Shown in pieces: positions 1 to 60,506 of a DNA stretch of 60,506 nucleotides. Positions within the stretch are counted from its first letter, which is position 1. Every line of letters begins with the position of its first letter. The DNA is taken from assembly GCA_016839605.1 (NCBI GenBank), contig JAEOTX010000150.1, positions 1 to 60,506 on the forward strand. Direction: 5' to 3'. Source of the stretch: Candidatus Thorarchaeota archaeon (GTDB taxonomy: Archaea; Asgardarchaeota; Thorarchaeia; Thorarchaeales; Thorarchaeaceae). The notes beneath the pieces are model-generated. The model was given only the letters and a program-made list of their open reading frames with translations. It was not told the origin of the DNA and searched no databases. Both the position numbers and the translations under genes were made by a program.

Positions 1-123
1 TGACCTCGGCATTTCTTCTCCTGAAGTGGCCGGTCTCAGGGTCCACCCACTTCTCAGTCCTCTTCTGGAATGCTGACTTCTTGGGAGTTCCATCGAAGAT
101 ATGCTGAATGTCTACCTCTGTGG

Positions 124-1059
124 TCACTCCCACACCCCCCAGATGTACGGAGCGCTTGAGCACTTGTTTACGCACTCGTAGCACTTCGAATAGCAGCCAC
201 GAGAACCATAACCTGCATCATGAGCACTCTTCCAGCGACCTGAAACCTTCCCATCGGTGTTTGAGATGGTTGGACCGTAGTGGTCTATGTCCAGCAACTT
301 GTTCACTGGACTCGGACCACGAATCCTCAATGGCTGCTGGAATGCTCTGGTTAAGGTCATCAGTTCATCCTGTACATCCCAGAGATGAGAGGATTCATCG
401 TTGAACCATGCTGTGATGACCCTTGGAACCGACCGGCCACCTACAGCCTCATAGTTCCAGAGGTTTCGAAGTATTCTCTCAATATGTCGGGGTGGGTCCA
501 GAGCGCTCACTGACCCGTGGATTATTGTATCAATTCTGGCCAGCCTTGCTAGAATCAATTGGTTGGGCTCCACGGCAAAACGAGTGTTGAGGATAGTCGT
601 CTTGTCAAATAGGTCGGAGAATTCGGCGGTGACCGTGGCGATCGACCAGTTGACAGAAGGTTCCCCATTGACGCCATTCCTCACGATATCAGAATCAACG
701 CGCTCTAGATCCCATTGGAGTTTGTCCTCATTGAGCCGATTGACCACTGGTATCCAGTACTTCATGTGATACCTGGCCATAGCCTCGGACAAGTAGCAGT
801 GGCCGTAGCAACCTCGTCCACCGTGGACCGCTGCGAATGGACAGCCTCTCACGGTGTCCATGAGGAAGCCAAGTGACGTGATGTTCCTCCTTCCATAGGA
901 CTTCCCCTCAGGGGTCTTGGTGGACTTGTTGTTCCCGAAGAGTCGGATGTCTTGGGGAACGAAGGGCAGCCACGGCCTCTTACCAGCCTTCGTAGTGGTG
1001 TCAGGGTATCCTAACGTAGACTGATGATACCCACACTGCGAAAGGCTGGCCGTTGACAT
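124..1059 (-). CDS. hypothetical Cys-rich protein (family not recognised)
   Basis: 311-aa ORF dominating this stretch. Cys clusters RGCPF..GGRGCYGHCY near the N-terminus and GSRGCYSKCYECVNKC at the C-terminus. Vaguely radical-SAM or phage Gp37/Gp68-like, but no canonical CxxxCxxC, so the product is left open. Confidence 0.5.
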   Translation of the reverse strand: MSTASLSQCGYHQSTLGYPDTTTKAGKRPWLPFVPQDIRLFGNNKSTKTPEGKSYGRRNITSLGFLMDTVRGCPFAAVHGGRGCYGHCYLSEAMARYHMKYWIPVVNRLNEDKLQWDLERVDSDIVRNGVNGEPSVNWSIATVTAEFSDLFDKTTILNTRFAVEPNQLILARLARIDTIIHGSVSALDPPRHIERILRNLWNYEAVGGRSVPRVITAWFNDESSHLWDVQDELMTLTRAFQQPLRIRGPSPVNKLLDIDHYGPTISNTDGKVSGRWKSAHDAGYGSRGCYSKCYECVNKCSSAPYIWGVWE

Positions 1060-1149
1060 GCTGTCATGTCCTGTCCGCAGCTTATATACTCCTACTTTAT
1101 TAGTACTAATAATTAGGGGTTTATATCGTGGCCCACGGTACTCAAAGAC

Positions 1150-1440
1150 ATGAATCTTGAAGACCTAGACGTTGAGATTGACATCTCATTTCTCGGTACC
1201 CGATGGATTGTGATACGCAACTATCACAGTGATGATATCCCATTTGGAATTCGTGGGAAGACGCCTGCCATGTTCACCTATCGGGAGTACATACAGTCTG
1301 ACTCCTCTGAGTGGGAGGGGCCATTTGAGGAGCAGGACTATGCAGCGCTTGTTGACATTCTTGTGAAGTTAGACTTCTCGTTCAGCCAAGCAGTTAGCAT
1401 GATCAGGATGAGGGCGACACTTCAAGCTCCAAAACAGTAA
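1150..1440 (+). CDS. hypothetical small acidic protein
   Basis: 96-aa ORF with an ATG start, co-directional with the following small ORFs. No recognisable domain. Confidence 0.4.
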   Translation: MNLEDLDVEIDISFLGTRWIVIRNYHSDDIPFGIRGKTPAMFTYREYIQSDSSEWEGPFEEQDYAALVDILVKLDFSFSQAVSMIRMRATLQAPKQ

Positions 1441-1469
1441 CTTCATCATTTGGAAGGGGTGATAGGAAG

Positions 1470-1706
1470 GTGCGGGTGATTGAGCTGCCGAGGTATCCAA
1501 AGGGCACACGGATCTACATGGTCAAGAACGTGATAATGCGGCGGAAGGACGGGAAGGACCAGTATCGAGTGACACTTCCCAAACGGTTGATGGACGAGAT
1601 CATTGGAGATGAGGATAACCCATTCCGTGTCGCAACTGCAATACTGACCGAGAGGGTTATGTGGATGATAGTGTCAGAGGGGGAGGAAGATGAACAAGAA
1701 GCTTGA
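1470..1706 (+). CDS. small putative DNA-binding protein (AbrB/SpoVT-like, tentative)
   Basis: 78-aa ORF with a GTG start after a purine-rich stretch. The motif YRVTLPKRLMDEI resembles the AbrB/SpoVT swapped-hairpin motif. A 17-nt overlap with the next ORF suggests an operon. Confidence 0.4.
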   Translation: MRVIELPRYPKGTRIYMVKNVIMRRKDGKDQYRVTLPKRLMDEIIGDEDNPFRVATAILTERVMWMIVSEGEEDEQEA

Positions 1707-2418
1707 GAAGAGCATCCAGAAGGACTCCAAGAGCAAGTTGGTGTTTAGAAAGCAGAACCCTGAAGCACAGAGATTAGCTGAAGAGGGAAAGAGAAATGCA
1801 GAGAGGGGGGCATGGGAAGATGCAGAGAGAGCGTACAGTGAAGCGCTCGAGTTGGATCCATATCATCCACTGGCAATGACCGGACTCAGTCAGGTGTTTA
1901 TGGAGAGGGGTGATGTCGAGGGTGCTGAGAAGATGCTCATCGATGCTGTCAGGAGGTACCCGAATGCAGCTCAGGCATGGTATAACATGGGTATCTTCTA
2001 CTGGAAGATGAACAACTTCGAGGAGGCTTTGACTTGCTTCCACACTGCCACTGTACGAAAACCAGACTGGGCACTTGCTTGGCTGAGTGGTGGTCTCGCT
2101 CAGATGGAGCTTGGCAAATATGAAGGGGCGGAGGCAACTTTCAGGAAGTTACTTGAGCTGGAGCCCGACAACACCACGGGAATGTTCAAACTAGGAGAGA
2201 CCCTCGATGAGTTAGGCAGACTCCCAGAGGCTGAGGAACTCTTCCGTAGGATTGTTGATCTGCAACCAGACAATGCACTTGGATGGTGGAACCTTGGAGT
2301 ATGTCAATATCATGGGGAGCAGTGGGATGAAGCGGATAGTTCGTTCCTAAAAGCCGCCTCCTTAGACCCCTCCTTCAATGACCAGTTGACTGGGGTAGGG
2401 TACGAGTACAAAGAGTAG
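1690..2418 (+). CDS. TPR-repeat protein
   Basis: Repeated 34-aa TPR-like units: AERAYSEALELDPYHP, AQAWYNMGIFYWKMNNFEEALTCFHTATVRKPDWA, AEATFRKLLELEPDNT, AEELFRRIVDLQPDNA, ADSSFLKAASLDPS. Confidence 0.8.
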   Translation: MNKKLEKSIQKDSKSKLVFRKQNPEAQRLAEEGKRNAERGAWEDAERAYSEALELDPYHPLAMTGLSQVFMERGDVEGAEKMLIDAVRRYPNAAQAWYNMGIFYWKMNNFEEALTCFHTATVRKPDWALAWLSGGLAQMELGKYEGAEATFRKLLELEPDNTTGMFKLGETLDELGRLPEAEELFRRIVDLQPDNALGWWNLGVCQYHGEQWDEADSSFLKAASLDPSFNDQLTGVGYEYKE

Positions 2419-2791
2419 ACCACCGTTGTTTGCAGGGTCATAGGTCTTAGAGGGTGTAAGGATTGCTTCCCCTCGTAGGTCAAGCCTATTTGAGTCATCT
2501 AATAATCAAAGGCTGCATTCTTAGGGGCTTCTTCCAGTACTAGTATATGCTTGGACTATTAGCATCCCTTCGAATCCCTTATCTTCCTTCGTCTGTTATC
2601 CATATTCTCCAATGAGCGTTCAGCCTTCTATTGTTATTGGGATTTCCCTTCTGCTCCTAGAGTATAAATTACAAGCTTCCCATAAAACCAGCCCAGTGCG
2701 GTGGGACGGAACTGCTGTTTCTTCCACTTCTAAGGCATTTCATTTCCTGAGTCAACAGATGAAGCAAGCAGATCTCAACGACTTTCTGTGA

Positions 2792-2989
2792 TCATATGTT
2801 CTCTAGTTCTTCACTGCCACACTTTCGACAGACCATGCACCCATCAGTGGACGCAACGCCCCTGACCTTCCCCACTGGGACAGGTGGCATCGGGAGTACC
2901 CTCATGGTGCCGTCGATTGTGCCGCAGTTCTTACATCTAACGGTCATAGTTATTCCATCGAATCTTGTTTTTTTACTCTTCACATCCAA
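2792..2989 (-). CDS. small zinc-ribbon protein
   Basis: 65-aa ORF with CKNCG ... CRKCG (two CxxC pairs). Preferred over the overlapping + strand ORF, which has no motif. Confidence 0.4.
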   Translation of the reverse strand: MDVKSKKTRFDGITMTVRCKNCGTIDGTMRVLPMPPVPVGKVRGVASTDGCMVCRKCGSEELENI

Positions 2990-3068
2990 GATAGAGAGTA
3001 GTGATTATCCCCTCTCCTGTTAGATATTAAAACCCGTCCTCGTCAGCTGTGAGTGTGCCTTTTTATCG

Positions 3069-3080
3069 GAGCTTAAATCG
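3069..3080 (+). promoter_or_regulatory. BRE/TATA-like box GAGCTTAAATCG
   Basis: GCTTAAATCGTC sits exactly 18 nt upstream of ATGACAG. The identical motif and spacing recur at 4512-4523 before the ORF at 4544. The TTAAAT-to-ATG distance of 28 nt fits a leaderless archaeal transcript. Confidence 0.45.
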
Positions 3081-3100
3081 TCGTGCCCACACATAAGAAC

Positions 3101-3415
3101 ATGACAGCACTCGAAGACATCCAGAACCGTGTCACAAAGGCCCTCGAACAGGCTGGAAGACGCGACAAGACCCTTGTCTTTCAGGACATCTCGGTCAAGC
3201 AGACCAAGGACCCTGCCGACTACTCCCTACGTTTTCTAGTGACCCATGACTCCGGTTTCATTGACGAAGAGCTGGCTCGTCAGTTCGGCTCAGTCGTAGA
3301 TGTTGGTTGCTCTGAGACTGATGGGCTTCCAGAGGATGAGGGAGTCTGGCCCGATGAGAACGGCTTTCATGAGTTCGTCGCGATAATCGGTCTTCCCCTG
3401 AAGATTGTCATCTAG
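3101..3415 (+). CDS. hypothetical acidic protein
   Basis: The track ORF starts at GTG 3083, but that GTG lies inside the promoter-like box. ATG 3101 (MTALEDIQ) matches the spacing seen at 4544. Confidence 0.5.
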   Translation: MTALEDIQNRVTKALEQAGRRDKTLVFQDISVKQTKDPADYSLRFLVTHDSGFIDEELARQFGSVVDVGCSETDGLPEDEGVWPDENGFHEFVAIIGLPLKIVI

Positions 3416-3436
3416 AAGTAGTGGACGCCCTTCAGT

Positions 3437-3468
3437 AGGGAGGCGAGGGCGCCCTTCCCTCTTTATTG
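3437..3468 (+). terminator. GC-rich hairpin plus T-tract
   Basis: AGGGA-GGCGA-GGGCGCCC-T-TCCCT followed by CTTTATTG, about 20 nt after the stop of the 3101..3415 ORF. Confidence 0.35.
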
Positions 3469-3689
3469 TCAGAGGTCGCAGGAACCCTCCGCAAAGGAAG
3501 GGCATGCGGTCTCAACGATTACTCTCATTTCTTATCTGTGTTGCGAGTCTTCCATTCTTAGAACGAAAGGTTAAACTCAAAGCTCAGTACAGTCAATTCC
3601 GAATAGGTCGATCTTATCCCATCGACCTCAAAGACCGAGAACGCATCCTTAGACTGATTCTAGACCTGTTCACAAGGATGTGATTCAAG

Positions 3690-4022
3690 ATGGTAGATGT
3701 TGAATATGTATATGCTGGACCACCTAGCAGTTTTGTCTATCGCCAACCTAGATGGTTCCATCAGGTGACCCTCGCAAAGCTGAGGGAGATCACCTGCAAG
3801 ATATTGAAGAAGACTTACGATGCGGGGAGTGATGACCTGTGTCGAGTGGAGACCTTTCCACGAATTGAACCACCCCGTGAGAAGGGCGGTGAGCCTGTGG
3901 TCGTGATGGAGCGGGTTTCTCTACCCACAGCAGCTGGATGGGCACTAAAGACAGCCAAGGAGTATGACTGCGAATGGGCGAGGGACATTCCCTTGCCTGA
4001 TTGTCTGTTCTTCTGGCCATAG
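3690..4022 (+). CDS. hypothetical protein, tandem paralog A
   Basis: 110 aa. Shares with the next ORF: YVY.G.PSSF, ELCRVET, PP.EKGGEP.VV, GWALKT.KE.DCEWAR.IPLPDC. Confidence 0.6.
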   Translation: MVDVEYVYAGPPSSFVYRQPRWFHQVTLAKLREITCKILKKTYDAGSDDLCRVETFPRIEPPREKGGEPVVVMERVSLPTAAGWALKTAKEYDCEWARDIPLPDCLFFWP

Positions 4023-4049
4023 AACTCAGGCAAAAGGATGTGATTTGAG

Positions 4050-4415
4050 ATGGGCAAAGAGGACTATGTGTATACAGGACTACCGAGTAGCTTTCTATTC
4101 CTCGAATCTGTTCGCTGGGAACGTATTCCTGAGTTGAAAGAGGCAGTCTGTAAGTTGTTGTTCGATATGTACAAGGCTGGGAAGGATGAGCTGTGCCGGG
4201 TAGAAACCTACAATCGCATCTTGCCCCCTGAAGAGAAAGGGGGTGAGCCTATAGTGGTTGAATGGCGTATTCTCAATCCATTTGCGTCTGGTTGGGCTCT
4301 CAAGACCACCAAGGAGCATGACTGCGAATGGGCCAGGAACATTCCCCTGCCTGACTGCATGATGGACTTCAGAGCAATGGTAATGGAAATGAGAGATAGA
4401 GGTAGGAAGTACTAG
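4050..4415 (+). CDS. hypothetical protein, tandem paralog B
   Basis: 121 aa, roughly half identical to 3690..4022. The upstream AAGGATGTGATT(C/T)(A/G)AGATG is also duplicated. Confidence 0.6.
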   Translation: MGKEDYVYTGLPSSFLFLESVRWERIPELKEAVCKLLFDMYKAGKDELCRVETYNRILPPEEKGGEPIVVEWRILNPFASGWALKTTKEHDCEWARNIPLPDCMMDFRAMVMEMRDRGRKY

Positions 4416-4511
4416 GACTGAGTCAGGCCCCGCTGGCCCCAGTGCGGAGCGTTCTAGCGGGCAGGCGGGTGCCGGACTCGAATACGGGCTCATATCAGCG
4501 GTGTTTCATGG

Positions 4512-4523
4512 AAGCTTAAATCG
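4512..4523 (+). promoter_or_regulatory. BRE/TATA-like box AAGCTTAAATCG
   Basis: Second copy of GCTTAAATCGTC, again 18 nt upstream of ATGACAG (ATG at 4544). Confidence 0.45.
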
Positions 4524-4543
4524 TCCGGTTTCCACTTCACTAC

Positions 4544-4990
4544 ATGACAGACACGAGCTTTAGGAACTACAGATATTCCACAGGTGGCGGTTGTGAGAAC
4601 TGCATCACCCTTGAGGGCTTCGACTCATCTCAGCTAGGAAAGTACGGCGCTAAGTGCCCTGAGTGTGAGAAGAAGTTAGAGCGCTGCGGGGACTGTGGTC
4701 GTTTCTATCACATTCGCACCTTTGTGACCATCAAGAGGAAGAACGGCTGGACCACGAAGTGTTACAACTGCGGCAAGGACGACCCCAATCGAATTGCTCC
4801 TATTACAATTGACTTCTCTCCCTACATGGGAACTATCTCGTCTGACCCTGAGCCAGATTCAATCGAGTCTAAGACCGTTCAGACTTCTTTGATTAGATGG
4901 CCTTTAATCGCACCCTCGGTATATGGGTTGTTTATTAGGGATGGTTCTGAGGCCTGGTGTATTGAAAAAGAGCATGGAGGACGGGACTAG
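4544..4990 (+). CDS. multi-CxxC zinc-finger protein
   Basis: 148 aa with CENC, CPEC, CGDCG and CYNCG, i.e. four CxxC pairs typical of two zinc ribbons. Confidence 0.55.
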   Translation: MTDTSFRNYRYSTGGGCENCITLEGFDSSQLGKYGAKCPECEKKLERCGDCGRFYHIRTFVTIKRKNGWTTKCYNCGKDDPNRIAPITIDFSPYMGTISSDPEPDSIESKTVQTSLIRWPLIAPSVYGLFIRDGSEAWCIEKEHGGRD

Positions 4991-5007
4991 CCCATCCTTC
5001 CTCGATT

Positions 5008-6999
5008 CTATAATCTGTCTTTAATCAGAGTTTCAACAACTGTGGGGTCAGCGAGAGTAGTCGTATCACCCAAGTCATCGATTTGACCTGCTGCTATACG
5101 CTTCAAGATGCGCCTCATGATTTTTCCAGAGCGCGTCTTAGGCAGAGCGTCTGCATATTGGATTTTGGCGGGAGTCGCGATGGGGCCGATTTCTGTACGG
5201 ACCCATTGTTTTAGTTCCTTCTTCAACTCCTCGGTCTTGTCAATCCCGACTTTGAGTGTAGCAAAAACATACACATCCTGCCCTTTAATCTCATGCGGGA
5301 ACCCGACTACGGCGCACTCTGCGACAGCGGGATGCTTGACAAGAGCGCTCTCGATCTCAGCGGTACCGAGTCTGTGACCAGACACCTTGAGCACGTCATC
5401 GATTCGACCCATGACAAAGTAGTAGCCATCCTCGTTGAAGCGGCCTCCGTCTCCTGTCATGTACATTGGATTACCAGTGTCGGGGTCCTTGTACTGCACC
5501 CAGTAGGTGTTTATGAACCTCTCATGGTCGCCGTAGACGGTCCTCATCAGGCCAGGCCATGGCTCACGGATACAGATGTAACCACCCTCGTTTGCATCTA
5601 CTGGCTGTCCACCCTCGTCAACGATAATGGGTTTCACACCGAAGAATGGGTGAGTTGTGCTGCCAGGGATAGTGTCTGTAGCACCGGGTAGAGGTGTAAA
5701 TATCACACCACCAGTTTCTGTTTGCCAGTAGGTGTCTACTATAGGACAATTCCCATTGCCAATCTGTTCATGATACCACATCCAAGCCTCTGGGTTAATT
5801 GGTTCACCTACGGTACCGAGCAAGTTCAAAGTGCTCAGGTCGTGCTTCTTCACTGGGTCCTCACCGAATCTCATCAGAGCCCTGATGGCGGTGGGGGCAG
5901 TATAGAACTGGTTGACCTTCCAGCGTTCGACCTCTAGCCAAAAGCGGTCGTTCTCGGGATAAGTAGGAGTGCCTTCGAACATCATTGTAGTGGACCCTGC
6001 GGACAGAGGACCATAGACGATGTAGGAGTGACCAGTGATCCAGCCGATGTCAGCGGTGCACCAGTAGACATCGCCAGGATGCCAGTCGAAGATTGTCTTG
6101 AACGTGTAGGTGGTATAAGTCATGTACCCACCAACAGTGTGTAGAACACCCTTCGGCTTACCAGTTGAACCGGATGTGTAGAGGATGAACAATGGGTCCT
6201 CAGCGTTTAGCCATTCGGGCTCACACTTGTCATCGACCTTTGCGTACTCCTCGTGATACCAGACGTCTCTGGAATCATCCCAAGGAGTGTCCTCAACACC
6301 CATTCTCTGCACAACGAGCACTTTCTCGACAATGGAGATATCCTCGAGTGCCTTGTCGGCATTCTTCTTCTGGGGTACGATCTTACCGTTTCTGTAGTAA
6401 GCATCAGCAGTGATGAGGAGCTTGCTCTGACAGTCCTCGATTCTGTCCTTCAATGAGTCAGCAGTAAAACCACCGAAGACGATGCTGTGAACAGCGCCAA
6501 TTCTGGCACATGCCAGCATTACGATGGCCAGCTCAGGAATCATTGGCATGTAGATAGTGATTGTGTCACCTTTGTTCACACCGAGGTTCTTCAGAACATT
6601 TGAGGCCTTGTTGACCTCGCTCAGAAGCTCATTGTAGGTGTAGGTCTTGGACTCATCGAGTGGGTCGCCCTGCCAGATGAGTGCGACCTGCTCACCATTC
6701 TGTGCTACTACATGCTTGTCCAGACAGTTGTAAGCCATGTTTGTGACGCCATCCTCGAAATAGGTGAATCGGATATCCTCCATATCCTTCCACTCGAATC
6801 CCTTGGTTGGCTCTTTCTTCCAGTAAATCATATCCTTAGCGATCTTGAGCCAGAACTCATCGGGATTCTTGATAGACTCCTTCCAGAGCTTCATCCTCTC
6901 GTCGTGGCTCTTGATATAGGCCTTCTCGACGAAACTCTTTGGGGGAGCGAATCTCCGCTCTTCTTGGCTCGTGACAGTGATCTTCTTCTCTTCAGCCAT
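5008..6999 (-). CDS. acs: acetyl-CoA synthetase (AMP-forming)
   Basis: 663 aa with hallmark Acs motifs: YTSGSTGKPKG, WWQTETGG-like YWQTETGG, TGDGGRFNEDGYYFVMGRIDD, and C-terminal LPKTRSGKIMRRIL containing the regulatory Lys. Confidence 0.97.
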   Translation of the reverse strand: MAEEKKITVTSQEERRFAPPKSFVEKAYIKSHDERMKLWKESIKNPDEFWLKIAKDMIYWKKEPTKGFEWKDMEDIRFTYFEDGVTNMAYNCLDKHVVAQNGEQVALIWQGDPLDESKTYTYNELLSEVNKASNVLKNLGVNKGDTITIYMPMIPELAIVMLACARIGAVHSIVFGGFTADSLKDRIEDCQSKLLITADAYYRNGKIVPQKKNADKALEDISIVEKVLVVQRMGVEDTPWDDSRDVWYHEEYAKVDDKCEPEWLNAEDPLFILYTSGSTGKPKGVLHTVGGYMTYTTYTFKTIFDWHPGDVYWCTADIGWITGHSYIVYGPLSAGSTTMMFEGTPTYPENDRFWLEVERWKVNQFYTAPTAIRALMRFGEDPVKKHDLSTLNLLGTVGEPINPEAWMWYHEQIGNGNCPIVDTYWQTETGGVIFTPLPGATDTIPGSTTHPFFGVKPIIVDEGGQPVDANEGGYICIREPWPGLMRTVYGDHERFINTYWVQYKDPDTGNPMYMTGDGGRFNEDGYYFVMGRIDDVLKVSGHRLGTAEIESALVKHPAVAECAVVGFPHEIKGQDVYVFATLKVGIDKTEELKKELKQWVRTEIGPIATPAKIQYADALPKTRSGKIMRRILKRIAAGQIDDLGDTTTLADPTVVETLIKDRL

Positions 7000-7197
7000 G
7001 GAATAATCACCATAAGCAACGTTGCTTTGGTCGTCCGCGCTTAGTCACACCCTTATGAAGATTTGCCAATAGTGGTAAGTTTTGGTGGATTTTGGCAGAA
7101 TGTCGAATCACGAATACAAAGTGGGGAGTAATGCAGCAAAAATAAACTGAGCGAGGCCAAAGACGAGTGTCCTTGACCTCATTTCGTATTGATTGTG

Positions 7198-8487
7198 TTA
7201 TTGCGAAGGCTTACGCATGAACTTCAGAACAAGTGTGAAGACCACAGCAATGATTGCGAGTACACCAGTGACAACAAAGGCCATGAAGTATGATCCAGTT
7301 GCATCAACAATCGGACCAGCAACAAAGGCACCAGTTATGCCTGCAATACCATAGGCAGTGAACATCACACCGTAGTTCTTGCCAACATTCTTTGAGCCCC
7401 AGAAGTCAGCAGTCGCTGATGGGAACAGAGCGAAGTTGCCACCAAAGCAGAAGCCAATGAGGGAAGCTATGAGCATGACTGCAACCCAGTCAACTGCTAG
7501 TGTAGTGATGTATGCGAATGCGAACATGCCAACTGCCAGAACCAGGAACATTGTGATCATTGTGTTCGCTCGTCCGAGCCTGTCTGAAACTGCTCCCCAG
7601 ACAATCCTTCCGGCTGCATTCAGTAGGCTCATGACACCAACAATGACAGCTGCAAATGCTGCACCGCCCACTGGATCAACCTCCAAAGCTGCACTCTTCA
7701 CATTTCCGAGTGTCATGAGGCCAGCAGTGGCTGCAAAGACGAACATGAGCCATAGTAGCCAGAAGCTCGCTGTTCTGATCATCTCACCAGGCATGATGTC
7801 TAGACCCTTTCCATCAGCTGTGGTTGTGGGAGGAGTGTAACCTGCAGGAAGCCAGCCTTCTGGAGGATTTGTAAGAACCTGTGCCCCAAGAACCACCAAA
7901 ACCAGATAGGTGATGCCTAGAATCAAGAATGGTGTTCCGACCTGGAGAGTTGTGGGCACATTGAACATGCCAAGCAAGAATTCTTCAACATAACCAAAGA
8001 CGAGTGCACCGCCTCCAAAGCCAGCAACTGCAATACCAGTGATTGTCCCCTTCTTATCTGGGAACCACTTCACTAATGCTGCGATTGGACATACATAAGC
8101 AAAGCCAATTCCAGCACCACCAATGATTCCGTAAGTGATGATAAGCCACATAGTTCCAACCATCTCGTTACCAGCTGCTACTATATCTACCATGAAAGCA
8201 AGAATATAGCCGATACCTAGGAGAACACCGCCAACAGTGGCGACCTTTCGTGGACCAATCCGATCCTGCCATCTTCCTGCAAATATCATGAATAGCGCAA
8301 AAGAAGCAAGACCAGCAGCAAATGGTAGCTGAGTGAAGAACGCAGACCACGTGTATGCGCCGCCTCTAAGAGCTGTTTGGAAGAAGGACCAGGCATAAAT
8401 CGAGCCCAGACATAATTGAACTATGATTGCACCGAGGATCACGAGATTCCGGTTTCCAACCTTTTCTTCAGACATGAGATAATTCAC
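7198..8487 (-). CDS. MFS transporter, oxalate/formate antiporter (OFA)-like
   Basis: 429 aa with about 12 hydrophobic segments. The GRWQDRIGPRKV loop motif and overall layout are typical of the OFA subfamily. Confidence 0.8.
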   Translation of the reverse strand: MNYLMSEEKVGNRNLVILGAIIVQLCLGSIYAWSFFQTALRGGAYTWSAFFTQLPFAAGLASFALFMIFAGRWQDRIGPRKVATVGGVLLGIGYILAFMVDIVAAGNEMVGTMWLIITYGIIGGAGIGFAYVCPIAALVKWFPDKKGTITGIAVAGFGGGALVFGYVEEFLLGMFNVPTTLQVGTPFLILGITYLVLVVLGAQVLTNPPEGWLPAGYTPPTTTADGKGLDIMPGEMIRTASFWLLWLMFVFAATAGLMTLGNVKSAALEVDPVGGAAFAAVIVGVMSLLNAAGRIVWGAVSDRLGRANTMITMFLVLAVGMFAFAYITTLAVDWVAVMLIASLIGFCFGGNFALFPSATADFWGSKNVGKNYGVMFTAYGIAGITGAFVAGPIVDATGSYFMAFVVTGVLAIIAVVFTLVLKFMRKPSQ

Positions 8488-8632
8488 CTGACAGATTGTC
8501 GAGTCTTGTGCCGTCGCGCGAAGCTCCTAACTGATAAGGGTTCTTACATGACGGTTGCCTGTCGAACCTGTCATTTGCAAACGCCTATATGTAATGCAAA
8601 TTGGCTTCGACTCGTTGAAGAGAGAGATTGCA

Positions 8633-10519
8633 ATGTCTGGAGCCAGATGGGACGAGAAGTACAAGAAGAAAATACTTCCATCCAAGGATGCCATCAAGAA
8701 GATTAAGAGAGGAACTCGAATCTTCCTAGGAACGGGGTGTGGAGTACCATATCATTTGGTGCAGGAGTTGGCGAATTATTCGGATCAGATGTCCGATAAT
8801 GAAATAGTCCATCTGCTCACACTGGGCGACACGCCGTCAGCAGATCCAAAGTTCCAAGCTCAATTCAGACATAACACCTTTTTTGTTTCAGAGAACATCC
8901 GTAACGCAGTTTCAGAGGGCCGAGCCGACTACTCACCAATAATGCTCTCTGACATCCCTCGTCTCTTTCGGACCAAGAGGATGCCTCTCGATGTAGCTTT
9001 GATACAGATTAGTCCGCCTGATGAACATGGGTTCAGCTCCATGGGTATCTCTGTTGACATCACCAAGTCCGCTGCAGAAAGTGCTGATTTAGTGATAGCT
9101 CAGGTCAATGACAAGATGCCTGTCACTCATGGCGACTCATTCATTGACATCAGAGATATCGATTATCTAGTCCCATTCAATGAACCTCTAAGGGAGTTCG
9201 AATCACACGAAGGTGATGAAACTATAGACCTCATTGGTGCCTATGTTGCACGACTTATCGAGAACGAGTCTACTCTGGAGCTAGGAATCGGGGCTCTACC
9301 ACAGGCTGTCTGTAACAATCTTCAGGAAACTGGTGTCATAGACCTCGGAATCCACACGGAGATGTTTAGCGACAGTCTAATTCCTCTAATAGAGAGTGGA
9401 GTTGTCACGAACAAGAAGAAGAGCATTCATAGAGGTCAGGTCATTGCGAGTTTTGCTATGGGCACCAAGAAACTCTATGAATATATACACAACAATCCGA
9501 TGTTTCACTTTCATGACACAGCCTACGTCAATGACCCATATGTCATAGGGCAGAACAAGAAAATGATAGCTATCAACTCAGCCCTTGAGATTGACCTGAC
9601 AGGTCAGGTGTGCGCAGACTCTATTGGACATAAGTTCTACAGTGGTATTGGCGGTCAAGTAGACTTCATCCGTGGAGCTTCGAGGTCACCTGGGGGCAAG
9701 GCCATCATTTGTATGCAGTCAACAGCCATGGACGGCAAGGTGTCACGGATTGTGCCACGGCTAAGTGAAGGTGCAGGAGTAGTAACGACACGTGGTGATG
9801 TTGATGTCGTGATAACCGAGTTTGGTCTAGCAATATTGCATGGAAAGACCATCAGAGAACGAGTTCTATCACTGATTGCAGTTGCACATCCCGACTTCAG
9901 AAACGATCTGCTTGAGGCTGCAAAGAAGATGCACTATGTCTTCGAGGACCAAGTACCATTCCAAGTCCAGGGGACCTACTTCCCAACAGAATATGAATAT
10001 CAGGAAACGTTCAAAGGTGTGGAGGGGCCTGTTACCGTCCACTTTAGACTCACTCGGCCAGACGATTCAGATAGGATTAAGGGCCTATTCTATGGCCTCT
10101 CAGAAGAGAGCATATATTTCAGGTTCTTAACGCCTCTGAAGAGCCTACCCAGACGAACCCTGCAAGACTTCTACGATGTAGATGCCGACAGAGATGTGTC
10201 TATTGTAGCAGTTGTCAGTCCAAGCGACGAAGGTGAGTCTGAGATAATCATAGGGGCAGGAAGGTATTTACTCAATAGAAGTACAAACGAGGCTGAGTTT
10301 GCCCTTCTTATCCGAGATGAGTATCAAGGAATGGGGATTGGGAGTTTCATGCTCTCTCACCTGATGCGAATTGCTAAGAGCAAGGGTGTGGAGGCTTTTG
10401 TCGCGTTTGTACACCCAAGGAATCAGCCTATGATCAGATTCCTGCACAAGACAGGGAAGATAGTTGAGAGTCATCTGAATATGCAGGACGACGAGTACAC
10501 TTTCAAGCTCAAACTTTGA
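8633..10519 (+). CDS. acetyl-CoA hydrolase/CoA-transferase family domain fused to a C-terminal Pat-type GNAT acetyltransferase
   Basis: The track ORF starts at 8555. The start is placed at ATG 8633 (MSGARWDEKYKKKIL) by alignment with the paralog start MASKEWTDKYKDKIL. The N-terminal ~480 aa are CoA-transferase-like (GTGCGVP, INSALEIDLTGQV, GIGGQVDF). The C-terminal ~170 aa are GNAT (YFRFL, AEFALLIRDEYQGMGIG). Confidence 0.85.
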   Translation: MSGARWDEKYKKKILPSKDAIKKIKRGTRIFLGTGCGVPYHLVQELANYSDQMSDNEIVHLLTLGDTPSADPKFQAQFRHNTFFVSENIRNAVSEGRADYSPIMLSDIPRLFRTKRMPLDVALIQISPPDEHGFSSMGISVDITKSAAESADLVIAQVNDKMPVTHGDSFIDIRDIDYLVPFNEPLREFESHEGDETIDLIGAYVARLIENESTLELGIGALPQAVCNNLQETGVIDLGIHTEMFSDSLIPLIESGVVTNKKKSIHRGQVIASFAMGTKKLYEYIHNNPMFHFHDTAYVNDPYVIGQNKKMIAINSALEIDLTGQVCADSIGHKFYSGIGGQVDFIRGASRSPGGKAIICMQSTAMDGKVSRIVPRLSEGAGVVTTRGDVDVVITEFGLAILHGKTIRERVLSLIAVAHPDFRNDLLEAAKKMHYVFEDQVPFQVQGTYFPTEYEYQETFKGVEGPVTVHFRLTRPDDSDRIKGLFYGLSEESIYFRFLTPLKSLPRRTLQDFYDVDADRDVSIVAVVSPSDEGESEIIIGAGRYLLNRSTNEAEFALLIRDEYQGMGIGSFMLSHLMRIAKSKGVEAFVAFVHPRNQPMIRFLHKTGKIVESHLNMQDDEYTFKLKL

Positions 10520-10589
10520 CCTGCTAGTCTGTTGGAAATCTCTATATGGCCCGTAAGACCTTGAATCTAGCAATCTAGAGGAGAGATGG

Positions 10590-12482
10590 ATGGCCAGCAA
10601 GGAATGGACTGACAAGTACAAGGACAAGATACTGTCAGGAAACCAAGCTATAAAGAAAATCAAGCGAGGTACTCGTATTTTTCTTGGGACTGGCTGTGGG
10701 GTGCCATTCCATCTCATGCAGGAGCTGGCGAAGAACGCACATAAAATGGCGGATAATGAGATAATCCATATGATTTCACTGGGAGATACACCTTCTGCAG
10801 ACCCACATTTTCAGGAGCATTTCAGGCACAATACCTTCTTTGTATCAGACAACATTCGTTCTGCTGTCTATGATGGCAGGGCAGACTATACACCGACGCA
10901 TCTATCCGACATTCCAATGTTCTTCAGTACAAGAAGGATACCACTGGATGTTGCTCTGATTCAGGTCAGTCCACCTGACGAACATGGATACTGCTCACTG
11001 GGCATCTCTGTTGACATCACCAAGTCAGCAGCGGAACATGCAGATCTAGTCATTGCTCAAGTCAATGAAAACATGCCTGTCACTCATGGTGATTCATTCT
11101 TTCATCTACGAGACATCAATCATCTAGTATGTCACAATGAACCAATTAGGGAGTTTGAGGCAGAAGAACCAGATGAAAAGAGCGATCTCATTGGCAGTTA
11201 TGTTGCTAGATTGATCGAAAATGATTCGACCATTGAGCTGGGTGTTGGGAAACTACAGAGAGCAGCAGTCAAGCATCTGATGAACTCGGATGTCAGAGAC
11301 TTGGGGATTCACACAGAGAGATTTGGAGACTGCATCATCGATTTGATTGAGAGCGGGATTGTAACAAACAAGAAGAAGAGCATCAACAGAAACAAGATCA
11401 CAACGAGCTTTGCGATGGGCACACAGAAACTCTATGATTATGTTAACAACAATCCTATGTTCGAGTTCCGTGACACCTCATATGTCAACAATCCTTCTAT
11501 TATCGCTCAGAACCACAAAATGGTGGCAATCAACTCAGCCCTGGAGGTAGACCTCACAGGCCAAGTCTGTTCTGATTCCATTGGTCATAGGTTCTATAGT
11601 GGAATAGGAGGCCAGGTGGACTTTATCCGAGGCGCATCCATGTCTCCAGGTGGAAAAGCAATAATCTGTATGTCATCCACCGCATTGGATGGGACTGTTT
11701 CAAGAATAGTACCTCGCCTCAGCGAGGGATCTGGTGTGGTTACGACGCGGGGTGATGTTGAGGTCGTTATAACCGAATATGGCCAAGCAACCCTCAGGGG
11801 ACGGACAATTCGAGAACGCGTGTTGTCTTTGATTGCGATTGCGCATCCCCAGTTCCGAAATGAGTTACTTGAAGCTGCTAAGGAGATGAGATACGTCTTT
11901 AGTGATCAGATTCCGTTTCAGGTCAAAGGCACGTACTTCCCCCTCGAGTATGAGGCACATGAGATGTTTGAAGGTCCCGATGGCGAGGTAGATGTCCGCT
12001 TTCGACTAATCAGGCCTGATGATTCTGATAGAATCAAGGAGCTATTTTATGGTCTTAGTGAGGAGTCCATCTTCTTCAGGTTCCTCACACCCTTAGAGAG
12101 CCTTCGTAGACAGACATTGCAGGACTTCTATAACGTAGACCAGTCTAGAGACATCAGTATAGTGGCAACAATCTGCTGTGATGAGGACGGCACAACTGAG
12201 AGAATTATTGGTGCAGGACGGTATCTTCTCGACTGGCATAAGAATGAAGCGGAGTTTGCCATCCTCATTCATGATGATTACCAGAAGAAGGGTATAGGCA
12301 CCTATTTACTCGGGCACCTGATGCGGATTGCCAAGAGCAAGGGAGTGAAGGTCTTCCTAGCCTACGTACATCCAGAGAATCAGCCTATGATCAGATTTCT
12401 ACAGAAATTTGGGCTATCTATGGTCTTGGAATCATACCCCAATATCCAAGAAAACGAATACATCTTCAAATTGATACTCTAG
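10590..12482 (+). CDS. CoA-transferase family / Pat-type GNAT fusion, tandem paralog
   Basis: 630 aa, colinear and highly similar to 8633..10519 over the full length. Confidence 0.85.
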   Translation: MASKEWTDKYKDKILSGNQAIKKIKRGTRIFLGTGCGVPFHLMQELAKNAHKMADNEIIHMISLGDTPSADPHFQEHFRHNTFFVSDNIRSAVYDGRADYTPTHLSDIPMFFSTRRIPLDVALIQVSPPDEHGYCSLGISVDITKSAAEHADLVIAQVNENMPVTHGDSFFHLRDINHLVCHNEPIREFEAEEPDEKSDLIGSYVARLIENDSTIELGVGKLQRAAVKHLMNSDVRDLGIHTERFGDCIIDLIESGIVTNKKKSINRNKITTSFAMGTQKLYDYVNNNPMFEFRDTSYVNNPSIIAQNHKMVAINSALEVDLTGQVCSDSIGHRFYSGIGGQVDFIRGASMSPGGKAIICMSSTALDGTVSRIVPRLSEGSGVVTTRGDVEVVITEYGQATLRGRTIRERVLSLIAIAHPQFRNELLEAAKEMRYVFSDQIPFQVKGTYFPLEYEAHEMFEGPDGEVDVRFRLIRPDDSDRIKELFYGLSEESIFFRFLTPLESLRRQTLQDFYNVDQSRDISIVATICCDEDGTTERIIGAGRYLLDWHKNEAEFAILIHDDYQKKGIGTYLLGHLMRIAKSKGVKVFLAYVHPENQPMIRFLQKFGLSMVLESYPNIQENEYIFKLIL

Positions 12483-12562
12483 TCCCCAATGGGAAAATCA
12501 GCCCAGTCAGAAAGCGCTAATACCCCGTTTCACTAGGAGAAATACAGTGGAGAGATGTACCT

Positions 12563-13771
12563 ATGAAAGAGATTCTCCTGAAAGCTGGAACTGTGATAAT
12601 TGGAGATGGGTCTGTAGAAAACGATGTGTCGATTCTAATACAGGGCGGTAAGATAGCCAAGATTAGCTCTGAAACCGCTTCAGTATCTGGTTCTGAGGTT
12701 CTAGACTTCTCTGATCGTGTCATCTTGCCAGGAATTATTGACACACATGTTCATGTATGCCATGATGGAACCAATCCAGATCCGGCAGAAATTAAGAAAC
12801 ACTCTGATGAATACTTAGCAATTCGTGGGGCTAAATTTGCGGAGCAGCTATTGAATGCCGGAGTCACAACGGCCGGAGATGCTGCCGGAAGAAGTGAGGT
12901 ACCATTCGCAGTCCGGAGCGCAATAAAAGAGGGCTATGTGAATGGGCCACGGTTACTTGTCTGTGGAAGAATGATCACCATTTCCGCAGGTAGAGGGGCA
13001 TATGGCGGGAGCAATGAGGCTAATGGTCCTGATGATGTGAGAAGAGCAACTAGAGAAGAACTTGGTCGAGGCGCGGATTTCATCAAGCTAGCAGCCACAG
13101 GTGCGATTTCGTCAGAGAGTACGGAGAGCTTCACAACTCAGTTCAATCAAGATGAACTGCAGGCTGCTACCGAGGAGGCGCATAAGCTTGGAAAGAAGAC
13201 ACATGCTCATGCATATGGAGAGCCTGGTGGAGTCAATACAGTGTTAGCTGGAGTAGATGTCATTGTCCATGGACATCCAATGACAAAGAAGACGATAGAA
13301 CTTGCCAAGAAACATGGCACTCAATTCATGCCAACACTCACGACTTACTATGAATCCCTACAGCATCATGACGAGGGTCAGCTTCCCGAATATATGGTCC
13401 GCAAGGAAAAAGAACTGTTCCCACTAATAGAAGGCGGGTTCAGGAACGCGGTGAAGGCTGGACTGGAGATTGTACTTGGAACCGATTCTGGAATGCCATA
13501 TACGCCATTCGGACCTTCCTCCATGGAGGAGATGGAACTCATGGTTCGACTTGGTGGGATGAGTGAGATGGACGCGATAGTGGCTGGAACGAAAGACGCT
13601 GCAAAGGCTCTGAGTATCGACAAATATGTTGGGACCATTGAGGTCGGGAAGTCTGCCGATCTGCTGGTATTGGAGAGTGGACTAGACCCACTGAAAGACC
13701 TTGCACGTCTTCAGACTCCTGAATCGGTCGAGATGGTGATTCTCGAAGGCAAGCCTGTGATTAAGCGTTAG
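12563..13771 (+). CDS. metal-dependent amidohydrolase family protein
   Basis: 402 aa. Contains PGIIDTHVHV (HxH metal site), FIKLAATG, HAHAYG and LGTDSG, typical of the amidohydrolase/imidazolonepropionase-like superfamily. Confidence 0.85.
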   Translation: MKEILLKAGTVIIGDGSVENDVSILIQGGKIAKISSETASVSGSEVLDFSDRVILPGIIDTHVHVCHDGTNPDPAEIKKHSDEYLAIRGAKFAEQLLNAGVTTAGDAAGRSEVPFAVRSAIKEGYVNGPRLLVCGRMITISAGRGAYGGSNEANGPDDVRRATREELGRGADFIKLAATGAISSESTESFTTQFNQDELQAATEEAHKLGKKTHAHAYGEPGGVNTVLAGVDVIVHGHPMTKKTIELAKKHGTQFMPTLTTYYESLQHHDEGQLPEYMVRKEKELFPLIEGGFRNAVKAGLEIVLGTDSGMPYTPFGPSSMEEMELMVRLGGMSEMDAIVAGTKDAAKALSIDKYVGTIEVGKSADLLVLESGLDPLKDLARLQTPESVEMVILEGKPVIKR

Positions 13772-13822
13772 TTTACCGATTCACTTGAAGAGTTTCGGAA
13801 GCTTGTCTAGCTGGAGAAGCAA

Positions 13823-13900
13823 TGGTGGGCCCGGGGTGATTCGAACACCCGACATCCGCCTTATCAGAGCGGCGCAATAACCAGGCTATGCCACGGGCCC
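13823..13900 (-). tRNA. tRNA-Ile (anticodon GAU), CCA encoded, no intron
   Basis: Reverse complement folds as GGGCCCG-TG-GCAT-AGCCTGGTTA-TTGC-G-CCGCT-CTGATAA-GGCGG-ATGTC-GGGTG-TTCGAAT-CACCC-CGGGCCC-A-CCA. Confidence 0.9.
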
Positions 13901-14016
13901 CGCGCTTTAGTCTGCACATGGGTCTGGATAAAAACATATTGGCCAAAGACCATCGATAATAAATTCCCGGGGTCTATCATAAGACATATTAACAATAGTT
14001 AATATTTCGGTATGGG

Positions 14017-14421
14017 TTGGAAGCTACTACTATGAGTGTGCCTAAGAAGGAAAGAAGTATCAGTGCCAATGATCTATTGAGGTTCATCCTTGAACTCTGG
14101 GCCCTTGTTGCTTTCGGTTACTGGGGTTTAGACCAAGATCTTGGACTGCTAAATTATGCTCTCATGCTGATTCTTCCAATAGCAGTTGCAACTGTGTGGG
14201 GAATCTTTGCCGTTCCAAACGACCCAAGTAGGTCTGGCGGTGCACCAGTTCCTGTTTCAGGAGCTGTTCGCCTTTTGCTCGAATTTCTAATTCTTGGTTC
14301 TGCAGCTTGGTCAATGTATGTAGTGGGATTGTTGTATCTCAGTTTGATATTCGGAACTCTAGTCATCATTCATTACATATTTGCCCATGAGAGAATCAGA
14401 TGGCTTCTGAACACCAAATAA
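14017..14421 (+). CDS. small integral membrane protein (YrdB/DUF2568-like, tentative)
   Basis: 134 aa with four hydrophobic helices. The start may be ATG 14032 (MSVPKK). Confidence 0.5.
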   Translation: MEATTMSVPKKERSISANDLLRFILELWALVAFGYWGLDQDLGLLNYALMLILPIAVATVWGIFAVPNDPSRSGGAPVPVSGAVRLLLEFLILGSAAWSMYVVGLLYLSLIFGTLVIIHYIFAHERIRWLLNTK

Positions 14422-14429
14422 CTGTAGCT

Positions 14430-15317
14430 TCAAGATTGACTAAGAACCTCAGGGACAACTTCTCTGATTGTTTGAAGTGACTCCATTACCTCTTCAGTGG
14501 TCAACTCGAATATGAGGGGGCCCTTAAAGTCGTTCTTCTTCAATTCTAGAAGGAAATCCCGAACAGGTAGTTCTCCCTTCCCGATGATGAGATGATCCTC
14601 ATACTTGCCTGGAGTTCCTGTATCGATGCCATCGTTGAGATGAACTTCCACTATCCTATCACGATGCTGCCTATAGAACTCAAGAACAGACTCATCACCA
14701 GACTGTTTTGTAAGGGCATGCCCGGTGTCAAAACAGATGCCAGTGTCATGTTCATCTATTATGTCACGTGTGAAATCGAAGGGAAACTCGATATTCTCGA
14801 TGGCCAGCTTCCGAGGATCTATCTCTGTCTTGCTGATAATTTCATCCACACTCTTCATCGAGAATGAGGTCATATATCCGCAGACAAGGAGATTCATGGC
14901 TTCAGAAGTTTTGCTCCTGAGAAACTCAGCTGCCAGTGAACCAGAAGTATGGAGGACATAAGCCTCAGGTTCTAGTGGCTCCGACGTCTTGATTGAGTGG
15001 CAGATGCTCTCGACACCGCCTGTTCTGATGAAGTCATTAAAAGTAGCCAGCTCGATTGACCATAGAGGGAGATGTACTGAGTAAGAGTGACCAAGCTCAT
15101 CCTTCAAATCAACAAGTTTGGAGATTACTTCTGGCGTAATAGAACCAGGCACCATGTGCTCCATCTCAATGGTGAGCTCGACCACTTCGATGTGCTCTAT
15201 TCCCACGACTTCCCTTACAATGTCCACTAGGTTTAGACGGGAGAAGTCTGGAACGCCGTCTGCCAGAATCCGCTGAACGGCTGGCAGGAACTCAATAGCG
15301 ACTGTTCCAAATCGCAT
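14430..15317 (-). CDS. sugar phosphate isomerase/epimerase (xylose isomerase-like TIM barrel)
   Basis: 295 aa. VHLPLW, ICFDTGHA, EVHLNDG and ELPVRDFL.ELKKNDFKGPLIFE match the AP-endonuclease-2/TIM-barrel family pattern. Confidence 0.7.
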   Translation of the reverse strand: MRFGTVAIEFLPAVQRILADGVPDFSRLNLVDIVREVVGIEHIEVVELTIEMEHMVPGSITPEVISKLVDLKDELGHSYSVHLPLWSIELATFNDFIRTGGVESICHSIKTSEPLEPEAYVLHTSGSLAAEFLRSKTSEAMNLLVCGYMTSFSMKSVDEIISKTEIDPRKLAIENIEFPFDFTRDIIDEHDTGICFDTGHALTKQSGDESVLEFYRQHRDRIVEVHLNDGIDTGTPGKYEDHLIIGKGELPVRDFLLELKKNDFKGPLIFELTTEEVMESLQTIREVVPEVLSQS

Positions 15318-15335
15318 TCCGGATGTTTCACCTCA

Positions 15336-17489
15336 TCAGAATAGACCAGCAAGCCAGGCATGTACCTCTGCAATCAGTGGGAGGAACAGAGTTGCTGTGA
15401 GTGTTATCACCACTAGCAGTGTGTTGATTGAGGGGCCAGCTGTGTCCTTGAATGGGTCTCCGACCATGTCTCCGGTTACAGAGATATCATGAACTCGATG
15501 CCAGTCATCAGTTCCCTGTTCATATGTGGTGTATTCGGGCGACTCGATGATCTTTTTGGTATTGTCCCACGCTCCTCCAGCGTTGTCCATCAAAAGGGCC
15601 AGTATCAGACCTGCCATGACGGCACCACCTAGAAAGCCTGCCAGAGCCTCAAGCCCGAGAATCACTCCTGTGGCGAGAGTCACAGTGATTGCAATCAGAG
15701 TACCGGGCATTAGCTCTCGGATGGACCCAGATGTTGCAATAGCGATGCACCGATCATAGTCAGGCCTTGATGTGCCCGCTAGAATACCAGGGTCTTCATC
15801 GAACTGCCTGCGAATCTCAGTAATCATCCTCTCCGAGTTCCGCTCAACACCGAGAATGAGGATTGCAGAGAATACCACTGGCACCAGAGCGCCAATCAGG
15901 GCGCCCGCCAGAACTGCTGGGTCTGCGAGGTTCACTACAGTGAGACCCTCTATTCCTACTATATTGAGTGTGTCTGTTGACTCGATATATGCCGCAAAGA
16001 GTGCGAGTACTGAGATTGCAGATGCACCTATTGCGAATCCCTTTGTGATTGCCTTGGCAGTGTTTCCACTCGCATCCAACTTGTCACAGGCTATAATTGC
16101 CTCCCTAGATGCCTGAGCCTGTTCTATGACACCCCTTGCATTGTCCACAATCGGGCCATATGCATCAGCACTCATGATCATGCCATTAGTTGACAGAAGC
16201 CCTACGGCTGCAATGGCCACACAGTAGATGCCGCCCTCCCATTCTCCAAACTCTAGTCCAGCACCAAGGAGGTAGGAAACCACCATAGCAATTGCGATTC
16301 CAATGACAGATGGTACAACACTCAACAGTCCGTATGAGTATCCAGACAGAATCAGGTTCGCTGCACTCTTCTCTGCTGACTCGACCATCTTAGGCACGGG
16401 CTTGAAGCCTGCGAATCCTCTATCGCTGGTAAAGACATCACTGGTGAAACCAATGAATACTCCTGCAAGGAGTCCGATAATGGCTGCTCCTGCAATGATG
16501 AGGCTTAGACCAAGGGCAATGACTGTTACGATTGCAAAGACCGCAAACAGGATGGTTGTGATATAGGTCCCCATATTCAGTATGGGGCCAGGATCTTGGC
16601 CCTCCTTTGGATTGACAAGGAAGACTCCCAAGACTGATGCAATAGCTCCAAGAGCTGCAATCATGAGAGGCAGAAGCGCAAAGGGAAGGGCTGGAGCAAA
16701 GTGGAGGTCTATTCCTGCGCCCAAGATTCCTGCTGCAAGGATTGCAGCCACATTGCTGTCATAGATGTCGGCTCCTGTACCAGCTACATCTCCCACGTTG
16801 TCCCCGACAGCGTCAGCCACTGCAGCAGGATTTCGGGGATCATCTTCAGGGATGTGATGCTCAATCTTGCCAACAAGATCCGCTGAGAGGTCTGCTGTCT
16901 TCGTATAGATTCCTCCTCCAGCCTTTGCAAACAATGCTACAGTGCTTGCTCCAAATGAGAACCCAGTTATGATCTCCCATAGACCAGCCGGGCGTGGAAT
17001 CACGACAAAGATTATGTCAGGCAGTAAGTTCCAGAGCAGGTAAAGTGACCCGAGACCTACGAGTGCAATTCCTGCAATCATTAGACCCATGACAGAACCT
17101 GCTCGGAAAGCTACCTTAAAGGCAGGATTCAGCCCACCTGAGGCTGCCGCTGCTGCTGTTCGGCGGTTCGCCTTTGTTGCCACTACAACTCCAATGAATC
17201 CAGCTGCCATGCTGGCTAGTGAACCCAGGAAGTAGGAGATCGCTATTGGAATGCCAAAGTCCCTGAAAATGAGAGCGATCAAGACTGCAAGAATGATTGT
17301 GAATATTGTAAGAATACGATACTGAACCTTGATGAATGAGTAGGCACCGTCCTCAATGAGCGCACTCACCTCACGCATTTTCTCGTCGCCTTCATCCGCT
17401 TTGTTTACCATGTAAAAGATGTAGAGAGCAACGAATATTGACAAAAGACCTGAACCTATTGCTACGCCAAGGAATAGAATGGCCGACAT
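15336..17489 (-). CDS. hppA: membrane-bound H+/Na+-translocating pyrophosphatase
   Basis: 717 aa, polytopic. Diagnostic motifs GGGIYTKTADLSADLVGK, DNVGDVAG, DAYGPIVDNA, GNTAKAITKGFAIGSA-like, DNAGGAWDN and GDMVGDPFKDTAGPS. Confidence 0.96.
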   Translation of the reverse strand: MSAILFLGVAIGSGLLSIFVALYIFYMVNKADEGDEKMREVSALIEDGAYSFIKVQYRILTIFTIILAVLIALIFRDFGIPIAISYFLGSLASMAAGFIGVVVATKANRRTAAAAASGGLNPAFKVAFRAGSVMGLMIAGIALVGLGSLYLLWNLLPDIIFVVIPRPAGLWEIITGFSFGASTVALFAKAGGGIYTKTADLSADLVGKIEHHIPEDDPRNPAAVADAVGDNVGDVAGTGADIYDSNVAAILAAGILGAGIDLHFAPALPFALLPLMIAALGAIASVLGVFLVNPKEGQDPGPILNMGTYITTILFAVFAIVTVIALGLSLIIAGAAIIGLLAGVFIGFTSDVFTSDRGFAGFKPVPKMVESAEKSAANLILSGYSYGLLSVVPSVIGIAIAMVVSYLLGAGLEFGEWEGGIYCVAIAAVGLLSTNGMIMSADAYGPIVDNARGVIEQAQASREAIIACDKLDASGNTAKAITKGFAIGASAISVLALFAAYIESTDTLNIVGIEGLTVVNLADPAVLAGALIGALVPVVFSAILILGVERNSERMITEIRRQFDEDPGILAGTSRPDYDRCIAIATSGSIRELMPGTLIAITVTLATGVILGLEALAGFLGGAVMAGLILALLMDNAGGAWDNTKKIIESPEYTTYEQGTDDWHRVHDISVTGDMVGDPFKDTAGPSINTLLVVITLTATLFLPLIAEVHAWLAGLF

Positions 17490-17566
17490 TTTCTATGCTC
17501 CTTATATTCCGTTTCGTAAGATGTCCTGTATATAGACCCTCCCAAATAGTCTGAGCCATGACAGGA

Positions 17567-18091
17567 CTAGAGTTTTCGTAACTGATGATTCTCAATTGCT
17601 GGGTCTAGCTCTAAGACTTCGACCTTCAGCATCTTGTCACCTTGACGGATCTGCTTGACGACATCAAATCCTTCGATTGTCTGACCAAACACCGTGTGCT
17701 TACCATCGAGATGCTTGCAGTTGTTCCCATTCAGGACTACAAAGAACTGAGACCCGCCCGTATCACGCCCTGCATGAGCCATTGAGAAAGATCCATCTTT
17801 GTGTTTCTGTCTTTGTCCACTTGTTTCACAAGGGATTCTATACCCTGGACCACCCGAACCAGTGCCCGTTGGGTCTCCGCCCTGTATTACGAAGTCGGGC
17901 ACTACACGATGGAACGTGAGGCCATTATAATATCCATCTTGAGCTAGAGCGACGAAGTTCTTGACCGTATTGATAGCATCATCTGACCAGAACTCTGCGA
18001 TGATGTCACCCTTGTTTGTCTGAATTTTGATTTTGGTTGCCAAAGATATCACCATAGTAATTGCTAGCCATACCGCCAGTTGTTTTTTCAC
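17567..18091 (-). CDS. ppiB: peptidyl-prolyl cis-trans isomerase, cyclophilin type, with N-terminal signal/anchor
   Basis: FHRVVPDFVIQGGDPTGTGSGGPGY, SMAHAG..TGGSQFFV and LDGKHTVFG motifs. Confidence 0.9.
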   Translation of the reverse strand: MKKQLAVWLAITMVISLATKIKIQTNKGDIIAEFWSDDAINTVKNFVALAQDGYYNGLTFHRVVPDFVIQGGDPTGTGSGGPGYRIPCETSGQRQKHKDGSFSMAHAGRDTGGSQFFVVLNGNNCKHLDGKHTVFGQTIEGFDVVKQIRQGDKMLKVEVLELDPAIENHQLRKL

Positions 18092-18177
18092 AATGCGACT
18101 CCCTCTTAGAGGTTACGAAGTGGTCATTGTCATAATGCTCATCATTCTTAAGCACACCAAACGACTCCCTCGCGGTC

Positions 18178-19383
18178 ATGATAGTAGAGAAAGAGTACAC
18201 GGAAGGGAAAATCACCTTCATCAGTGCAGATGTCGATCACTACACTGAGAATAAGAAACAGCCAACATCTGACATGCCAGTCTTCATGAATCCTCGTATG
18301 CGCCTCAATCGTGACTTCTCTGTTCTCTTTCTCTCTGCGTATCTAGAAGAATCTCCGATAGAGCTTATGTGTGAGCCACTTGCAGGATGTGGTGTTAGAA
18401 CACTCCGGTATCTGAAGGAGTGTCAAGGGACATTTGATGCTCTGATGTTTGATGCTAATCCAAACGCTGTTGACATCATCAATAGAAACATCCATAGTCT
18501 AGAACTCTCTGACAGGGCCCGGGCACAGCATGGAGATGCCAAGGTGCTTCTATTGACTGAGTCCAGAGGAAAGAGGTTTGACTATGTGGATGTTGATCCC
18601 TTTGGCACGCCAGTTCCATACCTAAATGCCGCTATCCAGTCAATGAGTCCTAGAGGGGGACTACTAGCCCTCACTGCAACAGATATGGCTGCACTCTATG
18701 GCGTCTATCCCAGAGTGGCTCTCAGAAAATACGGAGGCCTCTCGATTAGGACACCATTCTCACATGAGCTCGCTGTGAGACTTGTGATTGGCCATACATT
18801 CACAGTTGCAGGAGCAAATGACTTTTCAATCGCACCCCTTGCGGTGCTAAGCACAGATCATTACATCAGAATCTGGCTCCGGGTTAAGGCTGATCGAAAT
18901 GAGGCTAATCGTCAGGCAGATGACATGGGGCTAGTCATGTATTGCCCAGAATGCATGCATGCTGAAGTCATTCCCTTGAGAAGTAGACGGGAATATGGTA
19001 AAATTGCGCATCAGAAGGATGGGTGTTCTGGAAAGCTAGGTACTGCAGGACCGCTCTGGATTGGAAGACTTTACGATACTAGCATCCTGAATACTGCAGA
19101 GCGAATTATGCCAGAAATGGAGGATGTGTTTGAGAAACGAGTCATGCGAATGCTAAAAATGATGGTTGGTGAGAGTGCCTTGGATACTCATCCGTTCATT
19201 GATATTCATGCACTCTGTGACCTTCATGCTCTAGTCCCACCGAAGCTCACCGAGATCATCTCTGCCATCAGGGAGTCCGGGAATCTTGCAGAGCGGACCC
19301 ATTTTAGGCCAACAGCTATACGAACAGATGTCAAAGCCGGAGAAGTGACCGATATTATTACTGAACTCACCGGAGCGAAGTAG
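18178..19383 (+). CDS. trm1: tRNA (guanine26-N2)-dimethyltransferase
   Basis: 401 aa. VFMNPRMRLNRD, AGCGVR, VDVDPFGTP and TATD motifs of the Trm1 family, plus a Cys cluster in the C-terminal domain. Confidence 0.9.
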   Translation: MIVEKEYTEGKITFISADVDHYTENKKQPTSDMPVFMNPRMRLNRDFSVLFLSAYLEESPIELMCEPLAGCGVRTLRYLKECQGTFDALMFDANPNAVDIINRNIHSLELSDRARAQHGDAKVLLLTESRGKRFDYVDVDPFGTPVPYLNAAIQSMSPRGGLLALTATDMAALYGVYPRVALRKYGGLSIRTPFSHELAVRLVIGHTFTVAGANDFSIAPLAVLSTDHYIRIWLRVKADRNEANRQADDMGLVMYCPECMHAEVIPLRSRREYGKIAHQKDGCSGKLGTAGPLWIGRLYDTSILNTAERIMPEMEDVFEKRVMRMLKMMVGESALDTHPFIDIHALCDLHALVPPKLTEIISAIRESGNLAERTHFRPTAIRTDVKAGEVTDIITELTGAK

Positions 19384-19385
19384 AC

Positions 19386-19994
19386 ATGGCTAGACCAAAG
19401 AAACCCCGGACAAAGGAGCACTACTACAAGTCTGCAAAGGCTCACGGATACAGAGCCAGAAGTGCGTACAAGCTCAGACAAATCGCCCAGAAATACAAGT
19501 TGCTCAATGGGGTTAATACTGTAGTTGAGCTTTGTAGTAGTCCGGGTGGATGGACCCAAGTCCTTCGGGAGATGGATCATGGTCTAGAGATAGTGGCAGT
19601 TGACCTCATTCCTATGGCTCCCGTTGAAAGAGTCACCTTCATTCAAGGTGACATTTTGGACTCCAAAGTGTTAGACCAAATCAAAACAGCGACCCGAGGA
19701 CCTGTTGACTTGGTTATATCCGACTGTGCTCCGAAGGTCTCTGGAAACTGGGACCTAGATGTTGTCAGACAGCTCTCATTAGCAGAAGGTACTCTAGAAA
19801 TGGGATTGAAGCTGTTAGATGAGAAAGGAAAAGTACTCACAAAGGTCTTCCAGGGAAGTGGATTCCAAGAGTTTCTTCAGGCAACTAAGAAGAGATATCG
19901 CTCTGTCAAACTAGTGAAGCCTGCGGCGTCACGTAGGAGTAGTGCGGAATTTTATCTGTTAGCAATAGGACCGATTGGACGATCAGATGAGTAA
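19386..19994 (+). CDS. rlmE: rRNA 2'-O-ribose methyltransferase RlmE/FtsJ
   Basis: YRARSAYKL..I, ELCSSPGGWTQV, VISDCAPKVSG and KVFQG motifs. Confidence 0.9.
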   Translation: MARPKKPRTKEHYYKSAKAHGYRARSAYKLRQIAQKYKLLNGVNTVVELCSSPGGWTQVLREMDHGLEIVAVDLIPMAPVERVTFIQGDILDSKVLDQIKTATRGPVDLVISDCAPKVSGNWDLDVVRQLSLAEGTLEMGLKLLDEKGKVLTKVFQGSGFQEFLQATKKRYRSVKLVKPAASRRSSAEFYLLAIGPIGRSDE

Positions 19995-20007
19995 ATAGAG
20001 GATTAGA

Positions 20008-20361
20008 CTAATTCGCCTGTGTGCTGATCATCCACTCTTCAATTTCTCTGCAGCTAACAGGCGAATCGGGCTGTCTAACACCGCATTTGTTTATTCTCAG
20101 ACAATGAAAACAGGGACACCCGTTCATATCGGACAAACTACCATGGTCAGCCTCATCGCTGAAGTCCGCTTTCAGCATATACTTTTCTTCCTTTTGTTCT
20201 AGTTTTTGCACTTTTATTAGCCCCTTTGACATAAGTTGCTCGATTTTTTCGGTCAGTTTCTTTGGTTTTATACCAAGGCTAGTCGCTAGTTCGTTGATGA
20301 GAAGACCCCTCTCTCCTGCCGCTCTTAGAGCGTCCTGAATTGGATCCGTTTCATCGTTCAT
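20008..20361 (-). CDS. winged-helix protein with C-terminal Cys cluster (TFE-beta/RPC34-like, tentative)
   Basis: 117 aa. N-terminal wH segment (LLINELATSLGIKPKKLTEKIEQLMSKGLI) followed by CPCFHCLRINKCGV..PVSC. Confidence 0.45.
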   Translation of the reverse strand: MNDETDPIQDALRAAGERGLLINELATSLGIKPKKLTEKIEQLMSKGLIKVQKLEQKEEKYMLKADFSDEADHGSLSDMNGCPCFHCLRINKCGVRQPDSPVSCREIEEWMISTQAN

Positions 20362-20474
20362 TGAGATGACCTTTGGCTAACACATGGCAACACACGACAT
20401 TCTACACGGATTGATATTTAGATTTCGGAAGAGGCTCTACATTTTCGACAAATAATGTACAGAAGTGTACATCA

Positions 20475-20714
20475 TCACCTGCGTTTATAGAGGTACAAGA
20501 TTTGGCCTACAAGTTTCTCAGCACTCTTCTTATCCAAGGGTCGAACAGCCACATACGGTGTTTTCACAGGTCCAAAGACATCAACAATAGTTCCGATCTT
20601 TTCGGCTTTTTTATTCACAACGACAGATCGTTCGCCCATGGCAGGGCTTTTGTCAGTTCTGAGGATTAGAGAACCCCTTTTGGAAATATGCAATACTTTT
20701 CCGAGACGTTTCAC
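20475..20714 (-). CDS. gar1: H/ACA ribonucleoprotein complex subunit Gar1
   Basis: 79 aa. MKRLGKVLHISKRGSLILR...IGTIVDVFGPVKTPYVAVRP is the archaeal Gar1 signature. Confidence 0.85.
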   Translation of the reverse strand: MKRLGKVLHISKRGSLILRTDKSPAMGERSVVVNKKAEKIGTIVDVFGPVKTPYVAVRPLDKKSAEKLVGQILYLYKRR

Positions 20715-20737
20715 CAGAATCCCTCAAATTCCCAGCA

Positions 20738-21193
20738 CTATTTCTTCTTGCCCTTGCGCTTCTTCTTGCTCTTCTTTTTCTCCGCTTCTTGCTTCGCGGA
20801 ATCACGCTGAGAAACTACCCGTCTAACACCCTTAGCTAGCATAAGCAGTAGCCTCTTCTTCTTGTGACCCTCCGAGTTCCCCAGGACGAGATAACCGCTC
20901 GCACCACTCCAATTTCTAGGATATCTCTTGTCTGGTTCCAGCTCATACTCAAAGCCTGCAGACTCTGCCGCCTTCTTTAGGATTTCAATTGTGACTTCAG
21001 GTGCGCCAAGGTTTTTCGGAACCTTGCGTCCTTGTGCCCTACTTAGGTTAGAGTCCAAGTATGCAGGCCAGACAATGACCATTCCATCGCGTTTTCTCAT
21101 GGCTGCAGGATTCTCCTTGATTCCAAAGACACGAGCCCTCAAGAGCGGTGTTCTTTTTACCCTTCCCATTCCACGAAAGCTGGACTGAAACAA
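20738..21193 (-). CDS. srp19: signal recognition particle protein SRP19 with Lys-rich tail
   Basis: [22 protein letters not shown]...[29 protein letters not shown] matches SRP19. The real start is probably ATG 21100 ([12 protein letters not shown]), which removes the overlap with the next gene. Confidence 0.85.
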
Positions 21194-21723
21194 AGACCTT
21201 CATAAGAGCTAACAATCTGCCCAAGCGCCAAGGAGCTGTACTGATATTGGCAAGAAAAAGCAAGGACGTCTACTTCTGCGAGATTGCAGACTTGGTATCA
21301 TCGAGAAGCACTTGCCTGAGGAACCAGGTGGGAGCTGTAATCGTAAAGGAGTCACAAATCCTCAGTACAGGGTACAATGGAGCACCAAAGGGTCTGCGGC
21401 ATTGTGAAGAGGTTGGTTGCATGCGAGAGGAGCGTGGTGTTAAACCAGGCGAACGACACGAGCTATGTCGAGGGCTTCATGCTGAACAGAATGCCGTCAT
21501 CCAAGCTGCATATCATGGTGTGAGTGTAAATAGCGCCATGATGTTTTGTACAACACAGCCTTGCAGCATTTGCACAAAGATTTTGATTAATGCAGGAATC
21601 AAGGAGATAGTATACGTAGAACCGTACGAAGACGAGCTTGCGGCCCAGCTTATTGATGAGGCGGGGCTCAAAATGAGACAAGTCGAGATTCCTCGAAAAT
21701 ACGGAAGGAATTCTTCTAAGTAG
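21148..21723 (+). CDS. dCMP deaminase (ComEB family)
   Basis: [23 protein letters not shown] and [14 protein letters not shown] zinc-binding motifs. The N-terminal 33 aa look like an extension, so a TTG start at 21247 is plausible. Confidence 0.85.
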
Positions 21724-21817
21724 ATATACGCGCCAACCTTAGAAAATGGACTTTTCTCAGGAAAGTTTAAAGTACGACAGCAATTGCTCATCGGCTCAAA
21801 GGCTGGAGCGGAATCCG

Positions 21818-22732
21818 ATGGGAAAGCTGCACAATCTAATCAGTATCCACGACCTTGATAGAAAGACGATAGATTTGATTCTCAAGACTGCGGAAGAAAT
21901 GGAGTCTGTTGCTGTAGATAGATCGAATGAGTTGGGTAACCGGATTATGGCGACTCTCTTCTTTGAGCCTTCAACTAGAACTCGGCTGTCCTTTGAAAGC
22001 GCAATGATTAGGCTAGGTGGGCGTGTTCTTGGCTTTGCAGATGTAATCTCATCATCAGCCGGAGGTAAAGGTGAAACTCTTGCAGACACTATCCGCACAG
22101 TCGAAAGATATGCAGACATCATTGTGATTCGACATCCCCTAGATGGATCTGCGAGAGTTGCTGCAGAGTTCTCAAGCGTCCCTATAATCAATGCAGGAAG
22201 TGGTTCTGAAGAGCATCCAACGCAGGCCCTTCTGGACCTTTATTCTATCAAGAAGATAAAGGGCACCATAGACGGTCTCTCCATATCGCTCTGTGGTGAT
22301 CTAAGATACGGAAGAACTGTTCATTCTCTTGGTATGGCTCTCTCATATTATGATGTCAATGTCAAACTAGCTGCTCCGCCCACTTTGAGAATGAAGCCTG
22401 CAATCATTGAGGAGATGAAGAAATCGGGCATTCAGGTAACAGAAGTGGACTCTGTTGAAGATGCAATTAGTGATGTGGACGTTGTCTATATGACTCGAAT
22501 CCAGAAAGAGCGCTTTCCTGATGTGAATGAGTATGACGAAGTGAGAGGCAAGTTCAGAATCACAGAAGACGATGTCAAACTGTTACGTGAGGATGCAATT
22601 GTCCTGCATCCCCTTCCTCGTGTGGATGAGCTCTCTCCAGAGATTGATAACACTCCACATGCTAAGTATTTCGACCAGGTATACAGTGGAGTGGTCACTC
22701 GAATGGCTATTTTGAAGATGATACTTGGTTAA
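21818..22732 (+). CDS. pyrB: aspartate carbamoyltransferase catalytic subunit
   Basis: STRTRLSFE, HPTQALLD, RTVHS and HPLPR motifs. The start is set at ATG 21818 (MGKLHNLISIHDL); the track ORF begins at 21746. No pyrI follows. Confidence 0.93.
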   Translation: MGKLHNLISIHDLDRKTIDLILKTAEEMESVAVDRSNELGNRIMATLFFEPSTRTRLSFESAMIRLGGRVLGFADVISSSAGGKGETLADTIRTVERYADIIVIRHPLDGSARVAAEFSSVPIINAGSGSEEHPTQALLDLYSIKKIKGTIDGLSISLCGDLRYGRTVHSLGMALSYYDVNVKLAAPPTLRMKPAIIEEMKKSGIQVTEVDSVEDAISDVDVVYMTRIQKERFPDVNEYDEVRGKFRITEDDVKLLREDAIVLHPLPRVDELSPEIDNTPHAKYFDQVYSGVVTRMAILKMILG

Positions 22733-23454
22733 TCTGGACCTATGCCACGGAGTTCTCGAACAAGCGCGTCAACCGAGGCGATCTTACTCACCGCTAGAGG
22801 GATTCTCATCTGTTCTGAGAGCTCAAGAGCAAGTCTGTCAACTTCATCTACGCCATGAAGGATGACTAGGGTTGGCTTGAATTCTTGCGACTTGATTGCA
22901 ATCATTGGAGCGCGTCCTGTGTTTGCTTTTGTGAATATCAGACACCGTTCAGTTGTGGCACCAAAGAGCTTCAGAAATCCTTCACTGGTAAGCTCTTTTA
23001 CAGCCCGCTCAACATCAACGAGAGTATAGCCGTAAATCTCTTTGTTGAGGAGATTAGCCCCAGATTTGACGCTACATTTCAGTTTCTTGCAGAAATCATC
23101 CATGGTCATCGGAGAAAGGAAATCACTCATGGCTAGTACAATGTTGAGGTCAACAAGACTCACATCCATGAGCCGCACAAATGCGGCAATGACTTGGCCT
23201 CCATTTTGCTCGTCTAGAGATATCAGCGCCATCACAAAACGACGTATAGTTGAAGTCCCTGGTGATTTCCTCCTACCGGACTCATAATCGCTGATGACGC
23301 TTGGACTGATCCCGATATAGTCAGCAAGCTCAATTTGAGGGAGACGAAAGCGTTCCCTCCAGACTCGCATTGTCTGCCCAGGATAATCAGACAAGGCAAT
23401 TTCACCTGCAATGCGTCGTGCAAGCCTCTCCCTGACAGACGACTGCATTGACAT
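22729..23454 (-). CDS. HTH (XRE-type) transcriptional regulator with C-terminal uncharacterised domain
   Basis: LPQIELADYIGISPSVISDYESGRR is a classic XRE helix-turn-helix. Length and layout resemble the archaeal COG1395-type regulators. Confidence 0.7.
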   Translation of the reverse strand: MSMQSSVRERLARRIAGEIALSDYPGQTMRVWRERFRLPQIELADYIGISPSVISDYESGRRKSPGTSTIRRFVMALISLDEQNGGQVIAAFVRLMDVSLVDLNIVLAMSDFLSPMTMDDFCKKLKCSVKSGANLLNKEIYGYTLVDVERAVKELTSEGFLKLFGATTERCLIFTKANTGRAPMIAIKSQEFKPTLVILHGVDEVDRLALELSEQMRIPLAVSKIASVDALVRELRGIGPD

Positions 23455-23649
23455 GGCGGTATATCTTATGCCGTTTCATGATAAGGATTTCGACTATTGC
23501 CGAAGTCATTGTAGCTAATGTGTGTTCAAGTGACTATAGTGGACGGTAAGCAAATGCACGAATTCAACTCCTACTCTTTGCCTCCTTCCTGAATGGGCTT
23601 GATTCTTGATAACTCAGAAACCGGAGAAAATAGCAGGACCTTCCAAAAA

Positions 23650-23789
23650 TGGTGGGCCGGAGGAGATTCGAACTCCTGATCCCCTGGAGACCTGCTCGTA
23701 GACCTAAATGGTCAACAAGTCCCAAACCAGGAATCATTTTTGGCAAAGGTCATTACTGACTGTTTGTAGCCAAGCTAGACCACCGACCC
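23650..23789 (-). tRNA. tRNA-Pro (anticodon UGG) with two introns, CCA encoded
   Basis: Reverse complement: exon1 GGGTCGG-TG-GTCT-AGCTTGGCTA (23789-23767). Intron 1 is 30 nt (23766-23737). Exon2 is TGAT-T-CCTGG-TTTGGGA (23736-23720). Intron 2 is 32 nt (23719-23688). Exon3 is CCAGG-GGATC-AGGAG-TTCGAAT-CTCCT-CCGGCCC-A-CCA. The mature length is 78 nt. A TTATAA box at 23818-23823 lies about 30 nt upstream. The isotype call depends on this hand parse. Confidence 0.7.
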
Positions 23790-24026
23790 ATGTATCCGTC
23801 TGTGCCCCCAATTCTGGTTATAAGAATATCTCTAAAATCATGCAAAGATATCCTGATTTGTAGTCGGGCGTTCTGCCCCTCTTTCCCTTTTCTGCCAAAG
23901 CCAAGCGGTAAATTGACTCATAATATTTAAGGAGGTTTAATGTGTTTGGAATACTCCTTTTTGGGAAATAGTGCTTTATAGACTCTTTATTTTCAAAATA
24001 AAGCGATAATAGATTTCTTTCTTAAT

Positions 24027-25880
24027 AAACTTATATCCTTCAGTGATGTGAAAATGATAGGAGTTCAAATCATTTCTGGCAAACAGAACAGGGAGTGAAC
24101 TCTCAAAGAAACAGGTCAGAAACTTATATCCTTCAGGTGAAATGAATGGGTCGCTCTAGTGGTCTGATTGTCAGCGTTAAGATTCCGATACGTTGGGGCA
24201 TGATGACTAAGCGTCAGAGAACCCGACTCAATCAGATAACTGGAAGGGACAGTAGAATCATCAAAGCCTATCTTGGAGTAATTGAACGTAATGAAACGGA
24301 TTTACTAACAAGTGGAAAGCTGAATCGGGTTAATGTAAGTAAATTGGATAAACTCACGTTGACAGCTTCAAGGGGAGTGGCAGAAAGACATTATGTGCTT
24401 CACGATTTCAAGAAGCGATTTACAAATATCTCAGTAAATGAGTTTCAGGAGTGTAGGGATACTGCAGTCGCGATGTGGCAGAGCTATCTAGAAAAGGGCG
24501 GTTCCAAGCCCCTGAAGGCAAGAGGATACACTTCGAGGAAGATACCTCGATTTGTCTTCAAGCAACGATTCGAGTTTATCTACACACCTGATAGAGAAAT
24601 TAAGCATTGGCTTGTAATCCGGGATTCTCTTGATTCGTCCCGCCGGAGCAGCAGAATCCATGATAAACTTGCAATTCCATTATCGCCCTCTTCCTATCAT
24701 CTCAATAAAATGAATGAAGGGATAGTCAAAACTGTCCGTCTTTTTAGGGATTCGACCCGAAAATGGTGGGCAATATTCACGGTTACTCTACGTGTCGAAT
24801 CACTTCATTCCTTAGGAAAACCATCTGCAGTTTTTGCAATCGACCTCGGGATCAAAAAGACTGCTTGCACTGTGCTTCTCACTCGAAGTGGGTACAAGCA
24901 CGTTCGATACTGGAGGCAAGGTAAGAAAATTGGGCACATGAAACGCTACGACAAACGAGTCGCATGCCTTCAGAGAGAGAAGGAAGACCTGCTCAAGATG
25001 AATAAGGATACTCACGGCGTTGCAAAGGAACTTCGTGAGCTCAATTGCAAACGAAATAGAATAAGTATCGAATATGACAGGAAGTTGGTCAAAGACCTTT
25101 GTGACCACATCCTAGAAATCTCTGAGAAATTCGATCTGTATGTTTGCATTGGAAGAGTCAAAGGAATCCGAAACAGGGCGCGCAAGGGAAATCATAGGGG
25201 TCGCGCGTTTAGAGGAATGATTCACAGGTGGTCCTTCGCTAGAGTGAGTGAAATTCTCAAGCATAAGCTGGAAACTCTTGGATATAATTCAAGGAGGTTC
25301 TATTCAGCTCCAGAAGCGTGGACATCTATCATGTGTCATAAGTGTGGACACAAAGGAATGCGACCAAAACAGAACCTTTTCATCTGTCACACCTGCGGAT
25401 ATCGTGCAAATGCCGACCTGAATGGCGCTATCAATATTGGTAGACGTCATATCATGCTCATCCCTTCACTTAGAGATGAGAAGAAAGGACTAGGAATGTG
25501 GCTTCTTCCCAAGGAAAAGGCCACTCTGAAAGCCCGGAGGAAGAAATCTTCTTCTAAAAGGAAGTCCTCACTCTCCCAGAGGGGCCCAGCCTCAGTAGGA
25601 GAGTCCGTGGCTGATTGCTATGACCAGACTTCAGTTGTGGAGTTTGCGAGCAGTAAAGACCTCGCCATGGTAAAAGCTGTGGAAACACCGTCTGCATCCA
25701 GCAGCTCTGGTAATGTTGAATCAATGCAGCGGACAGAAGCCGGGTCCCGAAAGAGGAACCATGTTCCAGTGAAATCGGGCAAAGCTCACGTCATTTTGAA
25801 ATACAATGGTCTTTCGAAAGCTGGTGACAGCAGTCGTGAGAAGGGTGGAACACAGGAGTTTCTTGATGGTTTACTCACCA
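24027..25880 (+). mobile_element. IS200/IS605-family, tnpB-only element (E1); ends approximate
   Basis: Conserved 5' hairpin module and 3' block are shared with the second copy at 29246..31155. No tnpA is present. Boundaries are inferred only from where the two copies stop resembling each other. Confidence 0.6.
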
Positions 25881-25903
25881 ATACAAGAAGTGGGTCTTCA
25901 TAG
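24146..25903 (+). CDS. tnpB: TnpB-like RNA-guided nuclease homolog (OrfB/IS605 family) with long Ser/Lys-rich C-terminal tail
   Basis: 585 aa. RuvC-I FAIDLGIKK, zinc ribbon CHKCGH..CHTCGY and RuvC-III NADLNGAINI are present. At the canonical RuvC-II hhhExL position the sequence reads CIGRVKGI. Confidence 0.9.
   Translation: MGRSSGLIVSVKIPIRWGMMTKRQRTRLNQITGRDSRIIKAYLGVIERNETDLLTSGKLNRVNVSKLDKLTLTASRGVAERHYVLHDFKKRFTNISVNEFQECRDTAVAMWQSYLEKGGSKPLKARGYTSRKIPRFVFKQRFEFIYTPDREIKHWLVIRDSLDSSRRSSRIHDKLAIPLSPSSYHLNKMNEGIVKTVRLFRDSTRKWWAIFTVTLRVESLHSLGKPSAVFAIDLGIKKTACTVLLTRSGYKHVRYWRQGKKIGHMKRYDKRVACLQREKEDLLKMNKDTHGVAKELRELNCKRNRISIEYDRKLVKDLCDHILEISEKFDLYVCIGRVKGIRNRARKGNHRGRAFRGMIHRWSFARVSEILKHKLETLGYNSRRFYSAPEAWTSIMCHKCGHKGMRPKQNLFICHTCGYRANADLNGAINIGRRHIMLIPSLRDEKKGLGMWLLPKEKATLKARRKKSSSKRKSSLSQRGPASVGESVADCYDQTSVVEFASSKDLAMVKAVETPSASSSSGNVESMQRTEAGSRKRNHVPVKSGKAHVILKYNGLSKAGDSSREKGGTQEFLDGLLTNTRSGSS
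25839..25880 (+). ncRNA. conserved 3' block, candidate omega-RNA scaffold end / right-end element of E1
   Basis: AGAAGGGTGGAACACAGGAGTTTCTTG..GGTTTACTCACCA is nearly identical (26/27 and 12/13) to 29246-29291 on the minus strand. There it lies downstream of the tnpB stop. It contains the hairpin GGAAC-ACAGGA-GTTTC. Confidence 0.4.
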
Positions 25904-25923
25904 CCAAGCTAGGCCTCCGACCC
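25901..25923 (-). pseudogene. orphan tRNA exon-1-like fragment (acceptor 5' strand plus D-arm) with its own TATA box
   Basis: Reverse complement GGGTCGG-AG-GCCT-AGCTTGGCTA matches exon 1 of tRNA-Pro at 20 of 23 positions and ends at the same nucleotide. GGTTATAAGAATA recurs upstream (TTATAA at 25955-25960). No matching 3' part was found in the window. Confidence 0.55.
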
Positions 25924-25977
25924 AGGTTAGTAGGAGGAGGGTCCTAACTTACGGTTATAAGAATAGCGGAGTGCGGC

Positions 25978-27684
25978 TCATGAATCACCCTCTCGAAGTT
26001 CAAGTACAATTCCTTGGTACGGTTCAAGATAGATGCTGGTGGCCCGAAGTGGTTTTGAGTCCAAAAGAGTTGAGAACAGCAAGCTTCTCTTCCCTTTTGC
26101 ATCATCAGTTTGAACTGGTTTGTTGGAAAGGTTCAGCCAAACCTGCACTACTTGTCTATTGTGTCTTCGTTCATATGTGAGAAGGGTTTTCTTGTTCATA
26201 GGCTGCTCTAGAACGTGCATAGAGCCAGAGTGTAGAGCAGGGGTGTTCCTACGGAGTCGCAGGAGGTTTCTATAGCAATGTAACAATGAATCCGACTCTG
26301 ATTCCTCAACCTCTACATTGATTGTTTCATATCTTGCTCCTGCTGGCAACCATGGCTTTGAATCTGCGGGACAGAATCCTGCGTTTAATGATGAATTCCA
26401 TTGCATAGGAGTCCTGCAATCATCACGATTAAGCGAAAAGGAGCCATCTCTTACTAGCAGATTGACTAGCAGTTGATGATACCAACGAAACCTCAAAGCT
26501 ACAGGATCCTGTGCAGTCTTGATAGGCAATCTATGATTGAACATACCAATCTCTTCACCATAATAGATGAAGGGGACGCCTCTTGCTGTCAACTGCAGCG
26601 TCGTATTGAGTTTCGCCTTAACCAGATCATTTCCCAATTTGCTGATTCGGCGTATCTGATCGTGGTTGGAGAACACCCAGGTTGGAGTATATGGTTCATT
26701 GAAGTATTCCTCGTATTTATTGATTATATTCCGAAGTGTGCTTGCATTAAGATTGGCGTTAAGTGACTGAAACAGGAATACAAGATGTAGTCCATTAGTC
26801 TGGTTTTTGTCAACTTCTTCACCACAGTATTTCTTGAGGGTATCAAATGATGCAGCAATTTCACCTACTAGGAACCGTTCAGGGTCCGAATACTCATCCA
26901 TCACGCTTCTAAGTTCCTTGACAAAGGCGAAATTGTCAGGATGGTTAATTGTGAAGATTTTATTCTGAAAGAGGCTTTTCTCATCCTCTTCGGAGGGGAA
27001 GAGCTTCCAAGCAAAAGGATTGTTCTGAAGCTGTTCATCTTCGAATATTGTATTGATTATGTCTAGGCGAAATCCATCAACCCCCCTATTCAACCAGAAT
27101 CGGACAGTATCAAACATCTCCTTCTTCACGTCAGGATTCCGATAGTTGAGGTCTGGTTGAAAGGGCAAGAACTGAGCCCAATACCACTGATCTGTCACAT
27201 CATCATAATGCCAACCTGAACCTCCAACCATAGATTTCCAGTTATTAGGAGGTTTCCTACCACCGGACTTTTTCCCATCTCGCCAAATGTACCAATCACG
27301 TTTTGGATTCTCTCGACTTAAGCGCGATTCTAGGAACCATGGATGCTGGTCACTTGTATGATTCAGCACCATATCAAAGACAACATACATGGCCCGATTA
27401 TGAATCTCCTGAATTAGTCTGTCACAATCAGCCATCGTACCATACTCTGGTGCTATATCTCGGTAGTTGCTCACATCATACCCATGGTCTGTTTGAGGGC
27501 TTGAAAAAAAGGGGGAAAACCAAATGGTTTCAACCCCCAAGTCCTGTAGATAGTCCAGCTTTGTGATTATTCCAGGAATATCACCAATCCCATTACCTGT
27601 ACTGTCCTTGAAGCTTCGGGGATAGATCTGATACACAGTGGTTCGCTTCCACCATGGTAGGTTTCTAGTCTTTTCATCTGGCAT
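25978..27684 (-). CDS. GH13 alpha-glucosidase / oligo-1,6-glucosidase family
   Basis: 568 aa. WWKRTTVYQIYPRSFKDS.GNGIGD, DLGVETIWFSPFF, DGFRLDII, GEI and FSNHDQ are GH13 conserved regions I-IV. Confidence 0.9.
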   Translation of the reverse strand: MPDEKTRNLPWWKRTTVYQIYPRSFKDSTGNGIGDIPGIITKLDYLQDLGVETIWFSPFFSSPQTDHGYDVSNYRDIAPEYGTMADCDRLIQEIHNRAMYVVFDMVLNHTSDQHPWFLESRLSRENPKRDWYIWRDGKKSGGRKPPNNWKSMVGGSGWHYDDVTDQWYWAQFLPFQPDLNYRNPDVKKEMFDTVRFWLNRGVDGFRLDIINTIFEDEQLQNNPFAWKLFPSEEDEKSLFQNKIFTINHPDNFAFVKELRSVMDEYSDPERFLVGEIAASFDTLKKYCGEEVDKNQTNGLHLVFLFQSLNANLNASTLRNIINKYEEYFNEPYTPTWVFSNHDQIRRISKLGNDLVKAKLNTTLQLTARGVPFIYYGEEIGMFNHRLPIKTAQDPVALRFRWYHQLLVNLLVRDGSFSLNRDDCRTPMQWNSSLNAGFCPADSKPWLPAGARYETINVEVEESESDSLLHCYRNLLRLRRNTPALHSGSMHVLEQPMNKKTLLTYERRHNRQVVQVWLNLSNKPVQTDDAKGKRSLLFSTLLDSKPLRATSIYLEPYQGIVLELREGDS

Positions 27685-27840
27685 CCAGAGTTCCTCTCAG
27701 GACTCTGATTCTAACCCCCTCTTTTTTCTTCTCACATCATTGTAGAATCACAAATGAGCGTGAGTCTTCTTTGCCATTCACAGGAAAATTTCCATTGGCA
27801 GTAAGGAATAAGGTCTTAACTGAAAAGTAAGTAGTCGACT

Positions 27841-28095
27841 GTGAGTAAGATGAGTTTACTTGGTCCGGATGATTTCGACTTGGATAGAAAAGGGCGAAAG
27901 AAGAAGCTGGCAAAGGACCTGGCTCCTTCAGTTGCGAAGGAAGTTGAAAGATGGCTGGACAGGGAAGACGATCCTGAGGCTTTTAGGAGAGTATCAGAAC
28001 TGGTAGGCCCAGAAGAGGCCGCCCGTTTGTTTGCTAGACGCCGAAAGCATGGTAGAAAATCGAAACCTAAAGACCCTCTACTCGAAGACCAATGA
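27841..28095 (+). CDS. hypothetical basic protein
   Basis: 84-aa ORF with a GTG start and Lys/Arg-rich composition. No motif, so weak support. Confidence 0.3.
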   Translation: MSKMSLLGPDDFDLDRKGRKKKLAKDLAPSVAKEVERWLDREDDPEAFRRVSELVGPEEAARLFARRRKHGRKSKPKDPLLEDQ

Positions 28096-28471
28096 AGGGA
28101 CTACATTGACAGCAAATACCTACGAAAACGATGATAGAACAGAATTGAGCAATATGAGAACCTCGTTAGCATTCATACGCACGATTGATGCGGAGAAAAG
28201 AACACATCTGGCAGAATTGCGAACAGGAATTGGCATGTTGACAATACCGTTGTCCCTTTTGACCATCCTGATAGCGACCTCAAATTATTATTCAGTCAGT
28301 GATGTGCTGACTCTCATAGCTGGCCTTGCTATTGGTATAGTCATACTCCTTCTGATTGGCGCTCATCTAGTGTTTTCATCTCTCAGAAAGATTCGTGGAG
28401 ATGACCGCCTTCGAACAGCATGTGATGACCTTTCGAATTTAGTGGCAGAGTTCAACAACCACGATGAGTAG
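28031..28471 (+). CDS. DUF202 (YidH-like) membrane protein
   Basis: NMRTSLAFIRT...EKRTHLAELRTGIG resembles the DUF202 double (E)RT.LA..RT motif and is followed by two to three TM helices. The start is uncertain (28031, 28049 or 28154). Confidence 0.6.
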   Translation: MLDAESMVENRNLKTLYSKTNEGTTLTANTYENDDRTELSNMRTSLAFIRTIDAEKRTHLAELRTGIGMLTIPLSLLTILIATSNYYSVSDVLTLIAGLAIGIVILLLIGAHLVFSSLRKIRGDDRLRTACDDLSNLVAEFNNHDE

Positions 28472-28557
28472 AAAACGTGACTTTTCTTCTTGCGCTGTAG
28501 ATAAGTCATATACTTTCAGAATTCAGCTGTCTGTTCAAGACGGTTGAGGAATCAGAT

Positions 28558-28860
28558 ATGACAACGAAACTCAGAGTCACTGTGATAAGGAAATTCAGCC
28601 CAGAGGAGATTTTTGGCCACGAGATCATGCGAGATGGTAAGCCACTACAGCCATGCGGCCATAAGGAAGGAGAGGAGTTCATCGTGGACCACCATTTAGA
28701 CAGGCCAAAGGATTTCTGTGGCCAAGCTTGGCAAGACCTCTATACTACTCTGATGATTTACCACTTTGGAGGGGATTATAACTATCCAGAACCCGGTGTC
28801 ACATACCAGCCATGTGGCGACGGCATGAGGACAGTCATATTCAAAATAGAAAAGATATGA
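28558..28860 (+). CDS. TIGR04076-like small Cys-containing protein
   Basis: 100 aa. LRVTVIRK...CGHKEGEEF.V......P.DFCGQAW.DL....MIYHFGG......CGDGMRTVIFKIEK matches my recollection of that family. Confidence 0.55.
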   Translation: MTTKLRVTVIRKFSPEEIFGHEIMRDGKPLQPCGHKEGEEFIVDHHLDRPKDFCGQAWQDLYTTLMIYHFGGDYNYPEPGVTYQPCGDGMRTVIFKIEKI

Positions 28861-28874
28861 ACTGGGGAATAAAG

Positions 28875-28912
28875 TGGAGCCCCAGGAGGGATTTGAACCC
28901 TCGGCCTCCTCC
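28875..28912 (-). pseudogene. tRNA 3'-half fragment (Thr-like: anticodon-stem 3' strand, variable loop, T-arm, acceptor, CCA)
   Basis: Reverse complement GGAGG-AGGCC-GAGGG-TTCAAAT-CCCTC-CTGGGGC-T-CCA parallels tRNA-Thr GGAGG-AGGCC-GCGGG..CCCGC-CAGGGGC-T-CCA. No convincing acceptor 5' strand or D-arm lies upstream. Confidence 0.55.
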
Positions 28913-29057
28913 TTACTTTCAGAATTATTCATTTTGCTTCCGACACTATACCAAAGAAATGGAGGCTCAAGTGTAGTTGTTAGAATCGTGAGTACAAAAT
29001 GCTGGATAGTCTTCGAAACCTTTATCTCAATATCCTAATCGGACACCAATTACGGAA

Positions 29058-29165
29058 GCCCCTGTAGCTCAGACCGGTTAGATCGCCTCCTTGGTAAGGA
29101 GGAGGCCGCGGGATCTTGTTTCACTTCGAAGCGAGACGCGAATTCGAATCCCGCCAGGGGCTCCA
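29058..29165 (+). tRNA. tRNA-Thr (anticodon GGU) with a 30-nt intron in the T-arm (53/54), CCA encoded
   Basis: GCCCCTG-TA-GCTC-AGACCGGTTA-GATC-G-CCTCC-TTGGTAA-GGAGG-AGGCC-GCGGG-[29113-29142]-TTCGAAT-CCCGC-CAGGGGC-T-CCA. The mature length is 78 nt. Confidence 0.75.
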
Positions 29166-29245
29166 TTTTATTTTGATAATCTCCAGTAGGTTTAAGCCAA
29201 TGAGATTGCCAGTCTGAGCTACTGCTGACCTATAGCTTGCTTCTA

Positions 29246-31155
29246 TGGTGAGTGAACCACACTGCAAGAAACTTCTGTGTTCCACCCTTCTCCTGCCTGT
29301 GTCGCCACCTCCCGAAGTCCAATGGACTTCAGAATTAGCAGGAGCATTGTCTGTCATCATTGGGATGGGATCCCTCCTCCAGACCTGGCCTTCTTCTCCT
29401 GTCTTGATGCTGAGCCATCACTCCCAGCGACAGAGAGAGTTTCCACAGTTCTTACCACGGCAGGGTCATCATCACCTTTCCCAGCTTCATCACTGAAGCT
29501 GAGAAGACTCGTTTGAGCATGGTGAACGGCCGCGGACTCTCCGGGGAATGATGACGATCCCTTCTTGGAGAGTAAGGACTTCCCTCTGGAAGACTTCCTT
29601 TGGGCTTTCGGTCGCGCACGTCGAACCCTTTCTAAGGTTCTAGTCCACAGGCCTAGTCCTCTCACAGAGTGCAATGACTTTGTGAGCGTAAGCATGCGTG
29701 CTGCAATATTGATACTACCGTTTCGGTCTGCATTGGTCTTCTGTCCACAAGATGGGCAGTGGAAGTAGTTCTGCTTGGGTCTCTTGCCCTTGCTTCCACA
29801 CTTCCAACAGATAATGGATGTCCATGCCTCAGGAACAGCTCTGAACCGGGCATCCTTTCCATCGACTTTCCAGTCGAGCTGAGCCAGTCCGTGTTTCAGA
29901 CTCTCAGTTATTCGAGCAAAGGCCCATGAGTGAATCATTCCTCTGAACCTTCGCCCCCTGTAGTTTCCTCGCTTAGCACGCATACGTATGTTCTTCAGGC
30001 GACCAATGGCAACATAGAGTGTGTACTTCTTGGACAAATCAGAGATATAATCAAGAAGCTGACGTACAAGGACTCTGTCATATTCTTTTGCAACCTTCTC
30101 GCGCTTGGAATGTAATCGACCGAGTTTCTTTGCTACTCCTTCATATGGAATCTGACTATTCTTTCTGGTGTGCATCTCTCTCTGCAAATCTGCAACAAGT
30201 CTATCGTATTTCTTGATGATGCTAGTCTTATCTCTCTGGACAAAATAGCACGTTTCCCTTGTCTTTTCAGGGGTGAGAAGAGTTGAACAAGCAGCTTTCT
30301 CGATGCCGAGATCAATCCCGAGTATAGCAAATGGGAGGTCTTTTCTAATAGCTTTACCAAATGCTATGCGGATTGCGAATGTCAGCCACCACTTTCCTCT
30401 TCTATCAGTGAAGATTTGTAATGCCTTTACTTCACCGCGCTTAATCTGGCTAAGATGAAAAGGTGACATTCTGAGAGGAATTCTCAAGCGATCATGATAC
30501 CTTCGACCAGCTGTGGCGGAGTCCAGTGAGTCTCTAATGTCAAGCCACCATCGAGAAGTGGAGGTCTTCTTCTCAATGAGTTTGAACCTTCGAGAGAACA
30601 CCCATCTCGGAATTCTTCGACTGGCACTTATGGAAGTTGGACGGGAAGCATTTCTTCCACTCTTTCTTCTAAGTTTGAGATAGCTCTCATACATTGAAAT
30701 GGCAGTCTGTCTGCATTCGTTCATTTCATTCTGGGAGATTCTTTGGAATCTGACTTTGAAGTCATGTGGAACGCTCATCCTCTGTCTGTATCCTGACTTG
30801 ACCTTGATTGCAGTCATGGTCAACTTGTCAAGCTCGCTGTCGTCAATTCTATCTCTGTTGCGACCTGTGAGCAACTTGTCTTCATGTTGTTCAATTATTC
30901 CAAGAAATGCACGAATTACTCTAGTGTCTCGCCCAACGGTCTGTCTAAGCCTCTGCCTAGTCCTTTCAGTCATGTCCTCCCAGTTAATGGGGACCTTCAC
31001 CGAAACTGTCACACCCTTGGACCGAGCCATAACCAATTCGCCCTTACTATATAAAATTCTGACCCGTTTCCACGTCAGTTGAGTTCACTCCCTTTCTAGT
31101 TCAGAAGGGAGGTTTTGAACTCGTACAATAGTATGAATCATTACTATATAAAATT
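29246..31155 (-). mobile_element. IS200/IS605-family, tnpB-only element (E2); ends approximate
   Basis: Same architecture as E1 in inverted orientation. The 3' conserved block is 29246-29291, the 5' hairpin module is 31081-31122, and 15-nt direct repeats flank the module at 31044-31058 and 31141-31155. Confidence 0.6.
29357..31030 (-). CDS. tnpB: TnpB-like RNA-guided nuclease homolog, second diverged copy
   Basis: The track ORF begins at TTG 31036. ATG 31030 (MARSKGVTVSVKVPINW) aligns with the E1 start MGRSSGLIVSVKIPIRW. GIDLGIEK, CWKCGS..CPSCGQ and NADRNGSINI are present. The RuvC-II position reads AIGRLKNI. Confidence 0.9.
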   Translation of the reverse strand: MARSKGVTVSVKVPINWEDMTERTRQRLRQTVGRDTRVIRAFLGIIEQHEDKLLTGRNRDRIDDSELDKLTMTAIKVKSGYRQRMSVPHDFKVRFQRISQNEMNECRQTAISMYESYLKLRRKSGRNASRPTSISASRRIPRWVFSRRFKLIEKKTSTSRWWLDIRDSLDSATAGRRYHDRLRIPLRMSPFHLSQIKRGEVKALQIFTDRRGKWWLTFAIRIAFGKAIRKDLPFAILGIDLGIEKAACSTLLTPEKTRETCYFVQRDKTSIIKKYDRLVADLQREMHTRKNSQIPYEGVAKKLGRLHSKREKVAKEYDRVLVRQLLDYISDLSKKYTLYVAIGRLKNIRMRAKRGNYRGRRFRGMIHSWAFARITESLKHGLAQLDWKVDGKDARFRAVPEAWTSIICWKCGSKGKRPKQNYFHCPSCGQKTNADRNGSINIAARMLTLTKSLHSVRGLGLWTRTLERVRRARPKAQRKSSRGKSLLSKKGSSSFPGESAAVHHAQTSLLSFSDEAGKGDDDPAVVRTVETLSVAGSDGSASRQEKKARSGGGIPSQ

Positions 31156-31280
31156 ATGAAGACTGCACTATGCATAATTCATGAATATCCTGTTTAAATG
31201 AATAATTTCACCATTTTTCAGGAAATGATATATGTCGAAAAACCCGAATAATTTATTATGTAATTTGCTGATATTGCTCT

Positions 31281-34200
31281 GTGGCGAATACAAGGTATCC
31301 TCGAAGTCCTTCAAGAGTTCTCACAACGGCTTTCAGAATGGCCATGGCTATCACTCTAGCACTAGCCCGCGACAGAGCTTCAGGTATATCTAGACCACTC
31401 TATTTCGGACAGGGAAAGAGAATCGTCGGGATGGCGAAGATTTGGAAGAAAGCAAAGAAAGCCTATCTTAAAACAGTGCAAAATCGCCACCCTGATGCTT
31501 CAGTTCTGCTCCGGGCCGAACATAGTATTCGAAGGAGCTTCATTCGAATCCTACTGAAAACAGCAGTGAGATATGGAAATACAGAAACAAAACGGGTGAA
31601 ACGAGAAGAAGGGAATAAAGGGTATCTGAATATTCTGTGGGACTATATTGGAAGCAGGATTCGAGAAACTGTTGCAGCAAGGTACATCTTCTCTGATCCT
31701 GTCCCTATAGAAATGAGTGACGGGTCTTCAGGAATTGGCTATCCTGGTTCAACAAGATTTCCTGTATATCCAGTTAGACATAACCATCTACCAGGACTTG
31801 ACTTTGGGGATATGATCAGGAGTCCGTTGATGGAGCTTGCTCGACAATGCATGAAATGCGGTGTTTCAATAAGAGAGTCAAAGAAGTACATTGATGCCCT
31901 GTTGTACAGGCTCGTTCCCTTCATGGACTACGTCTATACACAGAGAAGATTCGGAAGGCCAAACTACGTCCGAGATGGACTCAAAGAGCTCAGAATAGTC
32001 GTGGACCAGATCAAGAGGGAACATGGTACAAGAAACGGGCTCCGTCAATCAATCACGTCTGAAGTCCAAGAATCTCTAGATACCGAAATAGACATAGAAG
32101 ATACTCCGGTCCAAGACGAAATCGCGGATTCGATTCGACTTGAAATGAGCCAGAATAAGAAGTCGGATGATGAAACGCATTTTCTGAGAGAGGCTATAAT
32201 ATCAGCACGGAGTGAGGGAACTGTCATTGATGGTCTTCTCCAAGTCGCCGAGGAATTGCTTGATAATGGCACCTTGACCATTGAAGACTCTGAGATGCTC
32301 CTGAACCAGGCAAAAGAACAGAGCAGAAGGATAGGCAGCCGACTCCACAGGTTTGTTTCAAAGAACTTCCAGAGTCCGTTCAATCTGAATGGGATCATCT
32401 ATCATGGAACAGAAATGGCCTATGATAACTCAGGACTCATACTCTTCTCAGAGGTTTCTGTCGATGGAGGAAGAGGTAGGATTGACTTCGTGTTGGCTCG
32501 AGCGAAACAGTTACCTAAGGTCGATGGAGCGCCCTCGCCGGTCTTCTTTGAGCCCTTCTTAATCGCTGACTTGAAGTCCAAGAATGCCTTCGACTTCGAC
32601 ATCTATGGAATGAAATCACGGTCCATAGATGTGAACAATGTTGTCAGTGAGTTTGTCTTGGAACGCAGACCGCTGACCAATGAGGAGTGGGAGAGCGTTC
32701 TATCGAACACTCCTGATGACTATGAAGAAAAGCAACTGGATGTTTATGAAACTGCCATCATCGCTGACTATCAGAACGTGATGCAGAAAGATGTTGACCG
32801 TCAGAAGAAGCTAGCAAAAGCCATCATCGTTGTCGATTCTTTTCAGGACTGGAAAGACATCAGTGAGTCGATTCTCCCCCTCATCATGAGAGCATATGAT
32901 GGATGTGTTGATGGAACTCTCTCTGAGGGTGATTTTCTAAAGCATTCCAACAGGGATTCAAACTTGAGGATTGCTATGAAGATGCTCTCTGTCACTAGAC
33001 CAGTCACAAATACTGTGCCTACAGACATTCCCGTTCCAATGAGTTCTTTCAGTGAGCGGGTTGTTGATGAGAAGGAATTCATCCTCTATCTCACCGTGCC
33101 CGGAAACGCCTCCTCTGCTCAGTCAGCCGCAACGATAGCAGAACGATGGCATAGTCTGGAGTATGTGTATGAACACGCGAAACGACGGCATCGAGATGTG
33201 TACTGGTTTGACCTTGTGGGTGAGTACAATGATCCCATTCTGAGAAAGAAGCAATTCAGACTAAGATATCAAAGTGAACCGATACAGCGGTTCTTCAAAC
33301 GTCGAGTTCGGATGAGAGATATCTCTGACAGTGTCAGGGACTTTGTCTTTGAGGGAGATTCTATTGACACTCTTAGAAACTGCATACACGACATCATCCG
33401 GGGCAGTCGAGATCCCATAGTAGTGGTTTCGGGGTGGGACAATCTTCGCCGAAGCACTCCATCACCGTTCGACAGATATCTTGATGAGATTGTAGCAACC
33501 TTACTGCAATCTCTTCCAAAGAGATGCACAGTCTTGTGGTGTGCGCGCCCTGTACCCATCGCTCAGAACAGCACGACCTATTCCACAAGATGTGTTGCTC
33601 CATTCTACCAAGGGGCACTATTGTCAAACTTTGTTGACACCATCATATGGAACGTAGTCATGCCACCAGATCGAACAGGTGCAAGAATGCCTACGAATGA
33701 CCATGAAAGGGCAATCTTCATCGAACGTGCAGGAGAAGCTCTTGAGCAATCAGTGATTAAAATTGAACCATTGAAAGGATGGGGAGCAAGATTCCGTCCA
33801 GGTGGACGAGAACTGAAACCAATTTTTCACAAAGGAGGAGGCCTATCCATAGCTCAAAGCAGTTGGTATGAAGAGAAACAGCTTGAACGTGCGAGGGGGC
33901 TCTTACCTCATCTTTCAGAAGAACATGAGTATAATCCGGGTCCACGGGCAAACTTCAAGCTTGATGTGAAACGAGTGACCTCTGGATATGGTTCATCAGA
34001 GGAACGACTTCCACTGCTCTCTTTTGCTCCCACGCAGGTCTATGCTCAGAGAAAAGGGGAAGAGGACACTCGAAAGATAGACGTCGATAGAAGATTCCGC
34101 ACTCTATTATCGATTGCTGATATTGACCGAAAAAGAGAGTACAGGGAGATTCAGCTTAAACAGAATCCTCCAATGCGGACAACCCGTCCTCCCTTAGAAC

Positions 34201-36650
34201 GCTTCCTCATTGAAACAGACATAGGCATTTCAAGAATAGTACACACGGAAGTCCAGCGTTTAAGAGAATGCATTTTGTTTCTCAGACAAAGAACAGAGGA
34301 CTATTTGGTACCGTTACTTAATGAGATATCAGGAGTGCTTGAGCGAACAGGTGAGAAAATCGGACCAAGTAATGTCATGACATTTTTGAACACGCTGCGA
34401 CTAGTTCGTCAGATACTGGAAACCAACACTCTGAGTAGAGAAATCTGGTGGCGATTATTCCCATATCGTTCCACAGTGCCAAAGTATCTAGCAAAGCAAC
34501 AGATAGAACACCTGACCTCTATCCAGAAGCGGCATCCAGACATTCTCTTGATAACAGGAAATCACCTCTTTCTCCTACTGCTGGCTGCACATGGGCCATT
34601 CTCGGACGTTTCGTTCACAGATACAATTTGGTCATTATGGGATTATGTTCAGCCATGGCATCTGATCGGTCTTGGATTCAGAGCAGTCTATCCCAAGAGG
34701 CACAGAAGAGGGAGATCCGTCCTTGACAGACACAAGCTCCTGCAGCAAGTGCGGCAGCGCATCACCAAGCACAACAGAATGATAGAGAAACAGACTTCTC
34801 CGACCAATGTGCGGTATGGACAAATAATCTCTCTGCCATCTTCGGGAGCAGCAGAGTCTACCTATCTCTGGCTGCTCTTTCAGAGGCGTTCAGGTACCTA
34901 TGACATGAATGCTGCACTCCTGAACCCTAGAGGAATTGATCCCTCTCTCTCTCCTCAGGACACTCTCAGGGAGATGGTGTCAGAAAAGACCTATTGGAGT
35001 GAAAGCGACCTCAACTTGTTGAGCTGGTACGCGAAGCTGGAAGGCAATGAGAGCAGAATCTCTGTGATGGTGGCTAACCAGCAGGGCTTACAGATTCTTT
35101 GGATAGGTGATAGAGAGCAACGAGTTTGGACTCCTGCTGGAAGGATCCACTACACTACTCGAAAATTTGAAGACGTGACCCTAGTTCGAACTATCACCCT
35201 ATCTGCAGACCCACACCTTCAATCTGTGGACTATGAAGATGTGCGACGACCCGTTCATCGAATAGATGACACAGTAGACACAGCCCTTGTGATTCTCAAA
35301 CACGGACTGGCTGGGTGTACTCCCGTTGTCTGTGAGGTATCTCTTGATGTAGACAACAAGATGTATAGAATCAACTTTGCAGAAAGAAGGACTGGCAAGT
35401 TATTTGGAGAACTTCTAATCAGGAGGACGGCCGATCTTGTAGAGGTTCTCAGACGTCCTGACGCTGAATGTGAGCCAGTCTTGGTAGATGGGGAGCGATT
35501 AACCTGGAACAGGTTCAAGGACATATCTTATGCAGAGGATGTTGCTCTTCTCAGACCGTGGGTGGAACGAATGAATCCCTTCACAGGGCTTGCTCTGAAG
35601 TGTCCGCCCAATGCAGAAGCTCTTCTAGACGCAAGAAAGGAGTTCAACTTTGTCTTGGAACTTCATCATGATCCGTGGACCTGCCCATTGAGGCACACCA
35701 CATTGGACGCGATACAAAAGTCACACAAGCGAGCGCAGGCCATGGGTCACCACTACATGTTTAGATACGCTAGTCATTGGGCAGAACCAGAACGGATCAG
35801 CAATGAACCTGGATTACACCACGGGTCGTGCTGGGGAGTTTACATCAATACACCACAGACTCTCACTCCAGAATTATTGACTCTCGTGGATATTCGCCTC
35901 ACCGATGCTCAAGTTAGATCACTACTGAGTCCTCAGGAACTGGTCTATTGGTCACAGGAGCGAAATGAATGGGTGACACACTCGTTCGAAATAGCATTGG
36001 GGAAGAAGTGTAGTGAAGAGGCAAGAGAGTCCTGGCATATCAGAGCATTGCTGAAGGAACTAATTGGACAGAATCTTGAGCAGAAAACTCCTGGAGTGTA
36101 TCTATGGAATCCTGACCGCTGGAAACCATTCTTCACAATCAAACCTGAGTGTGTTGTGATAGGGCTGACTGAGATTGATTCTGGAGTAGAAAAGACACAT
36201 GTAATTCCTGAAGGACAAGTTGCATTGAGAGAACCATTTGAAGTACAGGATATCCTTGAGCGCGGGATGAAGGAGTTATTGGAGAGAAATGGGATTATTC
36301 CTGACAGGAAGATGACAGCAGCAATACGAGAGGAGATAGCAGCCTCTTTAGAAGTCTTTGGAGTAAGAGAGGGCAAGGCAGCAGTGGAGTTTGATCGAGC
36401 TGAGATAAGGCAGGACTCTGTGGGGGGTAGAGTCATCTATGTTATTCTGACATCAGAAGATGAAACCCATAGAATTCCCGTCACACAACATCTTCATGAT
36501 ATAAAGATGGCTGGACGCATCAGCAGGAACGATTTTGTGAGTGAGGTCTCATCGATACTTGAGGAGTTCAATCTCAGTAAAGAAGACATGGAAAGTGCAC
36601 TGAGCGAATGTGTCAGGTTGATGAGGCAGGAACGGATTATCAAGAAATAG
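31281..36650 (+). CDS. giant hypothetical protein (1789 aa) with a RecB-like PD-(D/E)xK nuclease motif set
   Basis: A single uninterrupted 5.4-kb ORF. Motifs: GRGRID402FVL, IAD430LK432SK, Q485LDVY489. The rest has no motif I recognise and no Walker A. The start is uncertain: GTG 31281, or ATG codons at residues 20 or 51. Confidence 0.8.
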   Translation: MANTRYPRSPSRVLTTAFRMAMAITLALARDRASGISRPLYFGQGKRIVGMAKIWKKAKKAYLKTVQNRHPDASVLLRAEHSIRRSFIRILLKTAVRYGNTETKRVKREEGNKGYLNILWDYIGSRIRETVAARYIFSDPVPIEMSDGSSGIGYPGSTRFPVYPVRHNHLPGLDFGDMIRSPLMELARQCMKCGVSIRESKKYIDALLYRLVPFMDYVYTQRRFGRPNYVRDGLKELRIVVDQIKREHGTRNGLRQSITSEVQESLDTEIDIEDTPVQDEIADSIRLEMSQNKKSDDETHFLREAIISARSEGTVIDGLLQVAEELLDNGTLTIEDSEMLLNQAKEQSRRIGSRLHRFVSKNFQSPFNLNGIIYHGTEMAYDNSGLILFSEVSVDGGRGRIDFVLARAKQLPKVDGAPSPVFFEPFLIADLKSKNAFDFDIYGMKSRSIDVNNVVSEFVLERRPLTNEEWESVLSNTPDDYEEKQLDVYETAIIADYQNVMQKDVDRQKKLAKAIIVVDSFQDWKDISESILPLIMRAYDGCVDGTLSEGDFLKHSNRDSNLRIAMKMLSVTRPVTNTVPTDIPVPMSSFSERVVDEKEFILYLTVPGNASSAQSAATIAERWHSLEYVYEHAKRRHRDVYWFDLVGEYNDPILRKKQFRLRYQSEPIQRFFKRRVRMRDISDSVRDFVFEGDSIDTLRNCIHDIIRGSRDPIVVVSGWDNLRRSTPSPFDRYLDEIVATLLQSLPKRCTVLWCARPVPIAQNSTTYSTRCVAPFYQGALLSNFVDTIIWNVVMPPDRTGARMPTNDHERAIFIERAGEALEQSVIKIEPLKGWGARFRPGGRELKPIFHKGGGLSIAQSSWYEEKQLERARGLLPHLSEEHEYNPGPRANFKLDVKRVTSGYGSSEERLPLLSFAPTQVYAQRKGEEDTRKIDVDRRFRTLLSIADIDRKREYREIQLKQNPPMRTTRPPLERFLIETDIGISRIVHTEVQRLRECILFLRQRTEDYLVPLLNEISGVLERTGEKIGPSNVMTFLNTLRLVRQILETNTLSREIWWRLFPYRSTVPKYLAKQQIEHLTSIQKRHPDILLITGNHLFLLLLAAHGPFSDVSFTDTIWSLWDYVQPWHLIGLGFRAVYPKRHRRGRSVLDRHKLLQQVRQRITKHNRMIEKQTSPTNVRYGQIISLPSSGAAESTYLWLLFQRRSGTYDMNAALLNPRGIDPSLSPQDTLREMVSEKTYWSESDLNLLSWYAKLEGNESRISVMVANQQGLQILWIGDREQRVWTPAGRIHYTTRKFEDVTLVRTITLSADPHLQSVDYEDVRRPVHRIDDTVDTALVILKHGLAGCTPVVCEVSLDVDNKMYRINFAERRTGKLFGELLIRRTADLVEVLRRPDAECEPVLVDGERLTWNRFKDISYAEDVALLRPWVERMNPFTGLALKCPPNAEALLDARKEFNFVLELHHDPWTCPLRHTTLDAIQKSHKRAQAMGHHYMFRYASHWAEPERISNEPGLHHGSCWGVYINTPQTLTPELLTLVDIRLTDAQVRSLLSPQELVYWSQERNEWVTHSFEIALGKKCSEEARESWHIRALLKELIGQNLEQKTPGVYLWNPDRWKPFFTIKPECVVIGLTEIDSGVEKTHVIPEGQVALREPFEVQDILERGMKELLERNGIIPDRKMTAAIREEIAASLEVFGVREGKAAVEFDRAEIRQDSVGGRVIYVILTSEDETHRIPVTQHLHDIKMAGRISRNDFVSEVSSILEEFNLSKEDMESALSECVRLMRQERIIKK

Positions 36651-36814
36651 ACGGTCATCATAGTCCATAAAACAGGGCTATAATATACAGCTAGCAGGGA
36701 GCTACTGAGGCATCCTTAGACACATCTCTCATGGATTGATGTCATTTCGCAGTCCGCACTGAGATTGGACATAAAGCTTTCGACGTGGAGCACGCGAGGC
36801 AGCTTGAGTTCGGT

Positions 36815-37711
36815 CTACTTGAATAACTCATGTAGGTGAATCTGATGTTCTCCTAATTTTCCGCCATAGTTTCCTGCAGTCATCTTTGTGATTCCAGGAT
36901 GCTTGCAGACCTCTTCGATGGCAACCTTGGTGGCATTTGCGACGTCTTGTTTGGTCAGACCGTTAATCACTATCTCCTGGACAAACTCGCTTCCTTTTGG
37001 CACCATTGTGTCCGGTACTAGTGCACGAAGCGATGGACAGAACTTCTCATTTGTCGAGGCAAAGAGAACCTTGTATCGTGATGATGGTTTGGATCCTGAA
37101 CCTACGAGTCCTCCGGGGAATGGTGTGTATGCACCCTCAACTTTCTCTATCGCCTTGACTGCAGCCTTACCACTCTCCATTCCACTCTTCACATCCTTGC
37201 AGGTATAGATAATATTCCCGCCGGCAACTCCCTTCACACGACCAAACATATTTTGCAAGACGCAGGTCCCACTCATTCGTGGAATTAGCCATAGAACTCG
37301 TCCATCGATTGGCCCTTTCTTTGTCTGAAATCCGTCTCCAAACAAGGACACCTTCTTTCCTATCTCATAGAGGTCCTTGGGATTAGGAGTATCATCAAAA
37401 GCACTAGCTGTCGGACTTGTAAGGACACATTGACCTAGTCTAGCCAATAGTTGTGGCTCTAACTTCTTCTTTGAGCCAACTGCAAAAATCACTCTGACTC
37501 CTGGACGGCCGTCTGGAGTTTCGTCTGGCCCAAGTAAGTATTCAATCCCAGCTTCTGCAGGAGCCATGATTACAGAGGTTCCAAAACCAGTGGCCTCCGT
37601 AGCCGTGGTATACGCCCACTCCTGATCATAGGCTGTGATGATAGTTCTGTTCATATGCATGCTGAATGCTTCTGCAAATGTGTCCTCAACTGGTACACCA
37701 TTTATCTCCAT
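36815..37711 (-). CDS. ftr: formylmethanofuran--tetrahydromethanopterin N-formyltransferase
   Basis: MEINGVPVEDTFAEAF...TATEATGFGTSVIMAPAEAGIE matches the Ftr N-terminus. The start is set at ATG 37711 rather than the track start 37915, which would overlap the divergent fwdC. Confidence 0.93.
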   Translation of the reverse strand: MEINGVPVEDTFAEAFSMHMNRTIITAYDQEWAYTTATEATGFGTSVIMAPAEAGIEYLLGPDETPDGRPGVRVIFAVGSKKKLEPQLLARLGQCVLTSPTASAFDDTPNPKDLYEIGKKVSLFGDGFQTKKGPIDGRVLWLIPRMSGTCVLQNMFGRVKGVAGGNIIYTCKDVKSGMESGKAAVKAIEKVEGAYTPFPGGLVGSGSKPSSRYKVLFASTNEKFCPSLRALVPDTMVPKGSEFVQEIVINGLTKQDVANATKVAIEEVCKHPGITKMTAGNYGGKLGEHQIHLHELFK

Positions 37712-37847
37712 CGCGCGCACCACTGTGTTTAGTGTGAGTACGGGCAACATTTGAGCTATTTCTTTCTTACTTATTTGCCCAGAAGTCTGTTCAGAGGTTT
37801 TAAGAGGAGGAAAGGATTCGAAAATCGTCGTTAGGACGGTCTGACTT

Positions 37848-38702
37848 ATGGCTGTACATCTAAAGTTGACCAAGGAACCGGATATTCCTCTAGAGGCAGA
37901 CACCATAACTCCCACTCATTTCGCTGGAAAGAGTGCAGCAGAGCTAGGAAAGCTGCCAGTTCTTCAAGGAAACCAAACCCTAGAGCTTGCAGCCTTCTTT
38001 GATATTTCGGGAGAAGCAGGTGCCACTCCAGATGAAACTGAGATAGTTGTGAGTGGTAATCTAAAGGATGTCAAGATGATTGGCAAGGGCATGAATGGTG
38101 GGAGAATCACCGTAGAAGGAGATGTTGGAATGTATCTAGGGGCCGAGATGATAGCAGGTCGGATACATGTCAAGGGTTCTGTGGGATCGTGGGCTGCTGC
38201 AGAGATGGAGGGAGGAAATATCCAGATAGAAGGAAACGCTGGAGACTACCTCTGTGCTGGCTATCGAGGCAGTCCTGATGGGATGAAAGGAGGCAGGGTC
38301 TATATCGCGGGCAATGCAGGACGCGAAATGGGAGCCCATATGCGGAAGGGCTTCATCGCTGTGAAGGGCGATGTGGATACCCTTGCAGGAGTCAGAATGA
38401 AGGGCGGAACAATCATAGTTGTAGGTAATATCGCAGACCGTCTTGGTGTGGAAGCCACAAAAGGCATGATATTCTGTCTGGGAAAGGTGGACTCGCTGCT
38501 ACCCACCTACAAATTCAGCGGGAGTTCTGAGAGAGAATTCACAAATTACTACTTGCGATACCTGAGGTCTCGGAGACCGGACTTCCTAAACGAAGACCTA
38601 GACTTTGCTGAAAAATGGGCGAAGTTTATGGGCGACTTTGCAGAAGGAGATCCGAAACAGGAGATCTATCTTCGCGAGGCAGCAAATCAACACTTGCTCT
38701 GA
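37848..38702 (+). CDS. fwdC: formylmethanofuran dehydrogenase subunit C-like (GXGXG beta-helix)
   Basis: Repeated G.I.V.G.VG...GA.M.GG units (GGRITVEGDVGMYLGAEMIAGRIHVKGSVGSWAAAEMEGGNIQIEGNAGDY...). Confidence 0.85.
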   Translation: MAVHLKLTKEPDIPLEADTITPTHFAGKSAAELGKLPVLQGNQTLELAAFFDISGEAGATPDETEIVVSGNLKDVKMIGKGMNGGRITVEGDVGMYLGAEMIAGRIHVKGSVGSWAAAEMEGGNIQIEGNAGDYLCAGYRGSPDGMKGGRVYIAGNAGREMGAHMRKGFIAVKGDVDTLAGVRMKGGTIIVVGNIADRLGVEATKGMIFCLGKVDSLLPTYKFSGSSEREFTNYYLRYLRSRRPDFLNEDLDFAEKWAKFMGDFAEGDPKQEIYLREAANQHLL

Positions 38703-38714
38703 GGAGAGAAGAGT

Positions 38715-39683
38715 ATGAATCCAAGCGTTAACGAAAAGGCATTCGAGATTGTCAAGGAGATGATGGACAAAAAGGACGAACTCAATTGCGCCGTAACCGA
38801 ACAGGGTAATGGAGCTACCCTGATTGATGCGGGTATTGAGGTGTCCGGGGGAATTGAAGCTGGAAGACTCGTCGGAGAGATTTGTCTCGGAGGTCTTGGA
38901 ACAGTTCGGATAACCCACCAGCACGTTGGAAACATGACGTTTCCTGCAGTGGTCGTCAGTACTGATCATCCAAAGATTGCGACAATGGGGTCTCAATTTG
39001 CGGGATGGGTCGTCAACATCAAGGAAGACGAGGGGAAGTACTTTGCAATGGGTTCAGGACCAGCTAGAGCCCTTGCGGTTGTTGAGAAAAAGCTCTACAA
39101 AGAGCTTGACTATAAGGACAAAGCCAAGGTTGGTGTGATTGTTCTTGAAACACGAACCCCACCGCCTGAGTTCGCGACCAATTTCATTGCTGAGAAATGT
39201 GGCATATCACCAGCGGATCTCTATTGTGTTATGACTCCAACCGCTTGCGTTGCTGGTTCGGTTCAGATCTCAGCTAGGGTTGTAGAGGTGGGTGTGCACA
39301 AACTACACGAACTTAAGTTTGACCCGGATAAGATTCGAGCCGGACATGGTGTCGCGCCTATAGGACCCGTAGCTAAGAACGATAACAAGGCGATGGGAGT
39401 CACCAATGACTGCATTCTCTATGCAGGACGCACCTTTTACTTCATCAGACCAGATGAGGAGGATGATCTTGCAGCTCTTGTGGAGAAAGCACCGTCATCA
39501 GCCTCAAGTCAATATGGTCAGCCTTTCTTCAAGCTATTCAAGAGCTTCGAGTTCGACTTCTATAAGGTCGATCCGCATCTCTTTAGTCCTGCAGAGATCA
39601 CAATCAATGACATTGTGAAAGGCAAGACCTACAAAGCTGGTGATGTGAACCCAGAGGTTTTGAAGCAGTCATTTGGAATGTAG
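38715..39683 (+). CDS. mch: methenyltetrahydromethanopterin cyclohydrolase
   Basis: 322 aa. VNEKA..IV..M......L.......NGATLIDAGIEV.GG.EAG and the overall length match Mch. Confidence 0.9.
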   Translation: MNPSVNEKAFEIVKEMMDKKDELNCAVTEQGNGATLIDAGIEVSGGIEAGRLVGEICLGGLGTVRITHQHVGNMTFPAVVVSTDHPKIATMGSQFAGWVVNIKEDEGKYFAMGSGPARALAVVEKKLYKELDYKDKAKVGVIVLETRTPPPEFATNFIAEKCGISPADLYCVMTPTACVAGSVQISARVVEVGVHKLHELKFDPDKIRAGHGVAPIGPVAKNDNKAMGVTNDCILYAGRTFYFIRPDEEDDLAALVEKAPSSASSQYGQPFFKLFKSFEFDFYKVDPHLFSPAEITINDIVKGKTYKAGDVNPEVLKQSFGM

Positions 39684-39749
39684 TAGCAGGTATGCATTTC
39701 GTGTGCAGATGCACATTCAACAGTAGATGTAGCGCTAGATGGAGAGGGT

Positions 39750-40514
39750 GTGCCATCTGAAGGATTTCTGGGGTCTTTAATAATCATCATCCACATAGAA
39801 GAATGTCCATATCAAGGAGTTCCGATAACTTTGCAGACTATTCTGGATCCAACAGTAATCTCTAGCTTGACAACTGCTTTTCTGTCGTTTTGTCTGTCCA
39901 CGTACTTGTATTATCTGTGGAGAAGACAAGCTAACAGACTCTATACTGACCTTCCATTGATGTTCAGTATAATCTTCGTCAGTTCAGCAGTGAGCCAGGT
40001 CCTTCAGGCGTTGCCTCTACTAGGCATAATCGGAGATTCTGTTGAGATGTTCCGCATACGTGCCTTTGTGGTATTGGTGATGGTAATTCCCATGGTGGTT
40101 GTGCTTCTTAGCATCCTAGCTCCAAGGTGGAAACGTCATCACACCAAGATCACCGCAGCATCTGCACTCTATTGGATTGCTGCTACGTTTCTTGGCACAA
40201 GCCGAGAACAAATCATGACAATGGTAATGCCCCTTCTGCTAGTATTAATGGTAGGCTGGCTGGTCATGTTCACCATAACTTGGAAGACCGGTCGATTGAA
40301 AGAAGTTCGAAGCGACCTCATGGTCTTTGCAACCATTCTTTCCCTCATAAGTCAGGGTGGAAAAATCGCTATGATGGCTATAGGGATAGGCTTTGTCGCG
40401 GACATAATCACGGCGATAAGCGTCATCACCTATACAGTTGCCATGGTGAACCCATGGTACAAACGAGAACAGGCAAGTGCCGATTCTGTTGAAGTAGCAG
40501 CGGCAGTTTACTGA
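39750..40514 (+). CDS. hypothetical polytopic membrane protein
   Basis: 254 aa with about seven hydrophobic segments. GTG start, uncertain. Confidence 0.5.
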   Translation: MPSEGFLGSLIIIIHIEECPYQGVPITLQTILDPTVISSLTTAFLSFCLSTYLYYLWRRQANRLYTDLPLMFSIIFVSSAVSQVLQALPLLGIIGDSVEMFRIRAFVVLVMVIPMVVVLLSILAPRWKRHHTKITAASALYWIAATFLGTSREQIMTMVMPLLLVLMVGWLVMFTITWKTGRLKEVRSDLMVFATILSLISQGGKIAMMAIGIGFVADIITAISVITYTVAMVNPWYKREQASADSVEVAAAVY

Positions 40515-40653
40515 CATCCAATGTTGAAGTAGAGGTTCCTTCAGTGACAAGGAATCTCTATCATCATTTTTCCAAGACTGGTTGTTTTTCGGTCTTTAAA
40601 TTCCAATGATATGACTCTCAACTGGTATCGATACAACTCTAGAGGTATCTCAA

Positions 40654-41589
40654 ATGACAATTACTGAAGTGGCTCAGGAACCTCAAAGCAAAGAACCGAT
40701 TTCTGAGCATCCTCTCTCGAAGATAGGGCTTTTGCCTTTGTCCGGACTCCTTTTCCTTGTGGCGGTTGTCTGGCGCATCGTAGACATCTTTGTCCTCGGA
40801 CTAGGGGACACATGGATAAACATCATGCCTTCCAAGCTCTTCCCGCTACTCATCATAGCAGGAGTGTTTTGGAAGTATAGGAAAGTCGAGTTAAGCTCCG
40901 TTTTGGGCCTAGCTAAGGGACCTTACTTTAGAACACAGATTGTGCTAGGGATAGGCATCTTTGCAGCATGGCATCTAATGTTGAACGTGTTTCCTAAGAT
41001 CATCTATGGGGCCATTGATCCAACATACACTGTGTCCTTCGCGGTCCTCAATGTGGAAATTCTATGGTATCTTTTCCTGTTCTTTCTTACAAATGGCTTC
41101 CTAGAGGAGGTCTTGTTTAGAGGACTCCTTCAGAATACCTTCAGACAAAGGACATCGACCTTTAGTGCGATATTCCTTTCCGGTCTGCTGTTTGGTGTAT
41201 GGCATGTTACTTGGCCATTAGTGAATGGGCTTGACACTGGATTCTCTGTGGGACAGGCAATCTCACTCGTGGTATTCTCAACAATTTTCGCACTATTCTA
41301 CGGTTACTACTATGAGAACTTCTCGAGTCGTCGCACTCTAGTTGGGACCATAACAGCACACACATTCATGAATTTCATCAATGAAAACTTCAAGGTAGGC
41401 TCAGATCCACTTGTTCAGGGTCCAGACTATTTCTACGGTTCACCAACCCTATTGGGTCTGACAATAGGGATGTTCCTCATCACCTTCATTGTGCTGACAT
41501 TCATGGCTTACAGATATCGCATCGAGGATGTACAGAATCACTGGCACAGGGTCACAAACTGGTGGACAGCCATAAGAACACGTGAATAG
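40654..41589 (+). CDS. CPBP-family intramembrane metalloprotease (CAAX protease/Abi)
   Basis: EEVLFRGLLQ, FGVWH and HTFMNF are the three CPBP motifs, in a multi-TM protein. Confidence 0.8.
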   Translation: MTITEVAQEPQSKEPISEHPLSKIGLLPLSGLLFLVAVVWRIVDIFVLGLGDTWINIMPSKLFPLLIIAGVFWKYRKVELSSVLGLAKGPYFRTQIVLGIGIFAAWHLMLNVFPKIIYGAIDPTYTVSFAVLNVEILWYLFLFFLTNGFLEEVLFRGLLQNTFRQRTSTFSAIFLSGLLFGVWHVTWPLVNGLDTGFSVGQAISLVVFSTIFALFYGYYYENFSSRRTLVGTITAHTFMNFINENFKVGSDPLVQGPDYFYGSPTLLGLTIGMFLITFIVLTFMAYRYRIEDVQNHWHRVTNWWTAIRTRE

Positions 41590-41624
41590 GGTCCGGTCTC
41601 CTCGGACCCCACACTTTCTCTGGT

Positions 41625-43151
41625 TCAGGTGACATCTAGCTCCTCAACCTCGCTGACTTCCACCTTACTCGCAGCATGGACCTCATCGGCTTTTATTATG
41701 GGATAGGTGAATGCCTTTCTAACTAAGAAGGCTCCAGTGAAAGTCACAATGGAGCAGATGGAAAAAGTGAGTGGAAAGCCATACTGAGGGGTCAACCATC
41801 CAAAGAGGGCAATAAGAGGAGCTGACGCTAACATGATGAGCGTTGGTTGTAATGAGTACATGCTGTTTCTTATCTTGCTCGGGATAACGTCTATCATCAC
41901 ACGTTGGGAGAGTATCTGGGCAAATCCTCCGAATGCGCTTGTGACTACGAATATAATGAATATGATGGCCGTGGGAATCAATGAATCAATGGGAAAGTCC
42001 AGAATAGGGATTACTGGGGAAAGAGGTGAAGCAGGAGGGAATATGGCCGCCACTACGACAAGAAGGACGTAGAAGAAGAAACCTCCAAATTGCAGAAATC
42101 TAAATCGGGGAATCCAGACTTTGGGTTCGAACCTTCTCGACCAGATTCCACTTCTCTCCTGAGAGAGGGCTTGAGGGAGGAAAATTACGGTCCTAAAGGA
42201 AGATACTGCCACATCTGACAGCAGAAATGTGAAGTACAGGGGGAAGAGCAACAGATTCCACCAGACTGGACCAGTGCTCCACATCACGACCTCGCCTAAG
42301 ATTATGAAGGTGACGAATTTGCTTGACCCAAGAAATCTGATGCCTTCCTTCAGAAGACCTCCATACTCCTGCAGGGATGGCCTGCCCTCCGATTCATCTC
42401 TTACACCTGGAAGGTCATGGACTAGTCTAAGCACAGCAAGAGCAAGGAGAAAGGCAAAGATAGCCTGAAGTTGAAACACCCATGGGCGACTAAAGACAAG
42501 TGCCAACCATGAACCAGGGATTAGTACCAGGGTGGAAGAAATCTGCCACACCATACCTACACGCCCCCAGAACACTCCATACTGCTTGCGGTCTTCATCA
42601 TGGGGCATGCATACTTTCCAGTTGTTGTCGAACCAGGCTTGAAATGCGCCACTCTCTTGTGCAGCTCCAACCCCCATGAGGACATAGATCGACATGAATA
42701 CTGGAAAAGGAGTCGTGGAATTCACCTGTGAAGTAATCCAGAATGCAACTGAGTAACAGAGAAGAGCGGAAGCAATCACATAACGCTGACCTATCCAATC
42801 GCCTATTGCTCCCGTGGGATAGTCTAGAATAGTCTGAGATAGAAGTGAAGTAATAACTAGGACGCCCACATAGGTGAGACCTGTGATGTAGTCACCGCCT
42901 CCAAGAGTTTCCGCGATGAATATCATGTAGAAGGTGGTAGAGATTTGGAATGAGAGAGCAAAAGATGGGAATAGGACTGCCAGAATCTTCACCAAGCGTG
43001 CGGCATTCTCGGTTGGCTCAGAAATCCCGAAGAGACGGGTGAAGCGGGTTGAGACCCTTTTCTCCTCTAAAGGCGCATCACAGTCCATAACAAGTTCGAG
43101 TCTTACGTTCCACATAAGAGGGTTGCTCGGCGCAAACGAGTTGGTGGTCAA
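41625..43151 (-). CDS. MFS-type transporter
   Basis: 508 aa with about 12-14 TM segments. The DYPTGAIGDWIGQR loop resembles the MFS D-R/K-x-G-R motif. Confidence 0.7.
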   Translation of the reverse strand: MTTNSFAPSNPLMWNVRLELVMDCDAPLEEKRVSTRFTRLFGISEPTENAARLVKILAVLFPSFALSFQISTTFYMIFIAETLGGGDYITGLTYVGVLVITSLLSQTILDYPTGAIGDWIGQRYVIASALLCYSVAFWITSQVNSTTPFPVFMSIYVLMGVGAAQESGAFQAWFDNNWKVCMPHDEDRKQYGVFWGRVGMVWQISSTLVLIPGSWLALVFSRPWVFQLQAIFAFLLALAVLRLVHDLPGVRDESEGRPSLQEYGGLLKEGIRFLGSSKFVTFIILGEVVMWSTGPVWWNLLLFPLYFTFLLSDVAVSSFRTVIFLPQALSQERSGIWSRRFEPKVWIPRFRFLQFGGFFFYVLLVVVAAIFPPASPLSPVIPILDFPIDSLIPTAIIFIIFVVTSAFGGFAQILSQRVMIDVIPSKIRNSMYSLQPTLIMLASAPLIALFGWLTPQYGFPLTFSICSIVTFTGAFLVRKAFTYPIIKADEVHAASKVEVSEVEELDVT

Positions 43152-43188
43152 TTCCGTGTCCTTTATCTGATGAAAGAAGTCTGAGGCT

Positions 43189-43476
43189 GTGATTGGAATG
43201 AGAGTCGAGATACGATTTCGAGGTCCTCTTGCAGCTAAGACAGGGATGCAGATGTTTCAAATGAACATAGAAGAGGGTGCCAATCTAGGAATGACTCTCA
43301 AGACTCTCATTGAGACCGAGGAAGCAGTTAAGAAGATTTGGACAGATCCCGAGAGAATGGACCGTGAGGCATTGATATTGCGAAATGGGACTGATATCGG
43401 TCTCACAGGTGGACTTGCCACCGTGCTAAAAGAAGCGGATAGAATTCTGGTCCTGCCTCTGGTACATGGCGGCTAG
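43189..43476 (+). CDS. MoaD/ThiS-family ubiquitin-like small modifier (SAMP-like)
   Basis: 95 aa with beta-grasp length and pattern, ending in VHGG (C-terminal di-glycine). Confidence 0.75.
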   Translation: MIGMRVEIRFRGPLAAKTGMQMFQMNIEEGANLGMTLKTLIETEEAVKKIWTDPERMDREALILRNGTDIGLTGGLATVLKEADRILVLPLVHGG

Positions 43477-44000
43477 GCAAACCCTGCTCCGGCTCTGACT
43501 GCATCAATATCAAGCTTCAACGCATTTGACTTAACGAGATCATGAAGTGCGTCCTCTAGTGCCTTGGCAGGAAAGACTCCCGACTTCTTCACTAGAGCAC
43601 CCAGCATGACCATGTTTGAAACAAGACGCAATCCCATGTCATCGGCTGTCTTCATGGCTGGAACATTGACTATCTCAAAGTCATGCTCAGCTTCTTTGGG
43701 ATTTACAAGGTCCGGGTCTATCAGCAATACCCCTCCTTTCTTGGCACCAGGAAGATACATCTCGAAAGCCTTCTGTGACATCAGGACACTATAATCTGCT
43801 TCACGGACCTTGGGGTATCGTATCTGCTCATCACTGATGATCACCTCGCTCTTGGCTGCGGTCCCTCTGGCTTCTGAACCATAGCTCTGTGTCTGAACAG
43901 ACTCAAGGCCGGCGTGCACAACAGCAGCATGCCCCAAGATTACTCCTGTAAGCACAACACCCATTCCACCAGTGCCAGCAATACGAAACTCTGTCCTCAT
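43473..44000 (-). CDS. 2-oxoacid:ferredoxin oxidoreductase, gamma subunit
   Basis: 175 aa. IAGTGGMGVVLTGVILG...SYGSEARGTAAKSEVIISD is typical of POR/KOR gamma. Confidence 0.85.
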   Translation of the reverse strand: MRTEFRIAGTGGMGVVLTGVILGHAAVVHAGLESVQTQSYGSEARGTAAKSEVIISDEQIRYPKVREADYSVLMSQKAFEMYLPGAKKGGVLLIDPDLVNPKEAEHDFEIVNVPAMKTADDMGLRLVSNMVMLGALVKKSGVFPAKALEDALHDLVKSNALKLDIDAVRAGAGFA

Positions 44001-44011
44001 AATACTTCAGC

Positions 44012-44833
44012 TCACGAGTCGACCATCTCTTTCAATGATTCCAAGAAAGAGGGTTCATTCCTATCCACAAAGACTCCGAGGTCTATAGAATCGTGTTTTG
44101 GCGTTCGATACTCCATCGGATCGTTCTTCTTCCGAACTGGCAGCTTCTTCATCCACTTTAGCATCTCGACAGGACCGCCTGCCTTGGTCCTTCGGCCATA
44201 TGCAGTCGGACATTGGCTAAGCATCTCCACAAATGTGAACCCCTTCCTCTCTAGAGCCGCCTTCATTGCTCTTGATGCTTGAAACGGATGTGCAGTAGTC
44301 CACCTGGCAACATAGTTTGCCCCCGCCGCTGCGACGAGTCTTGCAATATCGAACGGACGCTCTGGGTTGCCATATGGCGTTGTGCTTGTTCGGTCTCCAG
44401 TGAACGTCGTGGGTCCAACCTGTCCACCAGTCATTCCATATATCCAGTTGTTAGAGCAAATGACTGTGAGGTCCATATTGCGTCGGGCCGCATGGATGAG
44501 ATGGTTTCCTCCAATCGCAGCTAGGTCTCCGTCACCGCTTATCACAACGACCTCTTGCTCAGGTATAGCCAGCTTTAAACCTGTGGCAAAAGCAATTGCA
44601 CGGCCGTGAGTTGTATGTAGAGTGTCTGCACGGAAGTGTGGAGAAACTATCCAAGCGCCACAACCAATGCCTGAAACAAAGGCGAACTTACTAAGGTCCT
44701 CATGACCCAAGTCCTTCACTGCTTTAAGGAATGCTGAACCGGTTTCCATATTCCCGCAGCCTGGACAAAATGGGTGAGGAAGACACTCTTCACGTATGAA
44801 TTGTCTGGCGAAATGCTTTGAAGTGGCAGTCAT
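44012..44833 (-). CDS. 2-oxoacid:ferredoxin oxidoreductase, beta (TPP-binding) subunit
   Basis: CPGCG, GIGC, GDGD..AIGGNH and YGMTGGQ motifs. Confidence 0.9.
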   Translation of the reverse strand: MTATSKHFARQFIREECLPHPFCPGCGNMETGSAFLKAVKDLGHEDLSKFAFVSGIGCGAWIVSPHFRADTLHTTHGRAIAFATGLKLAIPEQEVVVISGDGDLAAIGGNHLIHAARRNMDLTVICSNNWIYGMTGGQVGPTTFTGDRTSTTPYGNPERPFDIARLVAAAGANYVARWTTAHPFQASRAMKAALERKGFTFVEMLSQCPTAYGRRTKAGGPVEMLKWMKKLPVRKKNDPMEYRTPKHDSIDLGVFVDRNEPSFLESLKEMVDS

Positions 44834-44978
44834 GGTATAGACCCACTTCGTCTTCGAGGTGAGAGACTAATAATCCATTCTCTAAGGGACCATTATGCAT
44901 TCCGTCAAAGCATCACGCTTAAAACGACATGGCAAGACGCCTTGTTTCGCAGAGATTACACTCTAAGGTGATATTAGA

Positions 44979-45407
44979 ATGTCAGATGTCGTAGCGATGC
45001 GTGTCTTTAATCGCGAGCTTGCCTCAGTTATTGGCGCGACAATAGAAGTTGTCATCAATACTGGTGACACATATGTTGGTACTCTGAGAGGCATTGATCA
45101 GACTAGTCTGAGCATAGTTCTCTCAGATGTTGAATCCAAGAAGGGGCCTATACCCAGAATCTTCCTCTATGGTAGCAGCATTGTTTCATTCTCAGTTGCA
45201 GAGAGAGAAGTAAGTCTAGAGGGTCTCGTGAAGGAGCTTGAAAAAGCATTCCCACCTGGCGGTGTGCAGTATTTTGCTGAACAGCCGCTTATCTTGGTCA
45301 TGAACAAGATAAGAATCACACCAGAAGGCGTCGATGGAACTGGCCCACTCTATGAGCGTGTGGCACAGATTGCTGATGAATGGTTCAAAGAACATGGACT
45401 AGACTGA
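44979..45407 (+). CDS. Sm-like (LSm) fold protein with C-terminal extension (tentative)
   Basis: IEVVINTGDTYVGTLRGIDQTSLSIVLSDV...RIFLYGSSIVSF follows the Sm1/Sm2 pattern, except that the usual Asn is missing. Confidence 0.45.
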   Translation: MSDVVAMRVFNRELASVIGATIEVVINTGDTYVGTLRGIDQTSLSIVLSDVESKKGPIPRIFLYGSSIVSFSVAEREVSLEGLVKELEKAFPPGGVQYFAEQPLILVMNKIRITPEGVDGTGPLYERVAQIADEWFKEHGLD

Positions 45408-45504
45408 TTTACAATATGCAAAAACAAGACATACTGAAGACTTAATCAGTCCATACTAGTCCAAATTAGGTTCTCTGCTGCGACTCTGGACTATTCGATA
45501 GTCT

Positions 45505-46773
45505 TCATAGAATTCTTCGGAGACCGAGTTCTTTCGGTTCCTTCTGCTTCTCTTCACGAGGCTTGCGCTGCATTAACTTTCTCTCTAACGGCTTTAGACG
45601 GTCTTCCCATGATGGTCGGTCCGTAATGGATGGAGCCTTCCCAAAGCTCCGCGCTTTTCCAGAGGCAGACTTTGAAGCAGTGGCGCTTACGTGCGATGCT
45701 AGAATACCAAGTTCAGAGAGTCGGGCTCTGCCTACCAGTTTTGATGCTGTGGACTCATCTTTTGAGCGAGGCAGCAATTGAGGACTCTTTACCCCTGTGA
45801 GTATCAACATCACTCGTAGCACCCCACTCAGGCGTGGATCGACTCTTGCACCCCAAATCACGTTTGCATCTGTGCTCATCTTTTCTGAAACCAATTCGCC
45901 TACCTTGTTTGACTCAGCCAGTGACATGTCAGGACCACCTGTGATGTGTATCAAGGCTCCTGTAGCACCACTCCACTCTACCTCAAGTAGGGGACTATTC
46001 AAAGCGTTTCGAATTGCATTATTTGCCCTGTCAGACCCGGTAGCCTCACCAAGGCCAACAAGTGCAACACCGCCGTTACAGATTATTGTGCGCACATCCG
46101 CATAGTCCAAATTGATCAAACTGGGCATCGTGATAGTTTCGGTGATTCCTTTCACCATGTTTGCAAGGACTTCATCTGCAACTCCAAATGCTTCCTCAAG
46201 TGGTAAATCTGGCACTAGCTCCATGAGTTTCTGATTGTCAATGACCACTGCAGTATCAACGTTCTCCTGAAGACGTGCTAGACCAGCTGTTGCTTTATCA
46301 ATGCGGGTCCTTTCTAGGCTGAATGGCATTGTAATGACTCCGACAACAATGGCATCATTCTTCTTAGCAATTTCAGCGACTACCGGTGCACTTCCGGTCC
46401 CGGTGCCTCCGCCCATCCCTGCAGCAATGAATACAAGGTCGGCATCACGAAGAAGCTCTGTGAGCTGATGGGTGGACTCCTCTGCTGCTGCTTGACCAAC
46501 ATGTGGATATCCCCCTGCACCAAGACCACGTGTTATTCGCTCCCCAATCAGGAGCTTCCTATGAGCCGTGGTCACAGCTAGGTGCTGTCGATCCGTATTG
46601 ATAGCAACACACTCAGCACCTTGTACACCAATTGTCATCAGCCGCTTCACTGTGTTGTTGCCTGCACCGCCGCAACCGATGACCACAATCCTCGCCTGAC
46701 CCATGTCACGCGGAGTAATTCCAACCCTCTCTGTGCGACTGTGTTCTCTTGCTGAATCAATCAGTGATTTCAT
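45505..46773 (-). CDS. ftsZ: cell division GTPase FtsZ with extended C-terminal tail
   Basis: [10 protein letters not shown] and [19 protein letters not shown] (tubulin signature), plus NLDYADV. Confidence 0.95.
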
Positions 46774-46955
46774 TGTCCTACGACCTCACCAGCGCTAACA
46801 CCACTTTTCATGCTGCGCTCCCAAAGCTCACGCTTCAGTAGATCCCTGATTGCTATTCTTATGGCCTCAGAACGGTTGGGATAGAGTCCACGTTTCACTA
46901 GTCGTTGGATATCTTCGATTATCCTCTCGGGGAGATGCACAGCGATGAGACGCAT
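46770..46955 (-). CDS. ribbon-helix-helix (CopG-like) protein upstream of and overlapping ftsZ (CdrS-like)
   Basis: 61 aa. MRLIAVHLPERIIEDIQRLVKRGLYPNRSEAIRIAIRDLL is a canonical RHH. The 4-nt ATGA overlap with ftsZ indicates an operon. The position mirrors the cdrS-ftsZ2 arrangement described in haloarchaea. Confidence 0.7.
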   Translation of the reverse strand: MRLIAVHLPERIIEDIQRLVKRGLYPNRSEAIRIAIRDLLKRELWERSMKSGVSAGEVVGQ

Positions 46956-46959
46956 TACT

Positions 46960-46979
46960 AGACCTCTATATAGAGGTCT
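46960..46979. promoter_or_regulatory. perfect 20-nt palindrome AGACCTCTATATAGAGGTCT
   Basis: Read directly from the sequence. It ends 5 nt upstream of the RHH start codon and is centred on TATATA. It is a candidate operator. Confidence 0.5.
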
Positions 46980-47056
46980 TAATGTCGAGATATGAATGTG
47001 GATATTACCAAGGTGTTAGCTTCTCAAGGCATTCTAGGATTTGAAAAGAAAGGTTG

Positions 47057-47078
47057 GAGAAGAGGAAGACCTCTTCTC
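47057..47078 (-). terminator. hairpin GAGAAGAGG-N4-CCTCTTCTC after rpl2
   Basis: Perfect 9-bp stem starting 5 nt after the rpl2 stop, followed on the transcribed strand by a T-rich run (CTTTCTTTTC). Confidence 0.5.
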
Positions 47079-47082
47079 AGCT

Positions 47083-47802
47083 CTACTTCTTACGACCAGT
47101 ACGTCTGGCTGCGATGTTGCCTACTTTGCGCCCAGGAGGAGCATGTCTGCTCACAGTCGTTGGTCTACCAGGAGACTGATGCGATCCACCACCATGTGGG
47201 TGGCTAGCTGCATTCATGGCAGCACCGCGGGTCACCGGCCACTTTCGGGCTTTGCCGCGCGTGTGATGCCAGACAGCACCTGCTTTGAGGAAAGGTTTCT
47301 CTGTCCTTCCTCCACCAGCTACAATTCCAATAGTCGCTCTGGACCTCGGACTAAACGCCTTCTGTTTCCCGCTCGGCAGTCGCACCATAGCCTTGGACTT
47401 GTCAATAGATACGATTGTTGCCGTTAGTCCGGATGAACGGACATATTTGCCACCGTCTCCAGGACTGCCCTCGATGTTATAGACAGGAGTACCCTCTGGA
47501 ATGTGCTGAAGCATCATAGTGTTGCCGTTCTGTAATGCTGCGTCCTCGCCGCACTCAACAACTTGACCCACCTGAACGCCCTCTGGTGCAATCATGTAGT
47601 GTATCTTTGACTCGCCCTCGTACTTAATTTGCGCGAGAGGTGCACCTCGACCTGCTTCATGTTGTAGCTTCAATATCCTACCAAAGTAGGTCTTGTCGGG
47701 CGCCCACTTGGGATGTCTAGCCGGTGCAATCTTTTTGTGACTTGGACTCCTCCATTGAGTTGTGCCCCTTCCCTTTCGCTGTACGAGTATACGTCTACCC
47801 AT
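47083..47802 (-). CDS. rpl2: 50S ribosomal protein uL2
   Basis: MGRRILVQRKGRGT.., GTPVYNIE and HPHGGG motifs. Confidence 0.97.
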   Translation of the reverse strand: MGRRILVQRKGRGTTQWRSPSHKKIAPARHPKWAPDKTYFGRILKLQHEAGRGAPLAQIKYEGESKIHYMIAPEGVQVGQVVECGEDAALQNGNTMMLQHIPEGTPVYNIEGSPGDGGKYVRSSGLTATIVSIDKSKAMVRLPSGKQKAFSPRSRATIGIVAGGGRTEKPFLKAGAVWHHTRGKARKWPVTRGAAMNAASHPHGGGSHQSPGRPTTVSRHAPPGRKVGNIAARRTGRKK

Positions 47803-47814
47803 ATGACGACCTCC

Positions 47815-48075
47815 TTAGAATATCCCGAGGTTGGTTGCAACCTCAGCGGCACTGTAATCTGGTGCCAGACGCACGAATGCCTTCTTCTTTCCATCAGGCA
47901 GTATCAGCGTGTTGACGTTATCCACTACAACCTCGTAGAGGGATTCCACAGCCCATCGAATAGTGTTCTTGTTTGCTCTCCGGTCCACAAAGAAAGTGAG
48001 CTTGTTATGACTGTCCACAGCCTCTAAGCTTGCTTCTGTGACTACTGGTCGAATGATGACTTGATTCGGATCCAT
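47815..48075 (-). CDS. rpl23: 50S ribosomal protein uL23
   Basis: 86 aa. IIRPVVTE.S......NKLTF.VD..ANK..I..AVE.LY.V.V..VNT. Confidence 0.93.
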   Translation of the reverse strand: MDPNQVIIRPVVTEASLEAVDSHNKLTFFVDRRANKNTIRWAVESLYEVVVDNVNTLILPDGKKKAFVRLAPDYSAAEVATNLGIF

Positions 48076-48086
48076 CCCATCTCACC

Positions 48087-48875
48087 TCACAAAAACAGGG
48101 CCTCTTTCTCAAGCCGCTCGATGGCGGATGTTGTCCATAGCACAAGTCGGCCTGGGTGTGTCCCCGGTGCCAACAGGTCTGCATTCAGTCCATGAACCTC
48201 GGCAATGTCAACGCCTGGAAGGTTCCGGGCAGCCTTGACTATTCCCTGGTCCTGTCCCACAACAATCAGGAAGGACTTGGGGGTCTTCATCTTTCTTCCA
48301 CGCATTTTCCCTTTGCCTGCTCGCACCCCACGACCATTGATTGCCCGCATGAGATCGTCTTCAAGACCAAGTGCTGATACAACCTCACGGACCTCCTTTG
48401 TGGTCTTCAGTGTTTCAAGCTTGTCACTGACTACGAGGGGTACTGAGGGTACGGAGTCAGTCTTATGGCCTCTCTGCTCTACGAACTTCTTGATTGCCGT
48501 AGCTGCAATAGCAGAACGAATAGCAAGACGGTTCTCTTTCTTATTGATTCTCTCAATGATAACCTTCCGAGCTTCGGGTGGATGGGCAACTCGGCCTCCA
48601 ACTGTCCCAGGAGCAAAACCCGCCTTATTAGCTGCTGGAGTCCCACTGCCCTTTACTCGAGGCATTCTTGATCTTCCGTGACCAGTCTGCCAGCTCTGGG
48701 CTGTGTTTCGCTTCCCAGCGTATTCATCCACACCATGAGGTTGACGCCTCCTGGACTGAACTGCAAGTACAGCTCGCTTGATAATATCCGGTCGATATGC
48801 AGTTTCGAATTGAACAGGAAGCTTGATTGTGGGACCAGCCTTTCCCTTCAGCGAATATGTCTTTACATTAGCCAT
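48087..48875 (-). CDS. rpl4: 50S ribosomal protein uL4
   Basis: 262 aa. RRQPHGV...AGKR, GHGRSRMPRVKG and the position between uL3 and uL23. Confidence 0.95.
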   Translation of the reverse strand: MANVKTYSLKGKAGPTIKLPVQFETAYRPDIIKRAVLAVQSRRRQPHGVDEYAGKRNTAQSWQTGHGRSRMPRVKGSGTPAANKAGFAPGTVGGRVAHPPEARKVIIERINKKENRLAIRSAIAATAIKKFVEQRGHKTDSVPSVPLVVSDKLETLKTTKEVREVVSALGLEDDLMRAINGRGVRAGKGKMRGRKMKTPKSFLIVVGQDQGIVKAARNLPGVDIAEVHGLNADLLAPGTHPGRLVLWTTSAIERLEKEALFL

Positions 48876-48892
48876 TTATCTTCAACCTCCTG

Positions 48893-49900
48893 TTATTGCT
48901 TGGACGTGGTGCTAATGTAGTTCACCTGAGTCACCTGTCCAAGATGAGCCCTCTTAGGTCGAATTGCGAGTCTTAGTCGGACTGGTCTCTTGACCGCACC
49001 TGGGATAGAACCCCACAGGATGACGTAGTCACCTCGGATCACACCATAGTTCACAAAGCCTCCAGATGGTGTGATTTCCTCACCACGCTCGCCCATCTTG
49101 AGTACTTCATTATTGAAACTGGTACGAGTGTGAAAGCCTGTCTGACCAGGACGTGGAACGCTGTAGCGGATGTTAGAGGGTGACCAAGGACCTATGCAAC
49201 CGACACCACGCTTAGTCTTGCGTGACTTGTGTTGGAGAATTCTGACTCCCCACCGGCGAACTGGGCCTTGAAATCCATGTCCCTTTGTAACAGCAATTGT
49301 GTCAATCAGAATCCCTTCTCGAAGGATGTCTGCAACACGTATGTCATTGCCCAAGACGCTTTTGGCATACTCAAAGGCTTCCTGAACATTGGAAGCCCCA
49401 ATCTTGTATTCTGTAATGTCAGGTTTCTTTTTTGGCACGCCAGCAAGTCGTGGTTGGGTATGGATTAACACACGAATCTCATCGAATGTATCAAGCTGTG
49501 CCTCGAACTCCTTCATCTTTGCCTTGTGTTTATACTTCTTAGGCAGGGGCATCGTCTTTCGCAGATCTTCAGAGAGATTGTCTGCCAATACCTCTGCAAC
49601 GAGTTTTCGACCATAGACTGTGGTCTTGTATCCACGAATGGAGAAGGGTCTGATTGGAGGTGTGTCAACAATCGTGACAGGAATTACCCTCTCCTGACCC
49701 TTGAATGGACTCTCTTGATTCTGAACAGTCATCACTGCGTGAGACATTCCAGCCTTGAATCCAACGAAACCAAGTAGTTTGGCATCGGAACCATCGTGCT
49801 CGGGCCAGTTCTTAATCCTTGGCAAGAATTTTGATGCCCTTCCTCTAGGAAGATAAGCAAGACTTCCTCGTCTAGGCGCATGTTTCTTTCTATGTGCCAT
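48893..49900 (-). CDS. rpl3: 50S ribosomal protein uL3
   Basis: MAHRKKHAPRRGSLAY.PR.RA, FKAGMSHA, TKGHGFQG and TGFHTRT. Confidence 0.97.
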   Translation of the reverse strand: MAHRKKHAPRRGSLAYLPRGRASKFLPRIKNWPEHDGSDAKLLGFVGFKAGMSHAVMTVQNQESPFKGQERVIPVTIVDTPPIRPFSIRGYKTTVYGRKLVAEVLADNLSEDLRKTMPLPKKYKHKAKMKEFEAQLDTFDEIRVLIHTQPRLAGVPKKKPDITEYKIGASNVQEAFEYAKSVLGNDIRVADILREGILIDTIAVTKGHGFQGPVRRWGVRILQHKSRKTKRGVGCIGPWSPSNIRYSVPRPGQTGFHTRTSFNNEVLKMGERGEEITPSGGFVNYGVIRGDYVILWGSIPGAVKRPVRLRLAIRPKRAHLGQVTQVNYISTTSKQ

Positions 49901-50045
49901 TTAGTGTTCACCTTGTAGTTTTGCAGCCCAGTCGTTTCTATTGCGAATTATCCAGTAGTAGTATGGTCTGACAGCTGAGCTATTCGTACTACCGGCGGCG
50001 CCATTCAGAAGTGCGCTTTTTAAGCTTCCCCTCTGACTCAAACTC

Positions 50046-52457
50046 TCAGAATCGGGTCTGTTCCGTTCTGGATATAATCTCGTCTTGAAGCGGCTTGCCG
50101 AGATTGACGAAGTAATCACTGTAACCTGCCACTCTCACAATTAGGTCGCGATATTTCTCTGGGTTCTGTTGCGCCTCAAGTAGTGTATCTCTCTCAATCA
50201 CATTGAATTGGATGTGGTGGCCTCCCAGCTTGAAGTACGCCCTAACTAGATGTGCCAGTTTAGACCTGCCTTCTTTATCAGCGACTATGTCTGGCATCAG
50301 CTTTTGGTTCAAGAGGGTCCCACCAGTTCGCGAATGGTCAATCTTTGCCACTGACTTGATGACTGCTGTTGGGCCATTTGTGTCAGCGCCATGAGATGGA
50401 GAAACACCATCAGAAAGTGGCTTACCGGCTTTGCGCCCATTTGGAGTAGCACCAGTGACTTGTCCAAAGTAGATATGAACCGTTGTGGGGAGAAGATTCA
50501 CACGATATTCTCCACCCTTTGTATTGGGTCGACCATCTAATACATCGAAATACTCATCGAATATTGACTTTGCAATGTTATCTGCATAGTCATCATCGTT
50601 GCCATACGCGGGGCTTTTATTTACAAGCATCTGACGGACTGGTTCATGACTTTCAAAGTCTTCTTTCATTACTTTGAGCAGATCTACCATTGGAAGTGTC
50701 TTCTTGTCATAGACATGATACTTCATAGCTGAAAGGGAGTCTGTCAAGGTGCCCATTCCAACGCCTTGAATGTAGGTAGAGTTGTATCTTGACCCGCCGT
50801 CATGGTAGTCCTTGGCCTGTTCTATGCAGTCATCCATCAGCAAGGACATGAATGGGGAGGGCATATATTGGGCATAGAGTCGTTCGATGATGTTGTTGCC
50901 CTTGATTTTCAAGTCTACAAAATGCTTCAACTGCTTCTTGAATGCCTCAAACAACTCATCATAGGAACCGAATTCCTCGGGATTCCCGGTTTCGATCCCC
51001 ACAGTCTTCCCAGACAAGGGATCAATTCCATTGTTCAATGTGATTTCTAGGATCTTTGGCCAATTCAGGTAACCCGTAAGTATGACACTCTCCTTTCCGA
51101 AAGCGCCTACCGTGACGCATCCACTGGGTCCACCAGCTCGGGCATCTTCAATTGATTTGCCCATCCGCAGAAACTCTTTGATTATGACATCAGTGTTGAA
51201 CATAGATGGCTGGCCAAGCCCGGTACTTACTACATCCACAGCTTTGAGTAGAAAATCTTCGGGGTTCTTCTCACTGATTTGGACACACACACTTGGCATG
51301 ATGAGCTGCATGTCTTCACAGACCTCAAGCAAGAGGTATGAGAGGTCATTTACTGCATCGTTACCATCTATTGTGAGACCGCCCGTGTTGATGAGAGTGA
51401 AGTCTTGGTAGGTACCACTCTGTTCCTCTGTGATATCCACTTTGGGCGGCGCAGGCTGATTGTGGAACTTCACCCAATAACTCTGAAGTAGCTCCTTTGC
51501 AAAATCCCGAGTCATTAATCCCTCCTCGATATCACGCTTATAGAAGGGATAGAGATTGACATCAAGTCGGCCTGGATTAAATGAGTCCCAAACGTTCAGC
51601 TCTATAACGACGCCAAGATGCACGAACCAGTACGCCTGCAAGGCTTCCCAAAAGCTACGAGGGGCGTTTCCAGGTACATGACTGCAAACCTCAGCGATTT
51701 TCTCAAGTTCCTTCTTTCTTTCAGGATTGCTCTCTGATTCTGCCAGCTCCTTAGCTTTGTCGGCATGACGTTGTGCGAACTCGATGATAGCCTTTGCAGC
51801 TATACGAATTGCCTTGAGCTCCTGTTCTTTGGAATATGCATCTTTGTCATTGTAGAAGTCAATCGTCTCTAAGCGATTATCAATGTCCTGAATAAAGTCC
51901 TTGATTCCCCTTCGGTATATCTTGTCGTCTAGAATCGCATGGCCAGGCGCTCGCTGCTCCATGAACTCAGTATAGACTCCTGCCTCGAATGCTAACATCC
52001 ATTCGTCCGACATCGCTGCGAAAACCCGTTCACGCATGGTTTGTCCCAACCAGAACGGGATGATGTCTTCACGGTAGACCTCTTTGGTGTCGTCACTGAC
52101 TATGAAACGAGACCTGACTCGGTTATTGCAGGCCTCTAGGTCAGAAACAGTGTGACAACACAGTTCAGGATATGTTGGAGTCGCTCTTGGGCTTGGTCCA
52201 CGCTCTCCAACAATCAACTCATCTTCGCCTATGTAGACCTCCTTATTTAGAAGGATGTATCGAAAAGCTCTAGCGCGAGCCACCGGAGTAGAGAGGTTAT
52301 CGGCGCCACCACTCTGATAGAAATCAGTGACTAACTCAGCCCGTTCAGTGGAGATGTAGGGATTTGTGCTGACACTTTGCTCTCTCAAGCGTCTGATTCT
52401 CTCCGTTGTCACGCTATGGCACCTCTGTGAGCTAGTATGCAGGGTAGTGTCAAACAT
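50046..52457 (-). CDS. glycyl-radical enzyme (pyruvate formate-lyase 2 / glycerol dehydratase family)
   Basis: 803 aa. C-terminal glycyl-radical motif RVAGYSDYF (Gly778) and an active-site-like GPSGCVTVG. Confidence 0.92.
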   Translation of the reverse strand: MFDTTLHTSSQRCHSVTTERIRRLREQSVSTNPYISTERAELVTDFYQSGGADNLSTPVARARAFRYILLNKEVYIGEDELIVGERGPSPRATPTYPELCCHTVSDLEACNNRVRSRFIVSDDTKEVYREDIIPFWLGQTMRERVFAAMSDEWMLAFEAGVYTEFMEQRAPGHAILDDKIYRRGIKDFIQDIDNRLETIDFYNDKDAYSKEQELKAIRIAAKAIIEFAQRHADKAKELAESESNPERKKELEKIAEVCSHVPGNAPRSFWEALQAYWFVHLGVVIELNVWDSFNPGRLDVNLYPFYKRDIEEGLMTRDFAKELLQSYWVKFHNQPAPPKVDITEEQSGTYQDFTLINTGGLTIDGNDAVNDLSYLLLEVCEDMQLIMPSVCVQISEKNPEDFLLKAVDVVSTGLGQPSMFNTDVIIKEFLRMGKSIEDARAGGPSGCVTVGAFGKESVILTGYLNWPKILEITLNNGIDPLSGKTVGIETGNPEEFGSYDELFEAFKKQLKHFVDLKIKGNNIIERLYAQYMPSPFMSLLMDDCIEQAKDYHDGGSRYNSTYIQGVGMGTLTDSLSAMKYHVYDKKTLPMVDLLKVMKEDFESHEPVRQMLVNKSPAYGNDDDYADNIAKSIFDEYFDVLDGRPNTKGGEYRVNLLPTTVHIYFGQVTGATPNGRKAGKPLSDGVSPSHGADTNGPTAVIKSVAKIDHSRTGGTLLNQKLMPDIVADKEGRSKLAHLVRAYFKLGGHHIQFNVIERDTLLEAQQNPEKYRDLIVRVAGYSDYFVNLGKPLQDEIISRTEQTRF

Positions 52458-52488
52458 CTTGTTTCTATAAAACCCACGGATATGGACA

Positions 52489-53346
52489 CTAGTTGTGAAA
52501 CCCTGGTGGAGTCACTATATTCCCCACAGATTTGTTGATCAATGCAAGACTCGCCAGGACTGCCTCCTCCAAACGTACGGTTTCAGTGCCTTGCCCTGTG
52601 ATTGTGTTCACCCAGAAGTCGGAATTCTCTTTGATTGCTTCCTTTTCGTCCAACAGGAGCTCACTCACACCTTGCTTTGGGCCGCCAAAGACTCCTAGGA
52701 TGGCCTTTGTATTGGACACTGTGGAAATGATCTCTTCCTCAAGTCGGTCATAAGGCGGTGCCTTCCTCGAGAAGATGATTCGGGTCATATGAGAAGACTC
52801 GCCCAATTTGTCTACAAGACTGGCTATTCTCTCTACTTCGAAGCCCCAATATTCATCAATCTCATGTCGACCAATAGCTTCGACACGAATTTTGGGATTG
52901 GTCTCGATGATTCGAAGGAGTGTGGGTGTTCTTTCACTCAGCGTTTCAGAATGGTCGATTAAAAGACCAACACCAATGTCTACCTTGCCTAGTCGCACTT
53001 GGACTCCCCACCTAATCATTCCTGCTGACAAATCTGAGGGTGTAGATTCCAACGGGTGGCTGCGAGTTCTCAGCGGTGGTAAGAGACCTGTAAACTTCAG
53101 CGATGGCGTCATGGGGAATATTCGCTTTCGAAGGTACTGAGGGGTGTCCATGAACTCAAATAGCCTCACTAACAGGTCTGAGTCCCGTTTTGCCTTTGAA
53201 CGCAGTTTACCAGTCTTATAGACAATCACACGTTCAACACGAAAAATAGCCATCGCTCTGGCTAGCAAACCTACCTTCACTGTCTTCTGACGTAGGTCAG
53301 AGCAGTCTATCAGCGATGTGTCAGGGATTGCGACTTGAAGACCCAA
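52489..53346 (-). CDS. putative SPOUT-superfamily RNA methyltransferase (DUF171 / SPOUT1-like)
   Basis: VAIPDTSLIDCSDLRQKTVKVGLLARAMAIFRVERVIVY is the characteristic N-terminus of this family. Confidence 0.7.
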   Translation of the reverse strand: MGLQVAIPDTSLIDCSDLRQKTVKVGLLARAMAIFRVERVIVYKTGKLRSKAKRDSDLLVRLFEFMDTPQYLRKRIFPMTPSLKFTGLLPPLRTRSHPLESTPSDLSAGMIRWGVQVRLGKVDIGVGLLIDHSETLSERTPTLLRIIETNPKIRVEAIGRHEIDEYWGFEVERIASLVDKLGESSHMTRIIFSRKAPPYDRLEEEIISTVSNTKAILGVFGGPKQGVSELLLDEKEAIKENSDFWVNTITGQGTETVRLEEAVLASLALINKSVGNIVTPPGFHN

Positions 53347-53357
53347 TTCTATTCCCT

Positions 53358-53795
53358 CTATAGATCCAATGTGAATATGAGCGTGGTGCGTTCTGCGTCT
53401 TGTTCAATACTCATATCCGCATATGTCATTGCCTTTACTTCGGTTCGTGTATCATGACGCTCAAGGTCGATGCTCTCTCCCCAAACGCGTCCGCTTAGAA
53501 CAAAGCCTTCAGGGGTCTTAGCAATCTCCTTTACTTCGAACCTCGAATAGAACTGGGAGTTGATGTCGATGAGTGCTATTATGTATCCAATCCATTCTAC
53601 GAGAAGTTCTTCCAAATCTATTCCGTTAACGGTGACATCGGCGGAGTTAATTGGTTGGACAGTCGATGTGTCCAGTATCACCTCTAACGCTCCAAGGGCC
53701 GCCTCCTCAAATGCTTCTTCAAGGCTGGGAGCCCAACACTCGACTGTGATGTCAGCAGTGTGGTCATGATATTTGAATCCGCGTTCAGCTGTCAT
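53358..53795 (-). CDS. archease (RtcB tRNA-splicing ligase cofactor)
   Basis: 145 aa. F.YHDHTADI.VE.WA.SLEEAFEEAA.. and the C-terminal VKA.TY pattern. Confidence 0.9.
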   Translation of the reverse strand: MTAERGFKYHDHTADITVECWAPSLEEAFEEAALGALEVILDTSTVQPINSADVTVNGIDLEELLVEWIGYIIALIDINSQFYSRFEVKEIAKTPEGFVLSGRVWGESIDLERHDTRTEVKAMTYADMSIEQDAERTTLIFTLDL

Positions 53796-53881
53796 ACTCC
53801 TCTACCCGTCACCTACTACAAGAAGCTTAAAAGGCGTTTCCAACCGATGGCAGCCGTCATCCTTTCAGGGATTGACATGAA

Positions 53882-54002
53882 GCCGAGGTAGCCAAGCCCG
53901 GATTAAGGCGCTGGTCTTGAAAACCAGTATCTTCGGATGCATGGTGCCAAGATAACCAGTGTGCTTTGTCACGCGTGAGTTCAAATCTCACCCTCGGCGC
54001 CA
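53882..54002 (+). tRNA. tRNA-Ser (anticodon UGA) with canonical 37/38 intron (~32 nt), CCA encoded
   Basis: GCCGAGG-TA-GCC-AAGCCCGGATTAA-GGC-G-CTGGT-CTTGAA[53922-53953]A-ACCAG-long variable arm TGTGCTTTGTCACGC-GTGAG-TTCAAAT-CTCAC-CCTCGGC-G-CCA. Confidence 0.85.
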
Positions 54003-54022
54003 TTTCCTCAATAGCCGGAACC

Positions 54023-54817
54023 TTAGAGTTTACCCCCACAATGCGGACAGAAGCTGATTCCTTCGTCAATCTTTGCCTGACAGAACGGACAAACATGCTT
54101 TCCAGCTGGAACAGTCTGAGTTTCCCGAATGACTTGAATAGATACATCAACAGTCTTTGTGGTTCGAAGAGAATATTCATTATCAAAAACAACTAGTAAC
54201 TGTTCTTTCCTTGGGCTCTGATATGTCACATCAATCTCGCCGACCTTCTCCCTGGTGAAATATGCTTTGTCAGTGTGAATGCTGTCGGGGGTTTCATATA
54301 TCTTGGCTAAGATGTGCACGGTTATGTCATTACCCTTGGTCACACGACCAAAGATCCTGATTGTATCGTCCTTATTCACATCCACATCAATAGTTTCAAG
54401 GTATCCTGCATCTACCTCAAAACTCTCCCTGAGAGGCTCATCTCCGACCTCAAGCGGAGGGAACGCTACTTGAACGTGGACATCAATTGACTTGTACTTG
54501 GAGCGAGCATGGTAGTTATCGAAGACCAGGTAGACAACATCCCTCATCTCAACGACAACTGACTCATCCACATTACTCACCTTCTCTTCTGACCAGAGTG
54601 CATTGTCAGGGTCAGGGTCAAATTCCGTGACTAGGCCCACCAAGGGGGCCTTTTTCACATAGGCTGAAGGAAATAATGCGACATTGAAATCATCTCCGTC
54701 AACCTCCTTCGCCTTGATGTGAATAGCAGTCAGTTCTCTGCAATGTATTTCCACATATTCAAACTGACCTGCTTCAATTTCGATGTTCTTCTTGAATTCT
54801 CCACCTCGTAACCTCAT
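54023..54817 (-). CDS. hypothetical protein with internal duplication and C-terminal zinc ribbon
   Basis: 264 aa. Two similar halves (VVYLVFDNYHARSKYKSIDVHVQV and LLVVFDNEYSLRTTKTVDVSIQV), ending in CPFCQAKIDEGISFCPHCGGKL. Confidence 0.55.
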   Translation of the reverse strand: MRLRGGEFKKNIEIEAGQFEYVEIHCRELTAIHIKAKEVDGDDFNVALFPSAYVKKAPLVGLVTEFDPDPDNALWSEEKVSNVDESVVVEMRDVVYLVFDNYHARSKYKSIDVHVQVAFPPLEVGDEPLRESFEVDAGYLETIDVDVNKDDTIRIFGRVTKGNDITVHILAKIYETPDSIHTDKAYFTREKVGEIDVTYQSPRKEQLLVVFDNEYSLRTTKTVDVSIQVIRETQTVPAGKHVCPFCQAKIDEGISFCPHCGGKL

Positions 54818-54936
54818 CTCCTGAACACCTCCTTTGGAGAGGCAGGCATTAGCTAAAAAGCCTTTTTAAGACTTGAAAGAACAGACAATATCGGAGCCAG
54901 TAGGAATTATCACTCTCCAATATTTAGTATGAATAG

Positions 54937-56802
54937 GTGCTTCGCGTGAGGGCGGCAAGACTTGTTGCTTTTGGATTGGTTCTAGGATTAATTTTGCTAG
55001 CATTTCCAGAATCCCAGCTCGATATATTTGAGAAAAATCTGAGTCCGGATATGAAACACAACAATATTCTCGCAGACTATGTGGTCCATGATCCAATCCT
55101 GATAGCATCAGATGCTGACTTTGAAGCACAAGGTTGGCCCGGGAATGGAACAGAAAACGATCCATACCTCATAGAAGGATTCACGATTAACGGAAGCCAG
55201 ACTCCCTCAGAGATTTGTTTGATGGTCGAAAATACAAGATCGTATTTCTCCGTGACAAACTGTTATCTTTTCAATGGCCAATTTGGAATCCAATTTGACA
55301 ACGTTTCCAATGCTAGAATTGAGAATAATGAGATACATGAGGTTGGTGATGATGGCATTGTAATAACAGGTTCTGATTTCAATGCAATTCAAAACAACAC
55401 ACTAGTGGGAAGTGTCTTGCACAGCAGTAATCATGCTTTAATCCTGTACAACTGCGATAACACCACGATAGCAAACAATACCTGTTTTGGATACTGGCAC
55501 TTTGGGATATCGCTTTCATCAGGTTGCTCTAATGACTCAATATCCAATAACTTATTTTCTAGCAACACAGGGACTAGCTACGGCATATGGCTATGGGACT
55601 CAAGCCAAAACACAATCTTCAACAATACCTGCATCAGTAACACCTATGGGATATGGATTTTTTCTTCGTCCCCTGATCCGCTCTATCATTGCTACGGGAA
55701 TATTCTCCTCAATAATAGCTGTGATGAAAATGGTTATGGTATATGGATAGAACGATGCTCATCACTCACTATTGTAAACAACACTGCTTCTAATAATGAT
55801 TACAACGGTATCAACAACGTTGATTGCGTTGATTCTATCCTTATTGACAACGAGTGCCTTTACAATGTTCAACGGGGTATTGTTTTAGGCGATTCAACAG
55901 AGAACTGCACCTTGTACAATAACAGGTTAGGATGGAACGGACCAGAGAACGGACTCGACCACGGAATAAACAATTCATGGGATGATGGAGTGAGTATAGG
56001 GAATAAATGGGGTGATTATGTAGGAAGTCCACCTACCTACACTATTCCCGGCGATGCGGGGTCAGTCGACCATTATCCTCTGAAGGCAGACACAAGAGTG
56101 CCCACAATTGATTCACCTTCTGACATAGAAATTGAGTTCGGTTCTTCAGGGGCTATAACTTGGAACCCAGTTGACCCTCATTACGAATCATACACTGTCC
56201 TCAGAAACGGGAACCCAATCGATACTGACATCTGGTATGGATCAAGTGTCACTGTGCCAATCGGTGGACTGGCACTAGGAGTCTACAATTACACCCTCAT
56301 TGTGTCCGACACATGCGCGAACTCAAACTCCGATTCAGTCTTGGCGACTGTTGAAGACACCACTGCGCCAACAATTAATGACCTCGGCTACATTGGTTAT
56401 ACTGAGGGTGAAAAAGGCCATTTCGCATCGTGGAATCCATCTGACCCCCTTCCTCAGTCCTTCGAGCTCTTGCAGAATGGATCCTTAATGCTAGCTGATG
56501 ATTGGGATGGCTCTGAGATAACGTACAATGTTGATGGACTTCCTCCCGGAGTCCACAACTTCACGTTGATTGTCTATGACACGTCAGGCAACTGGAACTC
56601 AGACTCTGTGCTTGTGACGGTCTGGGCGTTGGCTACAACTCCAACCAAAACGACAACAAGTGTGACTGCAACGCTAACTAGCCCGACTGGACCCCCGACT
56701 GATCCAACAGGGATAACTATCATTTTGGTAGTGGTAGGTATTGCTGCAGTCACATCTATTATCATCACATTGGTTGTACTACGGATTAGGAAATCGGGAT
56801 AG
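54937..56802 (+). CDS. secreted right-handed beta-helix (PbH1/NosD-like) repeat protein with Thr-rich stalk and C-terminal TM anchor
   Basis: GTG start with a signal-like RAARLVAFGLVLGLILLAFP. There are many N.I..N....N..GI.L repeats, then a TTPTKTTTSVTATLTSPTGPPTDPTG linker, a hydrophobic helix and RIRKSG. Confidence 0.8.
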   Translation: MLRVRAARLVAFGLVLGLILLAFPESQLDIFEKNLSPDMKHNNILADYVVHDPILIASDADFEAQGWPGNGTENDPYLIEGFTINGSQTPSEICLMVENTRSYFSVTNCYLFNGQFGIQFDNVSNARIENNEIHEVGDDGIVITGSDFNAIQNNTLVGSVLHSSNHALILYNCDNTTIANNTCFGYWHFGISLSSGCSNDSISNNLFSSNTGTSYGIWLWDSSQNTIFNNTCISNTYGIWIFSSSPDPLYHCYGNILLNNSCDENGYGIWIERCSSLTIVNNTASNNDYNGINNVDCVDSILIDNECLYNVQRGIVLGDSTENCTLYNNRLGWNGPENGLDHGINNSWDDGVSIGNKWGDYVGSPPTYTIPGDAGSVDHYPLKADTRVPTIDSPSDIEIEFGSSGAITWNPVDPHYESYTVLRNGNPIDTDIWYGSSVTVPIGGLALGVYNYTLIVSDTCANSNSDSVLATVEDTTAPTINDLGYIGYTEGEKGHFASWNPSDPLPQSFELLQNGSLMLADDWDGSEITYNVDGLPPGVHNFTLIVYDTSGNWNSDSVLVTVWALATTPTKTTTSVTATLTSPTGPPTDPTGITIILVVVGIAAVTSIIITLVVLRIRKSG

Positions 56803-56826
56803 GTGCGTCAATATATTATGTGAGTG

Positions 56827-57612
56827 TCAATCATCTGCTTCATCTGGTGGCCACTCGATAATGCCGTATGGCTGGTCGAAATAGGGTGCAATCTGTTTGA
56901 ACCTCTTGCCACGTCCTCTATTAAATTTGAAAAATGTGACATAGCAGCACGCATCTGCCAATTGAACTCCTGGACTCAATTCAGAAGGAGTAAAGAAGCA
57001 TGTTTCCACTATGTTAAGATAGTGCGTTTGTTGGAAATGTAGATTCTCTCTTGTTTTAGGAGTGCGTATCCCACCATCTTCCATCACCTGATAGGTCCAA
57101 AGCTGCTTCAATTTGTCTCTTGTCTTATGCTCACTGTCCATAATCATCAAACCAATATCGTCGATTCTTCCAAGGTACTTGTCAAATCGATTTATGAGAT
57201 AAAGCGGGCCCAGAATCGGGGCTACTAGTGCACGAGTCCTTGTCTTTCCGGACCTAGTTATGTACATATAGCGCTCGAAGTGTTCTTTCTTATGAATGAC
57301 AGCAGCAAAGAGTGTTGGCTTGATTTCTTCGATGATTTTGAAGATGCCGTCTGTGAGACGCTTCCTCTCTCGATTCGTAAGCTGGCCATATGCCCCCTTA
57401 CCTGCAACTATGTCAACGTGATGGAACTCAGTCGGCTTTTCATCATAGCTCTCGAAAGCACGTGATAGAAGTCCGGTGAGAGTGACAGAAGCTCCAAGCC
57501 ATGCCTTTGCATCCATTGAGAGCCCTACAGTAACATGAATGTTAGTTTCGCTTTTGCCGTAGGGGTCAGGCCATCCTTCGTTGCCGGAGGAATCAACAAA
57601 CATTATCTTCAT
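56827..57612 (-). CDS. DUF3800-like protein
   Basis: 261 aa. N-terminal IMFVDSSGNEG (DESG-like) and C-terminal SPGVQLADACCY (QLAD-like) are the two motifs I associate with DUF3800. Confidence 0.6.
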   Translation of the reverse strand: MKIMFVDSSGNEGWPDPYGKSETNIHVTVGLSMDAKAWLGASVTLTGLLSRAFESYDEKPTEFHHVDIVAGKGAYGQLTNRERKRLTDGIFKIIEEIKPTLFAAVIHKKEHFERYMYITRSGKTRTRALVAPILGPLYLINRFDKYLGRIDDIGLMIMDSEHKTRDKLKQLWTYQVMEDGGIRTPKTRENLHFQQTHYLNIVETCFFTPSELSPGVQLADACCYVTFFKFNRGRGKRFKQIAPYFDQPYGIIEWPPDEADD

Positions 57613-57864
57613 GATTATTACTCAAATGATGTTCATATACAAGGGTTGTTACTCTCGGAAATCCCTTCTAGCATTGAAATTCCTCATCTTGGAGGTAACT
57701 CGGTTTCAACAAGCGCCCTTGTTATCTCATTTCAGTCCTCTACTATCACATAGAGCAACGTCTAACAAGCATGCCGATTACCACCTCGGAGAGTTGGTAG
57801 AAGGGCAGTGTCCCACAGCCATCGGATGGTCAGGGTGCTGTTCACACATCAGTTATCAGTTTGG

Positions 57865-60273
57865 TCATGAAATCATAGTTTGCTCAATTGAGAGACACCG
57901 ACTCAGAATATAGTCTAACGCACTGAAGTCTGCAAGATTCTCTGTGAACATCTCGAGAGCCGCGTTATCCAAAGCATGTTGTAGCAATCTTCCTGCTGCC
58001 TCAAATTTGAGCCGTACTCTTTTCCTAGCCAAATCACAGCTATTAATGAGCACCATTCTCCATGAGTCGGAGATCTCTACGTTCCATAGTCCAGAGGATT
58101 GGCTTCTGCAGGTGATGCCCATCATCTCAAGTGTTCTAAGTTGCCTTCGAATACCCCTATCAGATAACCCGGTTTTAGAGCCGAGAGCTCCAATCGCTAC
58201 AGGATTTCTTGATTGAAGAATCACCCCGAGCACTTCATTTTCCAAAGCCAGGAGCATGGATTTGAAGAGTTTCAAGTTCATTCTTGGACTCAAAGACGGA
58301 ATTTCCGTATGCTTGAAGGAAATTAATGCTTCAACCAAGAAAAGAAGGTTCATCATGCCTTCTCTCAAATCAATATCTCCTCTCCAACCGGCAGAATACG
58401 AGTTTTGTCGAATCTCAAGATTCTCAGAACACAGATTTAGGAGCCATTCCAAGTCGTTGTGATGAATCTCGACAATCTTCCGACCTTCCGAGGTCATAGG
58501 ACCTCCCTGGATGATTGAAACAACGAAACTGCCCCATGAGAGAACTTCTTTCCCATGCTCGGTCAACCTATAGACTGCTGCAGCTCTCTGTGGCTTTCTT
58601 ACTCTCCTTACATAACCTCGACTGCCTAGCTCACCCAGAATTCTTGACAGCCAACTACTGCTAAGAGATGTTGCCTCGCATAATTCCTGGGTATTCATTT
58701 CAGATTTAAATTCCAGACTAGCTAGGACTTCAAGAGATCCCCTTGAAGACAGCGCTTTGCACCGTGCTTTTAATTCGTAGATTAAAGAACTAAATGATGC
58801 TTCGGCCTCTTTATTCCCACGACTCTCATACCTGTTCCTAATAGTCTGTGCCATGTCGGGTGAAATACCTGCATATTCTAAGATGGCGCAATCACTGGTT
58901 GGATGATGACTAATGGTTCGTTTCAAAAACGCATTGAGCGCATCCATAACATACTGAGGTGCAGTTTCACTTAACCGTCCCAGATATTGACGAGCGTTTC
59001 GTTCAAAGAACTCCAAGTATCTTTCATTGTTTGCCATCAAGTTTCGCGCAGAAAATTCGGAAGTGCATCGAATCATAGCCTCATCTGGTTCTGGTACTGC
59101 TACTAGAGCTGGCAGTCTGATAGAGTCCCACGGTTCCATGCCATGAATTGGTTGACGATGTACCAAGGGACTTACCGTTTCAAGCTCTCCCATATTCTCA
59201 ACCCTGACAAAAGCTCCTCCGGTTGGAAGTGAAATCAAACCTTCACGACTCCATACATAGTCTAGGCAGAGTGCTTCACCTACGACTTTCTTAGCTTGTG
59301 GATCTATAAGTTTCCCAACAACCCACATGTTGCAGCTTCCAAGTACGTGACTACTGATTTGGTGAGGCATCTGGTCAACTATCATGAATCCAATTCCCAA
59401 TTTCCGTCCTTCGATGAGAGCTCTCTCCAAGTGTGACCTCTCACCTTTTCTATCTGCTCTACGAATCTCACTGATGAAGTTGTGAGCCTCCTCAAGGACG
59501 ACTAACACATTATTCGTTGGCGCTATATTGTGAGTGCGTTGCCAAGCACGATAAGCAAAAAGCTTGGCCACAGTAATACTAACCAGCAGTTCATGTGCAC
59601 GAGTAATACCTGTTGATGGAAGTTGAACAACCAATAGTCCCTTTTCGAAATCAGTCGGCTGAAAACCTCCTCTTTCCTTAACACAGCGACCGACTTCTGA
59701 GTCCAAGAGGCTCTCAAGTCGGTTCTGAACACTCACATGACTACTGACTTCTGATGACCTTTGCCGAGGTCTATAATCCCGTGCCTCATCCAGAAGCTCA
59801 TCCAAGGTTGGAGGTTTATCTTGACTGGATGGTGAGTCTAGGGTCAGACTATTTGCAGCCTTCTGAAGAATAGCTATGGATGGATCTTTGAGACCGTAGT
59901 TCTGCGCAAATACTTGAATGAAAGTTGGAAACCATTCATCTAGCCGCATGCCGGGTGGAGGTTCGAGTGGGTTCTGTATGAACTCTCTGTAGTCTATGAC
60001 GACTATGTCTTTTCTTACCGCAAGGAGCTTCTCATAATCCCTCGAATTGTCAAATACGATACCTCCATAGTCTGACTCCAAAGCAGCTATCACAATCTTC
60101 ATGGCTTTCTGAGTCTTGCCTGAGCCAATTGAACCTGCCACCAATACTCCCTTAGTGAGCTCATCGGGATGACGCCGAATATACTCATAGAGGTCTATGT
60201 GCCGTCCTCGATTACGAATCACACTGGCTATGTTCTGTGAAATATCGCTTTGGTCATCAGGCAAGTCTTGCAT
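57865..60273 (-). CDS. HerA/FtsK-superfamily (DUF87-like) P-loop ATPase fused to two C-terminal winged-helix domains
   Basis: 802 aa. Walker A VAGSIGSGKT and Walker B NVLVVLEEAH, with RKLGIGFMIVDQMP downstream. C-terminal wHTH 1 is NTQELCEATSLSSSWLSRILGELGSRGYVRRV..YRLTEHG. wHTH 2 is IGALGSKTGLSDRGIRRQLRTLEMMGI. Confidence 0.8.
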   Translation of the reverse strand: MQDLPDDQSDISQNIASVIRNRGRHIDLYEYIRRHPDELTKGVLVAGSIGSGKTQKAMKIVIAALESDYGGIVFDNSRDYEKLLAVRKDIVVIDYREFIQNPLEPPPGMRLDEWFPTFIQVFAQNYGLKDPSIAILQKAANSLTLDSPSSQDKPPTLDELLDEARDYRPRQRSSEVSSHVSVQNRLESLLDSEVGRCVKERGGFQPTDFEKGLLVVQLPSTGITRAHELLVSITVAKLFAYRAWQRTHNIAPTNNVLVVLEEAHNFISEIRRADRKGERSHLERALIEGRKLGIGFMIVDQMPHQISSHVLGSCNMWVVGKLIDPQAKKVVGEALCLDYVWSREGLISLPTGGAFVRVENMGELETVSPLVHRQPIHGMEPWDSIRLPALVAVPEPDEAMIRCTSEFSARNLMANNERYLEFFERNARQYLGRLSETAPQYVMDALNAFLKRTISHHPTSDCAILEYAGISPDMAQTIRNRYESRGNKEAEASFSSLIYELKARCKALSSRGSLEVLASLEFKSEMNTQELCEATSLSSSWLSRILGELGSRGYVRRVRKPQRAAAVYRLTEHGKEVLSWGSFVVSIIQGGPMTSEGRKIVEIHHNDLEWLLNLCSENLEIRQNSYSAGWRGDIDLREGMMNLLFLVEALISFKHTEIPSLSPRMNLKLFKSMLLALENEVLGVILQSRNPVAIGALGSKTGLSDRGIRRQLRTLEMMGITCRSQSSGLWNVEISDSWRMVLINSCDLARKRVRLKFEAAGRLLQHALDNAALEMFTENLADFSALDYILSRCLSIEQTMIS

Positions 60274-60275
60274 TT

Positions 60276-60303
60276 CAGACTCCTATTCATGTGCTTGAGT
60301 CTG
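60276..60303. promoter_or_regulatory. inverted repeat CAGACTC-N14-GAGTCTG immediately upstream of the ATPase start
   Basis: Perfect 7-bp arms at 60276-60282 and 60297-60303. The start codon ends at 60273. Confidence 0.35.
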
Positions 60304-60322
60304 CTATTTGAGGGCCTTTAGA

Positions 60323-60506
60323 GGACATTTTGTAGCAACTATGAAGTGATTTGCTGGACATTTGTCAGCAATCTTAGCAGAAAATTCTGACATGTGATAG
60401 CAAAACGAACTGGTCAAGCGGACATGAGAACGCAAAAGGACCATGACTAAGGGACAGGAGGACGCAAGGGGCGCGAATTAGAGGGACAGCTGAGTGCAAT
60501 CAGAAA
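60323..60506. repeat. phased array of six GGACA-N7-GCAA sites with a 32-bp period (truncated by the window end)
   Basis: Units start at 60323, 60356, 60388, 60420, 60452 and 60484: GGACATTTTGTAGCAA, GGACATTTGTCAGCAA, TGACATGTGATAGCAA, GGACATGAGAACGCAA, GGACAGGAGGACGCAA, GGACAGCTGAGTGCAA. The intervening 16-17 nt are unrelated, and no ORF covers the region. Confidence 0.75.

Follow-up and report, generated by a model that had tools for sequence, protein, structure and literature searches.

An 802-residue ATPase and a DUF3800-like protein are encoded side by side in the genome of a Candidatus Thorarchaeota archaeon, and their arrangement raises the question of whether the two proteins belong to one system. 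A sequence-only reading of this stretch of DNA (60,506 nucleotides of contig JAEOTX010000150.1, hereafter the window) had taken them for a two-gene module in which a HerA-like ATPase partners an effector, and had proposed a defence system or a partition or replication module of an integrated element. Both ORFs are present at exactly the coordinates it gave, co-directional and 252 nt apart, and the adjoining surface-protein gene it mentioned encodes a NosD/beta-helix protein:

57865..60273, minus strand: ATPase ORF, 802 aa, soluble, two winged-helix (wHTH) domains (ORF list and homolog searches)
56827..57612, minus strand: DUF3800 ORF, 261 aa, predicted RNase H2-like nuclease fold (PF12686, model, Foldseek)
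54937..56802, plus strand: NosD/beta-helix surface protein gene with a C-terminal membrane anchor, convergent (Pfam NosD 98 bits, Beta_helix 88 bits)

The window is chromosomal, containing a ribosomal L3/L4/L2 operon and FtsZ. Neither an integrase nor any other sign of an integrated element was found near the locus, and no compositional shift or further element genes were seen around it, which speaks against the proposed integrated element.

A P-loop ATPase with two winged helices

59089..60165, minus strand: P-loop ATPase core of the HerA/FtsK superfamily, residues ~37-395, without N-terminal HAS barrel (Foldseek, profiles, AlphaFold model)
60112..60135, minus strand: Walker A GSIGSGKT, residues 47-54 (G47, S48 and G50-K53 invariant in 16 homologs)
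59482..59508, minus strand: Walker B VLVVLEEAH, residues 256-264 (V259, E261, E262, A263 and H264 invariant in 16 homologs)
58564..58794, minus strand: winged helix 1, MarR/ArsR-like, residues ~494-570, Pfam-matched region to ~589 (Pfam, structure profiles, model)
58072..58275, minus strand: winged helix 2, residues ~667-734 (HTH_11 below cutoff, structure profiles, model)

The two Walker motifs recognized in the earlier reading are in place, and both are invariant or nearly so in the alignment of 16 homologs. Its assignment to a DUF87/HerA-like core is sustained for the superfamily, the best Foldseek matches being HerA at the top (4d2i, E 2e-8), antiphage HerA, VirB4 and TrwB, with further HerA matches (8xav, 8wld, 8ziq) and the SIR2-HerA and DUF4297-HerA structures among them, but the Pfam DUF87/HerA match itself stays below its cutoff (18.4 vs 23.2 bits). 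HerA shares with this protein the FtsK/HerA-type P-loop core with Walker A and B, and is also its best sequence-profile match, over a Walker B-to-sensor segment of only ~100 residues: HerA profiles cover residues ~228-355 only, and a PDB profile search matches HerA over residues 239-335 only. Curated thresholds are far from reached (NCBIfam HerA_antiphage, 50.6 bits vs a cutoff of 800). HerA has an N-terminal HAS barrel that is missing here: Walker A starts at residue 47, the alignment begins at residue 37 in the ATPase vs residue ~90-110 in HerA-sized homologs, and the AlphaFold model, which is poor over the conserved segment 317-394, has two or three helices before Walker A (helices 7-41 before the first core strand). 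In addition, the ATPase carries a C-terminal extension of ~400 residues that bears the two wHTH domains, and none of the NurA, SIR2 or DUF4297 genes that neighbour HerA in known systems lies beside it, where the window has the DUF3800 and NosD genes.

PADLOC models for HerA and mad8 match the core. No other library model spans the core from end to end as the mad8 model (MADS, PDLC04140) does (residues 42-358, E 5e-11), and this model also matches barrel-less outgroup ATPases of ~400 aa. MADS is an eight-gene operon (bioRxiv 10.1101/2023.03.30.534895); the other seven mad genes and the methyltransferase are not adjacent to the ATPase gene, and mad8, with a profile of 314 positions, is without the wHTH extension. 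Against known defence systems, the ATPase gave no match at full length or above a curated cutoff.

The protein has no transmembrane segment (maximum 19-residue hydropathy, 1.22), and profile searches assigned it to no characterized conjugation or partition family. FtsK_SpoIIIE (PF01580) and Ftsk_gamma (PF09397) are absent from its Pfam matches at E<=1, and Pfam and NCBIfam returned no homology to Orc1/Cdc6 AAA+, Rep (WH1-WH2) or ParA. We rejected a type IV coupling protein or VirB4, since Pfam TrwB_AAD_bind reaches 13.2 bits vs a cutoff of 20.5, the fold likeness is generic and the window has no T4SS genes; no conjugation genes lie near the ATPase.

The two MarR/ArsR-like winged helices proposed from the sequence are borne out, and the AlphaFold model gives both of them the canonical H-S-H-H-S-S topology. 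The first exceeds the Pfam MarR cutoff (26.1 vs 24.6 bits) and matches MarR structures with E down to 8.5e-7; the second reaches 22 bits with HTH_11, which is below the cutoff, and matches the structures of MarR 3bdd (E 0.0024) and TFE (0.0037). The C-terminal half is variable except for the putative recognition helices of both domains, where, across the 16 homologs, SxSW(L/I)(S/N)R is conserved in the first and R709 is invariant, with R706 and R710 nearly so, in the second.

Some 20 full-length homologs (~20, 40-91% identity) were found, after which matches fall to E 5e-14; all those with an organism name on record are from Thorarchaeota, and an exhaustive search gave only 10 representatives at E<=1e-30. 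To judge from these searches, the family is apparently small and restricted to Thorarchaeota. One copy is a pseudogene, so the function of the ATPase is dispensable.

The DUF3800 protein and its leader

The DUF3800 assignment held up under profile search, with PF12686 at 41.8 bits vs a cutoff of 21 over profile positions 2-148 of 149, and the motifs noticed earlier, FVDSSG at residue 5 and QLAD at residues 217-220, are present. Among 10 relatives E62, D159, Q217 and D220 never vary and D7 hardly does, and the residue after D7 is S here and A, E or S in the relatives. The model (pLDDT 81, pTM 0.84) has as its top PDB matches in Foldseek the RNase HII of Thermococcus (E 1e-4), human RNase H2A and RNase HIII (E 1e-4 to 4e-3, TM ~0.4), and from this fold the protein is predicted to be an RNase H2-like nuclease. 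DUF3800 is still without an established function, as the earlier reading had it; the literature predicts a nuclease of RNase H fold tied to retrons and to CRISPR loci of class 2 (PMC7736814, PMC10910872, PMC12669027), and the family has been linked in print to type VII retrons and to the loci of Cas12a2, Cas12a3 and Cas13 (PMC7736814, PMC10910872, PMC12669027, PMC13594972). The known accessory nucleases (those of retron type VII, TPR-DUF3800 with Cas12a2 and Cas12a3, and Csx32 in Cas13-associated kinase loci) have in common with ours PF12686, the QxxD motif and the predicted RNase H2-like fold, which has itself been published (PMC7736814, PMC10910872, PMC12669027, PMC13594972, bioRxiv 10.64898/2026.08.25.746378). 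The N-terminal motif, D-E in that family, reads D-S-S-G here, at a position where relatives have A, E or S after D7. The company differs too, as the window gene stands alone and neither a reverse transcriptase nor a Cas gene, TPR fusion or kinase lies close to it. Its relatives are likewise single genes flanked by housekeeping genes such as leuA and leuB, and their flanks hold no common element. A Thorarchaeota DUF3800 paralog at another locus (L009) adjoins a TPR protein.

57613..57864, minus strand: ATPase-DUF3800 spacer, 252 nt, part of the DUF3800 indel (missing from loci L093 and L001)
57633-57642: TATA-like box TTGTATATGA, ~25 nt upstream of the DUF3800 ATG (sequence reading)

The last ~85 nt of this spacer are ~98% identical to the related locus L092 (three substitutions), against ~85% over the remaining spacer, and the TATA-like box falls in this most conserved part; the DUF3800 gene probably has its own promoter. 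Folding of the spacer was no better than that of shuffled sequences (z = 0.13 and 0.22), and Rfam searches of the window and of five relative loci were negative, including for all 11 published DUF3800-associated RNA motifs, DUF3800-I to -XI (PMC5737381); an RNA of a new class may still accompany the gene.

Gene neighbourhoods of the ATPase and DUF3800

The ATPase was seen in only 8 distinct contexts, all on MAG contigs, and a metagenome scan added none. DUF3800 lies downstream in two of the eight, the window and L092, which belong to one sublineage (85% nucleotide identity, gene order kept). Loci L093 and L001 are as close as L092 and have no DUF3800; homology ends precisely with the ATPase stop codon, after which L001 has a type IIG restriction-modification (RM) gene in the slot and L093 has nothing. 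The two represent one locus in different strains, whose slot is taken by either RM or NosD. Four more distant contexts are also without DUF3800, and in the reverse direction none of 11 contexts of DUF3800 relatives has a similar ATPase, even at E<=1. Across the 8 ATPase and 11 DUF3800 contexts, then, the pairing is not conserved. The two-gene module claimed for this locus is not supported by the survey; the description as accessory holds for the DUF3800 gene, present in 2 of 8 contexts. Both flanks of the ATPase are hypervariable, carrying RM, DUF3800 and a fast-evolving surface protein, and the presence/absence pattern suggests that the two genes are chance neighbours in a variable region of the genome, with no conserved two-gene system.

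The pair may nevertheless be a genuine HerA-plus-nuclease-effector system newly assembled in one sublineage, with the ATPase as sensor or translocase of foreign DNA and DUF3800 as the nuclease that degrades it. The co-directional order kept in L092, the HerA-type ATPases known with nuclease or NADase effectors (SIR2-HerA and DUF4297-HerA structures), the RM gene in the same slot of a sister strain, and the predicted nuclease fold and published defence links of DUF3800 (PMC12669027) all fit such a system. Its absence from equally close loci with a clean breakpoint, and from the four distant and 11 reverse contexts, does not; each gene persists without the other, DUF3800 may have a promoter of its own, and we consider this explanation very unlikely.

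A phased repeat array upstream of the ATPase gene

60323..60499, minus strand: six direct bipartite repeats TTGC-N7-TGTC(C/A), 32-33 nt apart (autocorrelation, shuffles, motif scan)
60484-60499, 60452-60467, 60420-60435, 60388-60403, 60356-60371 and 60323-60338, minus strand: the six array units

The phased DNA array that had been noticed upstream is real, with six units and a lag-32 autocorrelation of z = 7.2, and its TGTCC cores lie at -215 to -54 relative to the ATPase ATG. With a regex allowing N6-10 spacing, six units were seen where mononucleotide shuffles of the intergenic region predict 0.09, and 0/2000 shuffles reached six. Window-wide, 17 matches with at most one mismatch include the 6 of the array, and the remainder of the window is at chance; the motif is thus confined to one promoter-proximal site rather than dispersed. 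The array is not AT-rich. The distant homolog L013 has a significant ~32-nt array upstream of its ATPase (z = 5.1). Phased cores are also seen upstream in L012, L006, L004 and L002, none of them individually significant, the periodicity being within the shuffle threshold in L006, L004 and L002 and only marginal in L012 (lag 63). The placement and period of the array recur in this way, with different repeat sequences, upstream of homologs 42-56% identical. In three close relatives variable positions amount to 13% in cores vs 21% in spacers, a difference that is not significant (P = 0.22). Array and ATPase gene together make up a conserved block of ~2.8 kb with discrete ends and variable flanks. 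A TATA-like element lies one period upstream of array unit 1, and given this element the array could be transcribed rather than bound as DNA.

Phased direct repeats adjoining an ATPase-wHTH gene also recall Orc1-ORB, Rep-iteron and TraB-clt, and by this analogy the locus may be a module for the replication or partition of an element that is, or once was, mobile, with iterons or centromere-like repeats and the ATPase as initiator, helicase or segregation motor. The conserved block with its discrete ends would agree with mobility, as would the two paralogous copies in one genome, one of them decayed, and a genomic position that differs among lineages (near SMC-ScpAB, near Cdc6 and PolD, next to TnpB). 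The chromosomal window, however, shows none of the integrase, element genes or compositional shift of an element, close relatives are lacking in viral contigs, plasmids and the viral fold library, the motif is not dispersed and its array not AT-rich, and the protein is without Orc1/Cdc6, Rep or ParA homology, which leaves the likeness to initiator-iteron and Orc1-ORB modules an analogy only. We regard such a module as quite improbable.

The NosD gene and the divergent upstream gene

A NosD gene stands beside the ATPase in 4 of 8 contexts (window, L092, L093 and L006). Its orthologs share only 28-43% identity, and the central part of the window gene has no DNA homology to L092; from these comparisons it is a fast-evolving gene and a recurrent neighbour of the ATPase. 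This recurrence bears on a further explanation, in which the ATPase would be an ordinary ATP-dependent transcription factor, without translocase activity, that controls its own gene and those around it, the NosD-like one among them, through an operator array. Upstream sites serve bacterial enhancer-binding ATPases in a similar manner, the array lies directly upstream of a putative promoter, wHTHs of the MarR/ArsR type are typical of regulators, and in one distant context the NosD-like gene is co-directional, 70 nt downstream. Yet NosD is missing in half of the contexts and its orientation is not conserved, and it would be unusual for a plain repressor to have a HerA/FtsK-type catalytic core that is fully conserved and counts ring translocases among its relatives; we attach little probability to this explanation.

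On the other side of the array, a divergent gene of family A or of the unrelated family B is found in 6 of 7 loci with a visible upstream side; at the window locus this gene lies past the end of the window. Both families accompany close as well as distant ATPases. Family A has 2-3 HTH repeats and two Cys/His modules resembling HNH fingers, with an invariant signature CxxC...HxKD...CxxCHxxxH, and profile searches confirmed no nuclease domain in it and no domain at all in family B. In one locus TnpB stands where the partner gene would be, and the upstream genes in ATPase relatives encode HTH proteins or are unannotated. Loci L091 and L001 have the array and the ATPase in common, and their upstream genes share the promoter region and the first 10 codons, after which they diverge and encode the unrelated proteins of families A and B. 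At the level of sequence this sharing looks like cassette exchange. Because both loci keep array and ATPase despite unrelated upstream proteins, we argue that the array is read by the ATPase's own winged helices.

Such an arrangement may be a defence or conflict system with the ATPase-wHTH protein as constant motor or sensor and family A or B as exchangeable effector, which we judge unlikely. The recurrence of either family with close and distant ATPases, their apparent cassette exchange, the invariant Cys/His signature, the hypervariable flanks with RM, DUF3800 and surface protein, and the PADLOC HerA and mad8 matches to the core would fit it. It sits less well with profile searches that support neither a nuclease in family A nor a domain of any kind in family B, with the absence of a known-defence match at full length or at a curated cutoff, with the locus in which TnpB replaces the partner and the window itself, which has no partner gene, and with a conserved six-site array at the system's own promoter, which is rare among defence systems.

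Discussion

Our findings are best explained by two independent units placed side by side, an array with a ring ATPase docking on it and a stand-alone, defence-type DUF3800 nuclease cassette, and we give this explanation about an even chance. From the ORFs, domains, folds, array statistics and presence/absence pattern we infer a hexamer, an array reader, two promoters and all roles as follows. The first unit would encode a soluble P-loop ATPase of the HerA/FtsK superfamily, ring-type and barrel-less, that carries two winged helices; each of its subunits may read one bipartite repeat, one half-site (TTGC, TGTCC) per winged helix, the half-sites being one helical turn apart. Since 32 bp correspond to about three helical turns, the six repeats would lie on one face of the DNA, and these in-phase repeats may nucleate or dock the hexamer just upstream of the ATPase gene's own promoter. 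Docking would link ATP hydrolysis to the handling of DNA nearby and to regulation of the divergent promoters. The idea of a HerA-like ATPase with a partner may thus hold, but the recurrent neighbours are the array and the divergent upstream gene rather than DUF3800, and a gene of family A or B would be the more plausible partner. The second unit would be the DUF3800 gene with its 252-nt leader, an RNase H2-like nuclease cassette that may be expressed independently. Because its flank is hypervariable, with RM or nothing in sister strains, DUF3800 most likely acts alone as a conflict or defence-type nuclease.

Sequence-directed translocases offer a parallel to the first unit. FtsK with its gamma domain and KOPS, SpoIIIE with SRS and Streptomyces TraB with clt repeats join a ring ATPase to a winged helix at the C terminus, through which a short DNA motif is read, and TraB recognizes clustered short repeats near its own gene. 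The ATPase has the same domain logic and, in the array, a candidate cognate site. It differs in having no FtsK_SpoIIIE or Ftsk_gamma match and no membrane anchor, in carrying two MarR-type wHTHs vs one gamma domain, and in a motif confined to one site where KOPS are dispersed.

In its most specific form, the array-ATPase unit would be an Asgard-specific system not described before, a barrel-less HerA-like hexamer on six in-phase sites, one per subunit, with exchangeable upstream partners, which we put forward tentatively as a possible but somewhat unlikely reading. If it is true, the ATPase would represent a sequence-loaded DNA motor of a new kind, or a defence sensor with swappable effectors, and the variable flanks with their RM, DUF3800 and surface-protein genes would mark a conflict hotspot anchored by the array-ATPase unit.

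Architecture and family of the ATPase

Both open reading frames named in the sequence-only reading are present as described:

57865-60273, minus strand: HerA/FtsK-superfamily ATPase, 802 aa
56827-57612, minus strand: DUF3800 protein, 261 aa

Its domain calls for the ATPase, the winged helices (wHTH) and DUF3800 have stood, while its interpretation of the two genes as a module has not. In the ATPase, Walker A occupies residues 47-54 (GSIGSGKT) and Walker B residues 256-264 (VLVVLEEAH); both are essentially invariant across 16 homologs. The two winged helices proposed for the C-terminal half are borne out by Pfam, by structure matches and by AlphaFold topology. wHTH1 (residues ~494-589) scores 26.1 bits against Pfam MarR, above the cutoff of 24.6, wHTH2 (residues ~667-734) is weaker (HTH_11, 22 bits; MarR structure 3bdd, E 0.0024), and both adopt the canonical winged-helix topology in the AlphaFold model (pLDDT 76, pTM 0.65). 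The conserved islands of this half, SxSW(L/I)(S/N)R and R706, R709 and R710, correspond to putative recognition helices.

A fold search with the core retrieves ring ATPases of the HerA/FtsK/VirB4/TrwB group, among which Sulfolobus HerA ranks first (E 2e-8, ~310-370 aligned columns), and a HerA profile matches at the sequence level only in the segment from Walker B to the sensor (residues ~230-335). Unlike typical HerA-sized relatives, whose alignment begins at their own residue ~90-110, the protein lacks a HAS barrel, the AlphaFold model placing only helices ahead of Walker A at residue 47. Because it also misses all curated thresholds by a wide margin, has no membrane segment and has no FtsK_SpoIIIE or gamma-domain match in Pfam, the ATPase is a member of the superfamily, yet not a strict HerA, FtsK or T4SS ATPase.

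This is a small family, with approximately 20 full-length homologs (40-91% identity), all of which keep the ~800-aa architecture, and those with an organism name given are all from Thorarchaeota. Beyond this set the next matches fall to E 5e-14, and an exhaustive search of 1.84 billion representatives returned only 10 matches at E<=1e-30. Outside the family, the closest proteins are barrel-less DUF87 ATPases of ~400-500 aa; one of these, P0042, carries a single C-terminal HTH, and its locus was not found in genome contigs. Further scanning for family loci yielded one 53-residue fragment from metagenomes and three loci from genomes. The sample consists of few loci, all on MAG contigs. A viral or plasmid source was considered and set aside, as only distant, generic matches to the core came from the viral fold library, viral contigs and plasmids. 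We found no description of the ATPase-two-wHTH architecture in the papers searched.

One genome (MAG CAYHAA01) holds two paralogs. In the copy at L012:7712-9981, TGA replaces conserved Ser132 and TAG conserved Trp341, and a frameshift follows near residue 578, a combination that identifies this copy as a pseudogene and rules out recoding of the in-frame stops. An intact protein near-identical to it, P0020, occurs in another sample.

A six-unit phased array upstream of the ATPase

The phased DNA array that had been reported upstream of the ATPase is also confirmed:

60323-60499, minus strand: six direct bipartite repeats TTGC-N7-TGTC(C/A), spaced by 32-33 nt, upstream of the ATPase start codon

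The TGTCC cores lie at -215 to -54 relative to the ATPase ATG. Autocorrelation at lag 32 reaches 0.48, where the null gives 0.26 (z = 7.2), and the six units compare with 0.09 expected from mononucleotide shuffles of the intergenic region, none of 2000 of which reaches six. The motif, allowing one mismatch, matches 17 times across the window; since six of these fall within the 177 nt of the array and the remaining sequence stands at chance, the site is local and not a dispersed motif. At L091 and L001, two ATPase loci with longer upstream sequence, the next two phased positions carry no match, which indicates that the array comprises exactly six units and lies wholly within the window. The 32-nt units have only nine core positions in common (TTGC and TGTCC), and Tandem Repeats Finder reported nothing for the array. 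The spacers are unrelated. On these grounds a ToxI-like RNA repeat and a CRISPR-like array were both ruled out. Among close relatives, cores are conserved over spacers in the expected direction, a difference that is not significant (P = 0.22).

Distant homologs appear to carry the same array design written in other sequences. L013, whose ATPase is 56% identical, has six or seven TTGCA-N7-TGCCGGTTG units (z = 5.1). In L012, L006, L004 and L002 the cores read TGACC, TAGCC, TGTCC or TGCC and recur every 31-32 nt across the same stretch, -220 to -50, with a phasing that is singly not clearly above the shuffle threshold (L012 exceeds it marginally, at lag 63 only). The loci also have in common a short TYCGCGCS box by the distal units and a TATA-like element that lies upstream of unit 1 by one period.

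An element of 14-15 nt, (T/C)CTAGAGGTATTATG, is nearly identical in L013:2331-2345 and L004:9696-9710, one repeat period upstream of the first unit, in loci whose ATPases are only 43-56% identical to that of the window; weaker versions occur in L012, L006, L002, L091 and L001. This element may act as a promoter, and the array might then be transcribed.

Two families of divergent upstream genes

The window's own upstream gene lies beyond position 60506. Beyond the array, a divergent gene is present in six of the seven loci that show that side; in the seventh, L002, a TnpB-like gene instead lies directly upstream of the ATPase homolog. The divergent genes fall into two families, A and B, which are unrelated (hhalign probability 0.3%, ruling out distant homology). 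Family A proteins combine a Ser/Thr-rich tail, two or three HTH repeats of sigma-70-region-4 type and one or two CxxC...HxKD...CxxCHxxxH modules. In the following examples, tandem sigma-70-r4-like HTH repeats precede the modules:

L091:127-1380, minus strand: family A gene
L006:8600-9655, minus strand: family A gene
L013:726-2255, minus strand: family A gene

By eye, and from the motif pattern alone, the modules resemble HNH/His-Me fingers; no Pfam or PDB profile recognises them. Family B received no annotation from profiles, and neither profiles nor PDB searches backed a LAGLIDADG-like assignment. Both families are found beside close as well as distant ATPases. L091 (family A) and L001 (family B) have the array in common, and their upstream genes agree over the first 10 codons, after which they diverge completely. 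The block that is conserved thus consists of the array and the ATPase (~2.8 kb), flanked on either side by DNA that can be exchanged.

DUF3800 as a probable independent downstream cassette

The DUF3800 gene is co-directional with the ATPase and 252 nt from it, as claimed. The proposal that the two form a module did not survive a survey of neighbourhood conservation, which confined the pairing of DUF3800 with the ATPase-wHTH architecture to the window and L092, a locus of 85% DNA identity, both with the gene order ATPase-DUF3800-NosD (two of the eight distinct contexts that show the downstream side of the ATPase). The ATPases of L093 and L001 are equally close to that of the window (84-86%), and homology of these loci to the window ends a few bases from the ATPase stop codon. 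L093 then has a NosD-like gene only, and L001 has a 1091-aa type IIG restriction-modification gene with Eco57I, N6_Mtase, TaqI_C and DUF7814 domains (L001:4279-7554, minus strand). L001 and L093 are one locus in two strains, given that homology returns at a downstream GatB/GatE-type amidotransferase gene (92% identity). The slot of the window's DUF3800 and NosD genes is taken in the sister strain L001 by the restriction-modification gene. In the four distant contexts (ATPases 42-50% identical), the downstream position holds an Ogg-like gene, small ORFs, a NosD-like gene or a secreted protein.

Seen from the other gene, none of 11 DUF3800 contexts (the closest relatives plus seven further loci from genomes) has an ATPase-like gene nearby, even at E<=1, within flanks of up to 5-6 kb, several contigs being shorter. 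The relatives stand alone amid housekeeping genes, e.g. leuA/leuB. One adjoins a TPR-repeat protein, which echoes the published TPR-DUF3800 association (PMC10910872, PMC13594972). In the 252-nt spacer, the final ~85 nt are ~98% identical to L092 (three substitutions) versus roughly 85% elsewhere, and within them a TATA-like TTGTATATGA lies ~25 nt upstream of the DUF3800 ATG, which suggests, by inference, that the gene has its own promoter and a near-leaderless transcript. On the counts in both sets of contexts, the break at the ATPase stop and this TATA-like box, the pairing is a lineage-restricted juxtaposition, in which the DUF3800 gene and its leader behave as an indel cassette.

The DUF3800 assignment itself is secure (PF12686, 41.8 bits, cutoff 21). 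The model (pLDDT 81, pTM 0.84) has archaeal RNase HII, human RNase H2A and RNase HIII as its best fold matches (E 1e-4 to 4e-3), in agreement with earlier predictions of an RNase H-type fold (PMC7736814, PMC10910872, PMC12669027). D7, E62, D159, Q217 and D220 are conserved in the relatives, and the canonical D-E of the family reads D-S in the window protein. A structured RNA partner for DUF3800 was reportedly described by Weinberg in 2017. We found none here: Rfam searches, run to E 10 on the window and to E 1 on five relative loci, matched none of its DUF3800 RNA motifs or any other family, the predicted folding of the spacer resembles that of shuffled sequence on either strand, and no element is common to the DUF3800 flanks.

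The alternation of the DUF3800 slot with a restriction-modification gene fits a defence-type cargo gene. The window gene is probably an independent cassette for a predicted nuclease in a hypervariable flank. Csx32, the newest CRISPR-associated DUF3800 example, was not a kinase substrate (bioRxiv 10.64898/2026.08.25.746378). A Nitrososphaerales-type DUF3800 relative at L094:5407-8237 (minus strand) has a DUF499 and DUF1156 pair (ATPase and methyltransferase-like) ~3 kb away, and past the DUF3800 gene there is a ~790-nt stretch without a called gene. Such a pair is a combination known from defence islands.

Genomic setting

The window is chromosomal, with ribosomal L3/L4/L2 genes, FtsZ, H+-PPase, Trm1, a PFL-like enzyme, an RNA methyltransferase and an archease-like ORF (assigned by eye on the basis of the N-terminal sequence), and it contains neither a compositional break nor an integrase. 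Cumulative GC skew (~38000-46000) reaches its maximum at about 42-44 kb and declines steadily from there to the end of the window, mostly tracking gene orientation. In other lineages, ATPase homologs lie near SMC-ScpAB or near Cdc6 and the PolD small subunit, not consistently; at L004, Sec23/24-like and Roadblock/LAMTOR-like genes are close by. Other genes of the window include:

8555-10519 and 10590-12482, plus strand: tandem paralogs, acetyl-CoA hydrolase/transferase domains fused to a C-terminal GNAT acetyltransferase
24146-25903, plus strand: TnpB/Cas12f-like gene (Cas12f1-like_TNB domain)
29357-31036, minus strand: second TnpB/Cas12f-like gene (same domain), ~3.5 kb from the first
31281-36650, plus strand: giant ORF, 1789 aa, no Pfam match at E<=1e-5
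54023-54817, minus strand: 264-aa protein, borderline emp24/GOLD match (26.4 bits, cutoff 25.9), C-terminal zinc ribbon
54937-56802, plus strand: NosD/beta-helix surface protein (orthologs L092:2870-5485, L093:1927-3471, L006:12351-15128)

The 264-aa protein may represent a eukaryote-like trafficking domain in an Asgard genome. The NosD orthologs evolve very fast, with 41% protein identity between the window and L092 against 85-91% for the flanking ATPase and DUF3800, and DNA homology is absent altogether from their central part, a pattern suggestive of diversifying selection or of cassette exchange in this cell-surface protein.

Discussion

Our findings point to a HerA/FtsK-superfamily variant that is apparently restricted to Thorarchaeota and is tied to a phased array of six units as the real feature of this locus. 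Annotating or testing DUF3800 as an effector of the ATPase is unwarranted; the locus instead provides an archaeal stand-alone example for a family known beside retrons and CRISPR systems. The half-sites of the bipartite unit lie one helical turn apart, and the 32-bp repeat step, approximately three turns, places the units in helical phase. The upstream proteins of L091 and L001 are unrelated and their array is the same, which makes the ATPase a likelier reader of it than the upstream protein. Relatives of the ATPase form hexamers. The match of two winged helices to a bipartite unit, the helical phase, the six repeats, these hexameric relatives and the ATPase as the likelier reader lead us to propose that a hexamer would dock on the array, one subunit per unit, directly upstream of its own promoter, and that docking would link ATP turnover both to the handling of nearby DNA and to regulation of the divergent promoters. 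By analogy, the working logic would resemble that of FtsK-gamma/KOPS, of TraB/clt and of upstream-site-dependent ATPase regulators, though the ATPase is a member of none of these.

Asgard archaea are the closest known relatives of eukaryotes, and this locus offers a compact Asgard unit in which a putative ring-ATPase with two predicted DNA-reading domains is accompanied by a matching six-site array. FtsK and TraB are known to be targeted to a locus by winged helices of their own, a mode that, to our knowledge, has not been described for archaeal HerA-like proteins. If the correspondence of six sites to six subunits is true, it would show a HerA/FtsK-type motor targeted to one locus by its built-in winged helices.

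Follow-up and report, generated by a model that had tools for sequence, protein, structure and literature searches.

A six-unit, helically phased site array between the divergent genes of a HerA-like ATPase and a nuclease-like partner in Thorarchaeota: a candidate operator

What is the array of short, regularly spaced motifs that stands upstream of an ATPase gene in a Thorarchaeota archaeon, and which protein would read it? The window, which is the whole 60,506-nucleotide stretch of DNA that was analysed, ends 7 nt after the last of the six units. Genes for archease and for ribosomal proteins of the archaeal type, together with tRNAs that contain introns, mark it as archaeal. The units all lie in the same orientation on the forward strand: unit 1 (60323..60338, GGACATTTTGTAGCAA), unit 2 (60356..60371, GGACATTTGTCAGCAA), unit 3 (60388..60403, TGACATGTGATAGCAA), unit 4 (60420..60435, GGACATGAGAACGCAA), unit 5 (60452..60467, GGACAGGAGGACGCAA), and unit 6, the final one (60484..60499, GGACAGCTGAGTGCAA). 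Their starts are 33, 32, 32, 32, and 32 bp apart. The motif GGACA-N7-GCAA begins at 60323, 60356, 60420, 60452, and 60484, and TGACA-N7-GCAA begins at 60388; this sole G-to-T variant is also present in the closest relative, L001.

The exact motif occurs seven times in the 60.5-kb window, and five of these occurrences are within the 184 bp of the array. The number expected in the whole window is 0.60 ± 0.70, and none of 100 dinucleotide-preserving shuffles reached seven. The six-unit phased score of the array is z = 13 against shuffles. The six phased units with one G-to-T change, as described in the original prediction, are thus confirmed by the sequence and the shuffle statistics. The same prediction had stated that no open reading frame covers the array and that its period is not a multiple of three. 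Stop codons were indeed found in all six reading frames, and on both grounds a coding repeat was ruled out. Tandem Repeats Finder (TRF) detected no tandem repeat over the array, even at a score of 30, because the units have only about nine positions in common. A plain satellite was rejected on the basis of this null result and of the chance-level identity of the spacers, and a CRISPR array on the basis of the same null result, the sharing of only about 9 of 32 positions, and the absence of cas genes from the loci.

We compared 14 distinct homologous loci, and 15 loci were put through the phased scoring. The sequence beyond the window end was read from L001, whose ATPase is 84% identical and which remains collinear with the window up to and including the array. 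The six-unit layout was found in all 14 related loci, including those whose ATPases are only 40% identical. In the best six-unit register, the distance from unit 1 to unit 6 is 158–161 bp in all 14 loci measured, with a unit spacing of 30–33 bp, mostly 32 bp. Unit 1 starts 40–59 nt from the start of the ATPase gene among the loci (49 nt in the window). A MAFFT alignment of 13 arrays is nearly gap-free, and its columns for the GG of the units are all invariant or nearly so. The phased score exceeds all 300 shuffles in 13 of the 15 scored loci, and z is at least 4.5 in 12 of them; it is weak in L170 and L172 (z 3.3) and not significant in L177 (z 1.7). In L172 and L177, the ATPase genes are intact and the arrays are weak or degenerate by a scoring that was derived from the window array. 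A three-unit DNA pattern match from IMG/VR (L184) was discarded as an unrelated, exact 32-bp tandem repeat. The homologous loci thus do not lack the phased motif, and its retention agrees with the earlier view of selected, bipartite, helically phased sites instead of a decaying satellite. On these comparisons, the array is a real, strongly constrained, and lineage-specific cis element. The array had also been thought to run off the window. This part has to be corrected: no further unit follows unit 6 in the collinear L001, so the array ends there, and what the window lacks is only the final spacer, a second TATA-like box, and the partner gene.

The position of the array between two genes bears on its function. 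A TATA-like box (box A, 60304..60312, minus strand, CTCAAATAG) reads toward the ATPase gene (57865..60273, minus strand), and its position and a similar sequence are kept in 13 loci. Box A lies about 31–39 nt upstream of the ATPase ATG and 11 nt from unit 1 (60312 versus 60323), and its distal end is about 19 nt before unit 1 among the loci; it is the putative core promoter of the ATPase gene. Past unit 6, L001 has a 16-nt spacer and a second box (box B, GTATATTAG..CTAGA), and about 110 nt of leader separate this box from the partner gene, which is divergent from the ATPase gene. The leader is pyrimidine-rich and contains a Shine-Dalgarno-like sequence of the GGAGGTGAT type. Among the loci, box B is located about 5 nt beyond the end of unit 6 and reads toward the partner gene. 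On each side of the array, at a fixed distance, there is thus a TATA-like box that reads outward; the two boxes are inverted relative to each other and resemble the TATA-like boxes upstream of other genes in the window. It occupies about 190 bp between these putative divergent core promoters. Such a location points to the geometry of an operator or an upstream activating sequence, not to that of an origin or a plasmid centromere.

An origin or centromere was among the possibilities raised at the outset, where the array was said to resemble iterons, a centromere-like element, or an operator. According to this alternative, the units would be replication-origin iterons or the partition centromere of an integrated plasmid-like element. 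Phased direct repeats do adjoin a winged-helix NTPase gene here, and their form recalls iterons with Rep and parC with ParR/ParM; moreover, parC repeats double as operators (PMC2241845), and the chromosomal contexts of the module are varied. However, the conserved module contains no gene for Rep, Orc1/Cdc6, a primase, ParA, ParM, or TubZ. The arrays have a GC content of 0.41–0.56 in the loci compared, their longest A/T runs are 4–7 nt, and no AT-rich unwinding element is present in them. There is no GC-skew feature at the window end, no relative of the ATPase was found among the viral contigs of IMG/VR, and the loci are chromosomal, with ordinary chromosomal genes as neighbours; only one locus lies 4–6 kb from orc1/polD. 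With neither an initiator nor an unwinding element in the module, the array does not appear to be a set of iterons or a replication origin. A partition centromere is likewise not indicated, as Pfam, PDB, and fold searches return only proteins of the HerA/VirB4/TrwB type. We consider an origin or centromere very improbable, and of the three resemblances first proposed, only that to an operator is retained.

The array could also be transcribed and act as RNA, with its six repeats serving as a protein sponge, as an array that is processed, or as part of a long leader that regulates either gene. Bacterial repeat-bearing RNAs titrate oligomeric proteins and thus provide a precedent, and one of the TATA-like boxes might fire inward, since TBP boxes are nearly symmetric. 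Against this, RNAalifold detected no conserved base pair (0) in the 13-locus alignment, the single-sequence fold energies are ordinary on both strands (z −1.0 and −0.4), and the array has no match in Rfam. By these measures, it does not look like a structured or repeat RNA. Both boxes look like outward-reading promoters of this genome, the spacing of 32 ± 1 bp is an exact three-turn phase of DNA, and the adjacent proteins carry wHTH or HTH domains of the DNA-binding type. An RNA function therefore seems highly unlikely, and we treat the array as a DNA element because of the absence of conserved pairs, the outward promoter-like boxes, and the three-turn period.

As a DNA element, the array has a clear geometry. 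The period of 32 bp corresponds to three turns of 10.7 bp, and the two halves of each site are about one turn apart. Three or more similar sites at integral helical turns, which characterise a phased operator, are present. The family consensus of the site is GG-N-C-A-T-N6-G-C-A. Among 12 loci, the information peaks at positions 1–2 (GG, 1.5–1.75 bits), 4–6 (C-A-T), and 13–15 (G-C-A); a T-rich tract lies between the halves, and GG is usually preceded by C. The units (GG...GCA) are thus asymmetric and non-palindromic. GGACA, which had been taken as the fixed motif, is merely a local variant of the first half, as other loci carry GGTCA (L090 and L007), GGCAN (L012), or GG(A/C)AC (L009). Two known types of site were considered and rejected. 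The spacing of GG-N10-GC equals that of the −24/−12 elements of sigma-54 promoters, and GGCAG-N6-TGCAA of L012 is very like TGGCAC-N5-TTGCA. Sigma-54 promoters were rejected since the host is archaeal and six tandem promoters make no sense. Positioning of archaeal histones or general chromatin was ruled out by the locus-specific site variant.

This locus-specific variation is informative about the reader. At positions 3–5, the identity between units within a locus is 0.60, compared with 0.42 when the units are shuffled among loci, and none of 2000 permutations reached the observed value. No locus effect was found for the spacers (identity 0.282 versus 0.281). Homogenisation by gene conversion is therefore unlikely, because the spacers would have been homogenised as well. 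The six units shift jointly only at contact-type positions, which suggests a cognate reader with a specificity that changes along with the locus. The pattern indicates, at the level of sequence, that the sites co-evolve with a reader encoded at the locus.

The gap and the spacers had been described as unconserved. This is correct between the units of one array, where the spacer identity is 0.28, but not between orthologous arrays. Between the window and L001, 23 of the 184 positions of the whole array differ, compared with 80 of the 294 four-fold sites of the adjacent gene (p = 1.4e-4), and the difference persists for the gap and spacer positions only (19 of 129 versus 80 of 294, p = 0.006). 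In this pair, the GGACA positions changed as often (4 of 30) as the spacers (13 of 87); GCAA is unchanged (0 of 24) and is the sole part that appears to be specially protected. One spacer is also conserved throughout the family. The spacer of unit 5 has a between-locus identity of 0.495, compared with about 0.27 for the other five, and contains a GCGCG box (60468..60477, forward strand, GGGGCGCGAA) with the family consensus (T/G)C(C/G)GCGCG(A/G)A. The units are therefore not interchangeable, and the box may be a site for a second factor.

Two proteins encoded at the locus are candidates for the reader. The first is the 802-aa P-loop ATPase of the HerA/FtsK type, which was identified from Pfam matches (DUF87, MarR, and HTH_11), PDB profiles, and an AF2 model searched with Foldseek. 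Its Walker A motif is GSIGSGKT (residues 47–54) and its Walker B motif is VLVVLEEAH (residues 256–264); the P-loop and the Walker B core (VLEEAH) are invariant in 16 homologues. PDB profiles gave HerA matches with E-values down to 3.5e-14 and also matched MarR. The best Foldseek matches of the AF2 model (pLDDT 76) are the hexameric Sulfolobus HerA (4d2i), Sir2-HerA, DUF4297-HerA, VirB4, and TrwB, with a Foldseek probability of 1.00 for 4d2i and 8xau. On the basis of the Walker motifs and a modelled RecA-like core that superposes on HerA, the ATPase can be placed in the HerA/FtsK superfamily. No HAS barrel is seen at the N-terminus of the AF2 model, where only short helices precede the P-loop at residue 47; therefore, the protein does not appear to be a HerA sensu stricto. 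The solved relatives of its core are without exception hexamers, and by analogy the ATPase would form a hexameric ring.

The C-terminal half of the ATPase carries winged helices at residues ~490–614 (MarR-like) and 663–756. The neighbour had been predicted to be a wHTH-bearing ATPase, and Pfam, PDB profiles, and Foldseek agree on this; the winged-helix domains are in fact two. This half is divergent overall, and conservation is highest in the two recognition helices, SxSW[LTI][SN]R and R[SG][IVL]RR. A comparison of the recognition-helix residues with the site variants across the loci gave no clean correspondence and thus no recognition code. The C-terminal module is rare: 13 matches were found among 1.84 billion cluster representatives, of which at least seven are known members of the ATPase family and the other six are short or partial.

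The second candidate is the product of the divergent partner gene. The partners, which range from 351 to about 850 aa in length and carry one to five HTH_23/HTH_7-like modules, fall into three classes in the relatives. Class 1 partners (L001, L005, L011, and L172) have HTH modules at the N-terminus. In an AF2 model, their C-terminal ~280 residues match WhiA and homing endonucleases of the double-LAGLIDADG type, and the Foldseek matches include I-Tsp061I, PI-SceI, and I-DmoI (E 7e-6 to 1e-3). LAGLIDADG_3 is weakly matched in 6 of 10 class 1 members. In a motif alignment made by eye, the acidic residues of both LAGLIDADG-type helices (D360 and E456/E457) are invariant in this family; the class 1 partner may thus have nuclease activity and not a purely regulatory role. 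Class 2 partners (L009 and L170) contain repeated HTH modules and a LAGLIDADG_3 match just over the Pfam cut-off (25.3 and 22.9 bits, respectively; cut-off 22.5). From these models and profile matches, the class 1 and class 2 partners are predicted to have the LAGLIDADG endonuclease fold, and their nuclease activity is putative. Class 3 partners (L007 and L012) combine HTH modules, between two and five in tandem, with a Cys/His motif. This motif covers the whole HNH profile with an E-value of 0.013, below the cut-off; LAGLIDADG was not matched in any of the loci with such an HNH-like partner. In an hhalign comparison of classes 1 and 2, the only shared segment is one HTH module (E 5e-4, probability 31%). 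A search of the partner sequences against the PDB gave nothing useful, and a homologue search with the L001-type partner returned only three proteins.

It is conceivable that the partner reads the units, through its HTH modules or, in some loci, through its LAGLIDADG domain, and that the ATPase is merely co-regulated. The array would then be the autoregulatory operator of the partner, or its units would serve a homing-type endonuclease as protected sites or as decoys. The HTH modules found in the partners, one of which is common to classes 1 and 2, make the partner a credible alternative or additional reader. In addition, double-LAGLIDADG domains, as in the class 1 model, read asymmetric sites of 16–22 bp with poorly specified centres. 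However, the unit number and the array layout remain unchanged while the class, length, and HTH count of the partner vary, and one of the clearer arrays (L012) is accompanied by an HNH-like partner with no LAGLIDADG match. Six-unit arrays also survive in L003, where the partner gene has been broken up by a TnpB element, and in L176, where the partner ORF of 436 aa is closely followed by a TnpB gene. Furthermore, tandem HTH modules with short linkers are unable to span 32 bp each. We therefore regard the partner as an unlikely principal reader.

The ATPase is favoured as the reader for three reasons. The constant array is paired with a constant ATPase while the partner class changes; two different winged helices in one protein suit a non-palindromic, bipartite site with halves about one turn apart; and the recognition helices are the best-conserved part of the C-terminal half. 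A caution is that winged helices of the MarR type commonly bind palindromes as dimers. Overall, we consider it somewhat more probable than otherwise that the array is a phased operator or docking array between divergent promoters that is read by a locus-encoded protein, most likely the ATPase. In the mechanism that we propose, the six bipartite sites, which have the same orientation and are three helical turns apart, would serve as a platform for the assembly of a nucleoprotein complex. The HerA-like ATPase itself would bind them through both of its C-terminal winged helices, one on the GGNCA half and the other on the GCA half about one turn away. One hexameric ring or a cooperative oligomer could hold the whole intergenic region of about 190 bp, bending or wrapping the DNA, and the bound complex would set the transcription of the two genes, for the ATPase and for its nuclease-like partner. 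Each protomer of the ATPase hexamer possibly occupies one site. The stoichiometry and the sign of the regulation are speculation, and the equation of six sites with six protomers comes from the precedent of hexamers in the family.

A more specific form of this mechanism is that the six sites template one hexamer, in which every protomer would use its two winged helices to dock on one bipartite site so that about 190 bp are wrapped around the motor, and that the parked complex silences the motor and its homing-type nuclease (LAGLIDADG or HNH-like), or releases both in response to a signal. We give this form only a modest chance. If it were true, the pair would be a new defence or selfish module specific to Asgard archaea, and the mode by which the motor recognises DNA would be one undescribed for any FtsK/HerA ATPase.

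The array may instead be where the HerA-like motor is loaded or parked, with a mainly non-transcriptional role. The ring would be assembled directionally, as KOPS does for FtsK, and from the array the motor would translocate or release the nuclease partner in a defence or selfish (homing) module. The single orientation of all six sites is in accordance with this idea. FtsK belongs to the same ATPase superfamily as HerA. Its C-terminal winged helix recognises oriented KOPS, and the hexamer is assembled to one side of the motif (PMC2680272). Among solved structures, those closest to the ATPase are HerA rings whose effectors are nucleases or Sir2 proteins, and the exchange of effector domains between loci (LAGLIDADG and HNH-like) is typical of defence modules. 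Some MAGs carry several copies of the module, and its neighbours include RM-like, GIY-YIG, DUF3800, and TnpB genes. On the other hand, a fixed place between two core promoters is needed by an operator but unnecessary for loading. PADLOC recognised no known defence system and gave only generic similarity to HerA and a Csa3-type wHTH. A search with an array profile (nhmmer) through the window and about 1 Mb of homologous loci found no orphan array away from the gene pair. A primary function in loading thus appears rather improbable.

The gene pair has a narrow distribution. Those of the closest relatives of the ATPase for which a source is named are assigned to Candidatus Thorarchaeota. In profile scans of GTDB genomes, JGI metagenomes, and IMG/VR, close relatives of the ATPase were found only on Thorarchaeota-type contigs; the scans added three close loci (L011, L012, and L090), and the other matches were generic HerA. 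The two-gene module is confined to Thorarchaeota and hitherto undescribed. The genes downstream of the ATPase gene are not conserved; they encode DUF3800 in the window, a type IIG RM-like protein in L001, a GIY-YIG protein in L177, and a NosD-like protein in L007.

Several known systems resemble the array in part. Lrp-type oligomers bind sites on one helical face with centres two or three turns apart, and the DNA is wrapped (PMC2995911). In the Lrp/FFRP arrays of archaea and bacteria (e.g. Ss-LrpB, FL11, and Ptr2), multiple same-face sites at integral turns lie in the control region of the regulator itself, and a cooperative oligomer carries the DNA around its peripheral DNA-binding domains (PMC2995911). 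Unlike these arrays, the sites described here are non-palindromic direct repeats, are always six in number, and fill the space between putative divergent promoters. An Lrp/AsnC domain is absent from both flanking proteins, and the candidate reader is a HerA-type ATPase with two winged helices in place of a RAM-domain protein. The array has neither the palindromic 13–15-bp boxes nor the RAM-domain dimer of an Lrp/AsnC operator and thus does not appear to be one. The parC site of plasmid R1 consists of direct repeats at the promoter of an NTPase operon; each repeat accommodates one binding unit, the DNA is bent, and the operon is autoregulated (PMC2241845). The present array similarly abuts the putative promoter of an adjacent NTPase gene. 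However, parC has 2 × 5 contiguous 11-bp repeats around the promoter, a small RHH reader (ParR), and the actin-like ParM as the NTPase, whereas the present array has a 32-bp period, 16-bp cores, and no partition genes.

In the FtsK gamma/KOPS system, the C-terminal winged helix of a hexameric motor reads short oriented motifs (PMC2680272). KOPS are 8-bp motifs that occur singly, dispersed over the chromosome, and are read by several gamma domains together, whereas six bipartite sites are clustered here in the putative promoter region of the motor gene itself and two winged helices are present per protomer. HerA-NurA, Sir2-HerA, and DUF4297-HerA resemble the pair in that a HerA ring is combined with an effector gene of variable identity, nuclease-type or other. 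The ATPase described here differs from the HerA of these modules in lacking the HAS barrel, in its P-loop from residue 47, and in its unique double-wHTH C-terminal half; the partner has HTH modules with a LAGLIDADG or HNH-like domain, and the two genes are divergent, not operonic. To our knowledge, a six-site array is not found in any known HerA system. Plasmid iterons are also phased direct repeats that co-evolve with a winged-helix protein (Rep) encoded next door. Unlike them, this array lies between two putative promoters, and the module has no initiator family, AT-rich unwinding element, or plasmid or virus backbone. WhiA combines a LAGLIDADG-derived fold with HTH, as in the class 1 partner model, but its domain order is reversed relative to that of the partner, in which the acidic LAGLIDADG residues are invariant. 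The best-supported reading is that of a putative phased operator array attached to an undescribed pair of genes for a HerA-like/wHTH protein and a nuclease-like protein.

The cis-regulatory architecture of Asgard archaea is almost unexplored, and the array provides a sharply defined and testable element. Through it, a HerA/FtsK-type ring ATPase would be connected with the recognition of specific DNA sequences, by way of a C-terminal module unique to the ATPase family, and also with interchangeable homing-type nuclease partners. If the array is a plain autoregulatory operator, it still offers a ready binding motif and a first entry point into the function of a Thorarchaeota gene pair that is so far uncharacterised. 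If one ring reads all six sites, this would represent a new way to position a hexameric motor on DNA, and the lineage of archaea nearest to eukaryotes would offer a compact model of how DNA wrapping controls transcription.

In the window, the gene immediately downstream of the ATPase gene encodes a DUF3800 protein (56827-57612, minus strand). In every relative this neighbour is different: L001 has a type IIG RM-like gene at this locus, L177 a GIY-YIG gene and L007 a NosD-like gene. Therefore, the conserved module consists only of the divergent gene pair, namely the ATPase gene and its partner, and the array. Among the copies of the module in L007/L008 (3171-6083) and L005 (2918-7809), one is separated by 4-6 kb from orc1/cdc6 and the gene for the PolD small subunit, and another directly adjoins smc-scpA-scpB. 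Because the contexts vary among loci, we infer no functional link to these genes. In L003 (7658-9424) and L176 (999-2309), the module is adjoined on its array side by TnpB genes (Cas12f1-like_TNB/OrfB_IS605). The partner gene of L003 is interrupted by the TnpB element, and the array register is retained. In L176, TnpB is placed just past the 436-aa partner ORF, and the register is blurred at units 2-3.

Two Rfam tRNA matches on the plus strand of the window, of 118 nt (53882-53999) and 105 nt (29058-29162), were not accompanied by ARAGORN calls; both probably represent archaeal tRNAs that contain introns. The former is located approximately 4 kb from the ATPase gene and borders a stretch of lower GC content (0.42, 54-56 kb). 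A 264-aa protein encoded at 54023-54817 (minus strand) has a zinc ribbon at its C terminus and a borderline emp24/GOLD-domain match (26.4 bits versus a cut-off of 25.9), which may be an Asgard instance of a eukaryote-like trafficking domain.

In L009 (9926-10001), the called ATG start of the ATPase gene is probably 75 nt too far downstream: a start at GTG 9926 recovers the conserved N-terminus and gives unit 1 a distance of 55 nt, in line with the remaining loci. The array units of L012 (2346-2527, minus strand) read C-GGCAG-N6-TGCAA and agree with the bacterial sigma-54 -24/-12 consensus in both sequence and spacing; because the genomes are archaeal, this resemblance was taken as a coincidence. 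The three-unit pattern retrieved a sole viral contig from IMG/VR, IMGVR_UViG_2706794529_000002 (L184). Its exact 32-bp tandem repeat (GGCACCGCACGGGCACCGCTCGGCAACCATAG, 4280-4380) lies amid shorter GGCACC-type repeats and was rejected as unrelated; the region resembles an ordinary stretch of iterons or tandem repeats.

The leader of the partner gene (minus strand; L001, ~1440-1560; L002, ~140-250; L176, ~2310-2420) is pyrimidine-rich and contains a conserved CCTACTACTAC tract. Its 3' end carries, 5-8 nt upstream of the partner ATG, a Shine-Dalgarno-like sequence of the GGAGGTGAT type, which is AAGTGA in L001 and L176. Within the array, the unit 5 spacer contains a GCGCG-type box (window 60468-60477) with the consensus (T/G)C(C/G)GCGCG(A/G)A, found at the equivalent place in L001, L005, L007, L009, L011, L012, and L176. 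Between-locus identity is 0.495 in this spacer versus ~0.27 in the others, and it is the only spacer with family-wide conservation. A second factor may bind at this box.
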